NCBI GenBank assembly: GCA_965219905.1
Contig: CBDCOS010000002.1
Location: 2,287,318 to 2,351,317 of the forward strand
Source: an uncultured Candidatus Binatia bacterium
GTDB taxonomy: Bacteria > Desulfobacterota > Binatia > UBA9968 > JAJDTQ01
Direction of reading: 5' to 3'
Length of the DNA: 64,000 bases
Part shown: positions 1 through 64,000 of the stretch, piece by piece
Numbering within the stretch: position 1 is the stretch's first letter
How the letters are laid out: every line of letters starts with the position of its first letter
Position numbers and translations under genes: made by a program
The notes under the pieces: model-generated
Told to the model about the DNA's origin: nothing
The model's input: only the letters and a program-made list of their open reading frames with translations
Databases searched by the model: none

Positions 1-20
1 TCCGGGACAGGCTGCGGCAC

Positions 21-1781
21 TTGCGAACGTTGACACCACGGACCTGGGTCAGGTTCTTGGCGGAGAGCGGGAAGGGGTTCTTCGCCACGGTGCTCGTGCT
101 CGCCTTCGCCGTGCGCGCGGCCGTGGCTCTCTCCGGCGACTTCGTCCTGCATCCGGACGAGATCATGCAGTACCTGGAGCCTGCGCACCGCCTGGTCTTC
201 GGCAACGGGGTCATCTACTGGGAGTACTTCTACGGCGCGCGCTCCTGGATCATTCCGGGAGCCGTGGCAGGTGTGCTGAAACTGCTGGACGCCATCGGCC
301 TTGGCGAGCCGCGGTGGTACATCGGCGCGGTCAAGCTGGCGTTCTGCGCCGTCTCCCTCGGGATTCCCGCGGGCATGTACTTTTTCGCCCGGCGGCACTA
401 CGGCGAGGCGCCGGCGCGGGTGGCGTTGGTGGCAGGTGCGTTCTGGTACGAGCTCGCCGGCTTCGCGCACAAGCCCATGGCGGAGTTCGTTGCCACCGTT
501 CCGCTCGTGGCGCTGCTGGCGCTCTGCGTGCGGCCCGCTCTGGACGATACCCGAACGGTCCTGCAGGCGGCCTTCCTCGCCGCCATCGCCTCCGCCATAA
601 GGATGCAGTACGCGCCGCTTGCGCTCGTGTTGCTGGGAATCGTGTTCCTGCGTACCCGGAAGAAGGCGCTGCTGGCGGCAGCCATGGCGGGGTTTTGTAT
701 TGCGGTGGGGGTTTTCGACGCGCTTACCTGGGGGGACGGCCTGTTCCACTCCTACCTCACCAACCTCCGCGTCAACCTCGTTATCGCCCCGTTGCGCGCC
801 GGCGAGAGTCCGGCCTATCAGTTCCTCGTGTGGCTTGCCCTCGCCAGCGCCGGCCTCGGCGTGTTGTGCATCGCCGCGGCCCTCCTCCGACCTCGGCGCT
901 ACGGGCTGCTGCTGGTGTTGACGGCCTTGACCCTGGTGCTCCATTCCCTGCAGGCCCACAAGGAGTACCGCTTCGTCTTCGTGATCATTCCGCTCTGGCT
1001 CCTGATCGGCTCGGACCTCGCGGCGCGCCTGGCATCGCAGATGCACGGCCGGCGCCGGCTTGCGGCAGCCGCGGCTGCCGTGTTCGGGGCCGTTTCGCTG
1101 GCCGGAACCATGAACGCCCTGCCGTACCAGGACCGGGTGTACCGGGCATGGTCGAAAGAGACGCGGCACGTGGGTTTCGTGCGCAACCAGGATCCCGTCT
1201 TCGCCGCCTACCGCTACCTCGCCCGCGCGCCCGGCGTCACCGGGGTGTGGCAGCCGGACCGTCCCTATTTCAGCCTGCCGGGGTACTACTACCTTCATCG
1301 CAAGATACCGTTCTATGACCGGTTCTCCGGAAGCGCCCTCGGAAACAGCGCGGTGGCCTCCGTCCTGGTGAGCCACATCGTGACCGAGGACCCGGAGCAT
1401 TCCGTTGCCGGCTACTCCCTGGACCGGGAATTCTCCGGCGTGCGCGTCCTGCGCCGAGACCGGGACCAGCCGCCCGTCCGCCGGTGGCTCGACTACACCC
1501 CCACCATCGTCGGCCGTCTCAAGGCTCGGATCATGGCCCGGATAGACCCGGACGCCCCCGCCCCGCCGGCCAACTGGGGCATCCGTCTGGCCCCCGAGGA
1601 ACGGCCGGTGAGACGGAAGGGGCTCCACGACCGCCGCCGTCTCAGTCACGTTCCAGCCCACCTCATCCATGCTCTCGCGAATAAGCTCGCCCAAGTGCGG
1701 CGGGTTCTGCATCGGGCCGACGCGATCGTTTGCAGTGTCGTTCATGATCAACGCTCCCTTCCGGTCAGTGATAGTCGATAA
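21..1781 (+). CDS. Alg9/PIG-B-like mannosyltransferase (GT22, GT-C fold membrane glycosyltransferase); last ~50 codons probably non-native read-through
   Basis: HPDEIMQYLEPAH, YWEY..GARSW and HKEYRF motifs typical of the PIG-B/Alg9 family; many TM segments; the tail after ~1630 is the antisense of a higA fragment. Confidence 0.8.
   Translation: MRTLTPRTWVRFLAESGKGFFATVLVLAFAVRAAVALSGDFVLHPDEIMQYLEPAHRLVFGNGVIYWEYFYGARSWIIPGAVAGVLKLLDAIGLGEPRWYIGAVKLAFCAVSLGIPAGMYFFARRHYGEAPARVALVAGAFWYELAGFAHKPMAEFVATVPLVALLALCVRPALDDTRTVLQAAFLAAIASAIRMQYAPLALVLLGIVFLRTRKKALLAAAMAGFCIAVGVFDALTWGDGLFHSYLTNLRVNLVIAPLRAGESPAYQFLVWLALASAGLGVLCIAAALLRPRRYGLLLVLTALTLVLHSLQAHKEYRFVFVIIPLWLLIGSDLAARLASQMHGRRRLAAAAAAVFGAVSLAGTMNALPYQDRVYRAWSKETRHVGFVRNQDPVFAAYRYLARAPGVTGVWQPDRPYFSLPGYYYLHRKIPFYDRFSGSALGNSAVASVLVSHIVTEDPEHSVAGYSLDREFSGVRVLRRDRDQPPVRRWLDYTPTIVGRLKARIMARIDPDAPAPPANWGIRLAPEERPVRRKGLHDRRRLSHVPAHLIHALANKLAQVRRVLHRADAIVCSVVHDQRSLPVSDSR
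1632..1745 (-). pseudogene. higA: HigA-family antitoxin, N-terminal fragment
   Basis: Manual translation from ATG 1745 (GGAG RBS): MNDTANDRVGPMQNPPHLGELIRESMDEVGWNVTETAA, then similarity stops before the HTH is complete. Confidence 0.75.
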
Positions 1782-1884
1782 GGTCCACATCCACAGCCTC
1801 GCCGTCCTCGAAGCGGAACGCCACGCGCCAGTTACCGGAGACGCGAACGCTCCACTGGCCCGCACGGCCACCCTTCGGCGGTTG
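1765..1884 (-). pseudogene. higB: HigB/RelE-family toxin, C-terminal fragment
   Basis: Manual translation QPPKGGRAGQWSVRVSGNWRVAFRFEDGEAVDVDLIDYH* matches the HigB C-terminus (HPLKG..WSVRVSGNWR..DYH); 5' part missing; lies directly upstream of the higA fragment. Confidence 0.8.
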
Positions 1885-1900
1885 GTTCTCACACCCGACG
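1871..1900. repeat. Left 30-bp direct repeat (attL-like)
   Basis: 30/30 identical to 5653-5682. Confidence 0.9.
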
Positions 1901-2081
1901 CACCGATGGTGCCTTTTCCGCTTAGGCTCGCCTTCGCATGAACGGACAGAAAGCCCGGTAACTACAGGGTCTTACGGCCCGGCCCGGCCCACGCCGCCGC
2001 GCGGCTTCCCTGACGAAACGCCGCCGCGGCTGCTTCCTGCATTACCGCCCAGCCGCGCGGCACGAACAGGGAGCCGCGACC

Positions 2082-3320
2082 ATGACTAAAAAATCCACCT
2101 TCGCCCGGCGCGTCCGCGCCGCAAAACCCCGAGCGACCAAATACGAAATCCGCGACGACGTGGTGACCGGCCTCGCGCTGACGATCCAGCCCACCGGAGT
2201 CCGCACCTTCTTCCTCGCCCGCATGGTGCGCGGGCGCAGGCGCTACGCCACCATCGGCAGCGCCGACGCCATGACAATCCCCGAGGCGCGGCACGAGGCC
2301 CGCAGGCTGATCGCCAGCTACATCGAACCGGCGAAGCAGGACAGCGGCCCCCGTACGCCGGGGCATCCGATGACCGCCTTCGCCGAGGAGTTCCTCGACC
2401 GGCAGGCCCACCGATGGAAGCCCCGCACCCAGGAAGCCAACAGCCGGTTCGTGCGCAAGGACATCCTGCCCGCCTTCGGCCACCTCACCGTAGACGCCAT
2501 CACGGTCGAACACGTCCGCGACTGGTTCGCCTCCATGAGCGACCGGCCCGGCGTCGCCAACCGAGCCATGCCGGTGCTGTCCATGATGATGCGCATGGCA
2601 GAGCTTTGGGGATACCGCCCCCACAACTCCAATCCCTGCAAGAACACCCGGCGCTACAGGATGAAGCCCGTAGAGCGGTTCCTGACGGCGGAGGAGATGG
2701 CCCGGCTCAACGCCGTGCTGACCCGCGACGAGTTCTGGTGCCCGCACATCGTCGCCATCGTCCGCCTGCTGATGCTGACCGGCTGCCGCTTCGGCGAGAT
2801 CGCCTCGCTGGAATGGGACTGGATCAAGGACAAGCGCATCCACCTTCCCGACTCGAAATCTGGGCCGCGCACGGTCTGGCTGTCGAGCGCCGCGCGGGCG
2901 GTAATCGACGCGATCCCGCGATACAGCGCGGATTGCCCCTGGCTCTTTCCCGCCCGACCGCCGACACGGCCCATCGACAACATCGCCTTCCAGTGGGACC
3001 GCATTCGCGACGAAGCCGGATTGCCCGGCCTGCGGCTGCACGACCTTCGCCACAGCTGGGCGTCCACCGCCGCCATGAACGGCGTGGATATGGTGACCAT
3101 CGCCAGGCTGCTCGGCCATGCGCTGGTCGAGACCACCGAGCGTTATGTCCATCTGTCCGACAGGTCCGTTGCCGACGCTGCTGACCGGGTATCGAACCGC
3201 ATCCATGCGGCCCTGGCTGGAAAGGAGGAAGGTGCAGAGCGCGTGTCCCTCGCTGTGCGTACGGCCCAGGCCGGACCCGATACCCAGCCCAAGGGAGAGT
3301 TCCGCCATGTCCACATTTGA
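2082..3320 (+). CDS. Tyrosine recombinase/integrase 1 (N-terminal arm DNA-binding domain)
   Basis: Arm-type N-terminus (GLALTIQPTGVRTF); catalytic TGCR, DSKSG, HDLRH, LLGH, TERY. Confidence 0.95.
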   Translation: MTKKSTFARRVRAAKPRATKYEIRDDVVTGLALTIQPTGVRTFFLARMVRGRRRYATIGSADAMTIPEARHEARRLIASYIEPAKQDSGPRTPGHPMTAFAEEFLDRQAHRWKPRTQEANSRFVRKDILPAFGHLTVDAITVEHVRDWFASMSDRPGVANRAMPVLSMMMRMAELWGYRPHNSNPCKNTRRYRMKPVERFLTAEEMARLNAVLTRDEFWCPHIVAIVRLLMLTGCRFGEIASLEWDWIKDKRIHLPDSKSGPRTVWLSSAARAVIDAIPRYSADCPWLFPARPPTRPIDNIAFQWDRIRDEAGLPGLRLHDLRHSWASTAAMNGVDMVTIARLLGHALVETTERYVHLSDRSVADAADRVSNRIHAALAGKEEGAERVSLAVRTAQAGPDTQPKGEFRHVHI

Positions 3321-4557
3321 CCTCACCCCGCGCCTTGCCCGCGAGAGCAAGTCCAACGGCAAGGACACCATCCTGTTCGACAAGTCGCTCACCGGTTTCG
3401 GGCTGCGCATCCACCCGTCGGGCCGGAAGGTCTGGATCGTGCAGGCCCGCATCGAGAGGCGGAGCTGCCGCATCGTCATCGCCCGGCACGGCGAGATGGA
3501 GCTTGCCGAGGCCCGCCGCCGCGCCCGTGACATGCTCGCGCGCATCCGCGCGGGCGATAACCCCGCTGACGACATCCGCAGGGAGAGGGAGACCCCGACC
3601 CTGCGGGCGTTCGCGGACGAGTATTTGCGGCGCTGCGAACCCCACTGGAAGCCTTCGGGACGCAGGACCGTGCGCATCTACCTCAAGGCCCGCATCCTGC
3701 CCGCGTTCGGCAGGATGCCGCTGGATGCCGTCGGCGCGCAGGACGTGGCCGCGTGGTTCGACGCGGCGAGCAGGGACAAGCCCGGCGCGGCCAACCGCGC
3801 CCTGGAGATACTGCGCGCGATGATGTTCCGGGCCGAGGAATGGGGATTGCGCGAACGCGGCTCAAACCCCTGTCTCGGTATTGCGAAGAACCCGAGGAAG
3901 CCGGTTGCCCGGTTCCTCGACGCCGACGATCTGGCCCGGCTCGGGCGCGCGCTCGATGCGCACGAAGCACGCTGGCCCGAGGCCGTCGCCGCGATCCGGC
4001 TGCTGGCGCTCACCGGATGCCGCCGCAGCGAAGTGCTCAATCTGCGCTGGCGCGACATCACTGACGACGCCATCAACCTCGCCGACTCGAAAACCGGCCC
4101 GCGCGCGGTGCCGCTCGGCGAGGCCGCGCGGGCGCATGTCGCCGCGCTGCCCCGTGCGCGCGACCCGGACGCCTACCTGTTTCCGCGGTACGCGGAGGCG
4201 CAGGGGCAGTCCAGTCTCATCGCGTGCTGGCGAGCGGTCTGCGCGGATGCGAAGCTCGGCAGCCTGCGCCTGCACGACCTGCGCCATACCGCCGCCAGTC
4301 AAGCAGTCATGGCTGGCGAGAACCTGCCGCTGGTCGGTAAACTGCTTGGTCATCGGCGGCACCGGACCACCGCGGGCTATGCCCACCTTGCGGATGCGCA
4401 CCTTGTCGAGGCGGCGGAGACGGTCGGCACGGTCATTGCCGAGGCGATGCAGGTCGGCGGCGCGGTGCGTCGAGTCGTATCTCGAAGCCGGGATCGCCCC
4501 GCCTCGGCTGGCTCCGGACCCGATCCGGGCGCCTGCATCGGACCCCGCGAATTTTAG
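3307..4557 (+). CDS. Tyrosine recombinase/integrase 2 (N-terminal arm DNA-binding domain)
   Basis: ATG 3307 after AAGGGAG, overlapping the end of integrase 1; GFGLRIHPSGRKVW, TGCR, DSKTG, HDLRH, LLGH, TAGY. Confidence 0.93.
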   Translation: MSTFDLTPRLARESKSNGKDTILFDKSLTGFGLRIHPSGRKVWIVQARIERRSCRIVIARHGEMELAEARRRARDMLARIRAGDNPADDIRRERETPTLRAFADEYLRRCEPHWKPSGRRTVRIYLKARILPAFGRMPLDAVGAQDVAAWFDAASRDKPGAANRALEILRAMMFRAEEWGLRERGSNPCLGIAKNPRKPVARFLDADDLARLGRALDAHEARWPEAVAAIRLLALTGCRRSEVLNLRWRDITDDAINLADSKTGPRAVPLGEAARAHVAALPRARDPDAYLFPRYAEAQGQSSLIACWRAVCADAKLGSLRLHDLRHTAASQAVMAGENLPLVGKLLGHRRHRTTAGYAHLADAHLVEAAETVGTVIAEAMQVGGAVRRVVSRSRDRPASAGSGPDPGACIGPREF

Positions 4558-4773
4558 TGGTCTCCAAGTTCCGGCGAACTCACTTGAGAGAAGGGACCTT
4601 CTCATGAAGAAATTGAAGCTGCCGAAGAAGAGACGCGAGGAGCGCAAGAGCACGTATCCCTCTGCCACGGATGTTGCACCCGAAATGCTTGCTACTTGAT
4701 AATATGCCTTGATCGTGCCAACAGGCTCAACATCATCACGGAACACATCAATTTTACAGGCTGAGGTCAGGAT

Positions 4774-5085
4774 ATGCAGAAAATCACGGCACGTGAGTTC
4801 ACAGGTGAAAAGGCATGGGACGCCTTGGACATCGAGCGAATTGAAGACGCAACCGTGCGGCTTCACTGGACCGATGCACCATACAAATGGCACGTGAACG
4901 ACGGCCCCGAGGTCTTTGTTGTTTTGGACGGTGAGGTAGACATGCACGTTCGCCAGGACGGTGTAGAGAATGTCCTACGTCTGTTGCCAGGCGACATTTT
5001 CCACGCGGAAAACGGCGATGAACATGTTGCCCACCCCGACGGACCAGTCCGTGCGTTGGTCATTGAAAGAGCGGGCAGTATTTAG
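4774..5085 (+). CDS. Cupin domain protein (element cargo)
   Basis: WHVND..EVFVVLDG and GDIFH..GDEH cupin motifs; visibly lower GC than the flanks. Confidence 0.85.
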   Translation: MQKITAREFTGEKAWDALDIERIEDATVRLHWTDAPYKWHVNDGPEVFVVLDGEVDMHVRQDGVENVLRLLPGDIFHAENGDEHVAHPDGPVRALVIERAGSI

Positions 5086-5652
5086 AAGGCGATGATCGCG
5101 GCCACCATTAGGCTGGATAGAGGACTTTCACCTCCACGCTGTCCGCCATGCTCGGCACACCTACCCTGTCGAGTCCGCGGCGCGGTCTGGACCCTTCGGG
5201 CGGGTATCCCTCGCGCTCTGCTCGCTCACGCTTGCCCGGCGGCTCACTTCGTTCACCGCCGCCTACACGACCGGCGGCGGTTGTGTCAGCGCGACCGCTG
5301 GCACGTTCATCAAACCAGCCGGCAGTTGTTTCCGCAATACACCGCGCACTGGTGCCCGCACGACAGCGGACGGTTCCGCCGCCGCCTCCGGCAGTGTACA
5401 GCCCACGACCGCCTGCGGTCCCATCGGCACCGCCATCCTCTCAAGTGTCTCGGCGGCGTCTCCGCATTCCTTCATTGCGATGTTGCCTGGCGCTTCCTAT
5501 ACTTCCGCCCGGAAGCCGCGCGGCGGTTCGGGGACTGTCTCCGCAAGTGCGCGGCGGGCGCTGCCGCTCAGGCGCCGCTTGGGCTAAATGCCGATTGCAC
5601 AACGGCTTTCATCGCCCGACGGATTGAGCGGTCAGGAAGCGCGATCAAGACG

Positions 5653-5682
5653 CCCTTCGGCGGTTGGTTCTCACACCCGACG
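5653..5682. repeat. Right 30-bp direct repeat (attR-like), overlapping the last 12 nt of the host cupin gene
   Basis: Identical to 1871-1900; minus strand 5682-5671 reads CGT CGG GTG TGA (RRV*). Confidence 0.9.
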
Positions 5683-5997
5683 TAGTTCTCCGAACACCGC
5701 GATCCAGATGCACGGCGGCGTGCGGCTGGTGTAGTTCACCCGGTGGCGGCGGTGGGCGGGTATCAGCACATGGTCCCCGGCGCCGAGCCGTCGCGTCTCT
5801 CCGTCTTCGTACTCCAGCACCGCCTCGCCCTGGATCAGCACCACCCATTCGTCGCGGTCCTGGTCGTACCACTCGCCGGGCGACATCTGCCCACGGGAGA
5901 CGATGCGCTCGATCTTCACGCCCCGGTCGGGAATGAGGTCCGTGAACTCCTCCGTATCCGGGAGCGGGTCGGGGATGTCGTAGAGGTTAACCGGCAT
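5671..5997 (-). CDS. Cupin_2 domain protein
   Basis: IERIVSRG, WYDQDRDEWVVLIQG, IPAHRRHRV motifs; overlaps the upstream gene end. Confidence 0.85.
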   Translation of the reverse strand: MPVNLYDIPDPLPDTEEFTDLIPDRGVKIERIVSRGQMSPGEWYDQDRDEWVVLIQGEAVLEYEDGETRRLGAGDHVLIPAHRRHRVNYTSRTPPCIWIAVFGELRRV

Positions 5998-7054
5998 GCT
6001 CCGGCGGCCGGAAGACCGCGAACACCTTGTCGGAGTTGGAGATCCACGACTCCAGGAAGACGATGTCGTCGGGCTTGCGGCCGATCTCGGACATGGCGCC
6101 GGCCAGGGCGAACCAGTTGAGCAGCTCGTGGTGGCCGCGGTCCTCGGCTTCCGGCAGGCTGGTCTTGCGCCAGGTCTCCCAGTCGCCGTCCCGCAGCGCC
6201 TGGAAGTAGCGCTTGTCCGATTCCACGTCCGGGTACATGAAGGCGTGCTTGGCGGTGAGAAACGAGTGCGACCAGCTCGACGAGGCGATCAGCGCCACCC
6301 GCCACGGGCTCTCGGCGAAGGCCCGGGCGGTGGCGGCGCCGATGTCGAAGCAGCGCCAGGGCTGCGGGCCCGGCGGGTCGAACTGGTCCTCGATGTCGCG
6401 GGCGGCGGAAGGCGTCAGCGGGACGCCCCGGCTGCCCACGAGCTTCCGGCCGTAGCTGTTCACGGTGAAGGGCAGTACCGGGTAGGGGAATCCGCGGCGG
6501 TCCCAGTCCAGGTACAGGATGGAGTTCACGAATGCGTGGCCAAGGCCGCGGTGGAGCGGCTTGTAGGAGTAGGCCACGTCGAAGCCGTTGTCCAGCAGGC
6601 TCGACGCCAGGTGTTTGCCGGCCTCCTGGTGCCCCTGGATGGTGAAGACCTTGTCGTCGGGTTCGTCCCACACGTTGGCGCCCCGGCGCATGTGGGTCCA
6701 CGGCTGGGTGTCGACCGTGTCGTAGGCGAGGATGGAGAAGGCCGGCACGCAGTCTTCCTTGTAGTTCTCGTACTGGTCGTCGCCCCACAGCAGGCACAGG
6801 TCGGGCTGGAACTCGTCCAGGGCCTGGCGGGCGATGCGGAAGCGGTCGATGAGGTCCTGGCGGTGCGCTTCCGAGTGGCTCTGGCCGTCGTCCGTGCCCC
6901 ACTGCTCGCGCATGGGCGCGGGCCAGTTCTTCATGTCGCGCAGCCGTTCCGGCAGGCAGGGGTCCTCCAGACACATCTTGATGCGCCGGGTCATGTTCCC
7001 CTGGAACCCGAGTCCGGGGTAGTGGGTGATGCCGAGGCCAAGTATCTCTCCCAT
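5987..7054 (-). CDS. Extradiol ring-cleavage dioxygenase class III (LigB-like)
   Basis: GITHYP, WGDDQYEN, LGHAF, SSSWSH, GHHELLNW motifs; start set at MGEIL (7054). Confidence 0.85.
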   Translation of the reverse strand: MGEILGLGITHYPGLGFQGNMTRRIKMCLEDPCLPERLRDMKNWPAPMREQWGTDDGQSHSEAHRQDLIDRFRIARQALDEFQPDLCLLWGDDQYENYKEDCVPAFSILAYDTVDTQPWTHMRRGANVWDEPDDKVFTIQGHQEAGKHLASSLLDNGFDVAYSYKPLHRGLGHAFVNSILYLDWDRRGFPYPVLPFTVNSYGRKLVGSRGVPLTPSAARDIEDQFDPPGPQPWRCFDIGAATARAFAESPWRVALIASSSWSHSFLTAKHAFMYPDVESDKRYFQALRDGDWETWRKTSLPEAEDRGHHELLNWFALAGAMSEIGRKPDDIVFLESWISNSDKVFAVFRPPEHAG

Positions 7055-7088
7055 GTCCTTCCCCTTAGGCGGCAAACCGCGATGACGT

Positions 7089-7114
7089 GTAGGGGCGACC
7101 GGCGGTCGTCCCCG
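7089..7114. repeat. GTAG-type REP-like palindrome (related copies near 17021, 31742, 33064, 34333)
   Basis: gtaggggcgaccggcggtcgtcccc; gtaagggcgaccggcggtcgcccc at 17021; all intergenic. Confidence 0.6.
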
Positions 7115-7151
7115 TGGCGCGCCGATACCGGTCGTCAATCCCCGCCGCCGC

Positions 7152-7871
7152 TCACGGCAGCGTCCCCAGCAGGCGCCCGTAGCCTTCGACGGGCTCGCGG
7201 ATACGGAGGCGCTTCTGGGTAGCCCACACCTCCGCGTTGAGATTGGTGATCACGGGTACCCCGAGGTCCTCTTCCAGGTACTCGATGGCGGGCATGCAGT
7301 CCCAGCCCGCGCCCAGGAGGTAGACGCACTCTCCGCCGTGCTCGATGAAGGCCTTCTTGGCTTCGCGGTAGATTACCTCGATCGGAATTTCGCCGACGTC
7401 GGAGAAGGCCACGCCTTGGATCTCCCTGACGCCGGTCACCGTGAATCCGGCCTCCTCGATGAAGGCGGCGAACCTGGCGTTCATGGCGCCCTGGATGTAG
7501 GAGAGAACCACCATCGTGCGCACTCCCAGCGCGCGGAAGGCCTCCACCTGCGCGGTGGTCGCGGTGAGCACAGGGACCGAGTACTCCCGGGTGAGCCGCT
7601 CCGTAAGCTCGCCGTCGAAGCGGTAGCCCCGGAGCATGATGGGCGGCACCCCCTGGATCACCACCAGGTCCACCCCGAACTCCGCCAGCTCCGCCACCCT
7701 GGATTCAGCCACGGCGATGGCCTCGTCGAACTCGGCCTCGGTGCCCGCGCGGACGCCGACGTAACGCGGCACGACGCACACTCCGTCCGGCAGGAGCCGC
7801 GTGAAGGTTTCCAGCGAGCCGGGCCGAAACGTCGGCTTCACCACCCCTACCTTGCCGCGCCAGCAGTACAA
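7152..7871 (-). CDS. Maleate isomerase/arylmalonate decarboxylase (Asp/Glu racemase) family protein
   Basis: WRGKVGVVKP N-terminus, PVLTATTAQVEAF, LEEDLGVPVITN; TTG start. Confidence 0.8.
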   Translation of the reverse strand: MYCWRGKVGVVKPTFRPGSLETFTRLLPDGVCVVPRYVGVRAGTEAEFDEAIAVAESRVAELAEFGVDLVVIQGVPPIMLRGYRFDGELTERLTREYSVPVLTATTAQVEAFRALGVRTMVVLSYIQGAMNARFAAFIEEAGFTVTGVREIQGVAFSDVGEIPIEVIYREAKKAFIEHGGECVYLLGAGWDCMPAIEYLEEDLGVPVITNLNAEVWATQKRLRIREPVEGYGRLLGTLP

Positions 7872-7914
7872 GGGCTGTCCTCCCGGTCCTTGAGGTTATC
7901 CTGGCCCCACCCAC

Positions 7915-7945
7915 CCCTGGATTCCAGCTTGCGCGGGAATGACGG
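7915..7945. repeat. dRS3-like REP (GGATTCCCGC-N4-GCGGGAATGACGG family)
   Basis: ctggattccagcttgcgcgggaatgacgg; same family at seven other loci in the window. Confidence 0.75.
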
Positions 7946-7973
7946 TGAGAGGGCACTCACTTGCCCCGCGTCC

Positions 7974-8798
7974 TCAGACCGCGATGGTCTGTCCGCCGTC
8001 CACCACCAGGGCGTGGCCGGTGACGAAGGAGGCTTCGTCGGATACCAGGAACAGCACGCCGTAGGCCATCTCCTCCGGACGCGCCATCCGCAGCAGCGCC
8101 TTGTTGCTGTCGGCCATGCGCTTGCGCTGCTCGGGGGTGGCGGCCTGGAGCGACGGCACCGGCGGGTGCCCGCGGAAGCGCGGGGTCTCGGTGGCGCCGG
8201 GGCAGATGCAGTTCACGCGGACGCCCTTGGGGCCGTAGTCCAGCGCCATCTGCCGGGTGAGGCTGATGACCGCCGCCTTGGTGGCGCAGTAGGCCGGGTA
8301 GTTCGCCGACGCCACCAGCCCGAAGGTAGACGCGGTGCTGACGATGTTGCCGCTGCCCTTCTCGAGCATGTGGGGGACCACCGCACGGACGCTCCTCTGG
8401 ATGGCGTTCAGGTTGAGGTCCATGATGAAGTTCCACTCCTCGTCCGTGTGTTCGTGAGCCTGCTTGCGGATCCCGCCGCCGGCGTTGTTGTAGAGGATGT
8501 CCGCGCCCCCGTACCGGTCCATGGCGGTCTTCATCATCTCCTCGGGACCGCCGTCCAGGGTTACGTTCACGTTCAGGAAGGTGGCCTCGCCGCCCTCGTC
8601 GGTAATGAGCTGGTCCACCCGGGGCGTCATGGTCTCCTGGATGTCGCAGCACACGACGTTGGCCCCCTCGCGCGCGAACAGGCGCGCGGTGGCCCGCCCG
8701 ATGCCGCTGTTGGCCCCGGTGATGATGGCCACCTTGCCCCGCAGCCGCCCCAGTCCTTCTCTCAACATCGGATGTTCGTCGCCGTTCGGTTCTGCCAT
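7974..8798 (-). CDS. Short-chain dehydrogenase/reductase
   Basis: TGANSGIG, NNAG, YCATK; GGAGG RBS before ATG 8798. Confidence 0.93.
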   Translation of the reverse strand: MAEPNGDEHPMLREGLGRLRGKVAIITGANSGIGRATARLFAREGANVVCCDIQETMTPRVDQLITDEGGEATFLNVNVTLDGGPEEMMKTAMDRYGGADILYNNAGGGIRKQAHEHTDEEWNFIMDLNLNAIQRSVRAVVPHMLEKGSGNIVSTASTFGLVASANYPAYCATKAAVISLTRQMALDYGPKGVRVNCICPGATETPRFRGHPPVPSLQAATPEQRKRMADSNKALLRMARPEEMAYGVLFLVSDEASFVTGHALVVDGGQTIAV

Positions 8799-9019
8799 GT
8801 TCAAGCCTCCTTGGATTGTGCGCCTTCCGGCTCACTCTCCCTTATCCGATCACCGGGCGATTTCCAAGGGAAAGGCCGACGCCCCCGGTCCACGCACCTG
8901 CCCGGCTTGTCGTACGCTGGATATCCCAGGCAGGTATGCTGTACAAAAAGTTCTCGCCCGGGCCTCGCATGCATGAAACAAGGCCTGCCTCTCCGTCGGA
9001 ATCGCGTGCCGCAGGGACG

Positions 9020-11038
9020 ATGATAAGCTGGAAACTCCCGGAACTCTCGCGTCAGGACCTGCTGGCGCTGCTGGCTCTTACCGTCATGGTCACGGCCGGC
9101 TACTTCCCGGCGCTGTCGGGCGGCTTCATATGGGACGACAAGATTTTCACGCAGAACGAGGTGATACGGGAGGCGTCCGGGCTCTGGAACATCTGGTTTT
9201 CGCCGGGCGACCTCAAGCTGGAGCACCACCATTGGCCGGTCGTCTATACGACCTTCTGGCTCGAGCACAAGCTCTGGGGATTCGCCCCCCTCGGCTCTCA
9301 CCTCGTCAATGTCGCCCTGCATCTGATCAACTCCGTGCTGGTGTGGCGCCTGTTGCTCCGTCTGGGCGTTCCCTGGGCCTGGTTCGCCGCCGCGGTATTC
9401 GCCGTCCACCCCGTCCACGTGGAGTCGGTGGCCTGGATCATCGAGCGCAAGGACGTGCTCTCCGGCCTGTTCTATCTCGCCGCCGCGTTGACCTGGATCC
9501 GGTTTCTGGAAACGCCCCGATGGGGACGCTACGTTTCGGCGCTGGCCCTCTTCGTGGCGGGGCTGCTGTCCAAATCGGTGGTGGTGACCTTGCCGGCGGC
9601 GTTGCTGATCGAGCGTTGGTGGAAGCAGGGCCGGGTCAGCTCCACGGACCTGTTGCGGACGGCACCGTTTTTCGCGGTGGGCCTGTTCGTCACGCTGGCG
9701 GACCTGTGGTTGTACTACACGTCGCGGACGGCGTTGTCTCTGGGCTACTCCCTGGCCGAGCGGGTCCTGATCGCGGCGCGCGCGTTGTGGTTCTACGCGG
9801 GCAAGCTCTTCTGGCCCGCGGACCTGGCGATTATCTATCCGCGCTGGGACATCCACGCCGGAGATCCGCTGGCCTGGGCGTACGTCATCGCCGCCGCGGC
9901 GCTCGCGGCGGTGCTCTGGCTCGGCCGGCATCGGCTGGGCCGGGGCCCCCTGGCCGGAGTGCTGTTCTTCGCGTTGACCCTGTCGCCGATGCTGGGTTTC
10001 CTGGACTACGGCTTCATGCGGCTCTCCTTTGTCGCCGACCGTTTCCAGTACCTGGCGGCCGGTGGCGTGATGGCCGTGGTCGCCGCCGCGGCGGCCCATG
10101 GCGTGGACCGGTTGTCGGGACCGTGGAAGACGGGCGCGCGGGGCCTGGCTGCGGTGGTGCTGGTGCTTCTCGTGGCAATGACCTGGCGCCAGGCCGGCGT
10201 CTACCGGAACGAGATCACGTTCTTCAGCCACGTCGTATCGCTCAATCCCGGGCAGGCTTACGCTCACGAGCGCCGCACCATCCGGTTGGGCCAGGCGGGT
10301 CGTCTGGAGGAAAGCCTCGATGCCGGCCGCTTCGCCGTGGAGCAGCTCCCGGATTCCGCCGGCGCTCATGCCGTCCTGGGCGTCGCCTTCATGAGGCTCC
10401 GGCGATTCGGCGAGGCCGAGGAGAGCCTGCGCCGTGCCCTGGAGATCGATCCGCGCGACAAGTACGCCCTCAAGAGCATGGGCGAGACGTTGAGGTTTCA
10501 AGGCCGGTTCGAGGACGCCATCGAATGGTACCGCAAGGCCCTCGCGGTCGACCGCAACTACGCCGTGGCCCATGCCGGAACAGCCGATGCCCTGGTCCGC
10601 CTCGGCCGTTTCGACGCGGCCCTCCCGTTCCTGAAGACCGCTGTTTCGCTACGGCCCTACGCGCCCATGGCGGGTCACGTCCATTTCCTCCTGGGCCATG
10701 CGTTGCAACAAATGGACCGGCTCGACGAGGCCGCCGGGCATTACGAGCGCGCCCTGCGATTCCACTGGCGCAAGCCCGATACCCTGGCCCGTCTCGCCGC
10801 CCTGCGTTTCCGCCAGAAGCGCTACGAGGAGGCGCTCGCCCTGTATCGAACCGTGGCCGAGATCGTTCCGTCAAAGGCGGTGATACACTCCAACGTCGGG
10901 GTCGCCCTCTACTACCTGAAACGGTACGAAGAGGCGCTTCGGAGCTTCGAACACGCGCTCTCCCTGGACCCGAAGCTTCGGGATGCCCGCGCCGGCGTCC
11001 GGCAGGCGCGCAAGGCCCTGCGGCGAGGAGAGCCATAG
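9020..11038 (+). CDS. TMTC-like membrane glycosyltransferase (GT-C) with C-terminal TPR repeats
   Basis: FIWDD, HPVHVESVAWIIERKDVL, LLSKS, ADRFQYLA motifs followed by multiple TPRs. Confidence 0.85.
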   Translation: MISWKLPELSRQDLLALLALTVMVTAGYFPALSGGFIWDDKIFTQNEVIREASGLWNIWFSPGDLKLEHHHWPVVYTTFWLEHKLWGFAPLGSHLVNVALHLINSVLVWRLLLRLGVPWAWFAAAVFAVHPVHVESVAWIIERKDVLSGLFYLAAALTWIRFLETPRWGRYVSALALFVAGLLSKSVVVTLPAALLIERWWKQGRVSSTDLLRTAPFFAVGLFVTLADLWLYYTSRTALSLGYSLAERVLIAARALWFYAGKLFWPADLAIIYPRWDIHAGDPLAWAYVIAAAALAAVLWLGRHRLGRGPLAGVLFFALTLSPMLGFLDYGFMRLSFVADRFQYLAAGGVMAVVAAAAAHGVDRLSGPWKTGARGLAAVVLVLLVAMTWRQAGVYRNEITFFSHVVSLNPGQAYAHERRTIRLGQAGRLEESLDAGRFAVEQLPDSAGAHAVLGVAFMRLRRFGEAEESLRRALEIDPRDKYALKSMGETLRFQGRFEDAIEWYRKALAVDRNYAVAHAGTADALVRLGRFDAALPFLKTAVSLRPYAPMAGHVHFLLGHALQQMDRLDEAAGHYERALRFHWRKPDTLARLAALRFRQKRYEEALALYRTVAEIVPSKAVIHSNVGVALYYLKRYEEALRSFEHALSLDPKLRDARAGVRQARKALRRGEP

Positions 11039-11194
11039 AGTAGCGGCTGTGTGTTACCCTTCGAGGCGCAATTCGCTACATTGACTTATCGCGTACAGAG
11101 CGGAGCCGGCGCCCGCGCCGGGGGCGGTGCGTTTCCCGGTGCCGTCGCCGGCGGGTGCCGGACGGCATGCGGGCCATCATCGAGGAGGATCGAC

Positions 11195-12076
11195 ATGAAC
11201 CAGGCGGACGAGAGATACGTTGACGTGGACGGCATCCGCACCCGTTACTTCGAAAAGGGCAGCGGCGAGACGGTGGTGCTGTTCCACGGCGGCAACTTCG
11301 GCTCCAACGAGGCGGCCGACGGCAGCCCCGACTGGGGACTGAACTTCGACGGGCTCGCACAGTGGTTCCACGTCGTCGCCGTGGACAAGCTCGGCCAGGG
11401 GATGACCGACAACCCCAAGAGCGACGAGGACTACACCATGGCCGCGGTGGTGCGGCACGCGCTGGCCACGCTGGAGACCCTGAAGCTCGGCAACGTCCAC
11501 CTGGTGGGGCATTCCCGCGGCGGCTACCTGGTGGCGCGCATGACCCTGGAACGGGCGGATCTGATCAAGTCCGTGATCCCGGTGGACACCAACACCCTGG
11601 CCCCCGGAGTCGGAAGGAACGAGGTCGTGCATGCCAACGCCCCGGAGCCGCGGCTGAGCCGGGAGAGCCAGCGTTGGGTGTTGGAGCGCTATTCTTACGG
11701 CTACGACCACGTCACCGACGACTGGCTCGACGACTGCGTGGAAATCGCCCAACAGCCCAAGTACCTGGAGGCGGTGGAGAAGATGGAGACCCAGGGGCTC
11801 AAGGCCAACGTCTTCCTGGCCCGGCACGCGCGGCAGAAGGAAGAGACCCTGGGCTGGATCCGGGACCGCGGCTTCCAACGGCCCACGCTGCTCGTGTGGG
11901 GCTATAACGACCCCACTGCCACCCTCGACCAGGGCATGCGCCTTATGGAGCTCATGGCGGGAAGCGAGCGCCGCACCCAGATGCACATCATCAACGAGGC
12001 CGGCCACTTCTCGTACCGGGAGCATCCCGCGGAGTTCAACGAGGTGCTGCGGGGCTTCATCGCCGCGCAGCAATAG
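11195..12076 (+). CDS. Alpha/beta hydrolase (meta-cleavage product hydrolase-like)
   Basis: FHGG, GHSRGG nucleophile elbow, WGYND, AGHF; GAGGAGG RBS. Confidence 0.85.
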   Translation: MNQADERYVDVDGIRTRYFEKGSGETVVLFHGGNFGSNEAADGSPDWGLNFDGLAQWFHVVAVDKLGQGMTDNPKSDEDYTMAAVVRHALATLETLKLGNVHLVGHSRGGYLVARMTLERADLIKSVIPVDTNTLAPGVGRNEVVHANAPEPRLSRESQRWVLERYSYGYDHVTDDWLDDCVEIAQQPKYLEAVEKMETQGLKANVFLARHARQKEETLGWIRDRGFQRPTLLVWGYNDPTATLDQGMRLMELMAGSERRTQMHIINEAGHFSYREHPAEFNEVLRGFIAAQQ

Positions 12077-12185
12077 GGGTAGAGACGGGCCGCGCCGCGG
12101 CATCGTAGCGGGACGATCGTTTCCAACTTGAAAAAACACGGTACATCACCCATCATCCAAGACTACTACGTATGGAGGTAATCCC

Positions 12186-12527
12186 ATGGGCAAATACATG
12201 TTCCACACTTCGTACACCGCGAAAGGGCTTCCGGGCCTGCTCAAGGAGGGCGGCAGCCGGCGGCGGGCGGCGTTGACCCAGACCATCGAAGGAATGGGCG
12301 GCAGCGTGGAGGGGCTCTACTACGCCTTCGGCGATACGGACCTCTACATCATCGCCGATCTTCCCGACGACGCCACGGCGACGGCCGTGTCGCTTAACAT
12401 CGCCGATGCCGGCGCCCTCACTGTCAAGGCCACCGTGCTGATCACGCCGGAGACGGTGGACGAGGCGGTCAAGAAGAAGGTGCCCTACCGGCCGCCCGGA
12501 GCCCGCGCCGCTCGCGGCCGCAAGTAG
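12186..12527 (+). CDS. GYD domain protein
   Basis: YYAFGDTDLYIIADLPD pattern; GGAGG RBS. Confidence 0.8.
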   Translation: MGKYMFHTSYTAKGLPGLLKEGGSRRRAALTQTIEGMGGSVEGLYYAFGDTDLYIIADLPDDATATAVSLNIADAGALTVKATVLITPETVDEAVKKKVPYRPPGARAARGRK

Positions 12528-12630
12528 GACCTTTAGTGCGGTGTCCCACGCGCCTTTGTAGACGCTTGCGTGGGACACCACATTAGCGGCGGCACCGGCT
12601 TGAGCGGGCGCCGGTGTTCCTTTTTCCGCC

Positions 12631-14535
12631 ATGCCCCTCGTCAGCTTCGAAGACATCTCGCTGGAGCTGGGCGACCAGCGGCTGCTGGCGCACGCCGAGT
12701 TCGCCATCGAGCCCGGGGAGCGGGTCTGCCTGATCGGCCGGAACGGCGCGGGCAAGACCTCCATGCTCCGGCTCATCACCGGCCGGCTCGAGCCCGACCA
12801 CGGCGAGATCCACTACCAGGGCCGCATCCGCATCAGCGAGCTGGAGCAGGCGCTTCCGGAGGAGCTCGGGCAGACGGTGCGGGAATACGTCACCACCGGG
12901 TTGGCGGACCTGCAGGAGCTCATCGACCTCTACCAGCAGCGCTCCGGCGAGGTCCTGGACCGCAAGGGCCTCCTGGAGCTGGAGGCGTTGCACCGGGAGA
13001 TCGACGCCCACGGCGGCTGGCACGTGGACCAGCGGGTGGAAACGGTCCTGAGCGAGTTGGACCTGCCCGCGGACCGGAGGCTGGAGGAGCTTTCCGGCGG
13101 CTGGCAGCGCCGGGTGGGGCTCGCCCGGGCCATCGTCGGTAACGCCGAGCTGCTGCTCCTCGACGAGCCCACCAACCACCTGGACCTGAGCACCATCCAG
13201 TGGCTGGAGGACCGGGTCTACAACTACGCGGGCGCCGTGCTCTTCATCACCCATGACCGCGCCTTCCTGCGCAGGCTCGCCACGCGCATCGTCGAGCTGG
13301 ACCGCACCCGGCTCACGAGCTGGCCGGGAACCTACGACAACTACCTCGACCTCAAGGAAAAGAGCCTGGCGGAGGACGCCCGCCGCAACGCCCTGTTCGA
13401 CAAGCGGCTGGCCCAGGAGGAGGCGTGGATCCGCCAGGGCATCAAGGCCCGCCGCACCCGCAACGAGGGCCGCGTGCGCGCCCTCATGGCCATGCGGGAC
13501 GAGGCGGCCCAACGCCTCAAGCCCCCGAGCCAGGCGCGCATCCACGTGCAGCACGGCGGGCAGTCGGGCCGCAAGGTGGTGGAGCTCCGCAACGTCACCC
13601 ACGGCTACGGCGGCGAGCCGCTGATCCGGAACCTGTCGCTCCGGATCATGCGCGGCGACCGCATCGGCCTCATCGGCAACAACGGCGTGGGCAAGAGCAC
13701 GCTGCTGCGCGTTCTCGTGGGGGAGATGGCGCCCGACTCCGGCGTTGTGGAGCAGGGAGCCAATCTCGAGATCGGCTACTTCGACCAACTGCGGCGTGAG
13801 CTGGACCCGGAGAAGACCGTGGCCGAGACCGTGGCGGACGGCCGCGACCACGTCTTCGTCAACGGCAGGCCGCGCCACGTGGTGGGCTACCTCAAGGGTT
13901 TTCTCTTCAGCCCCAAGCGCGCCTTGACCCCGGTGGCGGCGCTGTCCGGCGGCGAGTGCAACCGCGTCATCCTGGCCCGGTTGCTGACCCAGCCGGCCAA
14001 CCTGCTGGTGCTGGACGAGCCCACCAACGACCTCGACATCGAGACCCTGGAGGTGCTGGAGGAGCAGCTCGTGCGCTACCGCGGCACGCTGCTGGTGGTG
14101 AGCCACGACCGCAGCTTCCTCGACAACTGCGTTACCAGCACGCTGGTGTTCGAGGACACCGGGCTGATCCAGCGCCACGCCGGCGGCTACAGCGACTGGC
14201 TCCGGCGCGGCAAGGCCCTGGCCGTCACCGACGATCCCAACCGCAAGGGCGCACAGGAGCCGGCGCGGGACCGCAGGGAATCCCGTTCCCGGCCCACCAA
14301 GCTCAGCTACATGCTGCAACGGGAACTGGACGAGCTGCCCGGACGCATCGAATCCATGGAGCAGGCCGTGGCCGCGCTGGAGGAAAAGACCCAGCAGCCG
14401 GACTTCTACGCCCGGCCCTTCGCGACGGTCCAGCCGGTCCTCGACGAGCTCAAGACCGCCAAGGCGGCCCTCGACCAGGCGCTGGAGCGCTGGACCGAGC
14501 TGGAGACAATGAGGGAGGAGGCGGAGCGGCGCTAG
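12631..14535 (+). CDS. uup: ABC-F ATPase Uup
   Basis: Two ABC domains (GRNGAGKT, LSGG, LDEPTN), WIRQGIKARRTRNEGRVRAL linker, KLSY..QREL C-terminal domain. Confidence 0.92.
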   Translation: MPLVSFEDISLELGDQRLLAHAEFAIEPGERVCLIGRNGAGKTSMLRLITGRLEPDHGEIHYQGRIRISELEQALPEELGQTVREYVTTGLADLQELIDLYQQRSGEVLDRKGLLELEALHREIDAHGGWHVDQRVETVLSELDLPADRRLEELSGGWQRRVGLARAIVGNAELLLLDEPTNHLDLSTIQWLEDRVYNYAGAVLFITHDRAFLRRLATRIVELDRTRLTSWPGTYDNYLDLKEKSLAEDARRNALFDKRLAQEEAWIRQGIKARRTRNEGRVRALMAMRDEAAQRLKPPSQARIHVQHGGQSGRKVVELRNVTHGYGGEPLIRNLSLRIMRGDRIGLIGNNGVGKSTLLRVLVGEMAPDSGVVEQGANLEIGYFDQLRRELDPEKTVAETVADGRDHVFVNGRPRHVVGYLKGFLFSPKRALTPVAALSGGECNRVILARLLTQPANLLVLDEPTNDLDIETLEVLEEQLVRYRGTLLVVSHDRSFLDNCVTSTLVFEDTGLIQRHAGGYSDWLRRGKALAVTDDPNRKGAQEPARDRRESRSRPTKLSYMLQRELDELPGRIESMEQAVAALEEKTQQPDFYARPFATVQPVLDELKTAKAALDQALERWTELETMREEAERR

Positions 14536-14574
14536 CCCGGAAGCCCCGGCCGAGGTACCCATCCACGCCACACC

Positions 14575-14624
14575 CCTGGATTCCCGCTTTCGCGGGAATG
14601 ACGGAGAGGGGCGGGAATGACGGA
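14575..14624. repeat. dRS3-like REP plus extra half-site
   Basis: cctggattcccgctttcgcgggaatgacggagaggggcgggaatgacgg. Confidence 0.8.
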
Positions 14625-14706
14625 AGGGGCCGCTACTCCGCGAGGGAGCGGACGGGCTCATTGCCTGCCCACCGAACTTCCGATAAGAAGGTGTGCGGAG
14701 ACACCC

Positions 14707-17004
14707 ATGAGAAAACAACGACTGTCGGTGGCCGGGCGCAATTCCATGCGGGTGGACGCGGTGGAGAAGGTGTCCGGCAAGGCGTTCTATACCGGGGACA
14801 TCGAGCTTCCGGGAATGGCGTATGCCAAGATCCTGAGGAGCCCGTTGCCCCATGCGCGGATACTCAACGTCGACGCAAGCAAGGCGCGGGAGTTGCCCGG
14901 GGTCATCGACGTGCTGACACGGGACGAGCTCGCAGGCCTCAACTACCAGTACGGCGCCACCTACAAGGATCAGTCCGTGGTGGCGACGGACAAGGTCCGC
15001 TACGTCGGCGACCCGGTGGCCGCGGTGCTGTCGGCGGACGAGCTGGTGGCCGAGGAGGCCCTGGCGCTCATCGACGTGGAGTACGAGGAGCTGCCGTTCG
15101 TGGACAACGTGGACGACGCCCTGGCGCCGGGGGCGCCGCAGGTGCACGAGGGCGACGTGGCCAAGGCCGAGCTGCGGGGATCGAGGTACGGCGCGCCGCC
15201 CCGGTTCAAGGGCACCAACGTCTGCTACCACTTCGGCTACTCCCGGGGCGACGTGGAGGACGGCTTCGCCAAGTCCGACCACGTCTTCGAGGACGTCTTC
15301 CGCTTCTCCAAGGTGCAGCACTACTCGCTGGAGCCCCACATCTGCCTCGCCCACTACGACGGCGAGCGGCTGACGGTGTGGAGCTCGTGCCAGGACCCGT
15401 TCACGCTGAGGGGGCACCTGGCCGGGATCTTCAAGCTGCCGCTCAACCGGGTGCGGGTGGTGGTGCCCTACGTCGGCGGCGGCTACGGCGGCAAGCTCTA
15501 CGTCAAGGCCGACCCCATCGCGGCGGCGCTGTCGGTGCGGAACGGTCGGCCGGTCAAGCTGGCCATGAGCGTCAACGAGAGCTTCAAGACGGTGACGCGC
15601 CATCCCGCGCGCATCCGCATCAAGACCGGGGTGAGCAGGAAGGGCGAGATGATGGCCCGGGAGCTGGAGGTCTACATGGACACCGGCGCCTACGCCGACG
15701 CCGGTCCCCGGGTGACCCAGAAGGCCGGCTACCGGGCGGTGGGTCCCTACCGCGTCGCCAACGTCAAGATCGACGCCCACGGCGTCTACAGCAACACGGT
15801 GCCGGCGGGGGCGTTCCGCGGCTTCGGCGCGGTGCAGGTGGCCTGGGCCTACGAGTCGCAGATGGACATGATCGCCAACCGGCTCGGCATGGACCCGCTG
15901 GACTTCCGCCTCAAGAACCTGCTGGAGAAGGGCGAGCCCTACACCCCCGGCGACACCCCGGTGGACTGCGACCTCAAGCAGGGGCTTCGCAAGGTGGCCC
16001 GGGCGCTGGACTGGAAGAAGGCCTCCGGGCCCAACGTCGGCAAGGGGTTGAGCGTGTGCCTGAAGGACGCCGGGGGCACCTACAAGGTGGCGGGGGCGAC
16101 GGTGAAGATGTCGTCGGACGGCAGCGCGGTGCTGCTCACCGGAACGGTGGAGGTGGGGCAGGGATGCCGCACGGCGCTCAGCCAGGTGGTGGCGGAGGAG
16201 CTGGGCATCGAGCTCGAGCAGGTGTCGGTGGCGCAACTGGACACCGACGTGACCCCGTTCGACGTCTCCACCAGCGCCAGCAGCTCCATGACGGTCATGG
16301 GCCTCGCGACCCAGCGGGCCGCCCAGGACGTCAAGAAGCAGTTGCTGCGGGCGGCGGCCAGGGTCATGAAGGAGAAGGCCGGCGACCTCACGCTCAAGGG
16401 CGGCCGGGTGCGCGCCGGCAAGGGCCGGGGGGTGGCCTACAGCGACATCATTTCCGAGTACTTCGGCAGCTCCGCCACCGAGATCGTCGGCCGCGGGGTG
16501 TACCAGGACAAGAAGAGCAAGACCGCGGTACTGGGCTCCCCCACCACCTTCTGGGAGGTGGGCTGGGGCGGCGTGGAGCTGGAGGTGGACCCGGAGACCG
16601 GCGTCATCCGCATCCTCAAGTACGTGTCCATGGCCGACGTGGGCCGGGCCATCAACCCGTTGCAGTGCGAGGGCCAGGACGAGGGCGGCGTGGTCTTCGC
16701 CATCGGGCACACGCTGCTGGAAGACATGGTGTACGAGAACGGCCAGCTCCTGAACCCGAACCTCATCGACTACCGGGTGCCGAACTTCCACGACCTGCCG
16801 GAGAACTTCATCTCCGAGCTGGTGGAGAGCGGCAACGGCCCCGGCCCGTTCGGCGCCAAGGGCATGGGCGAGGGCGGCGTGCTGCCGGCCGCTTCCGCCA
16901 TTGCCGCGGCGGTGGAAGACGCCGTGGGAGTGCGCATCTGCGACCTGCCGCTGTCGCCGCCCAAGGTGTGGCAGCGGCTGCAGGAGCGCGCGAGCGCCGG
17001 CTAA
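14707..17004 (+). CDS. Xanthine dehydrogenase family molybdopterin-binding large subunit
   Basis: VGGGYGGK, GAFRGFG, EVGQG, GQDEGG, GAKGMGE Moco motifs. Confidence 0.92.
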   Translation: MRKQRLSVAGRNSMRVDAVEKVSGKAFYTGDIELPGMAYAKILRSPLPHARILNVDASKARELPGVIDVLTRDELAGLNYQYGATYKDQSVVATDKVRYVGDPVAAVLSADELVAEEALALIDVEYEELPFVDNVDDALAPGAPQVHEGDVAKAELRGSRYGAPPRFKGTNVCYHFGYSRGDVEDGFAKSDHVFEDVFRFSKVQHYSLEPHICLAHYDGERLTVWSSCQDPFTLRGHLAGIFKLPLNRVRVVVPYVGGGYGGKLYVKADPIAAALSVRNGRPVKLAMSVNESFKTVTRHPARIRIKTGVSRKGEMMARELEVYMDTGAYADAGPRVTQKAGYRAVGPYRVANVKIDAHGVYSNTVPAGAFRGFGAVQVAWAYESQMDMIANRLGMDPLDFRLKNLLEKGEPYTPGDTPVDCDLKQGLRKVARALDWKKASGPNVGKGLSVCLKDAGGTYKVAGATVKMSSDGSAVLLTGTVEVGQGCRTALSQVVAEELGIELEQVSVAQLDTDVTPFDVSTSASSSMTVMGLATQRAAQDVKKQLLRAAARVMKEKAGDLTLKGGRVRAGKGRGVAYSDIISEYFGSSATEIVGRGVYQDKKSKTAVLGSPTTFWEVGWGGVELEVDPETGVIRILKYVSMADVGRAINPLQCEGQDEGGVVFAIGHTLLEDMVYENGQLLNPNLIDYRVPNFHDLPENFISELVESGNGPGPFGAKGMGEGGVLPAASAIAAAVEDAVGVRICDLPLSPPKVWQRLQERASAG

Positions 17005-17075
17005 TTCTGCGGTGCGAAGTGTAAGGGCGACCGGCGGTCGCCCCAGATGCGCCGCACCGACGAAAGGATTTCCTC

Positions 17076-18080
<1,005 letters not shown>

Positions 18081-18117
18081 GGAAAACGCCGGCCAACAGT
18101 TCCGCCGGGAGATCGCC

Positions 18118-20187
18118 ATGGCATCGTGGATGGTAGGCATCGATACCGGAGGCTCCTTTACCGATCTGATCGCGTTCGATCCTGAAACCGGCGAGCGCCG
18201 GATCGCCAAGGTGCCGTCGAGGCCGGACGATCCGTCGGCCGCGGTGATGGACGCCCTCGACGAGCTGTTCCGGTCCGGGGTCGACCCGGCCTCCATCGAG
18301 TTCCTGGTCCACGGCACCACGGTGGCGACCAACGCCATCCTCGAGGGCAAGGGCGCGCGCACCGGCCTGCTCATCACCCGGGGCTTCCGGGCGGTGTACG
18401 AGGGGCGCGGCTGGTCGCAGCCGCCGCCGGAGGACCTGGCGGATCCCTTCTACGTCAAACCCACGCTGCTCGCGCCCCAGTCGCTCACCGAGGAGATCAC
18501 GGAGCGCCTCGACTACCTCGGCAACGTGCAGACGCCGCTTGACGAGGACGACGTCCGGCGGGCGGTCGCAAGCCTGAAAGAGAAGGAAGTCGAGGCGGTA
18601 GCGGTCAACTATCTCTTCAGCTTCCGGAACTCCGAGCACGAGGAGAGGACGGCGGCGATCATCGCCGAGATGGCGCCGGAGTGGCGCGTGTCGGTCTCGT
18701 CGCGCATCCTGCCCACCATCCGGGAGTATCCGCGCCTTTCCACCACGGTCATCGACGCCTTCGTGGGACGGTCCATGCAGGACTACCTGTTGCGGCTTGT
18801 GGACAGGTTGCGTGCCGCGGGCATCGAGACGCCGCAGATCTTCCTCATGCAGTCCAACGGCGGGCTGATGCGCATGAACGTGGGCGCGCGCTATCCCAAC
18901 CAGACGCTGCTCTCGGGGCCGGCCGCCGGGGTGGTGTCCGGCATCGAGCTGGCCGCGCTGCTGGGACGCAGGAACCTCGTCACCTTCGACATGGGCGGCA
19001 CGTCCACCGACATCAGCGTGATCCGTGACGGGCGGTCCGAGGAGACCACGGCGGGCCGGATCGCGGGGCAGGACCTGGCGACGCCGATGCTGGCCGTCCA
19101 TACCCTGGGCGCCGGCGGCGGCACCATCGCCTGGATCGGCAAGGACGGCCTCATGAAGGTCGGACCCCGGAGCGCGGGCGCCGACCCGGGGCCGGCCTGC
19201 TACGGCCGGGGCGGCGAGCTGCCGACGGTGACCGACGCCAACCTGCTGCTGGGGGCCCTGGGAGACAGCAGCGCCCTGGGCGGGAGGCTGCGGCTGGACC
19301 GGGCCCGCGCGGAAGCGGCCGTGCGCACGGTCCTGGCGGAACCCCTCGGCCTCGACGTGGTGGAGGCGGCTGCCGGGATCCTCAAGATCGTCAACAACAA
19401 CATGGCCGTGGAGCTCAGGCTCGCGCTGCAGTACCGCGGCGTCGATCCGCGGGACTTCGTGCTGGTGGCATTCGGCGGCGCCGGCCCGCTTCACGCCGGC
19501 GTGCTGGCGGAGGAGCTCCGGATACCCGCGGTGCTGGTGCCGCCGAACCCGGGCCTCAACAGCGCCCTGGGGCTGCTCCAGACCCAGGTGCGTCATCTCT
19601 ACCTGCTGTCGGACCTCGGGCTGGTGAGCGGCTACGATCCCGCGCGCATGAACCAGCGTTTCGAGGAGCTGCGCCGCCGGGCGGTGGAGGACATCCGGGA
19701 AGAGCACTTCGAGCTCTCGGAGGCGGTGTTCCGGCGCCAGGTCGACATGCGCTACCTGCACCAGGGGTACGAGCTCTCCGTCGACTGCCCGGACCGGGAG
19801 ATCGTGGACGCGGACAAGGCCGGGCTCAAGGCGGCCTTCGACGAGCTTCACGGCAAGGTGTACGGGCTGAGCGCCAAGGACGAGGACGCCGAGATCGTGA
19901 CCTTCCGGCTGCTGGCGGAGATCGCGGTGCCGCGGCTCACGCCGCCGCCCCTGGAATCCGGCGAGCCGGGCGTCGACCACGCCATCATCGGCCGGAGGCC
20001 GCTGTTCGACCTGGAGCGCGGAGAGTTCCTGGAAGCGGTGGTGCTGGACCGTGGCCGGTTGCTGGCCGGTAACCGGATCGACGGGCCCGCGGTGATCGAG
20101 CAGTTGGACGCGACCACCGTGCTGTCCGAGTCGCAGCACGCCACCGTCGACAGTTTCGGCAACATCGTCATCGAGAGAGCCTCATGA
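18118..20187 (+). CDS. Hydantoinase A/oxoprolinase family protein
   Basis: GIDTGGSFTD, HGTTVATNA, SGPAAG, DMGGTSTD, AFGGAG. Confidence 0.93.
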   Translation: MASWMVGIDTGGSFTDLIAFDPETGERRIAKVPSRPDDPSAAVMDALDELFRSGVDPASIEFLVHGTTVATNAILEGKGARTGLLITRGFRAVYEGRGWSQPPPEDLADPFYVKPTLLAPQSLTEEITERLDYLGNVQTPLDEDDVRRAVASLKEKEVEAVAVNYLFSFRNSEHEERTAAIIAEMAPEWRVSVSSRILPTIREYPRLSTTVIDAFVGRSMQDYLLRLVDRLRAAGIETPQIFLMQSNGGLMRMNVGARYPNQTLLSGPAAGVVSGIELAALLGRRNLVTFDMGGTSTDISVIRDGRSEETTAGRIAGQDLATPMLAVHTLGAGGGTIAWIGKDGLMKVGPRSAGADPGPACYGRGGELPTVTDANLLLGALGDSSALGGRLRLDRARAEAAVRTVLAEPLGLDVVEAAAGILKIVNNNMAVELRLALQYRGVDPRDFVLVAFGGAGPLHAGVLAEELRIPAVLVPPNPGLNSALGLLQTQVRHLYLLSDLGLVSGYDPARMNQRFEELRRRAVEDIREEHFELSEAVFRRQVDMRYLHQGYELSVDCPDREIVDADKAGLKAAFDELHGKVYGLSAKDEDAEIVTFRLLAEIAVPRLTPPPLESGEPGVDHAIIGRRPLFDLERGEFLEAVVLDRGRLLAGNRIDGPAVIEQLDATTVLSESQHATVDSFGNIVIERAS

Positions 20188-20205
20188 TGTCGTCGGGAGG
20201 GAACC

Positions 20206-21885
20206 ATGAGTCTTGACCCGATTACCAGCGAAGTCGTGCTGAGCCGGCTGCGGGAGGTTACCTCGTCCATGGCGCACGCGCTGTTCCACAGCGGCTACTC
20301 GCCGATCCTGCGCGAGTCGCAGGACGGCACCGCCGGGCTGACCGACGGCACCGGGCGCGTGATCATGGTCGGCGGCGGCCTGCAGTATCACTCGCTGCTG
20401 TATTCGCAGGCGGTGGCCGGTGTGCTGGAACGCTACCCGGCGGAGGAGATGAGCGAGGGCGATTCGTTCGTTTCCAACGATCCCTACAAGGCCGGGAACA
20501 GCCACGTCCCCGACATGGTGGTGGCGACGCCGGCCTTCCACGACGGCAAGGTGGTGGCTTTCGGGGTCAGCGTGGCCCACAAGGCCGACGTCGGCGGCCT
20601 TGTGCCGGGGTCCAGCGGCGCGGCGTCACGCGAGATCTTCCACGACGGCATCGTGCTGCCGCCGGTGCGGTTCACCACCGCCGAGGGCGTCCTGCCCGAG
20701 GTGGAGGCGATCCTTCGCAACAACAGCCGCATTCCGGACGTGGTGCTGGGCGACCTGCGCGGACAGGTCGGCGCGACGAAACTCGGCGCGCTCCGGTTCC
20801 AGGAGCTGCTCGGGGAGTACGGCGCGGACACGCTGCTGGGCACCATCGACGAGCTGATGACGCGGACCACGGCGCGGGTGCGGAAAGAGATCGCGTCGTG
20901 GCCGGACGGGGAGTTCGAGGCGGAAGGGTTCCTCGATCACAACGGCGTGGACCGGTCGAAACCGGTGCGCATCCACGTCCGGGCCATCAAGGCAGGGGAC
21001 CGGCTGACGCTCGATTTCTCCGGCAGCGACCCCCAGACCCCCGGACCCGTGAACACGACGCGGGTCACGGCCCGCGCGGTTTCCACCCAGGCGGTGCTGG
21101 CGGCGTCGGATCCGAGCATCCCGATGAACGCGGGAGCCTTCGAGGCCATCGACTTCAACCTGCCGCCGGGGCGCGTGATGAGCCCGCAGTTCCCGGCCAC
21201 CGTCAACCACTACTTCCCGACCTCTCACCTGGTCTACAATTGCGTTCTCGCCGCCATCGGGAAGTTCAACCCCAACCGGGCGGTGGCGCCCTCCGGCCTC
21301 GGCACCGGCGCCATTGCCGTGGGCTACAAGGAAAGCCGCTCGGCGGGCCGTCCGACGGTCCAGTACGAGATCATGATCACCTCGCTGGGCGGTACCAGCG
21401 ACCACGACGGTGCGGCCATCGTCATGCCGGTCAACCATTTCGCCCCCGGCACGCCCGTGGAAATCCTCGAGACCGAATATCCCGTTGCCGTCCGCCGCTA
21501 CGAGATCTGGCAGGACTCGGCCGGCGCCGGGCGCTGGCGCGGCGGCACGGGTTTCATCCGCGAGTACGAGTTTCTGACCGACTGCACGCTCACGATCCGC
21601 TCGGCGAACCATCAACAGGCCTCATGGGGCCTCAACGGCGGTGGCAGCCCGCCCAACTCCAGGACCACCATCCAGAACCCGGCCGAGGAACCGGCCGAAG
21701 TCGACATGCTGGAGACACGCCCGCTCAAGTCCGGCGCCAGGCTCGCCATCTACCGCAGCGGAGGCGGCGGCTACGGCGACCCCCGGGAACGCCCCCCCGA
21801 GCTCGTGCGGCAGGACGTCGAGGACGGCTACGTCTCGCCGGAAAAGGCCCGGGAGGCATACGGGCTGGCGGACGGGGAGAGCTGA
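20206..21885 (+). CDS. Hydantoinase B/oxoprolinase family protein
   Basis: SPILRE, NDPY..HVPD, HKADVGG, DSAGAGRWRGG, GGGGYGDP. Confidence 0.93.
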   Translation: MSLDPITSEVVLSRLREVTSSMAHALFHSGYSPILRESQDGTAGLTDGTGRVIMVGGGLQYHSLLYSQAVAGVLERYPAEEMSEGDSFVSNDPYKAGNSHVPDMVVATPAFHDGKVVAFGVSVAHKADVGGLVPGSSGAASREIFHDGIVLPPVRFTTAEGVLPEVEAILRNNSRIPDVVLGDLRGQVGATKLGALRFQELLGEYGADTLLGTIDELMTRTTARVRKEIASWPDGEFEAEGFLDHNGVDRSKPVRIHVRAIKAGDRLTLDFSGSDPQTPGPVNTTRVTARAVSTQAVLAASDPSIPMNAGAFEAIDFNLPPGRVMSPQFPATVNHYFPTSHLVYNCVLAAIGKFNPNRAVAPSGLGTGAIAVGYKESRSAGRPTVQYEIMITSLGGTSDHDGAAIVMPVNHFAPGTPVEILETEYPVAVRRYEIWQDSAGAGRWRGGTGFIREYEFLTDCTLTIRSANHQQASWGLNGGGSPPNSRTTIQNPAEEPAEVDMLETRPLKSGARLAIYRSGGGGYGDPRERPPELVRQDVEDGYVSPEKAREAYGLADGES

Positions 21886-21895
21886 CGAAACCTGC

Positions 21896-22131
21896 GCGTG
21901 ATTCTCGCCCCCCTCCGTGATTCCGCCCCCCCTCCGTCATTTCTGCCTCCTCTCCGTCATTCCGCCTCCCCTCCGTCATTCCCGCGAAAGCGGGAATCCA
22001 GGCGGGGCGAGGCGGGGAATACGCCCGGTCGGCCCCTCTCCACCCCTGGATTCCCGCTTCCGCGGGAATGACGGAGGGGGAGGCGGGAATGACGGAGGGG
22101 GACGGGGATTGACGGGAAGTCGGGAATGACC
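21896..22131. repeat. Inverted dRS3-like REP pair flanked by tandem degenerate half-sites
   Basis: Several ccgtcatt(c/t) units, then gtcattcccgcgaaagcgggaatccagg ... cctggattcccgcttccgcgggaatgacgg, then several gggaatgacgg units; lies between convergent genes. Confidence 0.85.
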
Positions 22132-22134
22132 GGA

Positions 22135-22200
22135 AGAGCCGGGATTACTCGTCCAGCCTGAACAACCAGAGCCGGGATTACCCGTCCAGCTTGAACAGCC
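22135..22200. repeat. 33-bp tandem duplication of the amidohydrolase 3' end
   Basis: agagccgggattactcgtccagcctgaacaacc / agagccgggattacccgtccagcttgaacagcc (3 mismatches). Confidence 0.85.
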
Positions 22201-23347
22201 GCTCGGCGTTGCCGTGGCGGATGAGCTCCTTCGTCTCTTCAGAGAGGTTCTGGTTGACGGCCAGGAGCTGGACGTCGCGGAACTTCATGCTGCCGCCGGG
22301 GTCGTCGTGGGGGTAGTCGGTGGCGAACAGGAACCGCTCGGGTCCCACGAACTCGATGGCGTCGGGGAGCGCGGCTTCCTCGGTCTCGATGGTGAAATAG
22401 AAGTTGTTGCGGAAGTAGTGGCTGGCCGGCTGCTTGTTCTTCTCCAGGAACACCTCGGGTCCGTAGAAGGCCCGGTGGCGCCGCAGCTTGGCCTTGACCC
22501 CGCGCATGGCGTCGGAGTCGGCATCCGCGTCCGCGTCGTAGTCTATGGGAGGTCCGGCAAAGGCCGCGTCCAGCCTCTCCACCAGGGGCCTGATGAAACC
22601 GGTCCCCGCCTCGGTGAAGATGAACTGGAGGCCTGGGAAGTCGTCGAGCAATCCGCTCGTCACCAGCGACACCAGGCTCACCTGTCCCTCCTGGGGAGCG
22701 AAAAGGTAGAGGCCGTCCTTCTGGAAGTTGGGGAGGTTGCTGATGCGGTGGCCGTGCTGGATGTTGTGGAGGAAGATGGGCATCTCCATTTCCTCCGCCC
22801 GCGCGAAAAAGGGCCACAGCTCCTTGTGGCTGCCGAGGCTATCGCCGTAGGGGTGGTCCTGCACCGGATACACCTTGTCCAGCACCACCGCGCAGAACCC
22901 TTCCTTCTGCGCCCACTCCATCTCGCGGATGGCGGCGGGGACATCCTGGAGTTGGACGATGGCCACGCCGACGAGGCAGTCGTGGCGCTCCATCATGCGC
23001 AGGTTGGACAGGTTGTAGGAGCGTGCGATGGCGGAGGCCAGGGCCGGCTCGATCATATAGGTCCACCAACCGGAAAACTGGGGCAGCACGAACTGGCGGT
23101 CCACCCCGAGAACGGGCATCTCGTCGAGCCGCACCTGGAGGTCCACCAGCCCCTTCATGCTGGCGCCGGACCCCGGAGGACCCAGCGGCGTGACGCCGGG
23201 CACCTCGGGCGGCCCGCCGGGAAAGTCGATGTCGATGAGCAGCCCCTCCTCGCTGTACCGGGGAATCGGCGCCTTGTCCCGGAATTCCTCGGGCATGTAG
23301 TTAAAAGCGTCCTCGGGCATGATGTGGGTGTCGCAGTCGATGATCAC
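22178..23347 (-). CDS. Amidohydrolase family 2 protein
   Basis: IDCDTH, IFLH, TEAG, FATDYPHDD, NAERLF. Confidence 0.9.
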   Translation of the reverse strand: MIIDCDTHIMPEDAFNYMPEEFRDKAPIPRYSEEGLLIDIDFPGGPPEVPGVTPLGPPGSGASMKGLVDLQVRLDEMPVLGVDRQFVLPQFSGWWTYMIEPALASAIARSYNLSNLRMMERHDCLVGVAIVQLQDVPAAIREMEWAQKEGFCAVVLDKVYPVQDHPYGDSLGSHKELWPFFARAEEMEMPIFLHNIQHGHRISNLPNFQKDGLYLFAPQEGQVSLVSLVTSGLLDDFPGLQFIFTEAGTGFIRPLVERLDAAFAGPPIDYDADADADSDAMRGVKAKLRRHRAFYGPEVFLEKNKQPASHYFRNNFYFTIETEEAALPDAIEFVGPERFLFATDYPHDDPGGSMKFRDVQLLAVNQNLSEETKELIRHGNAERLFKLDG

Positions 23348-23464
23348 TGGGAATCCTCCTCGGAGATTCTAGCTAATTAGCGCCGTTGGCCGGGGTTGGC
23401 AAGCGGGCCAAGTCTCGAACGCGCGACATTGTAGCCGCCGTAGATCGATGCCATAGTCCACCTT

Positions 23465-23758
23465 GTGTCGACACTCCATCATAAATTGCACGTTTCCCTT
23501 CCGACAGACACCTATCTGCGCCTCAAGACGGAGTCGAAACGCTCCGGGCAGCCCCTAACCGTCCTGGTCCGCCGAGCGATAGAAGCGTGGCTGATCGAGC
23601 GGGAGAGGGGGGCGCTGTACGACGCCATCGCTGATTACGCTCGGACTGCTGCTGGGACAGGGGACGATCTGGATTCGGATCTGGAAGGCGCCGCTGTGAA
23701 CCATCTTCTCTGCAGCCTCGTATCGAGGTCGCGTGGTAGGGATGGCAACTCGGGTTGA
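23465..23758 (+). CDS. Ribbon-helix-helix (CopG-like) putative antitoxin
   Basis: KLHVSLP..YLRLK..SKRSGQPLTVLVRRAIEAWL RHH pattern with acidic tail. Confidence 0.6.
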   Translation: MSTLHHKLHVSLPTDTYLRLKTESKRSGQPLTVLVRRAIEAWLIERERGALYDAIADYARTAAGTGDDLDSDLEGAAVNHLLCSLVSRSRGRDGNSG

Positions 23759-23761
23759 ACC

Positions 23762-24460
23762 ATGTGCGGTCGCTACACCCAGTCGGCGAAGCTCCAGGAC
23801 CTCATAGACCGATTCGGCATCGACGAGCCGGACTTCGAATTGGTGCCCCGCTACAACCTCGCGCCCAGTCAGGACGCGCCGGTGGTGGGCGTCAACCCGA
23901 GCACCCCCGACACCCGCACCCTGCGCCTGATGCATTGGGGCCTCGTACCCTATCACGCCAAGGACGCCGCCAAGCCCATCATCAACGCCCGGGCCGAGAC
24001 CTTGGCCCAGCGGCCCGCTTTCCGGTGGCTTTTGCCGAAGCGGCGTTGCTTGGTGCCGGCCGACGGCTTCTACGAATGGCGCAAGGAAGGCCCTATGCGG
24101 ACGCCCATGCGCTTCACCTTGCGGAGCGGTGACCCGTTCGCCTTCGCCGGACTCTGGGACCGCTGGCTCCGGCCCGACAGCACCCCACTCTATTCCTTTA
24201 CTATTGTGACCACGAGCCCCAACAGCCTTCTCGAGTCGGTCCACAACAGGATGCCGGTCATCCTGCGTCCGGAGGACGAAGCCAAGTGGCTCGACCCCAC
24301 CAACACGGATCCGGAGGCCCTGTCGTCGTTGCTCAAACCCTATCCAGCCGAGCTGATGGAGGGATACTGCGTTCCGCGGGCCGTCAACTCGCCCGTGAAC
24401 GATTCTCCAGAATGCATCGCGCCGAACGACGCGCCGCTTACATTACTGCGCCGACCGTGA
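23762..24460 (+). CDS. SOS response-associated peptidase (SRAP/YedK/HMCES)
   Basis: N-terminal MCGR, RYNLAP, INARAET, ADGFYEW, HNRMPVIL, VNS. Confidence 0.95.
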   Translation: MCGRYTQSAKLQDLIDRFGIDEPDFELVPRYNLAPSQDAPVVGVNPSTPDTRTLRLMHWGLVPYHAKDAAKPIINARAETLAQRPAFRWLLPKRRCLVPADGFYEWRKEGPMRTPMRFTLRSGDPFAFAGLWDRWLRPDSTPLYSFTIVTTSPNSLLESVHNRMPVILRPEDEAKWLDPTNTDPEALSSLLKPYPAELMEGYCVPRAVNSPVNDSPECIAPNDAPLTLLRRP

Positions 24461-24555
24461 TCGGCACATGAGTCCAGAGGTAAGAGTTATCCTGTGGTCC
24501 CAACGGTGCACGGAACCGATCGGTATTGCTGTGCGTGGCGTACAGCTGTCCCTTC

Positions 24556-24591
24556 TTGCTAAGGGGCCCAAAAAAGGTATATTTTCTATAC
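24556..24591 (+). promoter_or_regulatory. Putative brnTA promoter with overlapping inverted-repeat operator
   Basis: TTGCTA-N16-TATATT; GTATA-ttttc-TATAC at 24577-24591 directly before the toxin start. Confidence 0.5.
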
Positions 24592-24592
24592 T

Positions 24593-24865
24593 GTGCCGTC
24601 ATTCGAGTTCGATCAGCAAAAGAGCGCACAGAATCTGGAGAAGCACGGCATCGATTTCGTCGCGGCACAGGCACTATGGCAGGATGTGGGTCGTGTCGAA
24701 ATTCTCGCCAGGATCACCGACGAGAATCGGTTTATCGTGATCGGTTGCATAGGCACGAAGCACTGGTCTGCGGTAGTCACACCGAGAGGGGATAACATCC
24801 GCATCATTTCGGTACGTCGCTCCCGAGCAGAGGAGGTGGCCATATATGAGAGCCAAGAAATTTGA
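24593..24865 (+). CDS. brnT: BrnT family toxin
   Basis: FEFDQQKSAQNLEKHGIDF and RIISVRR motifs. Confidence 0.9.
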   Translation: MPSFEFDQQKSAQNLEKHGIDFVAAQALWQDVGRVEILARITDENRFIVIGCIGTKHWSAVVTPRGDNIRIISVRRSRAEEVAIYESQEI

Positions 24866-25820
24866 TGCCGACTTTGACGCCGGCAAGGACATAACCGCTG
24901 CTCTCGACTTATCTACCGCCCGTCGCCCTGCTCAAGAACAACGACGGGTCAACGTGGATTTTCCGGCCTGGATGGTCGAATCCCTGGATCGAGAGGCTGG
25001 TAGACTTAGAGTCACCCGCCAATCGATCATCAAGCTGTGGCTGGCGGAGCACCTGGAACGTAGGGCAAACAAAATGTCGGATGCGTCCGGTGGTTGGGAG
25101 TGGGTCCAGCAGCGTGTCGATAAGATGAACCTCGAGAGACATCAGGCGTTGCTGGAAGAGTGGAGGGCCCGTTCGTGGCACGCCACGGATGCGTTTATCA
25201 CCGACGGACCGATTGAGCCGGCGCGTTGGTCGACGATCCGTCCCCGGGTACTCTTTCTGGCGAAGGAGGCGTATGGGGAGACAGGGTCTGGCACGAGTTG
25301 GGACTTGCCACGGTTAGTAAGAGAAGAGTGGAAAAGCTGGAACGGGTTTAGTGACAAGAATTTCTGGAGGACGCTGGGTTATTGGGCGTATGGAATTCAG
25401 CAAATGACGAAGGGAGCAAAACCGTCAAGCCCGTGGTCCCAGGGGGGAGACTGGAAGGCAAGGGTGACTGAGTCCGTACTCGCGAGCGCCGTAGTGAACA
25501 TCAAGAAAAGCCACGGACAATCTTCGTCGAGCGATAAGGATTTACGGGTGTACCTACGTAACGATGGGGATCTACTCAAGCAGCAGGTCGAAAGCCTGAC
25601 CCCGGATGTCGTAGTTTGCTGCAATACTTGGCCGTTGATCCAGAAATTCGTATGGCCGCGCGCGGAGCAGGTTTCCGAGCAGGTATACAGTGTCAACGAC
25701 ATGCTTGTGCTAGATTTCTGGCACCCAGCCAACCACTACCCGGACGTAATGGGTTACTATACCGTTGTCGAATTACTCCGCCGGGCGCTATCTGCCCACG
25801 AACTCGAAGCGGTGAGTTAA
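24846..25820 (+). CDS. BrnA/CopG antitoxin fused in frame to a uracil-DNA glycosylase-like domain
   Basis: aa 1-72: KKFDADFDAG, RVNVDFPAWM..LDREA.RL.VTRQSIIKLWL; C-terminal part: VLFLAKE, VNIKK, LKQQVESLTPDVVVC, WHPA. Confidence 0.7.
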   Translation: MRAKKFDADFDAGKDITAALDLSTARRPAQEQRRVNVDFPAWMVESLDREAGRLRVTRQSIIKLWLAEHLERRANKMSDASGGWEWVQQRVDKMNLERHQALLEEWRARSWHATDAFITDGPIEPARWSTIRPRVLFLAKEAYGETGSGTSWDLPRLVREEWKSWNGFSDKNFWRTLGYWAYGIQQMTKGAKPSSPWSQGGDWKARVTESVLASAVVNIKKSHGQSSSSDKDLRVYLRNDGDLLKQQVESLTPDVVVCCNTWPLIQKFVWPRAEQVSEQVYSVNDMLVLDFWHPANHYPDVMGYYTVVELLRRALSAHELEAVS

Positions 25821-25856
25821 CACTCGCTCCTCAACTCAGCAACAGAACGCTCGCCC

Positions 25857-26201
25857 CTACTTCGCCGCGCAGATCATGATCTCCACCTGGGTGCCCGGGG
25901 TGAGCGCCACGCCGATGGCGGCCCGGGCCGGGAGATTGTCCTTGTCGATCCAGGCCATCCAGGCCTCGTTCATCTCGTCCTTGGCGTCGATGTCGGCGAG
26001 ATACACGGTGGACGTGAGGATCCGGGACTTGTTGGTGCCGGCGGCGGCCAGGACGTCGTCGATCTTGGCCAGTACCTGTTCCGTCTGGCCTTTGGTGGAC
26101 AGGGACTTGTCGTCGGCCACCAGGCCGGACAGGTAGACCAGATCGCCGTGCACCACGGCGCGGCTGTTCCAAACCTGCGGTCTGATTCGTTCAATGCTCA
26201 T
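25857..26201 (-). CDS. RidA family protein (YoaB-like)
   Basis: VYLSGLVA, QTEQVLAKID, MNEAWMAW, PARA, VEI. Confidence 0.9.
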   Translation of the reverse strand: MSIERIRPQVWNSRAVVHGDLVYLSGLVADDKSLSTKGQTEQVLAKIDDVLAAAGTNKSRILTSTVYLADIDAKDEMNEAWMAWIDKDNLPARAAIGVALTPGTQVEIMICAAK

Positions 26202-26279
26202 TGGGCTGTGACCTCCGTGGGAATGAGTTCCGGGCGATCTCCCGGACCGGGAAACGCTATCAGATTTTGCCGGGGCCGC

Positions 26280-27725
26280 CTACGAGCCGGAAGATTCCGT
26301 GTCCGCCTTGTCCGGTTCGTTCCGGTCCTGCTTCTTCCCGCCGCGCCGGAACAGCGACGCCGCCGCGGCCAGGGCGCACAGCGCCGCGGCGGTCACGAAC
26401 ACGAGCTGGAAGGAGGCCACGAAGGCGCCCACCTCTCCCAGGTCCGCGTGGGAGAGGCGCCAGCGCTCGAACATCAGGCTGGCGCCGGTGACGCCGAAGA
26501 CGATGCCGGCGGTGCGCATCATCTGGTTGACGCTGCCGGCGACGCCCTGGTGCTCGCGGGGGATGGCGCCCATGACGAAGCTCATGTTGGGCACCTGGAA
26601 GGTGCCCAGGCCGAGTCCCACCAAGGCCAGGGACAGGGCCGCGGTGGGGTAGTCGGAGCCTGCGTCGAGGCCGCTGGCCAGCCACAGGCCCACGGCCTGG
26701 ACGGCCAGCCCGGCGGAGCTCAGCCCGGCGGTGCCGATGCGGTCGGACAGGCGGCCGGCAAAGGCGGCGGCAACGATGGTCATCACCGCGGGCGCAAAGA
26801 GGAGCAGGCCGACCACGACCCCCCGGAAACCCAGGATGTTCGCGGCATAGTAGGGGACCAGCAGGCCGATGGGGAACCGGGTGGCGTTGGCCGCCAGGGT
26901 GAGCAGGTTGGCGAGGGTGAAGGCCGGCCGGCGGAACAGGTCGAGATTGATGACGGGCGCGGCCACCCGCTTCTCGGTGACGAGGAAGACGACCAGGCTG
27001 GCCGCTCCGGCCACCGCGAGCACGACCACTTCCGGCGCCGTCCAGCCGAGGTCGCGGCTCCGGGTCATGGCCAGGAGCAGCGCGCCGGCCGCCACGGTCA
27101 GGGTCACGGCGCCCAGAAGATCGAACCGCTCGCCGGAGACCGCTCGTTGCCCGGAGCGGGCGCGGCCGGAGGTGAACCAGGCGATGAGCAGGGCGGGGAG
27201 GGCCCGGTACAGGTAGACGCCGCGCCAGCCGAAGGCGTCCACCAGCACGCCCCCCAGGAGCGGACCCATGGCGTAACCGGTGGCCATGTTCATCTGGTAG
27301 AACCCCAGCGCCCGCCCGCGCTCCGCGCCGCCGACGGTCAGGGTCACCAGCGCCGGGGCCGAGCCGAACACCAGTGCAACACCCACCCCCTGGAGCATCC
27401 GCCCCATGAGCAGCCAGGCAAAGGTCTGGGCGGAGCCGCACACGACGAACGCAACGGCGCTGATCAACAGGCCGATGGTGAGCGTGCGCCAGTGGCCGAA
27501 CATGTCCGCCAGCCGGCCGCAGCCCAGCAGCAGGCTGGCGTGGGTCAGCACGTAGCTCACCACCACCCACTGGATGGACATGAGGTTGATGCCGAACGCC
27601 TGGGTGATGGCCGGGAACGCGATGTTGACCGATGTGTCGAGGGACCCCAGCAGCCCGCAGAACCCCGCGATGAGCAGCGTCGGGTGCGACCAGATCCGGG
27701 TCGTGGATGATGTCGTGTCGGGCAA
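26280..27725 (-). CDS. MFS transporter (DHA2/EmrB-QacA-like)
   Basis: LDTSVNIAFPAI, GRLADMFG, GRMLQGVG, GPLLGG, FDLLGA. Confidence 0.92.
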   Translation of the reverse strand: MPDTTSSTTRIWSHPTLLIAGFCGLLGSLDTSVNIAFPAITQAFGINLMSIQWVVVSYVLTHASLLLGCGRLADMFGHWRTLTIGLLISAVAFVVCGSAQTFAWLLMGRMLQGVGVALVFGSAPALVTLTVGGAERGRALGFYQMNMATGYAMGPLLGGVLVDAFGWRGVYLYRALPALLIAWFTSGRARSGQRAVSGERFDLLGAVTLTVAAGALLLAMTRSRDLGWTAPEVVVLAVAGAASLVVFLVTEKRVAAPVINLDLFRRPAFTLANLLTLAANATRFPIGLLVPYYAANILGFRGVVVGLLLFAPAVMTIVAAAFAGRLSDRIGTAGLSSAGLAVQAVGLWLASGLDAGSDYPTAALSLALVGLGLGTFQVPNMSFVMGAIPREHQGVAGSVNQMMRTAGIVFGVTGASLMFERWRLSHADLGEVGAFVASFQLVFVTAAALCALAAAASLFRRGGKKQDRNEPDKADTESSGS

Positions 27726-27780
27726 GGAACCCCGCCAATCACGCGGTGTCGAGACTGGTGAGGCAACGAAGTTCCGGATA

Positions 27781-27808
27781 CGTCATTCCCGCTTCCGCGG
27801 GAATGGCG
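27781..27808. repeat. dRS3-like palindrome (fused arms)
   Basis: cgtcattcccgc-ttcc-gcgggaatggcg. Confidence 0.7.
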
Positions 27809-27826
27809 ATGCGGGTGTCGTCGCCG

Positions 27827-28639
27827 TCAGCTTCCCGCCATCCACTGGTCCAGCCGCTCGTTGTAGGCCTCGGGCCGGGTGCCGCGCATCATGTGGCCCA
27901 CGCCCTCCCAGAACTCGAACACCACCTGCGGCGAGGCGATGCTCCGGAGATGGCCCAGCTCCTGGGCGAGGATGGCCCCGGGCTGCGGCGCGACCGTGGC
28001 GTCTCCCACCAGGATCAGCGTGGGCACCTGGATGCGCCGCAGGCGCTCCTCGGACGCCAGCGCCCAGTCGCGGTTGTCGGTCAGGAGCCGAGTGAGCGCG
28101 TGGGGCGAGAAGTGGCGGTTGCGGTAGACCTCCCAGTCCTCCTGCTCGGGCGTCAGGCCGCGCTCTTTGGCCTCGGCGCGGATCTCCTCCTCGGGGCGCG
28201 CAAGCCGTGCCAGCGCGCCGGGCAGGGCGGTCACGAAGGCGTGCTGCATGCGCCAGTAGACCGGGTCTTCCAGGAACGCGCGGGAGATGTCCTCGGGGTG
28301 GTCCGCGGCCAGCATGGTGCCGATGTTGCCGCCCCAGGAATGGCCGGCATAGGCCGGGCGCTCGAGCTTCAGGTTGGCGATGAGCTGGTGCACGTCCTCG
28401 GCGAAGTCGCGCAGGCGGTAGCCGCTCACGGGCTTGTCCGACTCGCCGTGGCCCCGGAGGTCCGGCGCCACCACGTGGTAGCGGCCGGCGAAGTGCTCGG
28501 CGACGCCCGCCCAGCCGAGGCTGTAGTTGGTCCAGCCGTGGACCAGCAACAGGTCCGGGGCCGCGGGGTCGCCCCATTCCCGGTAGTGCATCCGGATGCC
28601 CTGCACTTCGGTGAAGCCGCTTCGGGGGTCGTCAGCCAT
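27827..28639 (-). CDS. Alpha/beta hydrolase
   Basis: VHGW, PDLRGHGES, GHSWGG, GVGH. Confidence 0.9.
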   Translation of the reverse strand: MADDPRSGFTEVQGIRMHYREWGDPAAPDLLLVHGWTNYSLGWAGVAEHFAGRYHVVAPDLRGHGESDKPVSGYRLRDFAEDVHQLIANLKLERPAYAGHSWGGNIGTMLAADHPEDISRAFLEDPVYWRMQHAFVTALPGALARLARPEEEIRAEAKERGLTPEQEDWEVYRNRHFSPHALTRLLTDNRDWALASEERLRRIQVPTLILVGDATVAPQPGAILAQELGHLRSIASPQVVFEFWEGVGHMMRGTRPEAYNERLDQWMAGS

Positions 28640-28714
28640 GATCGTCGTCCTCCCTGTGCAACGAACGTGGAATACGTGATACACGTTTAGGAAAGTTCTG
28701 ACCAACCAACCCCT

Positions 28715-28767
28715 CCGTCATTCCCGCGAGAGCTTGCCCTCGACCCCGTTCGGGGGCGGAGTCCAGG
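28715..28767. repeat. dRS3-like REP with a 24-bp insert in its loop
   Basis: Insert 28731-28754 is the reverse complement (22/24) of 35592-35615. Confidence 0.75.
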
Positions 28768-28793
28768 AAGGACGGTCCCAGGAGCCAGCCCCG

Positions 28794-29261
28794 GTGCCGG
28801 AGTTCATCACCGCCGCCACGGAAGAAGACTACCGCGAAGCGAGGGCCTTGCTCCGCGAGTACGAGGTGGAGATCGAGGTGGACCTGTGCTTTCAGGGGTT
28901 CGAGGAAGAGCTCGAGACCCTGGACCGCGTCTACGGCTCGCCCGGAGGAAGGTTTTTCCTCGTACGCCAGGGAGAGCGGACCGCGGGTTGCGTCGCCGTG
29001 AAGGACCTGGGCGGCGGAATCTGCGAGATGAAGCGCCTCTTTCTGCGCCCCGGGTTTCGCGGCAACGGTCTGGGGAGAAGGTGCGCGGAGCAGATCGTCC
29101 GGACGGCGCGAGAGATGGGCTACCGCGCCATGCGGCTCGACACGCTTCCCGCCATGCACCCGGCCATCGCCCTGTATCGCTCCATGGGTTTCGCCGAGAT
29201 CGCCCCTTACACGGAAAATCCCTGCGAGGGCGCGCTGTTCATGGAATTGAGGTTGGGGTAG
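28794..29261 (+). CDS. GNAT family N-acetyltransferase
   Basis: DLCFQGFEEEL, CEMKRLFL, FRGNGLG, RLDTLPAM..AIALY. Confidence 0.9.
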   Translation: MPEFITAATEEDYREARALLREYEVEIEVDLCFQGFEEELETLDRVYGSPGGRFFLVRQGERTAGCVAVKDLGGGICEMKRLFLRPGFRGNGLGRRCAEQIVRTAREMGYRAMRLDTLPAMHPAIALYRSMGFAEIAPYTENPCEGALFMELRLG

Positions 29262-29295
29262 GTTTCAAACGGAGACACTGCCGAGGGAGGATCGC

Positions 29296-30789
29296 ATGAG
29301 CCCGACCGAAGACTCGTTCACGTTGACCGAAGCCACCATTGCCGACATCCACGCCGCCTACGCCGCCGGGAGCCTCACCGCGCGGCAACTGGTGCAGATG
29401 TACATCGACCGCATCGAGGCCTACGACCGGGGCGGTCCCCGGATCAACTCCATCATCACGGTGAACCCGGCGGCGCTGGAGGAGGCGGACCGCCTGGACG
29501 CGGCGTTCAAGAGCTCGGGGAAGACGGGGCCGCTCCACGGCATCCCGGTGGTCATCAAGGACCAGGCGGACGTCAAGGGGACCCCCACCACCCTGGGCTC
29601 GCTGCTGTTCAAGGACTACTACCCGGACCGGGACTGCCGGGTGGTGGAGAAGCTCAAGGAGGCCGGTGCCATCGTGCTGGCCAAGACCACGCTGGGTGAG
29701 CTGGGGGCGGGCGACACGCACGGCTCGCTGTTCGGCTCCACCCGGAACCCGTACGACGTGGAGAGGACGGTGGGCGGCTCGTCGGGCGGGTCCGGGGCGG
29801 CGGTCTCCGCCAACTTCGGCACCGTCGGGATCGGGCAGGAGGGGCTGGCCTCCATCCGCCGGCCTTCCACCTGGAACTGCATCGCCGGCATGCGCCCCAC
29901 CGCCGGACTGGTGAGCCGCGCCGGCGTCTACTCCGGCTGGCCCCAGGAGGCGGGGTCCCTGGGGCCCATGGCGCGCACAGTGAGGGATATGGCGACGCTG
30001 CTGGACGTCATGGCGGGCTACGACGGCGAGGATCCGCTGACCTCCAGGGGGGTGGGGCACGTGCCGCCGAGCTACACGGACTTCCTCGATGCGGATGGCC
30101 TGCGGGGCGCGCGGATCGGCATCCTGCGGGAGCCCATGGGCTTCAACAACGATCCCGAGGCAGCCGATTTCAAGAGCATCACGGGTATCCTGGACAGCGC
30201 GGTCGAGGAGCTCCGGGCCGCCGGCGCCGAGGTGGTGGACCCGGTGGAGCTGGCGCGGCTGAACGAGCTGCTGGCCAAGCGCCGCGTCCACCCCACCACC
30301 GCGGAGACGGCTTTCGGGTTCTACATGGCGCGCAGCGCCGACCCGCCGTACCGGACGCGCGCGGACGCCATGAACTCGCCGGAGTTCGCCAAGCTGTCGG
30401 AACAGGCCAAGGTGCGGCTCAAGGCCACCTCCGATCCCGCGGAACACTACGAGTACCTGCTGGCCCGGGACCATCTCATGATCCATCTGCTCAAGACCAT
30501 GGCCGAGCACCGGCTCGACGCCATCGTCCACAAGTCCGTGGAGCACCAGCCCACCCTGATCGTCGACGGCGTCAACCCGCCCTACGTGAACCACACGGGA
30601 GCGCCCCACCTGAACACGTTCCTCGTCTACGTGCCCACGGTAGTGGTGCCCGCGGGATTCACGACGGACGGCCTGCCGGCAGGCATCAGCTTCCTCGGAC
30701 GGCCCTACGACGACGGCCGCATGATCCGGCTCGCCTACGCCTACGAGCAGGCCACGCACCACCGCAGGCCCCCGGAGACCACGCCGTAG
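29296..30789 (+). CDS. Amidase signature family protein
   Basis: GPLHGIPVVIKD, GGSSGGSG, ASIRRP. Confidence 0.93.
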   Translation: MSPTEDSFTLTEATIADIHAAYAAGSLTARQLVQMYIDRIEAYDRGGPRINSIITVNPAALEEADRLDAAFKSSGKTGPLHGIPVVIKDQADVKGTPTTLGSLLFKDYYPDRDCRVVEKLKEAGAIVLAKTTLGELGAGDTHGSLFGSTRNPYDVERTVGGSSGGSGAAVSANFGTVGIGQEGLASIRRPSTWNCIAGMRPTAGLVSRAGVYSGWPQEAGSLGPMARTVRDMATLLDVMAGYDGEDPLTSRGVGHVPPSYTDFLDADGLRGARIGILREPMGFNNDPEAADFKSITGILDSAVEELRAAGAEVVDPVELARLNELLAKRRVHPTTAETAFGFYMARSADPPYRTRADAMNSPEFAKLSEQAKVRLKATSDPAEHYEYLLARDHLMIHLLKTMAEHRLDAIVHKSVEHQPTLIVDGVNPPYVNHTGAPHLNTFLVYVPTVVVPAGFTTDGLPAGISFLGRPYDDGRMIRLAYAYEQATHHRRPPETTP

Positions 30790-30804
30790 GAGATGTCCGG
30801 CCCC

Positions 30805-31065
30805 TCGCCATACCTGTCCCGACCGCCATGCCTGTCCGACCGTCATACGTGCCTCTCCATCATACGTGCCTCTCCATCATACGTGCCTCTCCATCATACA
30901 TGCCTCTCCGTCATTCCCGCCCCCCTTCCGTCATTCCCGCGAAAGCGGGAATCCAGGGGTGGGGGGTATACGGCAGCGCGTCTCCCCGCTCCACCCACCT
31001 GGGTTCCCGCTTTCGCGGGAATGACGGAAGGGGTCCGGAATCACGGAAGGGGGGCGGGAATGACG
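30805..31065. repeat. 17-bp tandem array grading into an inverted dRS3-like REP pair
   Basis: cc(a/g)tcatac(g/a)tgcctct x4 at 30840-30907, then ccgtcattcccgc units and the REP pair. Confidence 0.85.
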
Positions 31066-31109
31066 ACCAGGAGTGAAGGGTAGACTAATCGTCGACGAAC
31101 GGAGGTTGC

Positions 31110-31745
31110 ATGAGCAAGATATCCTCGCAAGACCGGATCCAGTGGATCTATTCCTCGAAGGGCAACGCTGAACTGGAGGAGCGGTACGACGAGTGGGCCG
31201 GCTCCTATGACCGGGACCTGAATACCGATTTCGGTTGGTTGAGCCCGCGCAAGGCTGTGGATGCCTTCGCCAGGCGGGTGCCCCGGCACGGCCGCGTCCT
31301 GGACGCGGGCGCCGGCACGGGCATCGTGGGGGAGTTGCTGCACGATGCGGGCTACGAGTTCCTGGTGGCCATGGACCTGTCCCAGGGGATGCTGGACGAG
31401 GCCGCCCGCAAGGGCGTCTACAAGGAGTTCCACCGGATGGCGATGGGGTCGCCTCTCGACTTCCCGCCCAGGTACTTCGACGGCGTTATCAGCGTGGGCG
31501 TCTTCACGGTGGGGCACGCGCCGGCCAACTCGTTCGACGAGCTTGTGCGCGTGACCCGTCCCGGCGGCCACATCGTGTATTCGCTCCGCCCGGACACCTA
31601 CGAGCAGGACGGCTTCGGGGAGAAGCAGTCCTCGCTGGAAACCGAGGGCAAATGGCGGCTGGTGGAGGAGGGGGAGCGGTACCAGCCCATGCCCAAGGGG
31701 GAGCCCGAAGTCTACCACCAGGTGTGGGTCTACCAGGTCCTGTAG
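31110..31745 (+). CDS. Class I SAM-dependent methyltransferase
   Basis: YDEWAGSYD, VLDAGAGTG, DLSQGML, GVFTVGHAP. Confidence 0.9.
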   Translation: MSKISSQDRIQWIYSSKGNAELEERYDEWAGSYDRDLNTDFGWLSPRKAVDAFARRVPRHGRVLDAGAGTGIVGELLHDAGYEFLVAMDLSQGMLDEAARKGVYKEFHRMAMGSPLDFPPRYFDGVISVGVFTVGHAPANSFDELVRVTRPGGHIVYSLRPDTYEQDGFGEKQSSLETEGKWRLVEEGERYQPMPKGEPEVYHQVWVYQVL

Positions 31746-31910
31746 GGGCGGCTTTCAAACCTGCCCGCGCCCGCATCCCGCCGCCGGCTGATGCTCCGGT
31801 TCCGGACTCTTCGCCGTCCGGAGAAATGTGTGAGAATCTCTTGATGTACGAAGGCCCGGAACGGTATAAGAGACGAAAAACAGGGTTCATTCGAAGGAGG
31901 TAGAACGATC

Positions 31911-33029
31911 ATGTCCGGTCAACTCAATACACGCATAATCGATGGCGACGGCCACATCCTGGAGGACAACCCGGGGATCCTGGAGCACATGGAACAGCCC
32001 TACCGGGACATCGCCGCCAAGAAGGGCATCATCTTCCCGCCCATCGACCATCTTCACGACGGCCGAGCGGTGGAGACGCCGCCGCTACGGGACGGACGCG
32101 AGAAGGTGGGGCCGGACGGCTGGCTGCAGTTCCTGGAGGACGTGGGCATCGACTGGACGGTGATGTATCCGACCCAGGGACTGGGCTACGGCAAGATCGT
32201 CAGCCTCGACTACGCCGTGGCCGCCTGCAAGGCGTACAACGACTGGACGTATCACACCTACCTGCAGCGCGACCCGCGCTTCAACGCCATGGGCCTGATC
32301 CCCATGCAGGACACGGAGGAGGCAGTCAAGGAGCTGCGCCGCATCGTCACCGAGCAGGGCATGATGGGCGCCATGATGCCTTCCAACGGCCTGCCGCTGC
32401 CGCTGGGCGCCAAGGTCTACTGGCCCATCTATGAAGAGGCCGACCGGCTGGGCTGCTGCCTCGCGGTGCACGGCGGCTGCCACGACCGCTTCGGGCTCGA
32501 CCACATGAACATGTACACCCCGGTGCATGCCCTGGGGCACCCCTGGGGTATCACCCTCAACTGCGCCAACATCCTGTACAACGGCATCTTCGACCGCTTC
32601 CCCAACGTGCGCATCGCCTTCCTCGAAGGCGGCGTGGCCTGGCTGCTGCTATTGCTGGAGCGCCTGCACGCGTCCCACGAGACGCACTTCCAGTACGTTC
32701 CCGACGGCGAGTTCAGCATCGGCGAGGAAGACGATCCCGCCGGGATCATCAAGCAGCTCATCGAGGAAGACCGCTTCTACCTGGGCATCGAGACCGAGGA
32801 GCTGACCCTGCCCTTCGCCATCAAGACCGTCGGGCACCGGCCGTTCCTGTACTCCTCGGACTTCCCCCACGAGGTCACCACCAAGAGCTGCATCCACGAC
32901 ATCGGCGAGCTGATGGAGAGCGACGAGATTACCGCCGACGACAAGGCGGCCATGCTCTATCGCAACGCGGAGCGGTTCTACAAGCCGGAGCCCGAGCCCG
33001 CGGAGGCCGCGGTCGCCGCCAAGGCATAG
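31911..33029 (+). CDS. Amidohydrolase family 2 protein
   Basis: IDGDGH, AVHGG, FLEGG, YSSDFPH, NAERFY. Confidence 0.9.
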   Translation: MSGQLNTRIIDGDGHILEDNPGILEHMEQPYRDIAAKKGIIFPPIDHLHDGRAVETPPLRDGREKVGPDGWLQFLEDVGIDWTVMYPTQGLGYGKIVSLDYAVAACKAYNDWTYHTYLQRDPRFNAMGLIPMQDTEEAVKELRRIVTEQGMMGAMMPSNGLPLPLGAKVYWPIYEEADRLGCCLAVHGGCHDRFGLDHMNMYTPVHALGHPWGITLNCANILYNGIFDRFPNVRIAFLEGGVAWLLLLLERLHASHETHFQYVPDGEFSIGEEDDPAGIIKQLIEEDRFYLGIETEELTLPFAIKTVGHRPFLYSSDFPHEVTTKSCIHDIGELMESDEITADDKAAMLYRNAERFYKPEPEPAEAAVAAKA

Positions 33030-33146
33030 CCGGTTCCATACGGCTTAACTGTAATCGACGGGGGTAGGGCGTGATTCACGTCCTACCCCTTTCACCATGA
33101 ACCCGCCGGCGGGACCGCACGCCGGCAGCCCGAGAAGGAGAAGGTC

Positions 33147-34232
33147 ATGGAAGAATGCCGCGCCGCCGTGGTGGTATCCCACAACGAACCGCTGGAAATA
33201 CAGAAGGTGCCGATCCCGGAGCTGGAGCCGGGCGCGCTGCTGGTGCGCATCGAGGCGTCCACCATCTGCGGCACCGACGTGCACCGCTGGCACGGCCCCC
33301 TGGGCGGCGGCGACTCGCTGCCCATCATCACCGGGCATGAGCCCTGCGGCTACATCGAGGAGATCAACGGCGAGCGCACCGACATCCTGGGCAAGCCGGT
33401 GAAGCCCGGCGACCGCATCGTGTGGAGCTACGTCGCCTGCGGGCACTGCTACTACTGCAGCGTGGCGCTGCAACCCTGCATCTGCCCGGGGCGCGCCTCC
33501 TGGGGGCACAACCGCAGCGACGAGTACCCGTATCTCTTGGGCAGCGTGTCCGAGTACATGTACGTTCCCCCGCCCTGCGAGATCATCAAGGTGCCCGAGG
33601 ACGTGACCTCGGCGTCGGCGGCCGCTTCCGCCTGCGCCTACCGCACGGTGATGCACGGCTACGACCGGCTCGGGGCCATCAAGAGCCACGAGACCGTGGT
33701 GATCCAGGGCAGCGGGCCGCTGGGCAACTTCGCCACCGCGGTGGCCAAGGACCACGGCGCCAAGCAGGTGCTCGTCATCGGCGCGCCGGCCGCGCGCCTG
33801 GAGGTGAGCAAGCGCATGGGCGCCGACGAGGTGCTGAACCTGGAGGAGGTCACCGATCCCAAGGACCGCCGCCAGTGGGTGAAGGACCACACCGACGGCC
33901 GCGGCGGCGACGTGGTGATCCAGGTGGCCAACAACATGGCCGTGCCCGAGGGCCTCACCCTGCTGCGGGGCGGCGGCCGCTACGTCTGGATCGGCGCCGG
34001 CGGCAAGGCCAACATCGGCCTCAATGACTTCCCCCAGGAGATGATCCTGCACACCATCCGCTCCGGCGAGCCCCGCCACTGGCTCCAGGCCATCGACTTC
34101 CTCTCCTCGCGCAAGGACACCTTCCCGTTCGAGGAGATGATCTCGGCCGAGTACACCCTGGAGCAGGTCAACGAGGCGTTGCAGGCCATGGCCAGGTTCG
34201 AGATCGTCAAGGGGGTCATCCACTTCAACTAG
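33147..34232 (+). CDS. Zinc-binding alcohol dehydrogenase (MDR)
   Basis: ICGTD, GHE, CGHCYYC..C structural Zn motif, GSGPLG. Confidence 0.92.
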   Translation: MEECRAAVVVSHNEPLEIQKVPIPELEPGALLVRIEASTICGTDVHRWHGPLGGGDSLPIITGHEPCGYIEEINGERTDILGKPVKPGDRIVWSYVACGHCYYCSVALQPCICPGRASWGHNRSDEYPYLLGSVSEYMYVPPPCEIIKVPEDVTSASAAASACAYRTVMHGYDRLGAIKSHETVVIQGSGPLGNFATAVAKDHGAKQVLVIGAPAARLEVSKRMGADEVLNLEEVTDPKDRRQWVKDHTDGRGGDVVIQVANNMAVPEGLTLLRGGGRYVWIGAGGKANIGLNDFPQEMILHTIRSGEPRHWLQAIDFLSSRKDTFPFEEMISAEYTLEQVNEALQAMARFEIVKGVIHFN

Positions 34233-34381
34233 GATGGCTGGCAGGGTCGGATCTTGGACTTCGAGACCGGGCCCGCCAACTGGTTGATCTTACAAGGATG
34301 CCGGACTGGCGGCCGTCCAGTCCGGCATCTTTGGGGACGCCTCCCGGTCGTCCCCAACTTCAGAGCTGACGGAGAGATTCC

Positions 34382-35383
34382 ATGCGCGCAATCGTTATGG
34401 GTGTTGGACCGATCGGCGGCATCATCGGGGGGCGTCTAGCCCGGGCCGGCCATGACGCGACCTTCGTGGACGTCGACCCCGAGCACGTCGCCGCCATCCG
34501 CGAAAACGGGCTCCAGGTGGACGTGCCCGACGGGCCGTTCAACGTGAAGGCGAAAGTCGTCTTTCCGGACGAGATCGAAGGAACCTTCGACACGGCCTTC
34601 ATCGCCGTCCGCTGCAACTATACCCGCGACACGCTGGCGGCGGCGTTGCCGCACCTGAGCGAGGACGGTCTGGTGGTGTCGATGCAGAACGGCATCAACG
34701 TCCCGGTGCTGGAGGAGGCGGTAGGCGCGGACCGGACCGTGGGCATGGGCATCCGCATGGGCAGCCGGCGCACCGCTCCGGGGTGTGTGCACACCTCCAC
34801 CCGGGGCCACCTCTACGTCGGCCACTCGCACGGCCGCACGACGCCTCGGCTCGAAGAGCTCCACGCCGGGCTCGATGCCGTGATCCCCAGCGAGATTACG
34901 GACAACATCCTCGGGGTCCTCTGGAGCAAGCTCACCTACACGTGCTTCGGCTACTATGGCTCGCTGGCGAACACGTCGATGGTGGAGAGCTGCGCCACTT
35001 CTGACGACCGGCGGCTGTTGGTGGATTTCTTCGGCGAGGTGGTGGCCGTGGGCGCGGCCGCCGGCGCCCGGTTCATTCCGTTGAATGAGTACAATCCGCC
35101 CGACCTGCATCCCGACCAGCCCGTGGAAGGCCGCCTGGCGATAGTGAACGGCTATGCCGAGTCATGGAGGTCCGACGACCTCAAGGGTCCGCTGCGGCAA
35201 CTGCTGGCGGGAAGCAAGCTGGAGGTGGCGTTCACCCTTGGCCACGTGGTGCGGGAAAGCGCCCGGCTCGGCCTGTCCACCCCCTTGTGCGACAATCTGC
35301 TGGCCATGATGCTCGACCTGGAATCCGGCAAACGCCAACTCGGCCTCCACAACTACGCAGAGCTGGCAGCCTGCCGCGCCTGA
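34382..35383 (+). CDS. Ketopantoate reductase (PanE/ApbA) family protein
   Basis: GVGPIGG, SMQNG, LWSKL. Confidence 0.8.
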   Translation: MRAIVMGVGPIGGIIGGRLARAGHDATFVDVDPEHVAAIRENGLQVDVPDGPFNVKAKVVFPDEIEGTFDTAFIAVRCNYTRDTLAAALPHLSEDGLVVSMQNGINVPVLEEAVGADRTVGMGIRMGSRRTAPGCVHTSTRGHLYVGHSHGRTTPRLEELHAGLDAVIPSEITDNILGVLWSKLTYTCFGYYGSLANTSMVESCATSDDRRLLVDFFGEVVAVGAAAGARFIPLNEYNPPDLHPDQPVEGRLAIVNGYAESWRSDDLKGPLRQLLAGSKLEVAFTLGHVVRESARLGLSTPLCDNLLAMMLDLESGKRQLGLHNYAELAACRA

Positions 35384-35395
35384 CCGACGCCCGCA

Positions 35396-35699
35396 TCCGT
35401 CATTTCCGCGACCCAGGCTGCGTCAACAATCCGCTCGGCCACGACATGGCGCGGATGCCATGCCCGTCATGGATGCCCACACCGTCATTCCCGCCCTTCT
35501 CCGTCATTCCCGCGGAAGCGGGAATCCAGGCGGGGCGGGGCCGGGGCGATGGAGCCGCCACGGTACATACCACCACCCCTGGATTCCCGCTCCCGATCGG
35601 GGTCGAGGGCATGCTTACGCGGGAATGACGATTCGGGCGGTGGTGCCGGTTCTTGTCCGGGCGACATTTTGACACAGCCTGTTCCGCGGGAATGACGGA
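35396..35699. mobile_element. MITE-like 268-bp unit (35414-35681) inserted between the arms of a REP and containing further REPs
   Basis: Terminal inverted repeats caggctgcgtcaacaat / attttgacacagcctg; outer arms tccgtcatttccgcg / cgcgggaatgacgga. Confidence 0.6.
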
Positions 35700-35768
35700 G
35701 GGGGCGGAACACCCCAGCAGTCGAATGAGAATACGCAGCAAACATCCGGTCGGTGGAGGATCTCCTAC

Positions 35769-37283
35769 ATGAAGCGGGCCGTGCTGGGGTTGTCGATTAT
35801 CGTCTTGCTGGCGGTGGTGACCGTCTACTGGCTTACGTTCATCCGGGTCACCAACGGCGGGCTGGCCTTCGAGAACGAGTTGCTGATCCCCGAGCAGCTA
35901 TTCGGAACCGTCGTGGACGGACGCCGGCAGTTTCACTTGACCGTTGACGAGGGTAGCCGGGAGTTCCTGCCGGGCAAGCAAACGCCCACGGCCGGCGTCA
36001 ACGGCCCGTATCTGGGGCCGACGGTGCGGTTGCGGCAAGGCGAAGACGTCGATCTGATCGTCCGGAACGACATGGACGAGATGACGACCATGCACTGGCA
36101 CGGGGCGCACGTTCCCGCCCGCATGGACGGCACGCCGCATCAGAAGATCCAGCCTGGGGGAACGTGGACGGCCAGCTTCGGGGTCCATCAACAGGCCGCT
36201 CCGCTGTGGTACCACCCGCATCCGCACGGCACCACGGGGCGGCACTCCTATCGGGGAATCGCCGGATTCATGTGGATCGACGACGACAACAGCGAGGAGC
36301 TGGACCTGCCGAAGACCTACGGCGTCGACGACATTCCGCTGGTGATCCAGGACCGGCTGTTCGACGACAACGGCGCGTTTGTCTTCGCCATCAACCAGGG
36401 CGCCGTCTACGGCGACACCATGCTGATCAACGGGACCTGGAGTCCCTTCCTCCAGGTCGAGTCGCGGCGCATTCGACTGAGACTGTTGAACGGCTCGAAC
36501 GCGCGGATCTACTACATCGGCTTCGATGACAACCGCGAGTTTCATCAGATCGCCACGGACGGCGGATTCCTCGAGACACCCCTCCGGACCAACCGCGTGA
36601 CCCTCGCTCCCGGCGAGCGGGCCGAGATCCTGGTGGACTTCAGCGACGGCGCCGAGGTGGTGTTGAAGAGCTTTCCCGAAGCCGGATTTCTGGACACCAT
36701 CGGGTCGTTTTTCGTGGGGCTCGGCAACGGGCACCTGGAGTTGTTGAAGATCGTTCCCCAGCCGGCGAAACGCGCATCTCACGCACTGCCGGAGCGCCTC
36801 AACACCATCTCCCGCATCAAGGCCTCGGACACCGCCAAGACCCGTCCGATGGTGTTGGGAGGGCTTTTGCGGGACGGAACGCCGGCCGGACCCGGCAGGG
36901 GGCCGCCGATCAATGGCAAACTGATGGAGATGGGGAGAATCGACGAGGTCGTACGATTGGGAGACACCGAGATCTGGGAAGTGAGCAATCCCGGCGGTCA
37001 GGCTCACCCTTTCCACATCCACCTGGTCCAGTTCCAGATTCTCGACCGCAACGGCCAACCGCCCGCCGGCGCCGAGCTCGGCTGGAAAGACACGGTCCTG
37101 GTGCCTGCCGGCGATACCGTCCGCATCATCATGCCCTTCGAGCGATATGCCGATCCCCAGGTCCCATACATGTACCACTGCCACATCATGGAACATGAAG
37201 ATGCCGGAATGATGGGACAGTTCCTGGTGGTGGAAGACCCGGAGAAACTCGGCAACGTTACGAGAAATTTGCAGCACAAATAA
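35769..37283 (+). CDS. Multicopper oxidase (CueO/laccase-like)
   Basis: HWHG, WYHPH, HPFHIH, HCHIMEHEDAGMM copper motifs; N-terminal hydrophobic anchor. Confidence 0.95.
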   Translation: MKRAVLGLSIIVLLAVVTVYWLTFIRVTNGGLAFENELLIPEQLFGTVVDGRRQFHLTVDEGSREFLPGKQTPTAGVNGPYLGPTVRLRQGEDVDLIVRNDMDEMTTMHWHGAHVPARMDGTPHQKIQPGGTWTASFGVHQQAAPLWYHPHPHGTTGRHSYRGIAGFMWIDDDNSEELDLPKTYGVDDIPLVIQDRLFDDNGAFVFAINQGAVYGDTMLINGTWSPFLQVESRRIRLRLLNGSNARIYYIGFDDNREFHQIATDGGFLETPLRTNRVTLAPGERAEILVDFSDGAEVVLKSFPEAGFLDTIGSFFVGLGNGHLELLKIVPQPAKRASHALPERLNTISRIKASDTAKTRPMVLGGLLRDGTPAGPGRGPPINGKLMEMGRIDEVVRLGDTEIWEVSNPGGQAHPFHIHLVQFQILDRNGQPPAGAELGWKDTVLVPAGDTVRIIMPFERYADPQVPYMYHCHIMEHEDAGMMGQFLVVEDPEKLGNVTRNLQHK

Positions 37284-37325
37284 TGAGGCTCCCGGGGGCT
37301 CTCCCACCGCATCGACTCGCCGGTA

Positions 37326-37354
37326 TGGACAAATTTTACTTATAACCCCATAAT
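37326..37354 (+). promoter_or_regulatory. Sigma70-type promoter predicting a leaderless transcript
   Basis: TGGACA-N17-CATAAT, with ATG 37361 6 nt after the -10 box and no RBS. Confidence 0.6.
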
Positions 37355-37360
37355 ATCCAG

Positions 37361-38572
37361 ATGCAGTATCCTCGGATGCTCGCTGATCGGCTCCTACGGC
37401 TCGCGGCACACTTTCCGGCGGTGGTGGTCACCGGCGCGCGGCAGGCAGGCAAGACGACCCTGATGTGCGCCACCTTCCCGGACCACCACTACGTTTCCCT
37501 GGACCTGCCCACAACGGCCGATCAGGCAGAACGCAACCCGGACCTGTTCCTGCACCACCATCCGGCGCCGGTGCTCATCGACGAGGTGCAGTACGCGCCC
37601 GGCCTGTTTCGGCACCTCAAGGCGGCCATCGATGAGCGTCGCCATGACATGGGCCGCTACATCCTCACCGGGAGCCAGAACTTCACGCTGATGAAGGGGA
37701 TCTCCGACAGTCTTGCCGGCCGCTGCGGGATCGTGGAGTTGGAAAACCTGGCGTTGCACGAGATCAACGCCGTCACCCCTCCCGGTGACGACGCGGCCGG
37801 CCTCGCCGGAGTGATGGCCCGGGGCCTGTTCCCGGAGTTGTGGCGCGTGCCGGAACTGCGGGCGGCGGATTTCTTCGCTTCGTATCTGGCCACTTACCTC
37901 GAACGCGACGTGCGCCAGATCCTCAACGTGGCGAGTCTCCGGGATTTCGAGCGCTTTGTCCGCGTCCTGGCGGCGCGGTCGGCAGCCATGCTCAACAAGA
38001 GCGACGTCGCGCGGGACACCGGAGTGGCGGTGAAGACCATAGGCGAGTGGGTGAGGGTGCTCCAGGCGTCCGGCCAGATCGTCCTGCTGGAACCTTGGCA
38101 CGTGAGCTTCGGCAAACGCGTGGTGAAGACGCCGAAGGTCTACTTTCGTGACAGCGGCCTGCTCTGCTTCCTGTTGGGGCTCGACGCCTCCACGCTGCTC
38201 ACGTCGCCGGCCCTGGGCGCCGTGTGGGAGACGTTCGTGTTCGCGGAAATGCGCAAGCTGAACGAGGCCGAGTCCGCCCCCGTCAACTTCTGGTACTATC
38301 GCGACCAGCGCGGCCAGGAGGTGGACTTCGTGCGCGACGCCGGCGGCGTGCTCAGCTTCATGGAGTGCAAGTGGAGCGAGCGGCCCACCCTGCGCGACGC
38401 CCGCGGCCTGCTCCGGGTGAGCGCCGGGCTGGCCGCGTCGAACAGCCCCTGGCGCCCCGGCCCGCACTACGTCATCGGCCGGCCCGTGTCCAGCCATTCC
38501 CTCGGTGAAGGCGTGGCGGCGGTGGCGCTGCGTGACCTCCCCGCCATCGTTTCCGGGAATCTGCCGGTTTGA
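37361..38572 (+). CDS. AAA_14 ATPase with DUF4143 domain
   Basis: TGARQAGKTT, IDEVQ, LTGSQ, SLAGR, YLERDV, KTPKVYFRDSG, EVDF..ECK. Confidence 0.9.
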   Translation: MQYPRMLADRLLRLAAHFPAVVVTGARQAGKTTLMCATFPDHHYVSLDLPTTADQAERNPDLFLHHHPAPVLIDEVQYAPGLFRHLKAAIDERRHDMGRYILTGSQNFTLMKGISDSLAGRCGIVELENLALHEINAVTPPGDDAAGLAGVMARGLFPELWRVPELRAADFFASYLATYLERDVRQILNVASLRDFERFVRVLAARSAAMLNKSDVARDTGVAVKTIGEWVRVLQASGQIVLLEPWHVSFGKRVVKTPKVYFRDSGLLCFLLGLDASTLLTSPALGAVWETFVFAEMRKLNEAESAPVNFWYYRDQRGQEVDFVRDAGGVLSFMECKWSERPTLRDARGLLRVSAGLAASNSPWRPGPHYVIGRPVSSHSLGEGVAAVALRDLPAIVSGNLPV

Positions 38573-38640
38573 CCGGTCGTGCCGGACATCGTTGCCTCTC
38601 CGTGCCCAAAGACGTAGTAAATGGCACAGCTTGGGACATC

Positions 38641-38733
38641 GGCGTCCTTCGACTTCGCTTCGCTACGCTCAGGACGAACGAGTATATGGGCCATTGTCCG
38701 TTCGTCCTGAGCGTAGCGAAGTCGAAGGACGCC
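38641..38733. repeat. Long intergenic inverted repeat (CCTTCGACTTCGCT..CAGGA REP-like family)
   Basis: ggcgtccttcgacttcgcttcgctacgctcaggacgaacg ... cgttcgtcctgagcgtagcgaagtcgaaggacgcc. Confidence 0.85.
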
Positions 38734-38794
38734 ATCTGACTACAGTGAGCGTCGACGTCAGGCGAGATAAAGCCGCCAACGAGGAGAAACACAC

Positions 38795-39775
38795 ATGGAA
38801 TACCGCCAATTCGGCACCACCGACTGCAAGGTGTCGCCCATGGGGCTCGGCTGCCTGAGCATGTCCGGGATGTATGGAGCCGGTGACGACGACGAGTCCA
38901 TCGCCACCCTGCACCGGGCCTTCGATCTGGGCATCAATTTCCTCGACACCTCGGCCAGCTACGGCAACGGCCACAACCACGAGCTCATCGGCAAGGCCAT
39001 CAAGGGCCGGCGTGACCAGGTGGTGATCCACTCCAAGTCCGGCAGCCCGCGGGCCGCCGATGGCACAGGGCTCGACGGCGGCAGTTCGCCAGAGTACCTG
39101 GTCCAGACCTGCGAGGAGAGCCTCCAGCGGCTCGGCATCGACTGCCTGGACATGTACTGCATGTCCCGCATCGACCCCGCCGTCCCCGTGGATGAGTCGG
39201 TGGGCGGAATGGCGCGCCTCGTGGAGCAGGGCAAGACCCGCTACATCGGTCTATCCGAGGCCAGCGCCGACTCCATCCGCCGGGCGCAAAAGGTCCACCC
39301 CATCGTCTCGCTCCAGATCGAGTACTCGCTCTGGTCCCGGGACGCCGAGCAGGGCAACATCGAAGCCTGCCGCGAGTTCGGCATGGGGCTCATGGCCTAC
39401 TCGCCCCTGGGCCGGGGCTTCTTCGCCGGCGCCGTCCGCAGCCTCGACCAGCTTTCCGAACGCGACGGCCGCCGCAACCAGCCCCGCCTCCAACCCGGCA
39501 ACATCGAGCGCAACCTAGAGCTATTGGCCCAGGTGGACGAGGTCGCCAGAGACAAGGGCATCACCACCACCCAACTCGCCCTTGCCTGGCTCATGGCGCA
39601 GGGCCCGGACATCATCCCCATTCCCAGCAGCAAGAGCCGCGCCCACCTGGAGGAAAACGTCAAGGCCGTCGAGGTGGAGTTGACGGACGAGGACCTGCGC
39701 CGGCTCGACGCCATCCTCCCCTACGGCGCCGCCGCCGGGGATCGCACGCGGGACATGAAGCGGGTGAACGCCTAG
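38795..39775 (+). CDS. Aldo/keto reductase
   Basis: GLGCLSMS, LDTSASYG, IGLSE, QIEYSL, AYSPLGRG. Confidence 0.93.
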   Translation: MEYRQFGTTDCKVSPMGLGCLSMSGMYGAGDDDESIATLHRAFDLGINFLDTSASYGNGHNHELIGKAIKGRRDQVVIHSKSGSPRAADGTGLDGGSSPEYLVQTCEESLQRLGIDCLDMYCMSRIDPAVPVDESVGGMARLVEQGKTRYIGLSEASADSIRRAQKVHPIVSLQIEYSLWSRDAEQGNIEACREFGMGLMAYSPLGRGFFAGAVRSLDQLSERDGRRNQPRLQPGNIERNLELLAQVDEVARDKGITTTQLALAWLMAQGPDIIPIPSSKSRAHLEENVKAVEVELTDEDLRRLDAILPYGAAAGDRTRDMKRVNA

Positions 39776-40566
39776 TGTCGCTTCAGACAATCCCGAAGAA
39801 CGCCGGCCACCATTTCCGCCTGTTTACCGCGCAGCATTGCGTCGTGGCTGCCCGGTATCCAGTGAACATCGAGGCCACCCCGAGCGACCTTGTGCCAGGA
39901 ATTGCCAATGCAGGTGAGGTTGACCCAATCTATCCACGACTTGCGGGGCCGGATGCAGGTAATGGCGCCGGGATAGGGCGCGACTTCATAAGTTCCGAGA
40001 AGCGCCACATGGGTCGCAATGCCCTCGTCCGATACCAGGCGCAGGGCCCGGAAGTTCCAACGACGAATCATTTTCAACCGGATCATGTCGCTCCAGCGGT
40101 TCAGGTTGCAGAGTTTGTAGAGGCTTCCATGGAACAGCCTGAACCAAAGGGGGGCGTGTAGAGGCGGGTCTAGGACGACCAGAAGGGCGATCTCGTCTCC
40201 CCTGCGAATCAACTCCCGCGCCGTTTCAACCGCGAGCGTGCCGCCGCAACTATAACCCGACAAATGGTAGGGCCCAGCCGGCTGCACCCGCTTGATCTCT
40301 TCGACATACATGGAGATAAGCCAGTCGAGCGTTTTGCGGCGCAGTCCCTCGATGTGTTCGGGTTCCGGAGGGCGTATCGCCCAGACAGGTTGGCGGCCGT
40401 CAAGCAGCCCCGCTGTCTTCCGGAAGAAACCCAGATCGCCGTGACCGGCCGGTATGAAGAACAGCGGCGGTTGGCCGGGGGCCTCCCGCAAGCGGACCAG
40501 CATGCGGCTGTCAACGCTGCGCCGTGATTTGAGCCTATGTGTGGGCGAGTTCCTGTTGCTATCCAT
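39772..40566 (-). CDS. Stand-alone thioesterase (PKS/NRPS TE-like alpha/beta hydrolase)
   Basis: PPLFFIP, QPAGPYHLSGYSCGG, VVLD, IPGSH; ATG 40566 overlaps the patatin stop. Confidence 0.8.
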   Translation of the reverse strand: MDSNRNSPTHRLKSRRSVDSRMLVRLREAPGQPPLFFIPAGHGDLGFFRKTAGLLDGRQPVWAIRPPEPEHIEGLRRKTLDWLISMYVEEIKRVQPAGPYHLSGYSCGGTLAVETARELIRRGDEIALLVVLDPPLHAPLWFRLFHGSLYKLCNLNRWSDMIRLKMIRRWNFRALRLVSDEGIATHVALLGTYEVAPYPGAITCIRPRKSWIDWVNLTCIGNSWHKVARGGLDVHWIPGSHDAMLRGKQAEMVAGVLRDCLKRH

Positions 40567-42838
40567 CGCTGGTCCAGGCGCCGATCGTGTCCACCCCGTA
40601 GCGGTAACCGATCTCGACGGCCTCGTCGGCCACGCTGAAATCCAGGATTTCGAACTGTTCGACCGGTGGTCTGAGATACAGGTCGGCGAGATCGCCTCCG
40701 AGCAGTTGCTGCCGGTTGTAGATGCTTCCAAGCGCGCCTGCCCGTTGAAGCACGGAGACGATGCCCGGCATTTCGATTCGCCGGGTCCACGGGTTGATCC
40801 GGTTCAAAGCGATCCGCCAGCCGGACGGACTCTCCAGTCCGGTGGCCTGAATGTCCATATCCACCGGCGGCACCACGTCCACGGCGATCAGTACGCCGGT
40901 TCGAATCTCATCGCGCATCAGGTCCGCCGGCAGGTTGTTCAGCAGGCAGCCGTCATAGAGCAGGTCGCCCTCGGACACGACCGGGGGAACGATACCCGGA
41001 AGACTGCCGCTGGCCCGTACCGCCCGCCACAGCGGCCCGGTGCGATGCACCACTGTGTCCGCGCGGGTGAGGTTGCTGGAGAGACAAAAGTAGGGAATCC
41101 GCAAGTCTTCGATGTTCGTCTCGCCGAACAGGGCCCGCATGCAGCGGTCGAACCGGCGGCCCCGGGCCAGTGAAACGAAAGGAAAGGTGTAATCGTTAAG
41201 CATCCCGCCGATCCGTGCCTTGAGCAAGTCAACAGTCGTATCCACGTCTTCGGAGAGAGCGTATCCGCCGGCGATGATGGCGCCCATGCTGACCCCGGCG
41301 ATGACGTCCACGGAGATCCCCGCTTCCTCAATGGCTCGCAGGATACCGGCGTGGGCGAACCCGCGAGCGCCGCCGCCGCTCAGGACAAGGCCGACCTCCT
41401 GCTGCAACACGTACCGGGCGACGCGGTCGAGGTCGTTCCGATTCTCCGTGCGTATATGAAAGTGCCGCTGGACATGGCGCCCCCGTAACCAGCGTATCGT
41501 GCCTTGAGGTCTGAGTGTTTCGGAGGGATGGAGGAGGACGAGGGTCTTCCGTAGCTTCACACGTCGCGACGCTTCCTGGCGAAGCGCTTCCGTTTCCACC
41601 TCCGTCAGATTCGGTGCGGCGGTGGCCACGCCGAGCGATAGGACCTCATCCGCCTGCCGGATGCCGCGCCGGGTCCAATGGGTCAGACGGGAATCGGCGA
41701 CATAGATCACGTATCGAAAGCGCGCTTCCTGCTGGTCGAGCCACGCGCGAAGACGGAGGCCTTCGGGGCTGCCTTCCGCCGCTTGCGCGATGCCGGCCAG
41801 CCCCAGAAGTGCGTCCGTCCGGGTGCTGGAGACGAGCAGGCAGGTCGCGTGTCGGGACAGCGATTCGGCCAGACACCGGCCGAAGTCCTCCACGGGAGCG
41901 CCGTCGCCCACTGGAACGAGAAGAATGTTGGTGCTCGTATGTTCCGAGCGGGTATTGTGTATGACGCCGTGCAGCCGCGCCGACAAACGTCTTGCCAGCC
42001 ATCCGTTCAGGTTCGGATACCGCTCCGCCAGCGCATGAAAGTGTTCGCGGGAAAACTCGAGCAACACCGAATCGCGAACGGCTACCACGGTCGTCGCCGG
42101 CGTTTCATCGGTGAAGATGTGTGCTTCGCCGACCGATTCCCCTGGGGTGATCTGGTCAACGGCCCTTTCTCCCCGCGCGTGGTTCGAAGCCATAATTTGG
42201 AGGCGTCCGCTCACCACCACGAACAGTGCGTTGGATGCCTTGCCAGGACGCAACAGTGCATCCCCGCGAGCAACTCGCCGCCAGGTCAGGCATCGCTCGA
42301 TGTCGGCCAGTGAGTCCTCGGTCAGGTCGCCGAACATGTTCTGCAGCGTCTCGATCATCTCCACGCGATAGAACCGAGGCGTCAGAACTCGCCGCAGCTC
42401 TACCGCCACATCGGGGCGCGCCGCGAGGTAACGGTCGAGCCGGTCCTTCGCCAACTTGACAAGGCGCGCGGTCGCGATACACCGGACTGCCACCCCGCCG
42501 TGGCTGTCGGTCAAGGTCCTCATCTCGCTGATGGCATCACCCGGGAGGAGGATGGCGGTGTGTGTCTGCTCGTCAGTGGGGCTGTCCTGCTCTACCGAGG
42601 CGGGAACTACTGCAAGGCGGCCGGAAGCCACGAAGTAGAGCGCGTCGCCGCGTTCCCCGTGGAGCTGCAGAACCTCACCCTCGTCGAGGGTGAGCCATTC
42701 AAGCTCCGGGCTCAAACCGTCCAGGCTGTAACGGCGAACGGTGCGCAACAGCGGACTGTCCGCAACCACCCGCACCGGATCCGGGGCGGGTTGGTGGACG
42801 GTCGTTGCGGGGTCGCCGCGAGGGAATTCGTTCGTCAT
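40559..42838 (-). CDS. Cyclic-nucleotide-binding (x2) patatin-like phospholipase (NTE-like)
   Basis: Two cNMP domains (LYFVASGRL, LFVVVSGRL..GE); GGGARGFAH, GVSMG, DGC patatin motifs. Confidence 0.9.
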   Translation of the reverse strand: MTNEFPRGDPATTVHQPAPDPVRVVADSPLLRTVRRYSLDGLSPELEWLTLDEGEVLQLHGERGDALYFVASGRLAVVPASVEQDSPTDEQTHTAILLPGDAISEMRTLTDSHGGVAVRCIATARLVKLAKDRLDRYLAARPDVAVELRRVLTPRFYRVEMIETLQNMFGDLTEDSLADIERCLTWRRVARGDALLRPGKASNALFVVVSGRLQIMASNHARGERAVDQITPGESVGEAHIFTDETPATTVVAVRDSVLLEFSREHFHALAERYPNLNGWLARRLSARLHGVIHNTRSEHTSTNILLVPVGDGAPVEDFGRCLAESLSRHATCLLVSSTRTDALLGLAGIAQAAEGSPEGLRLRAWLDQQEARFRYVIYVADSRLTHWTRRGIRQADEVLSLGVATAAPNLTEVETEALRQEASRRVKLRKTLVLLHPSETLRPQGTIRWLRGRHVQRHFHIRTENRNDLDRVARYVLQQEVGLVLSGGGARGFAHAGILRAIEEAGISVDVIAGVSMGAIIAGGYALSEDVDTTVDLLKARIGGMLNDYTFPFVSLARGRRFDRCMRALFGETNIEDLRIPYFCLSSNLTRADTVVHRTGPLWRAVRASGSLPGIVPPVVSEGDLLYDGCLLNNLPADLMRDEIRTGVLIAVDVVPPVDMDIQATGLESPSGWRIALNRINPWTRRIEMPGIVSVLQRAGALGSIYNRQQLLGGDLADLYLRPPVEQFEILDFSVADEAVEIGYRYGVDTIGAWTSDG

Positions 42839-42923
42839 GGAGTCCGTCTACCTACCGTCGCCTCGTCCGGATGTAACTCCAAGATAAAGGCGAGAGAAGT
42901 GAAACCGGGACGGCGGCGATCCC

Positions 42924-43607
42924 TCAGGCGAGAGGATGTGCCATCGCCTGTGCGTGCGTGCGTTCGATCTCGGCGACGGCGCCGGCGATATCCCTGCCGA
43001 TGCGGTCCATCTTGCGGAGTTGATCGAGCCGGGAGACGGTCGGTTCCAGTTCCTCCGCCATGAAGAGGAACCTAAGGATATCGCATGCGGCGATCAGGCA
43101 AATGAGGGCCACGTCTCTGGGATGGGGAATATTGTTGGAGAACAGTACCTCCGTCAAACGCCTCTTGACCGCGTGTTTGGCCGTAGAGTCGACCGCGAAA
43201 TACCGTGGAGATCGGAAAATCCACAGATGCTGGATGCTTTCTTGCAACAGATTGCTTCTCTCTCGTCTCAGAATGCCTCGTCCCACCAGGTTGGCCAGGG
43301 TCTGCTCCTGGATCGTCGCCGGTGATTCCTCGGAAAGCGTCTCGATCCAGTCCCTGACATCCCGTGCTTCTCCGTCGTGCGCAATCCTTTCCAGCGTCTG
43401 GTCCAGCGACGGATTACCGGTCGGTGCACGATTGATGACCGTCACCGGTCCCTGCCGCGCGTCCGTGTCGATCCGGTCGGCAAATGCCAATTCCATCATG
43501 ACCGATCCCGTCAGGGCCAGTTCCAGGGTACTCTTTCCAACGGGCAGGAAGACGCCTTCACTGTCGTCGAGCAGAAGCAGCAGGACCTCTTCCGAGAAAA
43601 TCAGCAT
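42924..43607 (-). CDS. GOLPH3/Vps74 (GPP34) family protein
   Basis: EEVLLLLLDD, LTGSVMMELAFADRID, LVGRGIL, PRDVALICL pattern. Confidence 0.8.
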   Translation of the reverse strand: MLIFSEEVLLLLLDDSEGVFLPVGKSTLELALTGSVMMELAFADRIDTDARQGPVTVINRAPTGNPSLDQTLERIAHDGEARDVRDWIETLSEESPATIQEQTLANLVGRGILRRERSNLLQESIQHLWIFRSPRYFAVDSTAKHAVKRRLTEVLFSNNIPHPRDVALICLIAACDILRFLFMAEELEPTVSRLDQLRKMDRIGRDIAGAVAEIERTHAQAMAHPLA

Positions 43608-43649
43608 CAACCTCGTCCAAAAGGATCGCATCCGAGCCTCGACAGTTGC

Positions 43650-43690
43650 GGCAGGGATAATGGGTTCGAGTCGAACCCATTATCCCTGCC
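43650..43690. repeat. Perfect 41-bp palindrome (20-bp arms, 1-nt spacer)
   Basis: ggcagggataatgggttcga-g-tcgaacccattatccctgcc. Confidence 0.95.
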
Positions 43691-43908
43691 CCGGGGCTGG
43701 AAACGGTATCGTGTTTCTCCGAGAATCCGGTAGCCGCACGCAGTAGCGGAATAACGTCAGCCGAGCAACAAATAGCAGAGTGATTGTGAGACTATTATGT
43801 GCCGTCTCGTAGATTGCGTGGTGTTCTCGTGTCGTGCCGCACCCAGAACCCGGTGCACCAAGTCCGGCACCGCTACCGGAGACGATCCGCTTCCGGGTCT
43901 TCCGCGGC

Positions 43909-44694
43909 TTAGGACATCAACCGCCCGCCAGACACGTTCAACGCTTCGCCCGTGGTGTGAGACGAGTCGCTGGAAGCGAGGAAGAGGGCAGCGTTGGCCA
44001 CCTCTTCGTGCAGCGCATGCTTCCGTAGCGGAGTCTGCTTCAGGACGCTCTCCCACAACTCCTCGAAGGAGACTCCGAGGCCTTCCGCGCGGTCCCGGTA
44101 CATCTCGCGGAGATCGGCCTCGTCCATGCCGCCCGGGCAGATGACGTTGGCGCGCACGCCCGAGGGACCGGCCTCCTTGGCGATGGTCTGGGTGAGGCCC
44201 AGGAGGCCCCACTTGGCGGCGCACAGGGAGCCGCGCAGCGCCATGCCTTCGCGTCCGGCGGTGCCGGAGATGCTGACGATGCTGCCCCGTTTCTGCTCGA
44301 TCATGACCTTGAGCGCGGCCTTGCAGCAGAGGAAGATGGCCTTGAGGTTAACGTTGAGGACCTGGTCCCATTCCTCCTCGGTGATTTCGTGCACCTCCAC
44401 CATGGGGCCGCGGAATCCGACGGAGTTGACCAGGATGTCCAGTTGGCCCCAGCGCACCACGACGTCCGCGACCATCCGCTCCACCTCCGCCAGGTCGGTG
44501 GCGTCGGCCGTCATGGCCACGGCCTCGCCGCCCTTCTCCTGGATGGCTTGAACGACGCCGTCCAATTCGGTCTTCGTCCTTTCCAGGTCCACGAGGGCGA
44601 TCTTCGCGCCCTCGCCGGCGAAGGTGTAGGCGATGGCCTCGCCGATTCCACGGGCGCCGCCGACGATGACTGCTACCTGATTTGCAAGTTTCAT
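43909..44694 (-). CDS. Short-chain dehydrogenase/reductase
   Basis: GGARGIG, DILVNS, LCAAK (YxxxK Tyr replaced by Leu), NVICPG. Confidence 0.88.
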   Translation of the reverse strand: MKLANQVAVIVGGARGIGEAIAYTFAGEGAKIALVDLERTKTELDGVVQAIQEKGGEAVAMTADATDLAEVERMVADVVVRWGQLDILVNSVGFRGPMVEVHEITEEEWDQVLNVNLKAIFLCCKAALKVMIEQKRGSIVSISGTAGREGMALRGSLCAAKWGLLGLTQTIAKEAGPSGVRANVICPGGMDEADLREMYRDRAEGLGVSFEELWESVLKQTPLRKHALHEEVANAALFLASSDSSHTTGEALNVSGGRLMS

Positions 44695-44761
44695 GCGATT
44701 CCTCCCGAATGGCTTTGTTCGCCGCACCACAGCGCCAGTGCGGAGACGACCCGACGACGCC

Positions 44762-44875
44762 CCACACCCGTCATTCCCGCGAAAGCGGGAATCCAGGTGG
44801 GGTGGAGCGGGGTGCGCGACCGCCACACCCTGCCCCGCCCCTGGATTCCCGCTTTCGCGGGAATGACGGGTGTGG
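44762..44875. repeat. Inverted dRS3-like REP pair
   Basis: ccacacccgtcattcccgcgaaagcgggaatccagg and its exact reverse complement at 44840-44875. Confidence 0.9.
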
Positions 44876-44943
44876 AGGTCTGCGGCGCTTCGCGCCCGAT
44901 ACGGCTTCGAGGCGACGAACGTACCACCCCTGTCCCGACGCCA

Positions 44944-45927
44944 TCAAGCGGCCCCCAGTGCCGTCACCACCGCGATGACGCCCGCCACGGTGATGCCGGA
45001 GAAGATCGTGGTCCAGAACACCACGTCGCCGGTGAGCTCGGCGTCGCCGTCGAGCTTGATGGTGAGGATCAGGGTGTTGACGGCGGTGGGGGCGGCGGCG
45101 CCGATGACGAGGTGGGCGCCGGGCCAGGGCCATAGGCCGAAGGCGTAGGCCGCGGCGCCGATGAGCGCGGGCAGGGCCAGGAGCTTGACGACGGCGATGG
45201 GCACGACCTCGCGCCACCGTCGCCAGCGAGCGCCCCGGGCGAGCTGCGCGCCCAAGGCGACGAGCATCATGGGCACCAGCGCGCCGGCCAGCGAGCGCAG
45301 GGGAAAGGAGGCCCAGACCGGCAGGAAGTCCGCGCCGCTGAACGACCTGAGACGGATCTCCCGAAGCACGAAGGAGGTCACCAGCGCGTAGGGTATGGGG
45401 AGCTTGAAGATGCCCAGGGCCTCACGTGCGCGGCCGCCCTTGGCCACAGCCAACACCACGTACCCCAGGATCCAGACCAGCAGGTTGCTGAGCATCACCA
45501 CCAGCGCCTGGACGTGCAGGCCCGCTTCCGTGTCCGGTTGGCCCTGGAACAGCGTGCCGCCCTGGATGTAGAGCAGGTGGGCCACCGGGATGCCGAAGTT
45601 GCCGGCGTTGAACACGATGCTGCCGAGGATGGCGGCGGCGACGGCCTCGTTGGGGGCGCCGATGGCGCGGCCGCCGGCGAACAACAGCACCCCCAGCACG
45701 CCCAGGACGATCAGGAAGACCAGGGCGATGAGGCCGATCTCGCCCCAGGGGATGTCACTGTCGTAGATCTTGACCAGCAGGAACGACGGCACCAGCAGGT
45801 ACATGCTGATGAGGGCGAGGGTGTCCAGGCTCAGCGACTGGTAGCGCTGGAGCAGCGTGCCGAAGCCCACCATGAGCAACAGCGGCAGCAGGATGTTGTA
45901 GAGGATCTGGCCGGTGTGTTGCAGCAT
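44944..45927 (-). CDS. AEC (auxin efflux carrier) family transporter
   Basis: FNAGNFGIP, PMMLVALG, KLLALP, APTAVN; about 10 TM segments. Confidence 0.88.
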   Translation of the reverse strand: MLQHTGQILYNILLPLLLMVGFGTLLQRYQSLSLDTLALISMYLLVPSFLLVKIYDSDIPWGEIGLIALVFLIVLGVLGVLLFAGGRAIGAPNEAVAAAILGSIVFNAGNFGIPVAHLLYIQGGTLFQGQPDTEAGLHVQALVVMLSNLLVWILGYVVLAVAKGGRAREALGIFKLPIPYALVTSFVLREIRLRSFSGADFLPVWASFPLRSLAGALVPMMLVALGAQLARGARWRRWREVVPIAVVKLLALPALIGAAAYAFGLWPWPGAHLVIGAAAPTAVNTLILTIKLDGDAELTGDVVFWTTIFSGITVAGVIAVVTALGAA

Positions 45928-46104
45928 GGCGTGGGGGAGGGATGTGCTACCGGCCCGTGCGCGGCCCGGATCGCCGGGCAGGTTGCCGGCGTGCGATGGC
46001 GAGGCCTGGGGGCAGAAACACTCCGGCGCTCCGAGGCTCCCGCGTGGGCAGGTCCCCGAAGCGCCGGCTGGTGACTATGCTAATGACTCTCGACTACGCC
46101 GCGC

Positions 46105-46590
46105 CTACCCTGCGGATTCCGCGAAGAACTTGCCTGGCATCTCGATGGGCGGCAGGGTCTTGTTCTCCTCCGAGTCGGAAGGGATCTCCTTGCCGTCGGG
46201 GCCGAGGCGCGCGTCGTCGCCCCGCGGCGGCGTGGCGTCGATGCCGCAGCCGATGCGCAGCACCACGAGGTTGCCGTCGCCGGTGTTGAGGTAGCGGTAG
46301 TAGGCGCCCTTGGGGATCATGATCCCCTGGTACTTGTCGATCTTCAGCTCGTTGCCCTTCTCGTCGAACACCGACATCTGGCCTTCCAGCACTACGAACG
46401 AATGGTCCTCGTCCAGGTGGCAGTGGACCGCGTTCTCCCCGCCCTCGGAGTTGATCTTGGTGTGGATCCACATGTTGTCGGTCTTGGCCACGAGCTGGGT
46501 GACCCGGCCCTGCTGCATGTAGGGGGTCTTGAGCGAATACCTGTAGGCCTTGGGGTGTTCGACCTCTTGCTTCTCTGCGAGTGCTTCCAT
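46105..46590 (-). CDS. Cupin domain protein
   Basis: GGENAVHCH..EDHSFVVLEG, IPKGAYY. Confidence 0.8.
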   Translation of the reverse strand: MEALAEKQEVEHPKAYRYSLKTPYMQQGRVTQLVAKTDNMWIHTKINSEGGENAVHCHLDEDHSFVVLEGQMSVFDEKGNELKIDKYQGIMIPKGAYYRYLNTGDGNLVVLRIGCGIDATPPRGDDARLGPDGKEIPSDSEENKTLPPIEMPGKFFAESAG

Positions 46591-46669
46591 GGTGAACTCC
46601 TTTCCGAACGTTTCGTGTCCTGTCCGTCAGTGATGAGAGCCCGCCCAGGCGGTCCCGGGCGCCGTTCCT

Positions 46670-47731
46670 TCAGGCGTTGACGCCCCCCAGCTTGAGGTCG
46701 TACAGCCGAAGCACGTTCTCGCGCACGACCTTGCGGAAGATGTCCTTGGGCAAATGCCCCAGCTCGTCGGCGATGACCTGGCGGGAGTGCGGCCAGGTGG
46801 ACGCCGCGTGGGGGTAGTCGTTGGACCACATGCAGGTCTCGCTGCCCCACCAGTCCAGCAGACGGCCGCCCGTCGGGTCGCTGAAGAAAGTGGCGTAGAA
46901 CTGCTCGTTGCAGTACTCGCTGGGGAGCTTCTTCATGTGCGGCAGCGGCGCGCGCGTGGCGTGGCGCTTGAAGTACTTGTCCCACTCGTGGAGGTAGAAC
47001 GGCACCCACGAGATCTCGTTCTCCACGTAGACGAATTTGAGGTCCGGGTAGTTGGACATGGGGCCGCCGAAGACCAGGTCGAACAGCGTGTTGGCGGCGT
47101 CCGCCAGCTTCTGGTTGACGGTCATGCGGTAGATGTCCAGGCCGTGCCGCTCGTAGCGGCTGTAGTTGAAGCCCGTCAGGATGTGCAGGTTGACCGGCAT
47201 CTGGAGATCCTGGGCCGCCTCCCAGAACGGGTTGTAGTGGTCGCTGGTGAAGGGAAGGTGGTCCGGCGGCACCTGCCAGATCAGGACGCCCACCAGCCCG
47301 GCCTTCTTGCAGCGCTCCATCTCCTTGATGGCGTTGTCGACGTTGTAGAGCGAGACCGACGGCACGCCCACGAGCTTGTCGGGGTGCACGTTGCAGTAGT
47401 CGATGAGCCAGTCGTTGGCGAGCTCGAAGCAGGCTTCCTGAAGCTCCGCGTCCTCCAGGGCGAAAAGGCGCAGCCCCAGGGTCGGGTAAAGCACCTCGGC
47501 CGACACCCCGTCCACCGCCATCTCCTCGACCCGCGCCTTGGGGTCGTAGCCCCCAGGCTTCTCGCCGATGGCGTTCCGGGGCGGAAACTCGGGATACCTG
47601 CCCTTGAAGCTCGCCGGCAGGTTGTTCACCCACAGGTCCGTGGGCTCCATGATGTGGGAGTCCGCGGACACGACGATCTCGCCGGCCAGTTCCTCCAGGG
47701 CACTCGTTGCGGTTGACTCGCTTACACTCAA
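46670..47731 (-). CDS. Amidohydrolase family 2 protein
   Basis: SADSH, LYPT, NLH, WSNDYPH; TTG start after AGAGGGGA. Confidence 0.9.
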   Translation of the reverse strand: MSVSESTATSALEELAGEIVVSADSHIMEPTDLWVNNLPASFKGRYPEFPPRNAIGEKPGGYDPKARVEEMAVDGVSAEVLYPTLGLRLFALEDAELQEACFELANDWLIDYCNVHPDKLVGVPSVSLYNVDNAIKEMERCKKAGLVGVLIWQVPPDHLPFTSDHYNPFWEAAQDLQMPVNLHILTGFNYSRYERHGLDIYRMTVNQKLADAANTLFDLVFGGPMSNYPDLKFVYVENEISWVPFYLHEWDKYFKRHATRAPLPHMKKLPSEYCNEQFYATFFSDPTGGRLLDWWGSETCMWSNDYPHAASTWPHSRQVIADELGHLPKDIFRKVVRENVLRLYDLKLGGVNA

Positions 47732-48012
47732 AGTAGTTCCCCTCTTTCTTTTATTGTTCAGGTACTTCTTATGCCTTTTTGGGCGGTTTTGTCCACCGCT
47801 TGTCATCCAGGTTGACCGACGTGCTTTACGAGATGGAGTGGAGCGCCGAAAATGATCGAGACACGACTGAGCGAGGGGTCTGCATGGGAAATTTCTGTTA
47901 GAATTCCAGACGGCTACCAGTGGCCCCTTGACTTCCGAGAAGGCCTGGAGATGTATGGATTAACCTGGAACCGCTGTAACCATGTTGTTGTCGCGCTTCA
48001 AGGAGGTAGCCC

Positions 48013-48282
48013 ATGGCGAAAGCAGTGAAGCCGAACCGGGAGATCATTCAGAATGCGGTAGACAAGAACTACCAGGCATTCCGCAAGCAACTCCCGACAC
48101 TTCTGGAGACTCACCCAGGTCAATTCGCCCTCCTACGCGATGAGCAGATCATCGACTTCTTCGGAACGGCACAAGAGGCAGCCGCGTACGCTCAGAGCAA
48201 CTTTGATGATGAGTTGTATTCCGTTCAGGAGGTGACGGACACGGCGGTTGATCTCGGGTGGTTCTCCCATGCCGTCCATTAG
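48013..48282 (+). CDS. Small DUF5678-like protein
   Basis: NYQAF..LL..HPGQFALL..IIDFF pattern; AAGGAGG RBS; overlaps the next gene. Confidence 0.6.
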   Translation: MAKAVKPNREIIQNAVDKNYQAFRKQLPTLLETHPGQFALLRDEQIIDFFGTAQEAAAYAQSNFDDELYSVQEVTDTAVDLGWFSHAVH

Positions 48283-48718
48283 GAAGAGTTTCGATCCGCG
48301 AATCGGGCCCATCATCACATTCGGCATAGCCAAACCCAACCCTTCCGCAAAACCACGGCAACCCGCCTTACACCCGGAGGCACTCGGGGTGAGTGCGCTG
48401 GTGGACACTGGTGCAGCCAGAACATGCGTCACGGAGGAGATTGCCCGGAAAGCCGGCCTTCGAGTCATGGGAAAGACTTCCATCAGTTCAGTGCATGGAA
48501 CCGAAGATGCCAACGTCTACCTTGCCGACATCCTGTTGTTCGTCGACCTTCGGGAGGACCGTGGCGTGGTACCCCTTCCAGGATGCTTTACAACCAACGT
48601 ACCTCTGGTCGAGTTTGTGACGAACTCGCCGAATTTCGATGCTCTTCTGGGAAGGGATTTGCTTTGTCTATGTGACTTCCGGATGACCAGGAGGCATGAG
48701 TTTGTCATAAGCTACTAG
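48269..48718 (+). CDS. Retropepsin-like (clan AA) aspartyl protease
   Basis: ALVDTGA and LLGRDLL motifs. Confidence 0.85.
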   Translation: MPSIRKSFDPRIGPIITFGIAKPNPSAKPRQPALHPEALGVSALVDTGAARTCVTEEIARKAGLRVMGKTSISSVHGTEDANVYLADILLFVDLREDRGVVPLPGCFTTNVPLVEFVTNSPNFDALLGRDLLCLCDFRMTRRHEFVISY

Positions 48719-48886
48719 GCTCTCCTCTTGCAGCGCCCCGTTTAGCCGTTCCCGACGCCAATCCTTCGAAATTGCAGGCATCGAGTGCTTCGCGCCCATG
48801 CACTTGAGGGTCCAGTGTGTTATGAGGACTTCTGCACTGTGGTGGGGCGCGTATCCCGCCGCGAAATCAATCACCGGAGGCAACTC

Positions 48887-49843
48887 ATGACGACCATGAT
48901 CACGGGCGCGGGGCTGGTGGGCTCCCAGATCGCGCGCATCCTCGTGCAGCAGGGCGAGAAGCCCGTCCTTTTCGATATCGCACCCAATCTCACCGCGCTG
49001 GCGGACGTAGTAGGGGACGTGGGCGCGGTCACGCTGTTCCGCGGCGACCTGCTGAACCCGTTCGATCTCGGCAAGGTCATCAACGAGCACGGCATCACCC
49101 GCATCGTCCACACCGCCGCCTATCCCAACCTCGGTACCGGCGCCCAGGAGAATCCTTACGGCGCCATCCAGGTGAACATCATGGGCACCGCCAACGTGCT
49201 GGAGGCGGCGCGGCTCCACGGCGCGGAGCGGGTGGTGATGATCAGCACCGCGGCCGTGGCCCGGGGGATCGCCGGCGGTGAGGACAACGGCGACCACAGC
49301 AAGGAAGAGGCGCTGCCCCGGCCCAGCTCCTTCTACTCGGCCACCAAGCAGGCGGGCGAGAACCTGGGCTACAACTACGCGCGCTCCCACGGCGTCGACT
49401 TCCGCGCCGTACGCTTCCCCAACGTGTGCGGCCCCTGGATCCCCGGCGGCGGCGGCCGCCCCAGCGCCATGTTCCGCACCCTGGTGGAGAAGTCCGTGGA
49501 CGGCGTCGAGCACACCGTCCCGCCCGGCGTCATGGAATGGCTCTATTCCAAGGACGCCGCCCGCGGCGTGGTGCTGGCCCTCCAGACCGAGGGCGTCAAG
49601 AGCCGCATCTTCAACCTCGGCGTCGGCAAGCCCTACGACAACCAGGAGCTCATCGACATCTTCAAGCAGGTGGTGCCCGGCGCCAGGCTCAGCATCGACG
49701 ACAGCGCTACCACGTCGCAGACCTCCTCGGTCTTCCTGGACATCACGCGCGCCCAGACCGAACTGGGCTTCGACGCGGAGTACGACATCCCTGCGGCGGT
49801 GACGGACTTCGTGGGCTGGTACCGGCGGCTCAAGGCTCGATGA
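48887..49843 (+). CDS. NAD-dependent epimerase/dehydratase
   Basis: TGAGLVG, HTAA, NIMGT, YSATK. Confidence 0.9.
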   Translation: MTTMITGAGLVGSQIARILVQQGEKPVLFDIAPNLTALADVVGDVGAVTLFRGDLLNPFDLGKVINEHGITRIVHTAAYPNLGTGAQENPYGAIQVNIMGTANVLEAARLHGAERVVMISTAAVARGIAGGEDNGDHSKEEALPRPSSFYSATKQAGENLGYNYARSHGVDFRAVRFPNVCGPWIPGGGGRPSAMFRTLVEKSVDGVEHTVPPGVMEWLYSKDAARGVVLALQTEGVKSRIFNLGVGKPYDNQELIDIFKQVVPGARLSIDDSATTSQTSSVFLDITRAQTELGFDAEYDIPAAVTDFVGWYRRLKAR

Positions 49844-49907
49844 TCCGAAGGGGCGGGTTTCAAAAAACCGCCGGTTGCGGACACTCCTTTAGAAAGAGGA
49901 AATTGCC

Positions 49908-50786
49908 ATGGCCGATACCCCCGAATACGTACCTCCCAAAGTCTGGACGTGGGAACGCGAGAACGGCGGCCGGTTCGCCAACATCAACCGGCCCGTCTCC
50001 GGCGCGACCCATGAAAAGACCCTGCCCCGTGGCGAACACAACCTCCAGCTCTATTCGCTGGGCACGCCCAACGGCGTCAAGGTAACGATCATGCTCGAGG
50101 AACTGCTGGCCGCCGGGCACGGCGGCGCGGAGTACGACGCCTGGATCATCAATATCCGCGAGGGCGACCAGTTCGGCTCCGGGTTCGTGGCCATCAATCC
50201 CAACTCGAAGATCCCGGCGCTGGTGGACTGCTCCACGCCCGCGCCCACGCGGGTGTTCGAGTCGGGCTCGATCCTCCTCTACCTGGCCGACAAGTTCGGC
50301 GCCTTCGTCCCGGAGGACACGTCGGAGCGGGCCGAGTGCCTCTCATGGCTGTTCTGGCAGATGGGCTCCGCCCCCTACCTCGGCGGCGGCTTCGGACACT
50401 TCTACGCCTACGCCCCCTACAAGATGGAGTACCCCATCGACCGCTTCACCATGGAGGTGAAGCGCCAGCTCGACGTGCTCGACAAGCGGCTGGCCGAGAA
50501 CCGCTACCTGGCCGGCGACGTCTACACCATCGCTGACATGGCCGTCTGGCCGTGGTACGGCGTCCTCACAATGGCGGACAGCCTTTACGGCGCTGCCGAG
50601 TTCCTCGACTCGCAATCGTACAGGAACGTGTTGCGCTGGCGTGACGAGATCGCGGGGCGCGATGCGGTGAAACGCGGGCGCATCGTCAACAAGACCAGCG
50701 GTCCGCTCGATCAGCAGCTCCGCGAGCGCCACGACGCCTCCGACTTCGAGCTCCGGACGCAGGACAAGCTCGAGGCGGCGGAGTAG
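49908..50786 (+). CDS. yghU: Glutathione-dependent disulfide-bond oxidoreductase
   Basis: YVPPKVWTW, NINRP, LYSLGTPNG, NPNSKIP, WQMGSAPYLGGGFGHFY, RERHDASDF. Confidence 0.93.
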   Translation: MADTPEYVPPKVWTWERENGGRFANINRPVSGATHEKTLPRGEHNLQLYSLGTPNGVKVTIMLEELLAAGHGGAEYDAWIINIREGDQFGSGFVAINPNSKIPALVDCSTPAPTRVFESGSILLYLADKFGAFVPEDTSERAECLSWLFWQMGSAPYLGGGFGHFYAYAPYKMEYPIDRFTMEVKRQLDVLDKRLAENRYLAGDVYTIADMAVWPWYGVLTMADSLYGAAEFLDSQSYRNVLRWRDEIAGRDAVKRGRIVNKTSGPLDQQLRERHDASDFELRTQDKLEAAE

Positions 50787-50831
50787 CACACCGGGTCCGC
50801 CGGCAAGTGCTTCGGTAACGTAGCGGAGGAA

Positions 50832-52154
50832 TTGGTGGGAGTCCCAGACTCCGGCGGCGACGTGCATCGGGAATCCGGCGTCACCTGGCGCCGGTTGTTC
50901 GCCGTATTCTGGCGCATCGGAATCCTCTCCTTCGGCGGCCCGGCCGCGCAGATCGCGCTCATGCACCGTGTCCTGGTGGAGGAGGAACGGTGGCTCGACG
51001 AGCCAAGGTTCCTGGGCGCGCTGAGCTTCTGCATGCTGCTGCCCGGCCCCGAGGCCATGCAACTCGCCACCTATTCGGGGTGGCAGCTTCGCGGCGTGCC
51101 CGGGGGGTTGGTGGCAGGCCTCCTGTTCGTGGTCCCGGGCGCCCTGGTGGTGCTCGGGCTGGCGATGCTCTACGCGGCGGGAGGCCACCTGCCGCTGGTG
51201 GCCGCGCTGTTCCTTGGGATCAAGGGCGCGGTCCTGGTCATCGTCATCGAGGCCCTGCTGAGGGTGGCGAACAGGGCGCTGCATTCAGCCGTGCACTGGA
51301 TCGTCGCGGCCTTGGCCTTCGTGGGAATCTTCTTACTGTCGGTCCCGTTCCCGGTCATCATCCTGGCAGCCGCGCTGGCTGGGTTTCTTCTTTTGGGAGG
51401 CCAGAGCACCGGAGATGCCAAGCCGCCCGGCCGTGGCGGCGGGTCGCTGTCCGGCACGGCGAGAACCGTTGCGTTATGGATGGCTGTCTGGTGGACGCCG
51501 GTGCTGCTGTTGGCTGCCGTGGGCGGCTACGACATTCTGGTGCAGATCGGCAACTTCTTCTCCCGCCTCGCGGTGGTCACGTTCGGCGGAGCCTACGCTG
51601 TGCTCGCCTACCTGGCGCAGGACGTGGTGACCCACAAGGGCTGGCTGAGCGCCGGCGAAATGATGGACGGCCTGGGGCTTGCAGAAACCACCCCCGGGCC
51701 GCTGATCCTGGTCACGGAGTTCGTCGGCTACATCGCGGGATACCGGGCGGGCGGGCTGAGCATGGGAATCGCCGGCGCGCTGGTCACGCTCTGGGTTACG
51801 TTCGCACCCTGCTTCCTGTGGATATTCGCCGGCGCGCCCTACATCGAGCAGTTCACGGCCCAGCCGCGGCTAAAGGGCGCCCTGGAGGCCATCACGGCCG
51901 CGGTGGTGGGCGTCATCCTCAACCTCTCCATCTGGTTCAGCCTGCACGTCCTGTTCGCCGAGCTGTCGTCCCACCAGAGCGGTCCGGTCAAGCTCCTGGT
52001 GCCGGACTGGTACTCCCTGGATTGGCGGGCCCTGGCGGTCGGCGCCGTCAGCGCGGTCATGCTCCTCTGGCGACACCAGTCTCTGATGAAAACCCTGGGC
52101 GTTGCGGCGCTGATGGGCCTGGGGTTCGGTGCGATGGGTTACCTTTCCGGATGA
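50832..52154 (+). CDS. chrA: Chromate efflux transporter
   Basis: SFGGPAAQI, LPGPEAMQL, TFGGAYAVL, ETTPGPLI. Confidence 0.93.
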   Translation: MVGVPDSGGDVHRESGVTWRRLFAVFWRIGILSFGGPAAQIALMHRVLVEEERWLDEPRFLGALSFCMLLPGPEAMQLATYSGWQLRGVPGGLVAGLLFVVPGALVVLGLAMLYAAGGHLPLVAALFLGIKGAVLVIVIEALLRVANRALHSAVHWIVAALAFVGIFLLSVPFPVIILAAALAGFLLLGGQSTGDAKPPGRGGGSLSGTARTVALWMAVWWTPVLLLAAVGGYDILVQIGNFFSRLAVVTFGGAYAVLAYLAQDVVTHKGWLSAGEMMDGLGLAETTPGPLILVTEFVGYIAGYRAGGLSMGIAGALVTLWVTFAPCFLWIFAGAPYIEQFTAQPRLKGALEAITAAVVGVILNLSIWFSLHVLFAELSSHQSGPVKLLVPDWYSLDWRALAVGAVSAVMLLWRHQSLMKTLGVAALMGLGFGAMGYLSG

Positions 52155-52179
52155 TGGAACGGCGGAGGCGCCTCAACCC

Positions 52180-53208
52180 TCACAGGTTGTACAGCACCCG
52201 CGCGTTCCCGCCGGTGATTTTGGCTTTGACCTCCGGGCCCAGGCGCGGGTCGTTGGCGACGCCGTCTATGGCCAGCAGCTCGGTGGCGCTGTCCGCGTGG
52301 CCGTAGTCGGTGCCCACCACCAGGTTGTCCTCGCCGGCGTTGTCGATGATGTAGGGAAGATCGTCGGTGGTCTCGCACCCGACCCAGATCCGGCTCTTTG
52401 CCAGCAGTTCGTTCCGGTTGAACCCCTGCTCCTTTACGTACGGGCGCTTGTACAAGTCGGTCAGCGCGTAGGGGAGCCACTGCGCGCTGACCTCCAGGAA
52501 CCCCATCTTGAGCTTGGGGAATCGCTCGGGGATCCCGCCCGCGACGATGGTGTGGAAAGCCCCCACCACGACCAGCTTGAACTTCGAGAAGGCCACGGGC
52601 TCGTACTTGTAGTAGTCGTGCAGCACGGAGCTGCCGTTGGAGGCGTGGATGCACACCGGCATGTCCAGCCTGCCGGCGGCGTCGTACACCGGATAGAAGA
52701 AGGGGTCGTTCAGCAGCCGTTCGCCCTCGGAGCCGCGCATGTAGATGCCCACCGCGCCGTTCTCCTTGGCCAGCTTGGCCTCCTCGTACACCTGTTCCGG
52801 GCTGAGGAGCGGCACCACCGCCACCCAGCGCAGGCGGTTGTCGGACTGCTTCCAGCATTCCCCCATCCAGCGGTTGTAGCTGCGGCACAGCGCCAGCTCG
52901 ATCTCGGGCCGGGGGGTCAGCGGGATGATGAAGATGGTGGGGAAGATGACCTGGATGTCCACCTTGAGCTCGTCCATGTGCTTGAGCCTCATGGCCACGT
53001 CGCGCAGTTCGCGGGCCTCCACCGGCGTGTCCTTGCCCACGTTGCGGGTCTTGAGGCGCAGGGTGCCGTCCACCAGCCAGTACTCGTCCCCGGCGGCGCC
53101 GTTGGTGGAGCCGACGACCTCGGGCCGGTACTTCCGGTCGGCGCCGTCCATGAACTCCCAGGTCTCCTCGGTTTCGAGAACGTGTGCGTCCGCATCGATT
53201 CTGAGCAT
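52180..53208 (-). CDS. Amidohydrolase family 2 protein (tandem paralog B)
   Basis: DADAH, IFPT, CIH, GTDYGH. Confidence 0.9.
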   Translation of the reverse strand: MLRIDADAHVLETEETWEFMDGADRKYRPEVVGSTNGAAGDEYWLVDGTLRLKTRNVGKDTPVEARELRDVAMRLKHMDELKVDIQVIFPTIFIIPLTPRPEIELALCRSYNRWMGECWKQSDNRLRWVAVVPLLSPEQVYEEAKLAKENGAVGIYMRGSEGERLLNDPFFYPVYDAAGRLDMPVCIHASNGSSVLHDYYKYEPVAFSKFKLVVVGAFHTIVAGGIPERFPKLKMGFLEVSAQWLPYALTDLYKRPYVKEQGFNRNELLAKSRIWVGCETTDDLPYIIDNAGEDNLVVGTDYGHADSATELLAIDGVANDPRLGPEVKAKITGGNARVLYNL

Positions 53209-53325
53209 TTCGGTTCCCTCCCCTAGTGGGATTGCATTGACGCAGGCCGATTCTCGGCCTGATATTCGTGTCCTCTAACCGAAGTCCGGGAACGAATCAA
53301 CGCCCCTTCCACGCCGGCGCCGATC

Positions 53326-54357
53326 TCAAAGGTTGTACAGCGCCCGTGCGTTCCCCCCGGTGATCTTGGCGGCTACCTCCGGGCTCAGCCGCGGGTCGTT
53401 GGCGACTCCGTCCAGGGCCAGCAACTCGGTGGCGCTGTCGGCGTGGCCGTAGTCGGTGCCCACCACCAGGTGGTCCTCGCCCGCGGTTTCGACGACGTAG
53501 GGCAGGTCGTCGTTGGTCTCGCAGCCGATCCAGATGCGGTTCTGAGCCAGCAGCTCCTTCTTGTTCATCTCCCGGCCCGCCATGTGCTCGCGCTTGGAGA
53601 GGTCGCTCAGGGCGTAGGGCAGCCACTGGGAGCCCACCTCGAGGAAGGCCATCTTGAGCTTGGGGAACCGCTCGGGGATCTTGTCCATGACGATGGTGTG
53701 GAACGCTCCCACCACCACCAGCTTGAACTTCGAGAAGCCCACGGTCTCGTACTTGTAGTAGTCGTAGAGCACGGGGCTGCCGTTGGAGGAGTGGATGCAC
53801 ACCGGGATGTCCAGCTTCTCGGCGGCATCGTAGACCGCGTAGAAGTAGGGGTCGCTCAGCAGCCGTTCCCCCTCGGACCCACGCATGTAGATGCCCACGG
53901 CGCCGTTCTCCCTGGCCTGCCGGGCTTCGTCGTACACCTGGTCCGTGCTCAGCAGCGGCACCACCGCCACCCAGCGCAGGCGGTTGTCGGACTGCTTCCA
54001 GCATTCGCCCATCCAGCGGTTGTAGCTGCGGCACAGCGCCAGCTCGATCTCGGGCCGTGGGGTGAGCGGGATGATGAAGATGGTGGGGAAGATGACCTGG
54101 ATGTCCACCTTTAGCTCGTCCATGTGCTTGAGCCGCACCGCCACGTCCCGCAGTTCGCGCGACTCCAGCGGCGTGTCCTTGCCGACGTTGCGGGACTTGA
54201 GCCGCAGGGTGCCGTCCACCAGCCAGTACTCGTCGATTTCGCCGGAACCGTTCAGGGAGCCGACGATGTCCGGGCGGAACTTCCGATCGGCGCCGTCCAT
54301 GAACTCCCAGGTCTCCTCGGTTTCGAGAACGTGTGCGTCGGCATCGATTCTGAGCAT
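53326..54357 (-). CDS. Amidohydrolase family 2 protein (tandem paralog A)
   Basis: Highly similar to 52180-53208 over its full length. Confidence 0.9.
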   Translation of the reverse strand: MLRIDADAHVLETEETWEFMDGADRKFRPDIVGSLNGSGEIDEYWLVDGTLRLKSRNVGKDTPLESRELRDVAVRLKHMDELKVDIQVIFPTIFIIPLTPRPEIELALCRSYNRWMGECWKQSDNRLRWVAVVPLLSTDQVYDEARQARENGAVGIYMRGSEGERLLSDPYFYAVYDAAEKLDIPVCIHSSNGSPVLYDYYKYETVGFSKFKLVVVGAFHTIVMDKIPERFPKLKMAFLEVGSQWLPYALSDLSKREHMAGREMNKKELLAQNRIWIGCETNDDLPYVVETAGEDHLVVGTDYGHADSATELLALDGVANDPRLSPEVAAKITGGNARALYNL

Positions 54358-54430
54358 TTCCAGGCTCCTTTACGGGTAATGGTGGACAGGCGTCCGCAGC
54401 CGTGCGCTGTATCCGAAGTCAGGTCCCGTA

Positions 54431-55246
54431 TCAACGGCCCTGCCACTTCGGTGGCCGCTTCTCCACGAAGGCCAGCGGCCCTTCCTTGCAGTCTTCGGTG
54501 GTGAGGACCAGGGTGGCGAGATCGGACTCCAGGCGCAGCGCCTGCTCCAGCGGCAGGCCCTGGCCCTTGTGGACCGACTCCTTGATGTACCGAAGGGCCA
54601 GGGGCGCGCCCTTGGCGAAGGATGCCGCCATCTCCTCGCCGGCGCCCGTCAGCTCATCCACCGGCACCAGCTTGTTGACGAGCCCGATGCGGTACGCTTC
54701 CTGGGCGTCCACGAGCGCCCCGGATAGGCACATCTCCAGGGCCTTGGCGGCGCCCACGAGGCGGGCGAGCCGTTGCGTCCCGCCCGAACCCGGCATGAAG
54801 CCGAGCCGGACCTCGGTCACGCCCAACCGGGCGTTCTCCGCGGCGATGCGGATGTCGCAGGCCATGGCGATCAACAGGCCGGCTCCGACCGTGTAGCCGT
54901 GCAACAGCGCGATGGTAGGCTTCTGCACCAGCGCCACGGCATCGATGGGCGAATGGACCCCCGGAGCCTGCTTTGCCTGCCGGGCCTCCAGGGGAGACGC
55001 CGATGCCGCCGCCGGTTCGGCGTTGCGGCTGGCCCGCTCCTTGATGTCGCCGCCCACGGTAAAACCCTTCTCGCCGGCGCCCCGGAAGAGCACCACCTGG
55101 ACGTCCCGGTCCGCCTCCGCACGGGCACAGTACTCGATGATGAGCCGCCGCATCTCCTCGTTGATGGCGTTCAGCACCTCCGGGCGGTTCAGCGTGATCC
55201 AGGCGGTCTGGTCCTTTACTTCATAGAGAACCTTGTCGTCGCTCAT
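54431..55246 (-). CDS. Enoyl-CoA hydratase/isomerase family protein
   Basis: TLNRPEVLNA, GGDIKE, ACDIRIA, EVRLG..PGSGGTQRL. Confidence 0.92.
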   Translation of the reverse strand: MSDDKVLYEVKDQTAWITLNRPEVLNAINEEMRRLIIEYCARAEADRDVQVVLFRGAGEKGFTVGGDIKERASRNAEPAAASASPLEARQAKQAPGVHSPIDAVALVQKPTIALLHGYTVGAGLLIAMACDIRIAAENARLGVTEVRLGFMPGSGGTQRLARLVGAAKALEMCLSGALVDAQEAYRIGLVNKLVPVDELTGAGEEMAASFAKGAPLALRYIKESVHKGQGLPLEQALRLESDLATLVLTTEDCKEGPLAFVEKRPPKWQGR

Positions 55247-55289
55247 GGGCTTTGTCTCCAATCCTCGTCACCGCGGTGACGGGACGGGT

Positions 55290-56333
55290 TCAGGACTCGC
55301 CGCGATCAAGCCGGTAGACCCCGGTCGCCGTGTCATGAAACAGTGCATTCCGCTCCGGCTCGGAGTACTCCCCCGCGATGATCTTGAATGCATTCCACAC
55401 CGACCCATAGGAGTAGGACACCCGGTCCACCGGAAAGTTGCTTTCGAACATGCAGCGGCCGGTGCCGAACTTCTCGATGCAGTGTTCGAAGTAGGGCCGC
55501 ATGGCTTCGGCCAGCTCGGCGGAGCCGGGCTTGGGGTCGCGCGTGTGCCAGTCGTAGCCCGAGCGCAAGGAGCCGACGCCGCCCAGCTTGAGCACCACGT
55601 TGGCGCAGGACGACAGCGCGGTGATGTCGGCGCTCCAGTTCCGGAAAACCTCGTCGCGCCGTCCCTCGTAGGGGCCGAGCCCCAGGGGGCCGCCGATGTG
55701 GTCGAGGATGATGGGCACCTCCGGGAAGTCCCGGGCCAGCTCCACCAGCTCGGGAATCTGCGGGTGATAGAGCCACGCGTCGAAGCTGAGCCCCAGGGGC
55801 TGGAGGCGCGCGAAGCCCTTCCGGACCGTGGCGTCCCGGAGCAGGCCGGCGCGCGGCACGCTCCGGAACGAGTCCGACGCGTCCCACATGGTGGAATAGC
55901 GGATGCCCCGCAGGCGGGTGGGGCTGGCCTCCAGGTGTGCTTCCAGTACGGCGGCCACGGCGTCGCCCAGGGACAGGTCGGCGTAGGCCACGATGGCGGC
56001 CGCTACCGTCGGCGGCGTCCCCGAGGAAGAGCTCTCCGCCGCGATGCCCTCCAGGAACTCCGTCTCGCCCACCGGCTGCAGCTCCGGCGGTCCGCTTTCG
56101 CGGTACATCGCCCCGCATTCCACCGCCACGCTGGAGACGATGCGATGGCCGGCCGAGGCGTCGCGCAGGAAATCGTCGAGCAGGTACGGGTTGTCGGGAC
56201 GCCGCCACAGGTGATGGTGCGGGTCGCAGATGGGGAGATCGAGCTCCAGCGGGGCTTCTTCAACCACGCCGGCCATGGGTTGGGTCACGTTCGCACTGTC
56301 CCTTCGAGTTTGGTAGACAGGGTTTTCCTTCAT
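55290..56333 (-). CDS. Amidohydrolase family protein (lactonase-like)
   Basis: DPHHHLW, PVGETEF, ILDHIGG, MFESNFPVD; start may be ATG 56276. Confidence 0.88.
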   Translation of the reverse strand: MKENPVYQTRRDSANVTQPMAGVVEEAPLELDLPICDPHHHLWRRPDNPYLLDDFLRDASAGHRIVSSVAVECGAMYRESGPPELQPVGETEFLEGIAAESSSSGTPPTVAAAIVAYADLSLGDAVAAVLEAHLEASPTRLRGIRYSTMWDASDSFRSVPRAGLLRDATVRKGFARLQPLGLSFDAWLYHPQIPELVELARDFPEVPIILDHIGGPLGLGPYEGRRDEVFRNWSADITALSSCANVVLKLGGVGSLRSGYDWHTRDPKPGSAELAEAMRPYFEHCIEKFGTGRCMFESNFPVDRVSYSYGSVWNAFKIIAGEYSEPERNALFHDTATGVYRLDRGES

Positions 56334-56364
56334 CGGACGAGCCGATTCCGGCTGAGGAGGTCGC

Positions 56365-57621
56365 GTGGATTTCGAGCTGGCCCGTTACCCTGTCCAGTCC
56401 CTTTCCTGGGGCGCCCACACCGAATATCGGGAAGGCGAACTCGTTGTCAACCGCGAGGCGCTGCGCGCCGAGCTGCTGACCGAACCGCTTGTTGACGACG
56501 TCGAGCTGAGCATCATCCGGCCCGGGGAGCGTACCCGGGTGCTCCACGTGGTGGACATCGTCGAGCCCCGTTGGAAGGACCCGGAACGCGGCAGCGCGTT
56601 CCCCGGCAGCCTCGGGCCGCTGGTCCAGTGCGGCCTCGGCCGCACCCACGCGCTGGACGGCGTGGCGGTGGTGACGTCCGGCTCGCTGCCCCGGTCCGAG
56701 GAGGCCATCATCGACATGTGCGGCCCCGGCAGCGAGTTGAGCCGGTTCGGCCAGATGCCCGGTCTGGTGGTGCTGCCCAGGGCGCGCGAGGGGTCCGACC
56801 CCGGCGAGTTCGGCCTGGCGCTCATGCGCGCGGGGCTTCGGACGGCGGTCTTCCTGGCCCAGACCACCCAGGGGGTCGAGCCGGCCCGCACCGAAGCCTT
56901 CTCCCTGGACCTGGGACGCAACGCGTCGTCGGACCTGCCGCGCGTGGGATACCTGAGCTTCGCCTACTCCCACGGCATCGGCCGCCAGAAGCTCTTCTAC
57001 GGCAAGAGCACCAAGGACATCGTTCCCAGCGTGATCCATCCCAACGAGCTGCTGGACGGAGCGCTGGTGAACGACGGCTATACCAAGCCCACCAAGAACG
57101 CCACCCACGACATCCTGAACCACCCGATGATCCGGGAGCTCCACCGCCGCCACAACCGCGACCTCGTGTTCGCGGGCATGGTGCTGGCCAACCATTACGC
57201 CACATACGAAGAAAAGGCCGCCGGGGCCTGGCACGCGGCACGCCTGCTCAGGCACGTGGTGGAGGCCGACGCGGTGGTCATCACGAAGGACGGCGGCGGC
57301 CAGGCGGACGTGGACCTGATGCTGGCCTGCCGGGCGTGCGAGGAGGCGGGGCTGCGCACGGTGCTGGTGGCCAAGGAGGAGTCCGGGGGCGACGGTCCGT
57401 CGATGGTGGACGTGGCGCCCCAGGCGGACGCCATGGTGAGCGTGGGCAACTGTCCCGAGAAGGTGCGCCTCGATCAGTCCATGGAACTGGTCATCGGCGG
57501 CGATGCCTTTCTCGGCGCCATCCAGGGGGACGTGGCCGGCACGGTGGAGATCCCGGTCCAGAACATCATCGGCGCCATCGATCCCATCGGCGGCTCGACG
57601 TTGACGGCACGGCCGGGGTAG
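56365..57621 (+). CDS. Glycine/sarcosine/betaine reductase component B proprotein-like subunit (GrdE/GrdI-like)
   Basis: IIRPGERTR..DIVEPR, G.THALDGVAVV, IIDMCGPG, HPNELLDGA, NHPMIREL, GGG.ADVD. Confidence 0.85.
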   Translation: MDFELARYPVQSLSWGAHTEYREGELVVNREALRAELLTEPLVDDVELSIIRPGERTRVLHVVDIVEPRWKDPERGSAFPGSLGPLVQCGLGRTHALDGVAVVTSGSLPRSEEAIIDMCGPGSELSRFGQMPGLVVLPRAREGSDPGEFGLALMRAGLRTAVFLAQTTQGVEPARTEAFSLDLGRNASSDLPRVGYLSFAYSHGIGRQKLFYGKSTKDIVPSVIHPNELLDGALVNDGYTKPTKNATHDILNHPMIRELHRRHNRDLVFAGMVLANHYATYEEKAAGAWHAARLLRHVVEADAVVITKDGGGQADVDLMLACRACEEAGLRTVLVAKEESGGDGPSMVDVAPQADAMVSVGNCPEKVRLDQSMELVIGGDAFLGAIQGDVAGTVEIPVQNIIGAIDPIGGSTLTARPG

Positions 57622-57631
57622 GAGGGACAAC

Positions 57632-58921
57632 ATGAAGCGAATCGTCCACTACGTGAACCAGTTCTTCGCCGGCCAGGGCGGCGAGGAGAGCGCGGACGCG
57701 CCGCCGGGCGCGCTGGAAGGGGCGGTAGGGCCGGGCAGGCTGTTGCAGACCTTGCTGGGTGAAGGAGCCGGCGTCGTGGCCACGGTCTACTGCGGCGACG
57801 ACCACTTCTCCGAGAACGAGGAGGGCGCGACGGCCCGGCTGCTGGAGCTCATTGCCGAGACCAAGCCCGACTTGCTGTTCGCCGGCCCGGCCTTCGGCTC
57901 GGGGCGCTACGGGCTGGCGTGCGCCGGCGTGTGCCGGGCGGTGGCGGCCGAGTTGGGCATACCGGTGCTGACCGCCATGTCGCCGTCCAACCCCGGCGCC
58001 GATTCGATTCGAAGCACGATCCCGGTGGTGCAGACCGGCGAGTCGTCGGGCGACATGCGCGCCGCCCTCGAACGCTCGGCCGCGGTCATCGTCAAGCTCC
58101 TCACCGGTGAGGCCGTGGCTCCGGGCAGCGAGGAAGGCCTGATTCCCCGCGGCGGCCGGTGGAACACGCGGGTCTCCAGGCACGCGGCCGAGCGGGCCGT
58201 GGACCTGTTGCTGGCGAAGCTCGGCGGCGGTCCGATGGAGACGGAGATCCCGCTGCCGCCGTTCCAGGAGGTGGCGCCGGCGCCGGGCATCCGCGACCTC
58301 GGCCACGCCAGGATCGCGCTGGTCACCACCGGCGGCCTCGTGCCCCGGGGAAACCCGGACGGCATCAAGTCGTACCTGTCCACCCACTTCGGCGCCTACG
58401 GCATGGAGAGCAGGGAGCACCTCGCCGCGGACGACTTCGAGTCCGTTCACGGCGGTTTCTTCACCGCGGCGGTGAACCAGGACCCCAACCGGCTGATCCC
58501 TCTGGACGTGCTGCGGGATGCCGTGCGCGACGGGTCCCTGGGCGGGCTGCACGAGTACTTCTACTCCACCACGGGCAACGGCACGCCGGTGGAGACCGCC
58601 GCCGAGATGGCGCGGGACATCGCTTCATCGCTGGAGGAGGACAAGGTCGACGGCGTCATCCTCACCTCCGCCTGAGGGACCTGCACTCGCTGCGGCGCAG
58701 CGATGGCAAAGGAACTGGAGAGAGCCGGCATCCCCACCGTGCACGTCACCAATCTCGTGTCGGTGTCGGAGAACACCGGCGCCAAGCGGATCATGTCGGG
58801 ACGGGCCATCCCGCACGTTTTCGGCGACCCGGCGCTTGACGCGGACGAGGAGCGACGGCTCCGGCGGCGGCTGGTGGAACAGGCGCTTGAGATGCTGAAA
58901 GAGCAGGAGAGCGCGACGTAA
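57632..58921 (+). CDS. grdB: Glycine/betaine/sarcosine reductase selenoprotein B (Sec at UGA 58673-58675), 429 aa
   Basis: HYVNQFFAGQGGEE, GPAFGSGRYG, HGG, DPNR; in-frame ILTSA-TGA-GTCTRCGAAM continuing into the 58703-58921 ORF. Confidence 0.93.
58687..58703 (+). promoter_or_regulatory. Putative bacterial SECIS hairpin
   Basis: tcgctgc-ggc-gcagcga, 17 nt long, starting 11 nt after the UGA, with G-first loop. Confidence 0.75.
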
Positions 58922-58936
58922 CGGACCGATTAGGGG

Positions 58937-58965
58937 TTGACACAGGCACTGTAAAGTCGGTTAAT
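58937..58965 (+). promoter_or_regulatory. Possible sigma70 promoter of the tct operon
   Basis: Perfect TTGACA followed by N17-GTTAAT (weak -10 box). Confidence 0.4.
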
Positions 58966-58993
58966 CGCACGATCAAACCCGAAGGAGGCACGC

Positions 58994-60040
58994 ATGTTTA
59001 GACGAATTCCCGTTCTGATGGCAGGGTTGCTGCTCCTGGCGAGCCCCGCGTGGGGCGACGCGGTGGCGGATTTCTACAAGGGCAAGCAAATTCGCATTGT
59101 CGTGGGTTATGGTCCGGGCGGCACCACCGACCTCACCACCCGGCTCATTGCTCCGGTCCTGCACAAGTACATTCCCGGCAGTCCCCGGATCGTGGTCCAG
59201 AACAAGTCGGGCGGCGGCAGCGCCCTGGCGGCCAACACGGTGTTCAACAACGAGCGCAGGGACGGCACCGTGATGGCGGCCATCAGCAGCAGCCTCGTCA
59301 TGAAGCAGGCTCGCGGCGTGGCGGGGATCAAGTTCGACGGCAGAAAGTTCAACTGGGTCGCGAGCGCGTTCCGGGCCAACTCCGCGTGCGCGGTGCGGCT
59401 GGATGCGGGCGTGAGCACCTTCGCCGAGGCGGTGAAGACCAAGAAACAGCTCATCGTGTCGAGCTTCGACAAGGGGGGTCTGTCCCACCTCGAGCCGATC
59501 TTCTTCAACGCGATCTTCGGCAGCAACTTCAAGGCCGTGACGGGATTCCCCAGCGGCGGCGCGCAGCGTCTGGCGGTGAAGAACGGCGAGGTCAACGGCT
59601 TCTGCACGACGTTCCAGACCATGGCCAGCACCGAGATCGCCATGTTCGAGGGTGAGGGGAAGTGCTGCCGCGTCCTGATCATCGCCGGCGAGAAGAAGGC
59701 GGACCACCCGCTGCTGAAGGGCGTGCCCGCGGCCGAGGCGCTGGCCAAGGAGCAGGGCAAGAGCAAGGACGAACTGGCCATGCTGAGGGCGATGAACGCC
59801 ACCAACCAGATCAGCATCGTCCACACGCTCCCGCCCGGAGTGCCGAAAGACCGTGTCGAGGCCCTGCGCGACGGCTTTGCCAAGGCATACAACGACCCGC
59901 AGGTCCAGGCACTGGCCAAGAAGCAGAACCGCAATCTGCAGCCCAGGCGGGGCGACGGCGTGGCCAAGATCGTCGAGGAGTTGCTCAACACTCCCAAGCC
60001 CCTGATGGACAAGATCAAGGCTCTCATCGCGAAGGGCTAA
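58994..60040 (+). CDS. tctC: Tripartite tricarboxylate transporter substrate-binding protein
   Basis: Signal peptide, FYKGKQIRIVVGYGPGGTTD, VQNKSGGGS, GEV. Confidence 0.9.
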   Translation: MFRRIPVLMAGLLLLASPAWGDAVADFYKGKQIRIVVGYGPGGTTDLTTRLIAPVLHKYIPGSPRIVVQNKSGGGSALAANTVFNNERRDGTVMAAISSSLVMKQARGVAGIKFDGRKFNWVASAFRANSACAVRLDAGVSTFAEAVKTKKQLIVSSFDKGGLSHLEPIFFNAIFGSNFKAVTGFPSGGAQRLAVKNGEVNGFCTTFQTMASTEIAMFEGEGKCCRVLIIAGEKKADHPLLKGVPAAEALAKEQGKSKDELAMLRAMNATNQISIVHTLPPGVPKDRVEALRDGFAKAYNDPQVQALAKKQNRNLQPRRGDGVAKIVEELLNTPKPLMDKIKALIAKG

Positions 60041-60083
60041 ACAGCGGCGGCGTGCCGTCGAATCAACGTGGGTGATACCGGGA

Positions 60084-60120
60084 CCCGGTCCGCGTCCGCC
60101 GCCGGCGGTCGCGGGCCGGG
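60084..60120 (+). other. GC-rich stem-loop between tctC and tctA (mRNA stabiliser or attenuator)
   Basis: cccggtccgcg-t-ccgcc-gcc-ggcgg-t-cgcgggccggg. Confidence 0.55.
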
Positions 60121-60198
60121 CTCCGCTCTCCGTACCCTGCTGAAACCCGAACTCTAACCCGAAAACCGCGAACCAGCCGTTCCCGTTGCCACGACGCC

Positions 60199-61695
60199 AT
60201 GCTGGAAGCCTTCATCACAGGACTCATCCAGGTATTCGATCAGACCACGTTCCTGCTGATGTGCATCGGCATCTTCCTGGGGTTCATCGTCGGGATCCTG
60301 CCCGGCATCGGCAGCCCCGGGGCGGTGGCGCTCATGCTGCCGTTCATCTTCGAGATGGACCCGGTGCAGGCGTTCGCCTTCCTGCTGGGGATGTACGCGG
60401 TCACCGGCACCACCGGTGACATTACCTCGATCCTGTTCGGCGTGCCCGGGGAGGTGGTGTCCACCGCCACCATCATCGACGGGCACCCCATGGCCAAGAA
60501 GGGCGAGGCCGGCCGCGCCCTGGGCGCGGCGCTCATGAGCTCGCTGGTGGGCGCCATCGTCGGCGCCTTCTCCCTGGCGTTGGCCATCCCCATCGTCACC
60601 CCGCTGGTGCTCTCCTTCAAGTCGCCGGAGTTCTTCTCTCTTGCGATTTTGGGGATCTGTTTTCTCGCGGCGCTGAGCGGCGACAACAAGCTCAAGGGGG
60701 TGCTGGCCGGCGGACTCGGGCTCGTGCTTTCCACGGTGGGCCTGGACTACCAGGAGAACATCGAGCGCTATACCTTCGGCCTGGTGAACCTGTGGGAGGG
60801 CGTGGGACTCATCGCCGCGGCCGTGGGATTGTTCGCGGTGCCCGAGATCGTGGAACTGTGGGTCAAGGGCTCTGCCATCGCAGAAGCCAAGGTGGGCAAG
60901 CTGGGCGGCGTGTGGCAGGGGGTCAAGGACACCTTCGTCCACATCGGCATCACCGTGCGCTGCAGCATGATCGGCACCTTCTTCGGGCTCGTGCCCGGGG
61001 TGAGCGCCGCGCTGTCCCAGTGGGTGTCCTACGCCCACGCGGTGCAGAGCACCCGGGACCGCAGCGGCTTCGGCAAGGGCGACGTGCGTGGCGTCCTGGG
61101 GCCGGGTGCGGCCAACAACTCGGGCATCGGCGCCGCCATGATCCCCACCGTGGCCTTCGGCGTGCCCGGCAGCGCCACCACCGCCATCCTGCTGGGCGCG
61201 TTCATCATCCAGGGATTGCAGCCCGGGCCGAAGATGCTGACCGAACACCTGTCCCTGACCTTCTCGTTCGTCTGGCTCATCGTCATCTCGAACATCATCA
61301 CCGTGGTGCTGTGCCTGCTGTTCCTGAACCAGTTGGCGAAGATCACCCAGGTCCGCGGGTCGCTGCTGATTCCCGCGCTGTTCATGCTCATCTTCCTGGC
61401 GGGTTTCGCCAACACCGGGTCCTACTTCGCCATGACCACCACGCTGGTGTTCGGAGTGATGGGGGTGGTGATGGTGAACCACGGCTGGCCGCGCCCGCCG
61501 CTGGTGCTGGGGCTGGTGCTGGGGTCCCTGGTGGAGCGGAACCTGTTCATCTCCTACGAGATCTACGGGCTTGCGTTCCTGCTGCGGCCCATCGTCATGG
61601 TGACCTTCGGCATCGCGCTGGTCGTGATCTTCCTGCCCGGCTTGCAGGACTGGATGGCGAAGCGGGGTCAGCTCAAGGAGGAGCCGGATGCGTAA
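60199..61695 (+). CDS. tctA: Tripartite tricarboxylate transporter permease TctA
   Basis: GILPGIG, ILFGVPG, DGHPMAKKG.AGRAL, AANNS, GVPGS. Confidence 0.93.
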   Translation: MLEAFITGLIQVFDQTTFLLMCIGIFLGFIVGILPGIGSPGAVALMLPFIFEMDPVQAFAFLLGMYAVTGTTGDITSILFGVPGEVVSTATIIDGHPMAKKGEAGRALGAALMSSLVGAIVGAFSLALAIPIVTPLVLSFKSPEFFSLAILGICFLAALSGDNKLKGVLAGGLGLVLSTVGLDYQENIERYTFGLVNLWEGVGLIAAAVGLFAVPEIVELWVKGSAIAEAKVGKLGGVWQGVKDTFVHIGITVRCSMIGTFFGLVPGVSAALSQWVSYAHAVQSTRDRSGFGKGDVRGVLGPGAANNSGIGAAMIPTVAFGVPGSATTAILLGAFIIQGLQPGPKMLTEHLSLTFSFVWLIVISNIITVVLCLLFLNQLAKITQVRGSLLIPALFMLIFLAGFANTGSYFAMTTTLVFGVMGVVMVNHGWPRPPLVLGLVLGSLVERNLFISYEIYGLAFLLRPIVMVTFGIALVVIFLPGLQDWMAKRGQLKEEPDA

Positions 61696-62233
61696 CCGGA
61701 CGGACGTCATCATCGGCGTGCTGCTGGTGACGCTCCTCTCGTGGTCGGTCTGGGAGGCGCAGGGGTGGCCGGCCCGCACCCGTTTCTTCCCCCTGGCCAT
61801 CGGCTATCCGGTGCTGGCCATGGCGGTGATGCACCTCGCGTACAGCCTGTGGCTGGGGCTCCGGCCCGCCAGGTTCGACCGGGGTCCGGCGGCGCCCCAG
61901 CCCGTGGTGGAAGCCGGGCCCGTGCTGGAACCGGCCATGGTTCGCCGGCGCACGCTCGAGATCTCCTTCTGGGCCGTGATGTTTGCCTTGGGTCTGTATC
62001 TCCTGGGGTTCAAGGTGGGCGGGCTGGTCATACCGGTGATCTTCCTCCGATTTCAGGCCCGCGAGCTCTGGCGCACCAGCCTCCTGTACAGTCTGGGCGT
62101 GTACGTCTTCTTCAAGATCGGGCTGGAGGAGGCGCTTTCATTTCCGCTGCCCGCCGGCCAGATCGCCTTCGGACTGGGCCTCTACTCCTTCGATTCCTAC
62201 CTGATTGACCCGGTTCTGAACCTGGTGCGTTGA
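61688..62233 (+). CDS. tctB: Tripartite tricarboxylate transporter small subunit TctB
   Basis: 4-5 TM segments, FFP, LGF, PLPAG; overlaps the tctA stop. Confidence 0.8.
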   Translation: MRNRTDVIIGVLLVTLLSWSVWEAQGWPARTRFFPLAIGYPVLAMAVMHLAYSLWLGLRPARFDRGPAAPQPVVEAGPVLEPAMVRRRTLEISFWAVMFALGLYLLGFKVGGLVIPVIFLRFQARELWRTSLLYSLGVYVFFKIGLEEALSFPLPAGQIAFGLGLYSFDSYLIDPVLNLVR

Positions 62234-62268
62234 GGGGGTCCCGTACCCGAAGATTCGGCGGAAGGACC

Positions 62269-63462
62269 ATGTCCGGCGCTCTCAAGGATAAGTTCGCCAT
62301 TGTCGGCCTCGGGCTGCTTGCCGGCCGGTTCGAAGACCGAAGCCTGCGGACGCTCCAGGCGGAGGCCGCCCGGCTCGCCATCGAGGACGCCGGCCTCACC
62401 ACAAGCGACGTCGACGGTGCGGTCGATCTCAAGATCGCACCCGGCGCGGGAGACGTTCCGTCCTCGACCGATGCCTTTCCGCGCGTTCTCGGCCTGCCGT
62501 GCCGCATGTTCTTCCAGGTTGCCCGTGGCGGCACCGCCAGCATCGTCGGCATTGTCGCGGCTACCAAGTTTCTCGAGCTCGGCATGGCCAACTATGTCGT
62601 GCTCGCGTCGGGTACGAAGGATTACTCGCGGAGCCGGGTTGCGCGGCGAACGGGCAATACCAGCATCGGAGTCATGGAAAAATCGGGCTATTGGGGGAGG
62701 CCGTTCGGCGATCTGGCGGCGATGAGTCACCACACTTTCTTTGCTGCGCGCCACATGCACGAGTTCGGCACGACGAAGGAGCAGTTCGGCGAGATTTCCG
62801 TGGCGATCCGCGGTTGGGCCCAATCCAACCCATTGGCGCAGTTCCGTGATCGGCCGCTGACGCTGTCCGAATACATGGACGCTCCACCCCTCGTCTGGCC
62901 CTACAACATCTTCGACGCTTGCGTCGTGAGCGACGGCGGGTTCGCCATCGTCCTGACAACCGCCGAACGGGCGAAGGACCTGGCCCGCAAACCCGTCCAT
63001 GTTTCGGGCGCCGGGGTGGGAGAGGCCATGGGGCAGCTCTGGTGGGACAAGGCCAACTACACGCGTCTTGCCGTACAGACCGCCAGGGAAACCGCCTTCC
63101 GTGAAGCGGAGATCGACCTCGAGGATCTCGACTTCGCGGGGCTCTATGATTGTTTCACCGCCGAGGTGCTGTTCCAGTTGGAGGATTACGGATGGTGCAG
63201 GAAGGGTGAAGGTGGCGCTTTCGTCGAGGGAGGGCGCATCGGTCCGGGGGGCGAGGTCGCGATCAATACGAGCGGCGGGCTCCTGTCGGCATATCACCTG
63301 GGCGAGCAGACTCATGTCGCGGAGGCCATCATGCAGCTCCGCGGCGAAGCCGGCGAGCGGCAGGTGGCAAACGCGAGGATCGGGATGGCGACGGGACACG
63401 GCGGCGAGATCCTTTCGCCCGGGATGTGCTCGACCCATGCCTGCGTGATCCTGAGCAACTGA
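62269..63462 (+). CDS. Thiolase-fold protein (SCP2/Ltp2-like, no canonical catalytic Cys)
   Basis: AIVGLG, NPLAQFR, DACVVSDGG, LYDCFT, NTSGGLLS, QLRGEAGERQV. Confidence 0.88.
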   Translation: MSGALKDKFAIVGLGLLAGRFEDRSLRTLQAEAARLAIEDAGLTTSDVDGAVDLKIAPGAGDVPSSTDAFPRVLGLPCRMFFQVARGGTASIVGIVAATKFLELGMANYVVLASGTKDYSRSRVARRTGNTSIGVMEKSGYWGRPFGDLAAMSHHTFFAARHMHEFGTTKEQFGEISVAIRGWAQSNPLAQFRDRPLTLSEYMDAPPLVWPYNIFDACVVSDGGFAIVLTTAERAKDLARKPVHVSGAGVGEAMGQLWWDKANYTRLAVQTARETAFREAEIDLEDLDFAGLYDCFTAEVLFQLEDYGWCRKGEGGAFVEGGRIGPGGEVAINTSGGLLSAYHLGEQTHVAEAIMQLRGEAGERQVANARIGMATGHGGEILSPGMCSTHACVILSN

Positions 63463-63482
63463 AGCCAGCGCAAGTGGAGCCG

Positions 63483-63902
63483 ATGATCATGTCTGCGTCC
63501 TACCCGAAGCCGGCCATCGATGAGGACAACAAGCCATTCTGGGACGCGGTCCGGAATCGGAAGTTCGTGCTGATGCAGTGCCGTGAGTGCGGCGCCTGGT
63601 ATTGGCCGGCGGCCTACTGCCGCAATCACGCCAACCAGCCTTTCTACGGCAGCCTCGAGTGGCGCGAAGCGTCGGGCCGCGGCAAGGTCTTCGCATACAA
63701 CGTGCATCACCGGGCCTTCGATCCGGCTTTCAAAGCCGATCTGCCCTATGTCTATGCTTTGATTGAGCTTGAGGAAGGCCCGATGTTCGGCACGAACATC
63801 GTGGGCTGCGAACCGGGTGATGTTTCGATCGGCATGGACGTAGAGGTCCGTTTTATCGAAAGGGGCGGCGCCTTGTTGCCGGTCTTTGGGCCCGGGGGCT
63901 GA
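63483..63902 (+). CDS. Zn-ribbon/OB-fold (DUF35) protein
   Basis: PFWDA, QCRECG..WP..C, ASGRGKV, PYVYALIELEEGP, IGMDVEV.F. Confidence 0.9.
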   Translation: MIMSASYPKPAIDEDNKPFWDAVRNRKFVLMQCRECGAWYWPAAYCRNHANQPFYGSLEWREASGRGKVFAYNVHHRAFDPAFKADLPYVYALIELEEGPMFGTNIVGCEPGDVSIGMDVEVRFIERGGALLPVFGPGG

Positions 63903-64000
63903 GGATTGGGGAAGACCACCCCGTTGGCCCCGGAAAGACAGCCTATCCGAAAAATGACTTGAGCAGCAAAGAAATGACACCCGCGACGGTCGCGCCACTC

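Follow-up and report, generated by a model that had tools for sequence, protein, structure and literature searches.

Two tyrosine integrase genes that overlap each other between two identical 30-bp sequences raise the question of whether the DNA so enclosed is a mobile element in its own right, and why it should carry two such enzymes. All positions are those of the whole 64-kb stretch of DNA analysed, here called the window. An initial annotation, made from the letters of the window alone, had described the locus as a compact mobile element with perfect 30-bp direct repeats, carrying two overlapping paralogous tyrosine recombinases (each arm-binding and with a full catalytic set) and one cargo gene, and lacking any excisionase, replication, relaxase or phage gene. 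This description stands: the direct repeat CCCTTCGGCGGTTGGTTCTCACACCCGACG occurs without mismatch at 1871-1900 and 5653-5682, two genus relatives have the empty site, the integrases are confirmed by Pfam and by alignment, and Pfam finds one recognisable cargo gene and none of the four absent kinds of gene in the element. The element measures 3.8 kb (1871-5682) and is made up as follows.

1871..1900, no strand: attL, left copy of the 30-bp repeat, apparently the last ~16 bp of the P arm of a predecessor (E0), then the family core
1901..2081, plus strand: left (P') arm (12-element alignment; palindrome covariation)
2082..3320, plus strand: intA, P4-type tyrosine integrase, 412 aa (Pfam, alignment)
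3307..4557, plus strand: intB, paralogous P4-type tyrosine integrase, 416 aa (Pfam, alignment)
4774..5085, plus strand: cargo gene for a Cupin_2 protein, 103 aa (Pfam, 28.3 bits against a cut-off of 27.2)
5086..5472, no strand: spacer with no recognisable gene (two long frames without a Pfam match; does not align to the sister element)
5473..5652, plus strand: right (P) arm (25-copy alignment A2; promoter scan)
5653..5682, no strand: attR, right copy of the 30-bp repeat (repeat search; comparison with relatives)

With a 14-nt overlap, the two integrase genes leave no room for anything between them, and their translation is probably coupled. IntA and IntB each score above the Pfam cut-offs for Arm-DNA-bind_3, Phage_int_SAM_3, Phage_int_M and Phage_integrase, and both have the domain set and the catalytic R-K-H-R-H-Y residues of P4-type arm-binding integrases (R236, K259, H320, R323, H346 and Y355 in IntA; R239, K262, H323, R326, H349 and Y358 in IntB). 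They are 38% identical to each other (146/382, E 4e-73). The catalytic residues are complete in 29 out of 29 IntA and 25 out of 25 IntB orthologues, and dN/dS has a median of 0.31 in IntA and 0.28 in IntB (78 pairs each; one IntB row, L068, with a ratio of 1.69, was disregarded, its codons being mis-registered). Both proteins are under similar purifying selection and neither is degenerate. The Cupin_2 gene, the only recognisable cargo, lies in a low-GC patch (~4560-5090) with 51-56% GC, compared to ~67% around it.

The pair is not confined to this locus. The window genome contains 20 integrases of the IntA/IntB type, arranged as 9 adjacent pairs and 2 singles, and in the tree of these sequences the upstream members cluster together, as do the downstream ones. 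Homologous loci were collected (39 in total, from records titled Alphaproteobacteria, Gammaproteobacteria, Acidobacteria, Thermodesulfobacteriota and Binatia), and related loci span at least five phyla. Among the 26 loci with a near-full intA, intB follows directly in 24, is displaced by an insertion in one and is absent in one. Solitary intA-like genes also occur, namely two divergent ones (61% and 51% identity), which counts against a fixed pair. Judging from the conserved gene order, the intA-intB pair is nevertheless a co-inherited module and not an accident. Tandem accretion is known in the family (L037, L043 and the E0 remnant in the window), so that one could imagine two unrelated single-integrase islands landing side by side and losing most of their DNA. 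This is extremely improbable, as intA precedes intB with the same overlap in those 24 loci across phyla, and each pair has a single arm on either side; the conserved synteny refutes chance neighbourhood. In a superfamily tree with outgroups, in which the deep nodes are poorly separated and one row (L037x_D) has a bad frame, IntA and IntB are each more distant from the two members of the other twin-integrase family of this genome than those two are from one another, and pairing may therefore have arisen more than once.

A repeat with a second, downstream copy is found 177-187 bp upstream of intA at 11 of 29 loci. With one element added later this gives 12 elements, 3.8-10.4 kb in length, which share a core of ~14 bp (TCACACC-NN-ACGCA) and two conserved arms, 185 bp on the left and 190 bp on the right. 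The window element has everything that defines this family, namely intA followed by intB, both arms, and the core at both ends, and is a row in both the 12-element and the 25-copy alignments. The comparison of homologous pairs and their ends that the initial annotation had proposed thus bears it out, the pairs carrying bounding repeats. Only the integrases and the arms are common to the elements: no third gene and no excisionase-like gene is conserved, nor was a relaxase found by Pfam in any of them. The cargo consists mostly of restriction-modification and HigBA genes, with HigBA adjoining the right arm in 6 of the 12. A sister element in the same genome, P6 (5,248 bp, 18-bp repeat), shows 79% identity to the window element over the left arm, intA and intB, and again over the last 211 bp, and has nothing in common with it between those conserved ends.

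The borders of the insertion were determined by comparison with two genus relatives, L016 and L019, and involve the following neighbouring features.

21..1610, plus strand: host glycosyltransferase (Glyco_transf_22) gene (Pfam; comparison with L016 and L019)
1633..1745, minus strand: higA', N-terminal fragment (~38 codons) of a HigA antitoxin gene, putative E0 remnant (translation; comparison with L040/L066)
1768..1876, minus strand: higB', C-terminal fragment of a HigB toxin gene, including the stop (translation; Pfam; full-length higB of L066)
5671..5997, minus strand: host cupin gene (Pfam; sequences of L015 and L019)

Homology to the two relatives stops at 1610 and restarts at 5689-5690, which makes the DNA from ~1611 to 5688 the insertion; in their empty sites, the gap from the glycosyltransferase to the cupin gene is 67 bp (L019) or 138 bp (L016). 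The glycosyltransferase frame extends to 1781 because its stop, TAG in the relatives, reads GAG at 1596-1598. At the other side, the host cupin gene takes its last three codons and its stop from attR, and its C-terminus is ...VFGELRRV* here and ...VFGELG* or ...VFGRLS* in element-free relatives (L015, L019). The proposed insertion at the 3' end of a protein gene therefore holds for the right junction of this element, where the last codons of the cupin gene are replaced, but does not describe the family, in which 5 of 12 members sit at ICE-like ends. That the target is not a tRNA gene is confirmed, since no tRNA or tmRNA is present in the 64-kb window. A search against Rfam (E<=1) gave no match at the element ends and arms (1-12000), and within the element only a weak, sub-threshold hammerhead match inside intA.

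The left end has a more complicated history. The region 1633-1884 shows 85% nucleotide identity to the intact higA-higB adjoining the right arm of L040/L066. Its higB fragment is cut at CCCTTC, exactly where the repeat starts, and aligns to positions 57-87 of 91 in the Pfam HigB-like_toxin profile with 25.8 bits, just below the cut-off of 27. The attL sequence consists of half a hairpin and TTGGTTC (~16 bp, attributable to the E0 P arm), followed by the family core TCACACCCGACG. As read from this make-up, the left copy of the repeat is what an earlier related element has left of its right end, joined to the higB fragment at the CCCTTC microhomology. E0, a higBA-carrying relative, would have taken the site first, the present element (E1) would have joined it in tandem, and E0 would then have decayed; 30 bp are all that is left of its right end. 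The repeat appears to be 30 bp long only because the left copy is this leftover of a decayed tandem predecessor, and the repeats of relatives measure 12-21 bp. The 30-bp repeat itself is real: across the 5.09-Mb genome, a search allowing up to 3 mismatches returns these 2 copies and no others (0 for the reversed control). Its length is best seen as a local accident, which corrects the initial annotation.

Taken together, we estimate a probability of roughly 60% that the DNA at 1871-5682 belongs, in intact form, to a family of small integrative elements that insert site-specifically and have a fixed IntA-IntB pair. Several observations count against this explanation, among them these: the core is absent from the ancestral empty site, as represented by the sequences of relatives; the left junction is a deletion scar; and two close relatives have a single copy of the core adjoining the same cupin gene. 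In these two, neither a second core nor twin integrases were found within 19.5 kb of that gene. Logan contigs from four runs, which cannot show absence, included none joining 5682 to 1901 and none with the emptied site. One contig from run X18 (depth 3.7) joins 5682 to 1934 through 33 other letters; these fit the left arm of a relative, and the joint is, by its sequence, that of a related element in a circle or in tandem.

The arms are where the family resemblance outside the integrases is concentrated. On the left, the palindrome GCACC-GAT-GGTGC (1900-1912) lies right behind the core and is followed by conserved GCTTCC motifs and by the ribosome-binding region of intA. The right arm, with a mean column identity of 85% in alignment A2, contains a sigma-70-like promoter, TTGCGA-17-TATACT (5475-5503), oriented towards attR, then three GGAAGC motifs, and a hairpin, GACGCC-CTTC-GGCG, with a T-rich run leading up to the core. 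In the palindrome covariation analysis, 99% of stem cells remain paired via compensatory changes, and recognition of the att sites could take place partly through these hairpins flanking the crossover point. RNAalifold on 25 right arms gave a covariation term of -0.77 with double changes in 2 of 38 pairs, and a small RNA in this arm is therefore unsupported by structure; the layout of promoter and hairpin would be its sole support.

The right-arm promoter is the only sigma-70-like site in 1600-6000, and it faces away from the genes. It would reach intA-intB only in an excised circle or in a tandem array, which would make expression dependent on the junction formed. The same arrangement could also mean that the window copy is stranded, i.e. 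that the family is mobile and this copy is not, the promoter-bearing right arm of its neighbour having been deleted and its left att being a hybrid. The 181 bp upstream of intA contain no sigma-70-like promoter according to a scan by simple consensus match, and the E0 right end is reduced to 30 bp, as such a loss would predict. Against this, neither the genes nor the arms nor the cores show any damage, and the promoter scan looked for a simple consensus. We regard immobility of this copy as unlikely, if far from negligible, and prefer to see it as an intact member of the family.

For such an element, movement would proceed by attP x attB recombination within the ~14-bp core. IntA and IntB may act in one recombination complex, each on a different half of an asymmetric core, an arrangement to which we give even odds, and no separate excisionase would be required. 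The pair could also be split by direction, one enzyme integrating and the other replacing the missing excisionase by driving or directing excision. This would suit a family in which nothing but integrases and arms is shared, and in which both proteins are arm-binding and both arms have several GGAAGC-type sites. It is nonetheless improbable in our view, since a full catalytic set in every orthologue and equal constraint on both genes would be needless for an accessory factor, and no arm-binding integrase confined to a single direction is known to us.

The choice of target provides another view of the pair. P6 interrupts its site precisely at the core, and this site is unoccupied elsewhere: a clean attB, with both flanks contiguous around a single core, is found at another place in the genome and in 8 loci of relatives. 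In 5 of the 12 elements a YAcAr gene lies upstream of attL, and the flank on that side codes for RadC, SSB, a Toprim primase and an Sbno-like helicase, with ~9 copies in the window genome. The family thus most often targets an att-like site located where multi-copy ICE-like elements end. The alternative that the other twin-integrase family of the genome has its right ends here was rejected because no core is present upstream of the pairs of that family. The remaining 7 of the 12 use other sites, and this variety of site kinds would be expected if each integrase worked alone on a target of its own, for instance one on ICE-like ends and one on chromosomal sites. Two independent specificities are however quite improbable, given that each of the 12 elements is bounded by just one pair of ends with one type of core, and that the 14-nt gene overlap fits joint expression.

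The joint action of a fixed pair is thus retained as the preferred reading. As the elements sit in tandem with ICE-like elements, they may ride along with them, and landing at ICE ends would carry them between phyla, spreading restriction-modification and toxin-antitoxin genes. A minimal class of hitch-hikers combining all these traits (a heteromeric IntA-IntB without excisionase, hairpin-read att sites, junction-switched expression and carriage between phyla at ICE ends) is proposed only tentatively. Arm-binding integrases of the lambda or P4 type are taught as homotetramers, the direction of which is set by a separate excisionase; a pair of them inherited as a unit would make this long-assumed rule testable, and an element of 3.8 kb is small enough to be rebuilt and assayed in a laboratory host. 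The family is widespread and apparently undescribed, and its members apparently are common vehicles of restriction-modification and toxin-antitoxin genes among unculturable symbionts. Their stacking at ICE-like ends could explain how DNA that lacks transfer genes crosses phylum boundaries.

Among known systems, genomic islands and satellites that have one P4-type (Arm-DNA-bind_3 / DUF4102) integrase resemble the element in protein architecture, in the position of the integrase gene near one end, in short direct repeats, in conserved arms where sites recur, and in a small cargo. The element differs from them in its two integrases forming a fixed unit, in having neither a tRNA target nor an excisionase gene, and in the hairpin-forming palindromes which flank its core. 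The proposed mechanism is modelled by analogy on XerC/XerD, two paralogous tyrosine recombinases that form one heterotetramer on an asymmetric site. The Xer proteins have no arm-binding domains and serve in chromosome dimer resolution, whereas IntA and IntB are arm-binding and score far below the NCBIfam equivalog cut-offs for XerC and XerD (335 and 330 bits), with 61.8 and 44.5 bits for IntA and 53.3 and 50.6 bits for IntB.

Pairs or blocks of tyrosine recombinases are also found in other elements, which are compared here on the basis of their published descriptions. Tn554 (TnpA, TnpB, TnpC) likewise has two adjacent tyrosine recombinases, both needed for movement (PMC3414803, PMC10214605), but its recombinases are of the simple type and it has a third gene, tnpC (PMC8138268), while in the present family no third gene is conserved and both proteins are arm-binding and P4-type. 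Strand-biased circularizing integrative elements (SE) are small, site-specific and cargo-carrying, and their left end holds intA and intB, features which they share with our elements; their gene order is intA-tfp-intB-srap, their terminal inverted repeats are imperfect, and they have been found only in Gammaproteobacteria (PMC10214605), whereas here nothing lies between intA and intB, no srap-like gene is conserved, and the ends are direct repeats. RIT elements come close in their overlapping tyrosine recombinase genes inherited as a block, which are three (RitA, RitB, RitC) between inverted repeats (PMC3414803); our elements have two P4-type genes, the next frame in the window being the cupin, and direct repeats. 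BIM elements, which have one recombinase and an SMC-like protein, were rejected as a match.

The suggestion that this is a candidate undescribed class is in line with these comparisons, as the element matches none of the described multi-recombinase families checked, each being set apart by its description, and a published account of paired P4-type integrases was not found in the literature searched. The behaviour of the elements at their sites also has a precedent. Pavlovic et al. are said to have described, in 2004, how integrative elements of the ICESt1/CIME type accumulate in tandem at an att site that they share. Co-transfer, in the case of the twin-integrase family, is something we only infer; the likeness to ICESt1/CIME lies in the stacking at one core, in the position of a small non-conjugative element beside a larger ICE-like one, and in the decay of the older members.

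The element, E1, is bounded by two identical copies of a 30-bp direct repeat (1871-1900 and 5653-5682), of which no further copy was found across the 5.09-Mb genome with up to 3 mismatches allowed. The following features lie between them:

2082-3320: intA, inside the repeats
3307-4557: intB, overlapping intA by 14 nt
4774-5085: Cupin_2 gene (103 aa), within a low-GC patch
387 bp between the cupin gene and the right arm: no recognisable gene
180 bp before the right repeat copy: conserved (right) arm

IntA and IntB are 38% identical, and both contain the Arm-DNA-bind_3, SAM-like, central and catalytic domains, all above the Pfam cut-offs. With exact terminal repeats and complete domains in both integrases, the twin-integrase element proposed in the initial annotation stands, as does its placement away from a tRNA, none being present in the window; the ends gave no Rfam matches. 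The patch holding the cupin gene has 51-56% GC, compared with ~67%. At 3,812 bp, and with the cupin as its only cargo, E1 is the smallest of 12 delimited elements.

The genome contains 20 integrase genes of the E1 type, 18 of which form 9 adjacent same-strand pairs while the other 2 stand alone, and in a tree of these 20 sequences the upstream members group with upstream ones and the downstream members with downstream ones, in parallel order. The direct counterpart of the E1 pair (76% identity for IntA, 80% for IntB) is on another contig, in the sister element P6, which measures 5,248 bp, has an 18-bp repeat and can be aligned with E1 only at the left arm, intA and intB (79%, 2,598 nt) and at the terminal 211 bp (also 79%). 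A scan of public genomes (one per species) yielded 39 loci that hold relatives of IntA (51-87% identity), and the titles of their records name Alphaproteobacteria, Gammaproteobacteria, Acidobacteria, Thermodesulfobacteriota, "Deltaproteobacteria" and Candidatus Binatia. Near-full intA is present in 26 of these and fragments in the other 13. Among the 26, the intB orthologue starts directly after intA in 24 (4 of them frameshifted or truncated), lies 3.4 kb off behind an insertion in one, and is absent from one, the most divergent (61%). The 14-nt overlap is found again in intact copies, and all six catalytic residues are retained in IntA (29/29) and IntB (25/25). In its main point, a compact element relying on two functional integrases, the initial annotation is borne out. 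The dN/dS medians of IntA and IntB are 0.31 and 0.28, based on 78 pairs each (13 elements; a codon-register error spoiled one row). Synonymous distances between hosts of different phyla are only 0.3-0.8, which points to recent horizontal spread. For the roles of the two enzymes, we favour a joint, heteromeric IntA-IntB complex, with a probability of about 0.5; the division of labour by direction that the initial annotation had set beside it seems unlikely, and separate specificities for IntA and IntB more unlikely still. At five loci (L029, L032, L043, L046 and L048) the intA frame has no stop and continues for 600-800 codons through intB, which is in another frame; high GC content may produce this by chance, or a stop codon may have been lost.

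Bounding repeats are also found around homologous pairs. Of the 29 loci examined, 11 have an exact repeat of at least 11 bp, with one copy 177-187 bp upstream of intA and the second 4.2-10.4 kb downstream, and one element added later brings the delimited set to 12; elsewhere the contig ends, the right end lies beyond the 8.7 kb on hand, or the shared part is shorter than 11 bp. The 12 aligned elements have in common the core TCACACC-NN-ACGCA, a left arm (between left core and intA) in which conservation reaches the intA start codon, and a right arm (preceding the right core) conserved over ~190 bp. Right arms at 28 places, representing 25 distinct copies, have a mean column identity of 85% (alignment A2). 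The right arm opens with a promoter-like site, TTG...-17-TA.A.T (TTGCGA-17-TATACT at 5475-5503 in E1, the sole such site found within 1600-6000), followed by three GGAAGC motifs, and it ends in a hairpin (GACGCC-CTTC-GGCG) and a T-rich run touching the core. The left arm carries GCTTCC two to three times, and a perfect 16-nt inverted match links the arms in 4 of the 12 elements, including E1, with shorter GGAAGC-centred matches in the others. These motifs are putative arm-type binding sites.

Immediately 3' of the core, every left arm carries a palindrome with a 5-bp stem and a 3-nt loop, whose stems vary by element (GCACC/GGTGC, GCATC/GATGC, GCGCC/GGCGC, GCATT/AATGC). Across 32 left arms, 30 of them distinct, 149 of 150 stem cells are paired and 3 of the 5 pairs are changed on both sides; the observed pairing or covariation was reached by 0 of 500 shuffles, and pairing falls to 24-52% when the partner is slid. 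Since complementarity persists while the stem sequence changes, this suggests that a folded strand or cruciform is read here. Of the right-hand target flanks seen, roughly half have a similar palindrome; that of the window has none.

In two relatives of the same genus (L019 and L016), the glycosyltransferase gene (21-1610 in the window) is followed, after 67 and 138 bp respectively, by the host cupin gene, which in the window is on the minus strand with its start at 5997. Their homology to the window ends at 1610 and restarts at 5689-5690; on this comparison, the stretch between these limits is an insertion. The right junction falls within the final codons of the host cupin gene, the product of which ends in ...VFGELRRV* in the window versus ...VFGELG* or ...VFGRLS* in the relatives, RRV and the stop coming from the repeat. 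The core is absent from the ancestral spacer, and the first insertion at the E1 site is therefore not reconstructible. Two close relatives (L014/L025 and L017/L026) have one core copy beside the same host cupin gene, preceded by low-GC DNA common to both genomes; no twin integrases were found within 19.5 kb of it, and a right-arm remnant of ~75 bp is present in one genome and none in the other.

The left flank of E1 encodes, on the minus strand, the last 36 residues of a HigB toxin (1876 to 1768) and the N-terminal 38 residues of a HigA antitoxin (1745 to 1633). A related element (L040; L066 is the same DNA and was counted once) has an intact higA-higB pair immediately internal to its right arm, and 1633-1884 matches this pair at 85% identity. 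Where the full-length higB of L040/L066 reads ...GTCGCCCTTCAGGGG..., the fragment in the window changes at CCCTTC into the end of a family right arm, ...CCCTTCGGCGGTTGGTTCTCACACC. In the simplest reading, an older element with higBA (E0) would have occupied the site, E1 would have integrated in tandem at its right attachment site, and two deletions would then have trimmed E0, one from the glycosyltransferase gene to higA and the other from higB to the hairpin of E0's own right arm. The repeat measures 30 bp in E1 versus 12-21 bp in relatives, and both E1 copies include the core and, before it, the 16 bp that end a right arm; on the three-step reading, this length would arise because the left copy derives from the right end of E0. 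The terminal repeat initially described is exact, but its length would thus reflect a remnant of E0. The glycosyltransferase stop is lost (1596-1781; TAG in relatives, GAG here), and the frame gains ~60 codons by running through the higA remnant in antisense.

Five of the 12 elements (P6, L028, L034, L035 and L039) lie ~1.2 kb downstream of a YAcAr gene. In the genome studied, this flank is part of a repeat 11 kb or more in length, with genes for RadC, SSB, a DUF7146-Toprim primase, a Strawberry-notch-like helicase, DUF4326 and YAcAr, a set such as the leading regions of conjugative elements carry. The initially proposed target, a protein-gene 3' end, fits the right junction of E1 but not these five, at an ICE-like end. 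The end of the ICE-like repeat has 9 copies in the genome, each with a hairpin, TTGGTTC and the core; P6 occupies one of them, and the other 8 are free of twin-integrase elements. The left and right flanks of P6 are contiguous around a single core in one unoccupied copy of the same genome and at 8 loci in relatives, and in two further relatives a left arm of the E1 family is found where these flanks join. Judged by sequence, the unoccupied and occupied sites amount to an attB/attL/attR set for P6. The ICE-like repeat beside P6 (L096, G000:C3:371000-389000) contains a reverse-transcriptase gene split in two (11695-12501 and 14606-15442), with a large serine recombinase gene on the opposite strand between the pieces.

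Tandem stacking of E1-family members is seen at L037 and L043, and several loci have a second, divergent integrase pair nearby. MmeI-type restriction-modification enzymes are carried by 5 of the 12 delimited elements, and HigBA adjoins the right arm in 6. Other cargo comprises GmrSD-HNH together with an EcoRI-type methylase, Mrr, a methylase-HNH fusion, an ion channel accompanied by a nuclease, and an ankyrin protein; two elements hold nothing recognisable.

The genome also contains a second twin-integrase family (L074, G000:C3:1060500-1070500; L075, G000:C3:1518500-1525500), just 35-40% identical to IntA/IntB, with four copies at 95-97% nucleotide identity and two more related copies, and with repeats of GGTTTCGGGTTTYCGTTCGGTSA upstream in place of the E1-family core. 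A 3.4-kb segment (L074:1796-5176, G000:C3:1062296-1065676), encoding an IS66-family transposase and a DruA-domain protein, is found at three loci with 99-99.6% identity; at each it is inserted at the same position shortly upstream of an integrase pair, the three pairs being different. Within the window, a 53-bp sequence in the spacer after a dioxygenase-like gene (7070-7122) has numerous further copies in most of the genus's genomes (83-93% identity) and looks like a REP-like intergenic repeat. A 29-35-bp sequence with the palindrome CCCGCTTTCGCGGG, present at about 14571-14605 and upstream of the window, has at least four copies in the 25 kb surrounding E1.

A paper on SE elements (PMC10214605) lists ICE/IME, SE, GInt, RIT and Tn554 as the described groups with several tyrosine recombinases. 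BIM elements combine one recombinase with another protein (PMC3414803). A search by term of the classification paper of Smyshlyaev et al. brought up no passage on tandem or paired integrases, no NCBIfam model is specific to IntA or IntB, and literature searches gave no published description of E1-type paired integrases. Distant pairs of the same build are present on the Shewanella oneidensis MR-1 megaplasmid and an Aurantiacibacter plasmid, annotated merely as "site-specific integrase" and "tyrosine-type recombinase/integrase". Compared with SE, GInt, RIT and Tn554, E1 lacks a defining feature of each, and its family is apparently undescribed.

Follow-up and report, generated by a model that had tools for sequence, protein, structure and literature searches.

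Among related selenoenzymes, the D-proline reductase PrdA/PrdB needs neither GrdA nor GrdC. Glycine reductase, as known from Stickland fermentation, combines GrdE and GrdB with GrdA, GrdC, GrdD and TrxAB, and in clostridia GrdD is the carrier of the acetyl thioester. One published account (PMC10838667) describes several substrate-specific 'protein B' complexes that deliver to one common reductase in many bacteria. According to the same account (PMC10838667), the betaine reductase GrdI/GrdH of Bacillota (Peptoclostridium/Eubacterium acidaminophilum type) depends on GrdA and on a protein C encoded elsewhere, and Cloacibacillus (Synergistota) has, in its fluoroacetate reductase FarB/FarE, a divergent module of the protein B kind that sits beside its own transporter and feeds the shared Grd core; FarE, like GrdI, is reported to lack the processing cysteines, and FarB to lack the CxxC that follows selenocysteine (Sec).

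The window, the whole stretch of 64,000 nucleotides that was analysed, comes from an uncultured marine Binatia bacterium with a genome of 5.09 Mb. It carries a GrdE/GrdI-like and a GrdB-like gene (56365–58921), followed by tctC-tctA-tctB, a thiolase gene and a DUF35 gene. The pair is probably a substrate-specific protein B module of the betaine- or fluoroacetate-reductase type, which would act with a GrdD-less, shared GrdA/GrdC core on a carboxylate imported by the tripartite tricarboxylate transporter (TTT). Such a module would resemble both known systems in relying on a common core and in lying beside a transporter.

The subunit pair and its gene neighbourhood

Open reading frames were called on the forward strand at 56365–57621 (418 aa) and from 57632 to 58675, the latter only up to a TGA. 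Downstream on the same strand lie genes for a divergent TctC-like periplasmic solute-binding protein of 348 aa (58994–60040; PF03401, 19.2 bits, cut-off 27), the large membrane subunit TctA (60199–61695; PF01970, 406.6 bits) and a TctB-like small membrane subunit (61688–62233; PF07331, 25.1 bits, cut-off 29.1, with fitting position and size). They are followed by an SCP-x/thiolase-like protein (62230–63462; PF22691, 141 bits; NF004811, 277.7, cut-off 421) and its partner, a DUF35/ChsH2-type OB-fold and zinc-ribbon protein (63426–63902; PF01796, 71.9 bits; PF12172, 28 bits), whose gene ends the co-oriented run; the next gene encodes a convergent M19 dipeptidase. Divergently transcribed are an Amidohydro_2 gene on the reverse strand (55290–56333; PF04909, 115.7 bits), 31 bp from the grdE start, an enoyl-CoA hydratase gene (54431–55261) and two further Amidohydro_2 genes. 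No grdA, grdC or trx genes were found within the window, their genome copies mapping elsewhere. A profile search of the genome gave a 492-bit match to heme-copper oxidase subunit I, which is fair support for an aerobic-capable host, unlike the fermenting Bacillota that carry betaine reductase. An earlier, sequence-only reading of this DNA had described the same gene layout and an apparently aerobic genome, and both descriptions hold.

In the alpha subunit, PF09338 (Gly_reductase) covers residues 3–415 with 329.5 bits. Its pro-protein cleavage/pyruvoyl site, DGALVNDGYTKPT, contains the motif DGALVNDGYT and no Cys. At the same aligned site, GrdE of the Sedimentibacter reference operon (grdE-grdB-trxB-trxA-grdA-grdC-grdD, its GrdB scoring 742.7 bits with TIGR01917) reads DGAIVSGNCVS, and 61 of 69 further GrdE-like genes in the alignment have GNCV there; the Cys is thus truly absent, as the sequence-only reading had judged by comparison with a clostridial motif. 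It is missing from all four GrdE-like paralogues of the genome, the window protein included. The alpha subunit in this respect resembles GrdI and FarE, although its motif differs (NDGYTKPT, against SGSFMP in GrdI). A conserved Tyr-Thr occupies the position of Cys-Val in GrdE, and processing at a residue other than Cys is conceivable. Scores against the GrdG model NF040793 (238.9, cut-off 780) and the FarE model NF053623 (155.4, cut-off 675) were low.

The beta frame (57632–58921) reads through the TGA at 58673–58675, a Sec codon, to a stop at 58919–58921, giving 429 aa with the sequence TSA-U-GTCTRCG around Sec. The resulting UxxCxxC redox motif (U348-G-T-C-T-R-C) is the same as in GrdH and keeps the CxxC reported to be lost from FarB. 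PF07355 (GRDB) matched with 424.8 bits, and TIGR01918 spanned residues 3–423, across the TGA, with 492.9 bits (cut-off 65.45). A SECIS-like hairpin follows at 58680–58712, with a G+C-rich core stem of 7 bp at 58687–58703, a GGC loop and outer pairs. Beginning with the TGA, a run of 48 nt hardly varies among 17 orthologues, while elsewhere in grdB dS is 0.28–0.54 (8 genomes compared with the window); the sole stem substitution, A to G in one orthologue (L029), retains a U-G pair. Folding of the 74-nt stretch gave a z-score of 0.41, which is not significant.

The pair shares its two protein families and its Sec position with the glycine reductase GrdE/GrdB, from which it differs in the missing pyruvoyl Cys and in a TIGR01917 score of 457.9 for the beta subunit (cut-off 602.2). 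Orthology to the glycine, sarcosine, betaine or fluoroacetate enzyme was considered and rejected, all equivalog scores being below cut-off. In the phylogeny called for by the sequence-only reading, the pair formed its own clade, separate from canonical GrdB and GrdH. Neither a structure nor a solved relative was found.

Association with the transporter

In the preferred reading, the module would be co-transcribed with the importer of its own carboxylate substrate. Two Bacillota loci examined show a comparable order of alpha subunit, beta subunit and uptake system (grdI-grdH-BCCT), with a BCCT transporter in place of the TTT system; no TTT system is known to transport betaines. It is possible, though we think it unlikely, that the module is real and its tie to the importer and flanking genes is due to chance, in which case the transporter would say nothing about the substrate; this might simply be one of the known Grd substrates, glycine betaine for instance, entering the cell by a different route. 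The order grdE-grdB-tctC-tctA-tctB was found in 17/17 close Binatia loci from species-level genomes, so that the linkage on which the sequence-only reading had staked its case is conserved at this range. These loci all belong to close relatives (83–92% identity; TctA 92–98% identical), a restriction that favours chance linkage and counts against the preferred reading. Against chance, the five-gene order is constant across loci in which the thiolase/DUF35 genes vary, following tctB in only 7/17, and grdB dS reaches 0.28–0.54 in the 8 genomes compared with the window. Just 72 bp separate grdB from tctC, no terminator-like site was seen on the forward strand between the two genes, and contigs from RNA libraries (sponge and marine; 90–95% alike) cover grdE, the 3′ end of grdB and tctC. 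Contigs bridging grdB into tctC came from two runs in two studies; they represent related strains, and such libraries can contain DNA.

The TctC-like protein has an N-terminal signal-peptide-like stretch and shares 33% identity, along its entire length, with a TctC-like protein of the same subfamily encoded four genes from a second, orphan GrdE-like gene of the genome. This recurrence also speaks against a chance association, as do the betaine-reductase score of the beta subunit (NF040795, 421.2, cut-off 775) and its place outside the GrdH clade against the idea of a conventional betaine reductase. The 5.09-Mb genome, however, encodes about 40 TctC-like, 23 TctA and 90 Amidohydro_2 proteins, and because these families are so abundant, the Amidohydro_2 and TctC neighbours carry little weight. 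The Amidohydro_2 gene at 55290–56333 is itself single-copy (one genomic match, against about 90 paralogues for its two neighbours) and is present in 16/16 loci with enough upstream DNA. Among 75 more distant GrdB loci, tctA was never found alongside and tctC gave one weak match; grdA lay within 8 kb in 51 and grdD in 41. One related genome (L040) has lost grdE-grdB and retains tctCAB, the divergent genes including this Amidohydro_2 gene, and grdC-grdA, showing that the importer can persist without the reductase. This loss and the commonness of TctC and TctA likewise count against the preferred reading.

A proposed shared core elsewhere in the genome

A grdC-grdA pair lies on the same contig as the window pair, about 410 kb away (grdC, 505.6 bits, cut-off 450; grdA, 208.4 bits, cut-off 130, with a CxxU motif and an in-frame TGA). 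The genome thus holds the GrdA and GrdC families of glycine reductase, dispersed and not in one operon, together with TrxB and TrxA homologues. No GrdD match was found in the genome, and none of 61 genomes sampled from the class had one above the cut-off. Where GrdD is missing, as here, GrdC ends without a C-terminal stretch of about 30 residues. Without GrdD, the canonical A/B/C scheme cannot run unchanged. The genome encodes three Sec-containing GrdB and four GrdE-like proteins, and one GrdB paralogue (C3:891598) has UxxSxxS, a FarB-like loss of CxxC.

The sequence-only reading had taken the pair to be stand-alone. In the form considered here, which seems rather improbable, a self-contained pair similar to D-proline reductase would need neither GrdA nor GrdC to reduce an alpha-substituted, longer-chain carboxylate and free a saturated acid. 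The thiolase/DUF35 proteins next to it and the divergent enoyl-CoA hydratase would then activate this product and break it down. The UxxCxxC motif could supply its own resolving thiols, GrdD is absent in any case, the enoyl-CoA hydratase gene is upstream in 15/16 evaluable loci, and the thiolase/DUF35 genes are translationally coupled to tctB in the window genome, the thiolase start overlapping the tctB stop. The 410-kb distance to grdC-grdA also suits this alternative and counts against ours. On the other side, of 61 genomes sampled from the class, an identical set of 6 had full-length GrdB, GrdA and GrdC, GrdA and GrdC in none of the 55 without full-length GrdB, and grdC-grdA in 16/17 genomes carrying the orthologous pair. 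The two other GrdB paralogues could by themselves explain retention of GrdA/GrdC, so that co-occurrence is not fully decisive. The beta subunit, moreover, has the full length of a GrdB, of which the PrdB model matched only residues 217–426 (78.9, cut-off 300), leaving the N-terminal half uncovered, and the PrdA model gave 29 (cut-off 700). The conservation of the thiolase/DUF35 genes in only 7/17 loci also argues against self-containment; they are present downstream here, as had been noted, and are only loosely attached to the unit. Of the condition attached to the stand-alone claim, a complete grdACD set elsewhere, grdA and grdC were found and grdD was not, so the claim is only half refuted.

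Finally, it is highly improbable that translation really stops at the TGA and that the genes are non-functional, with a mere remnant of a frame behind it: gene callers do end the protein there, and most of the 150 database relatives listed stop near residue 346–350, but this is already contradicted by the HMM match past the TGA to residue 423, by retention of the TGA, the next 81–85 in-frame codons and the hairpin in 17/17 orthologues, by purifying selection (dN/dS 0.15–0.22 against 8 orthologues over all 428 codons) and by complete Sec machinery in the genome (selA, selB, selD and tRNA-Sec).

Proposed chemistry of the module

In the reading we prefer, a shared-core protein B module, an alpha subunit like GrdI and FarE, neither processed nor carrying a carbonyl group, would form a complex with a Sec-containing beta subunit bearing UxxCxxC. 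Three such modules in the genome would have a single GrdA selenoprotein and GrdC in common, and the one in the window would not be self-sufficient; the housekeeping thioredoxin system would supply the electrons. If the chemistry follows that of betaine and fluoroacetate reductase, the selenolate would attack a substrate of the X-CH2-COO− type at its alpha-carbon, X departing without Schiff-base activation. X would then be a quaternary ammonium, sulfonium, arsonium or halide, and not a primary or secondary amine. The carboxymethyl group would pass to the selenol of GrdA, a hand-over suggested by co-occurrence, and be released reductively as an acetyl unit via GrdC. Since GrdD is absent, the end product would probably not arise from the canonical GrdCD acetyl-phosphate step; acetate or some other acetyl carrier may be formed instead. 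What stands of the sequence-only interpretation is the alpha subunit without Cys, the pair ahead of an uptake system, its distinctness from the known reductases and the conserved tct linkage; its stand-alone status, outside the A/B/C scheme, does not, and the betaine- or sulfonium-like substrates named there are conjectural. In the preferred reading, the module belongs to an uncommon, pared-down form of the clostridial glycine/betaine reductase and does not amount to a new enzyme in its own right.

The window pair and the known reductases

The first gene of the pair (56365–57621, + strand) encodes a GrdE/G/I-type alpha subunit of 418 aa, which matched PF09338 at 329.5 bits. It is separated by 10 bp from the downstream grdB (57632–58921, + strand), which encodes a GrdB-like selenoprotein of 429 aa with its TGA read as Sec. 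This protein matched TIGR01918 over residues 3–423, across the TGA, at 492.9 bits (cut-off 65.45), and PF07355 at 424.8 bits (cut-off 22). The full-length match, the Sec motif and the adjacent PF09338 partner place it in the selenoprotein B family (TIGR01918/PF07355).

The pair is followed on the same strand by genes for a TctC-like binding protein (58994–60040; 19.2 bits against a Pfam cut-off of 27), TctA (60199–61695; 406.6 bits, cut-off 28.9), a TctB-like protein (61688–62233; 25.1 bits, cut-off 29.1), a thiolase-like protein (62230–63462) and a DUF35 protein (63426–63902). As members of a tripartite tricarboxylate transporter (TTT), TctA lies above its cut-off and TctC and TctB below theirs, with sizes and gene order that fit. 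The co-oriented run ends after the DUF35 gene because the next gene encodes a convergent M19 dipeptidase. Upstream, and divergent from the pair, are an Amidohydro_2 gene, an enoyl-CoA hydratase gene and two more Amidohydro_2 genes. The Amidohydro_2 gene at 55290–56333 is single-copy in the genome containing the window (G000, 5.09 Mb), and the two at 52180–54357 have about 90 similar genes there. The region is G+C-rich (62–69%), and the contigs of the nearest relatives are titled Candidatus Binatia. Profile searches matched the families, order and orientations described by the sequence-only reading. A PDB sequence search with both subunits gave no matches, so no structural inference was drawn for either.

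All equivalog and exception models scored the window proteins below cut-off: GrdB (TIGR01917) at 457.9 (cut-off 602.2), GrdF at 489.7 (800), GrdH (NF040795) at 421.2 (775), GrdG at 238.9 (780), FarE at 155.4 (675) and PrdB at 78.9 (300). An exhaustive profile-free search returned 1671 relatives of the window GrdB at E ≤ 1e-3, and the closest beyond its own 50% cluster were 41–48% identical to it. A tree was built from the pre-Sec part of 93 rows (LG+G4, quick search, midpoint root, SH-aLRT support only), 68 of 150 database representatives having been left out as fragments or fusions outside 335–460 aa. Labels were given by identity to three Sedimentibacter references; NCBIfam models at E ≤ 1e-130, too strict a threshold, labelled only P0103 and P0131 among 60 of the 150 representatives. 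The window clade (SH-aLRT 100%) has a long stem shared with three unnamed representatives (95%) and sits within a large unlabelled radiation. In this tree, whose rows include no verified GrdF, FarB or PrdB, it is separate from the canonical GrdB clade (100) and from the GrdH clade (98).

These results set the window pair apart from each characterized reductase. For sarcosine reductase (GrdG/GrdF) both model scores were under cut-off, and for fluoroacetate reductase the alpha subunit did not reach the FarE equivalog cut-off. Glycine reductase (GrdE/GrdB) differs from the pair in equivalog score, in having the pyruvoyl Cys and in its position in the Sedimentibacter GrdB clade. With betaine reductase (GrdI/GrdH) the window alpha subunit shares the lack of the processing Cys, but the GrdH cut-off was not reached and the pair falls outside the GrdH clade.

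Selenocysteine and the pyruvoyl site

The window GrdB has the Sec motif TSA-U-G-T-C-T-R-C-G (U348, UxxCxxC), with the TGA at 58673–58675. The TGA, the 81–85 codons that continue its frame and a hairpin that begins a few bases 3′ of it are conserved in all 17 orthologues. The first 48 nt, counted from the TGA, are nearly invariant, while dS among these grdB genes is 0.28–0.54 (whole-gene dN/dS 0.15–0.22), and the sole stem substitution in the hairpin preserves a U-G pair. The post-TGA fold energy was no better than that of shuffled sequences (z 0.41) and is not significant by itself, so the case for a SECIS element rests on conservation. G000 encodes tRNA-Sec (73.1 bits), SelA (583.5 bits), SelB (366.9 bits) and SelD (374.1 bits, with an in-frame TGA of its own). 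Judged from the gene sequences, the selenocysteine of the window GrdB is real. The selA, selB and selD genes are clustered on the window's contig (C2:2168588–2172888), about 171 kb upstream of the pair.

The Cys at the GrdE cleavage site was reportedly found by Bednarski et al. in 2001 to give the pyruvoyl group. The canonical GrdE used for comparison came from a Sedimentibacter operon, grdE-grdB-trxB-trxA-grdA-grdC-grdD, in which GrdB scored 742.7 (cut-off 602.2) and GrdD 569.9 (350), and the GrdI reference came from an operon grdI-grdH-BCCT, in which GrdH scored 807.3 (775). At the processing site in alignment A1, GrdE reads DGAIVSGNCVSAC, GrdI DGALISGSFMPSS and the window protein DGALVNDGYTKPT. 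The window alpha subunit therefore has NDGYT where GrdE has SGNCV, and the absence of the pyruvoyl-forming Cys, first noticed from the sequence alone, was borne out by alignment with canonical GrdE. A Tyr-Thr is conserved at this site, where processing at a residue other than Cys is conceivable. The other three GrdE-like proteins of G000 also lack the Cys. The motif GNCV stood in 61 of the 69 GrdE-like genes found next to 75 more distant GrdB genes; three of the rest were of the GrdI type and five were otherwise Cys-less. Apart from the GrdI type, the alpha subunits without the Cys came from the same non-Bacillota lineages as the genomes without GrdD. By these alignments, no alpha subunit of G000 is predicted to be able to form a pyruvoyl group by the known route. 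PMC10838667 likewise describes the Cys at the cleavage site of the GrdE pro-protein as becoming the pyruvoyl group, and states that FarE, like GrdI, has no processing cysteines and is not a pro-protein.

The GrdA/GrdC core and GrdD

The pair had been described as stand-alone, a reading that a search of the whole genome did not support. A grdC-grdA pair without grdD lies on the window's contig at C2:1931473–1933483 (L009:8474–10484 in the extracted locus), about 410 kb from the window pair. The grdA gene (C2:1933034–1933483) scored 208.4 bits (cut-off 130) and encodes QCFVU (CxxU) with an in-frame TGA; grdC, directly upstream, scored 505.6 bits (cut-off 450). Sixteen of the 17 genomes with an orthologue of the window pair also have grdC-grdA, and the single exception is a fragmented MAG from which both of these adjacent genes are missing. 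In a 61-genome sample of the class, full-length GrdB, GrdA and GrdC share one distribution, each being present in the same six genomes (G000, G030, G012, G057, G048 and G056) and absent from the remaining 55. G048 has all four genes in a single cluster, grdC-grdA-grdE-like-grdB. Homologues of TrxB and TrxA are encoded elsewhere in G000. In 24 other class genomes, which have no GrdA or GrdC, short ORFs (~150–260 aa) gave a match to the GRDB model that is confined to its C-terminal half (positions ~200–345); these ORFs could encode PrdB-like proteins or other small relatives of GrdB.

G000, which is 98.65% complete, has four GrdE-like genes and three GrdB genes, all with Sec: UxxCxxC in the window, UxxSxxS at C3:891598 and UxxCxxS at C3:135299, C3 being another contig. 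In PMC10838667, several substrate-specific protein B complexes are described as feeding one common reductase in Bacillota and Synergistota. The arrangement in G000, several protein B modules with one GrdA/GrdC, is the same. The second GrdE-like/GrdB pair (C3:890304–892882; L010:10305–12882) has the motif U-G-T-S-T-R-S and, like FarB as reported, has lost both cysteines after Sec. Its relative in G048 is the pair within the grdC-grdA-grdE-grdB cluster, which adjoins an ArsS-type arsenosugar radical-SAM gene (442.8 bits) and a FAD disulfide oxidoreductase gene. The third pair (C3:135296–137946; L011:9297–11944) is in reverse order, grdB then the GrdE-like gene, and carries the motif U-G-T-C-S-R-S. 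Upstream of it is a divergent gene for a Rieske-domain protein, and glyoxalase-fold and alcohol-dehydrogenase genes adjoin it.

GrdD is the acetyl-phosphate-forming subunit. Of the core genes that the sequence-only reading had found missing around the pair, grdA and grdC were present elsewhere in the genome but grdD was not found: neither a profile search nor tblastn with a verified Sedimentibacter GrdD query gave a match in G000. GrdD was above cut-off in none of the 61 class genomes, and in none of five further non-Bacillota genomes bearing GrdB-like genes (Burkholderiales, two deltaproteobacterial MAGs, Planctomycetota and Dehalococcoidia), four of which have GrdA. At distant GrdB loci grdD lay within 8 kb in 41 of 75. 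GrdC of loci containing GrdD extends 31–38 residues beyond a conserved C-terminal motif (28 loci measured), and GrdC of GrdD-less loci with room downstream ends 1–10 residues past it (six loci, from Binatia and two deltaproteobacterial MAGs); the motif was unmatched in 14 loci, and one long-tailed GrdC lies 510 bp from a contig end. The 31–38-residue tail is possibly a GrdD-docking element.

No conserved GrdD substitute was seen beside grdC-grdA, where the neighbours vary among genomes: M20 amidohydrolase, alpha/beta-hydrolase and Opp genes in G000, a lactate-dehydrogenase-like gene in G030, and macro-domain and HAD genes in G012. In G000 the M20 gene is divergent from grdC, and grdA is followed by two tandem alpha/beta-hydrolase genes (L009:10487–12207) and an OppABC-type peptide transporter (12361–15986). 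Nor is GrdC an obvious stand-in, because homology between GrdC and GrdD is undetectable. The Cys-less alpha subunits, the missing GrdD and the short GrdC point, on sequence evidence, to a distinct form of Grd that lacks both pyruvoyl and GrdD. No paper on GrdD-less systems or on Grd genes in Binatia was found in the open-access library searched.

The transporter link and a possible function

The order grdE-grdB-tctC-tctA-tctB was co-oriented in all 17 close Binatia loci, at 83–92% GrdB identity, so that the linkage proposed in the sequence-only reading proved conserved at this distance. Between grdB and tctC lie 72 bp in which no terminator-like site was found on the + strand. Four metatranscriptomic libraries of sponge and marine origin, from three studies, yielded contigs over grdE, tctC and the 3′ portion of grdB; none covers grdB at 57697–58204, and in two runs they bridge grdB into tctC. 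At 90–95% likeness these contigs come from related strains, and they give weak support for expression because such libraries can contain DNA. A genome contig scan for the 65–68% identity tier (P0034–P0042) gave only the pair's own clade, and a single metagenome scan gave one 1.6-kb contig, grdE-grdB with the same Sec motif, ending inside grdB.

Against a tight link, G000 is rich in TctC-like (~40), TctA (~23) and Amidohydro_2 (~90) genes in its 5.09 Mb; a Binatia chromosome (L040) has no grdE-grdB but retains tctCAB and the divergent genes; tctA occurs at none of 75 distant GrdB loci, with one weak tctC match; and the thiolase and DUF35 genes are downstream in only 7 of the 17 loci. At L040:8001–8160, a deletion has removed grdE and all of grdB but its last 53 codons (85% identical); the divergent genes kept there are those for amidohydrolase and enoyl-CoA hydratase, and grdC-grdA is present elsewhere.

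In favour of the link, an orphan GrdE-like gene of G000 (C2:1989062) lies near another TctC-like gene, which belongs to the subfamily of the window one (33% full-length identity), and a Burkholderiales MAG has a Cys-less GrdE-like/Sec-GrdB pair amid four TctC genes. The orphan (C2:1989053–1990354; L012:9054–10352) has no GrdB partner and is part of a gene run coding for class II aldolase, TctC-like, Amidohydro_2, SDR and GrdE-like proteins. The Burkholderiales locus (L061:6651–15173) has the Sec-GrdB motif TAT-U-GTCTRCG, and its neighbours include a proline-racemase-family gene, a GMC oxidoreductase gene and a family III CoA-transferase gene; GrdA was found in that genome and GrdD was not.

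The window pair is best read as a protein B of the betaine/fluoroacetate type, specific for its own substrate and probably using a GrdA/GrdC core encoded elsewhere. This reading follows from the missing carbonyl, the retained Sec-xx-Cys-xx-Cys, the importer behind the pair and the predicted dependence on a distant GrdA/GrdC core; interaction of the window protein B with GrdA is predicted from co-occurrence. The missing carbonyl favours a substrate with a leaving group that can depart without a Schiff base, the TTT system favours a carboxylate, and the missing GrdD suggests a last step other than the acetyl-phosphate formation of clostridia. The earlier proposal, in which a non-canonical reductase is coupled to a transporter and acts on an onium-type carboxylate, is kept as a working hypothesis.

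The textbook setting of Grd reductases is amino-acid fermentation by strict anaerobes. In G000, three Sec protein-B modules, one GrdA and one GrdC occur together with a heme-copper oxidase, and close relatives of this genome occur in sponge and marine metagenomes. A wider proposal, which we put forward tentatively and to which we give less than even weight, is that the window module is one arm of an undescribed Grd variant (all alpha subunits without pyruvoyl, GrdD absent, GrdC tail-less) with a non-Stickland role, catabolic or detoxifying, in the reductive removal of onium or halide groups from imported X-CH2-COO- compounds. Its substrates would be, for example, betaines, thetins, arsenobetaine or haloacetates, and acetate or an acetyl thioester would be released in place of acetyl phosphate. 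The hosts are oxidase-bearing, sponge-associated Binatia, and the signature also occurs in deltaproteobacterial, Burkholderiales, Dehalococcoidia and Planctomycetota MAGs. The TTT-linked module would then add a new class of substrate to the Grd and TTT families alike, and the link offers a direct experimental handle through the ligand of the binding protein.

Such a system may point to a source of trimethylamine-type products that is overlooked by marker searches for grdH, a gene that one sponge study reported as not detected (PMC9999580). If active, the system would widen the chemistry of the family, in the bonds cut and in the end product, and would extend its ecological range to animal-associated aerobes that cleave C-N, C-S, C-As or C-halogen bonds of osmolyte-like carboxylates.
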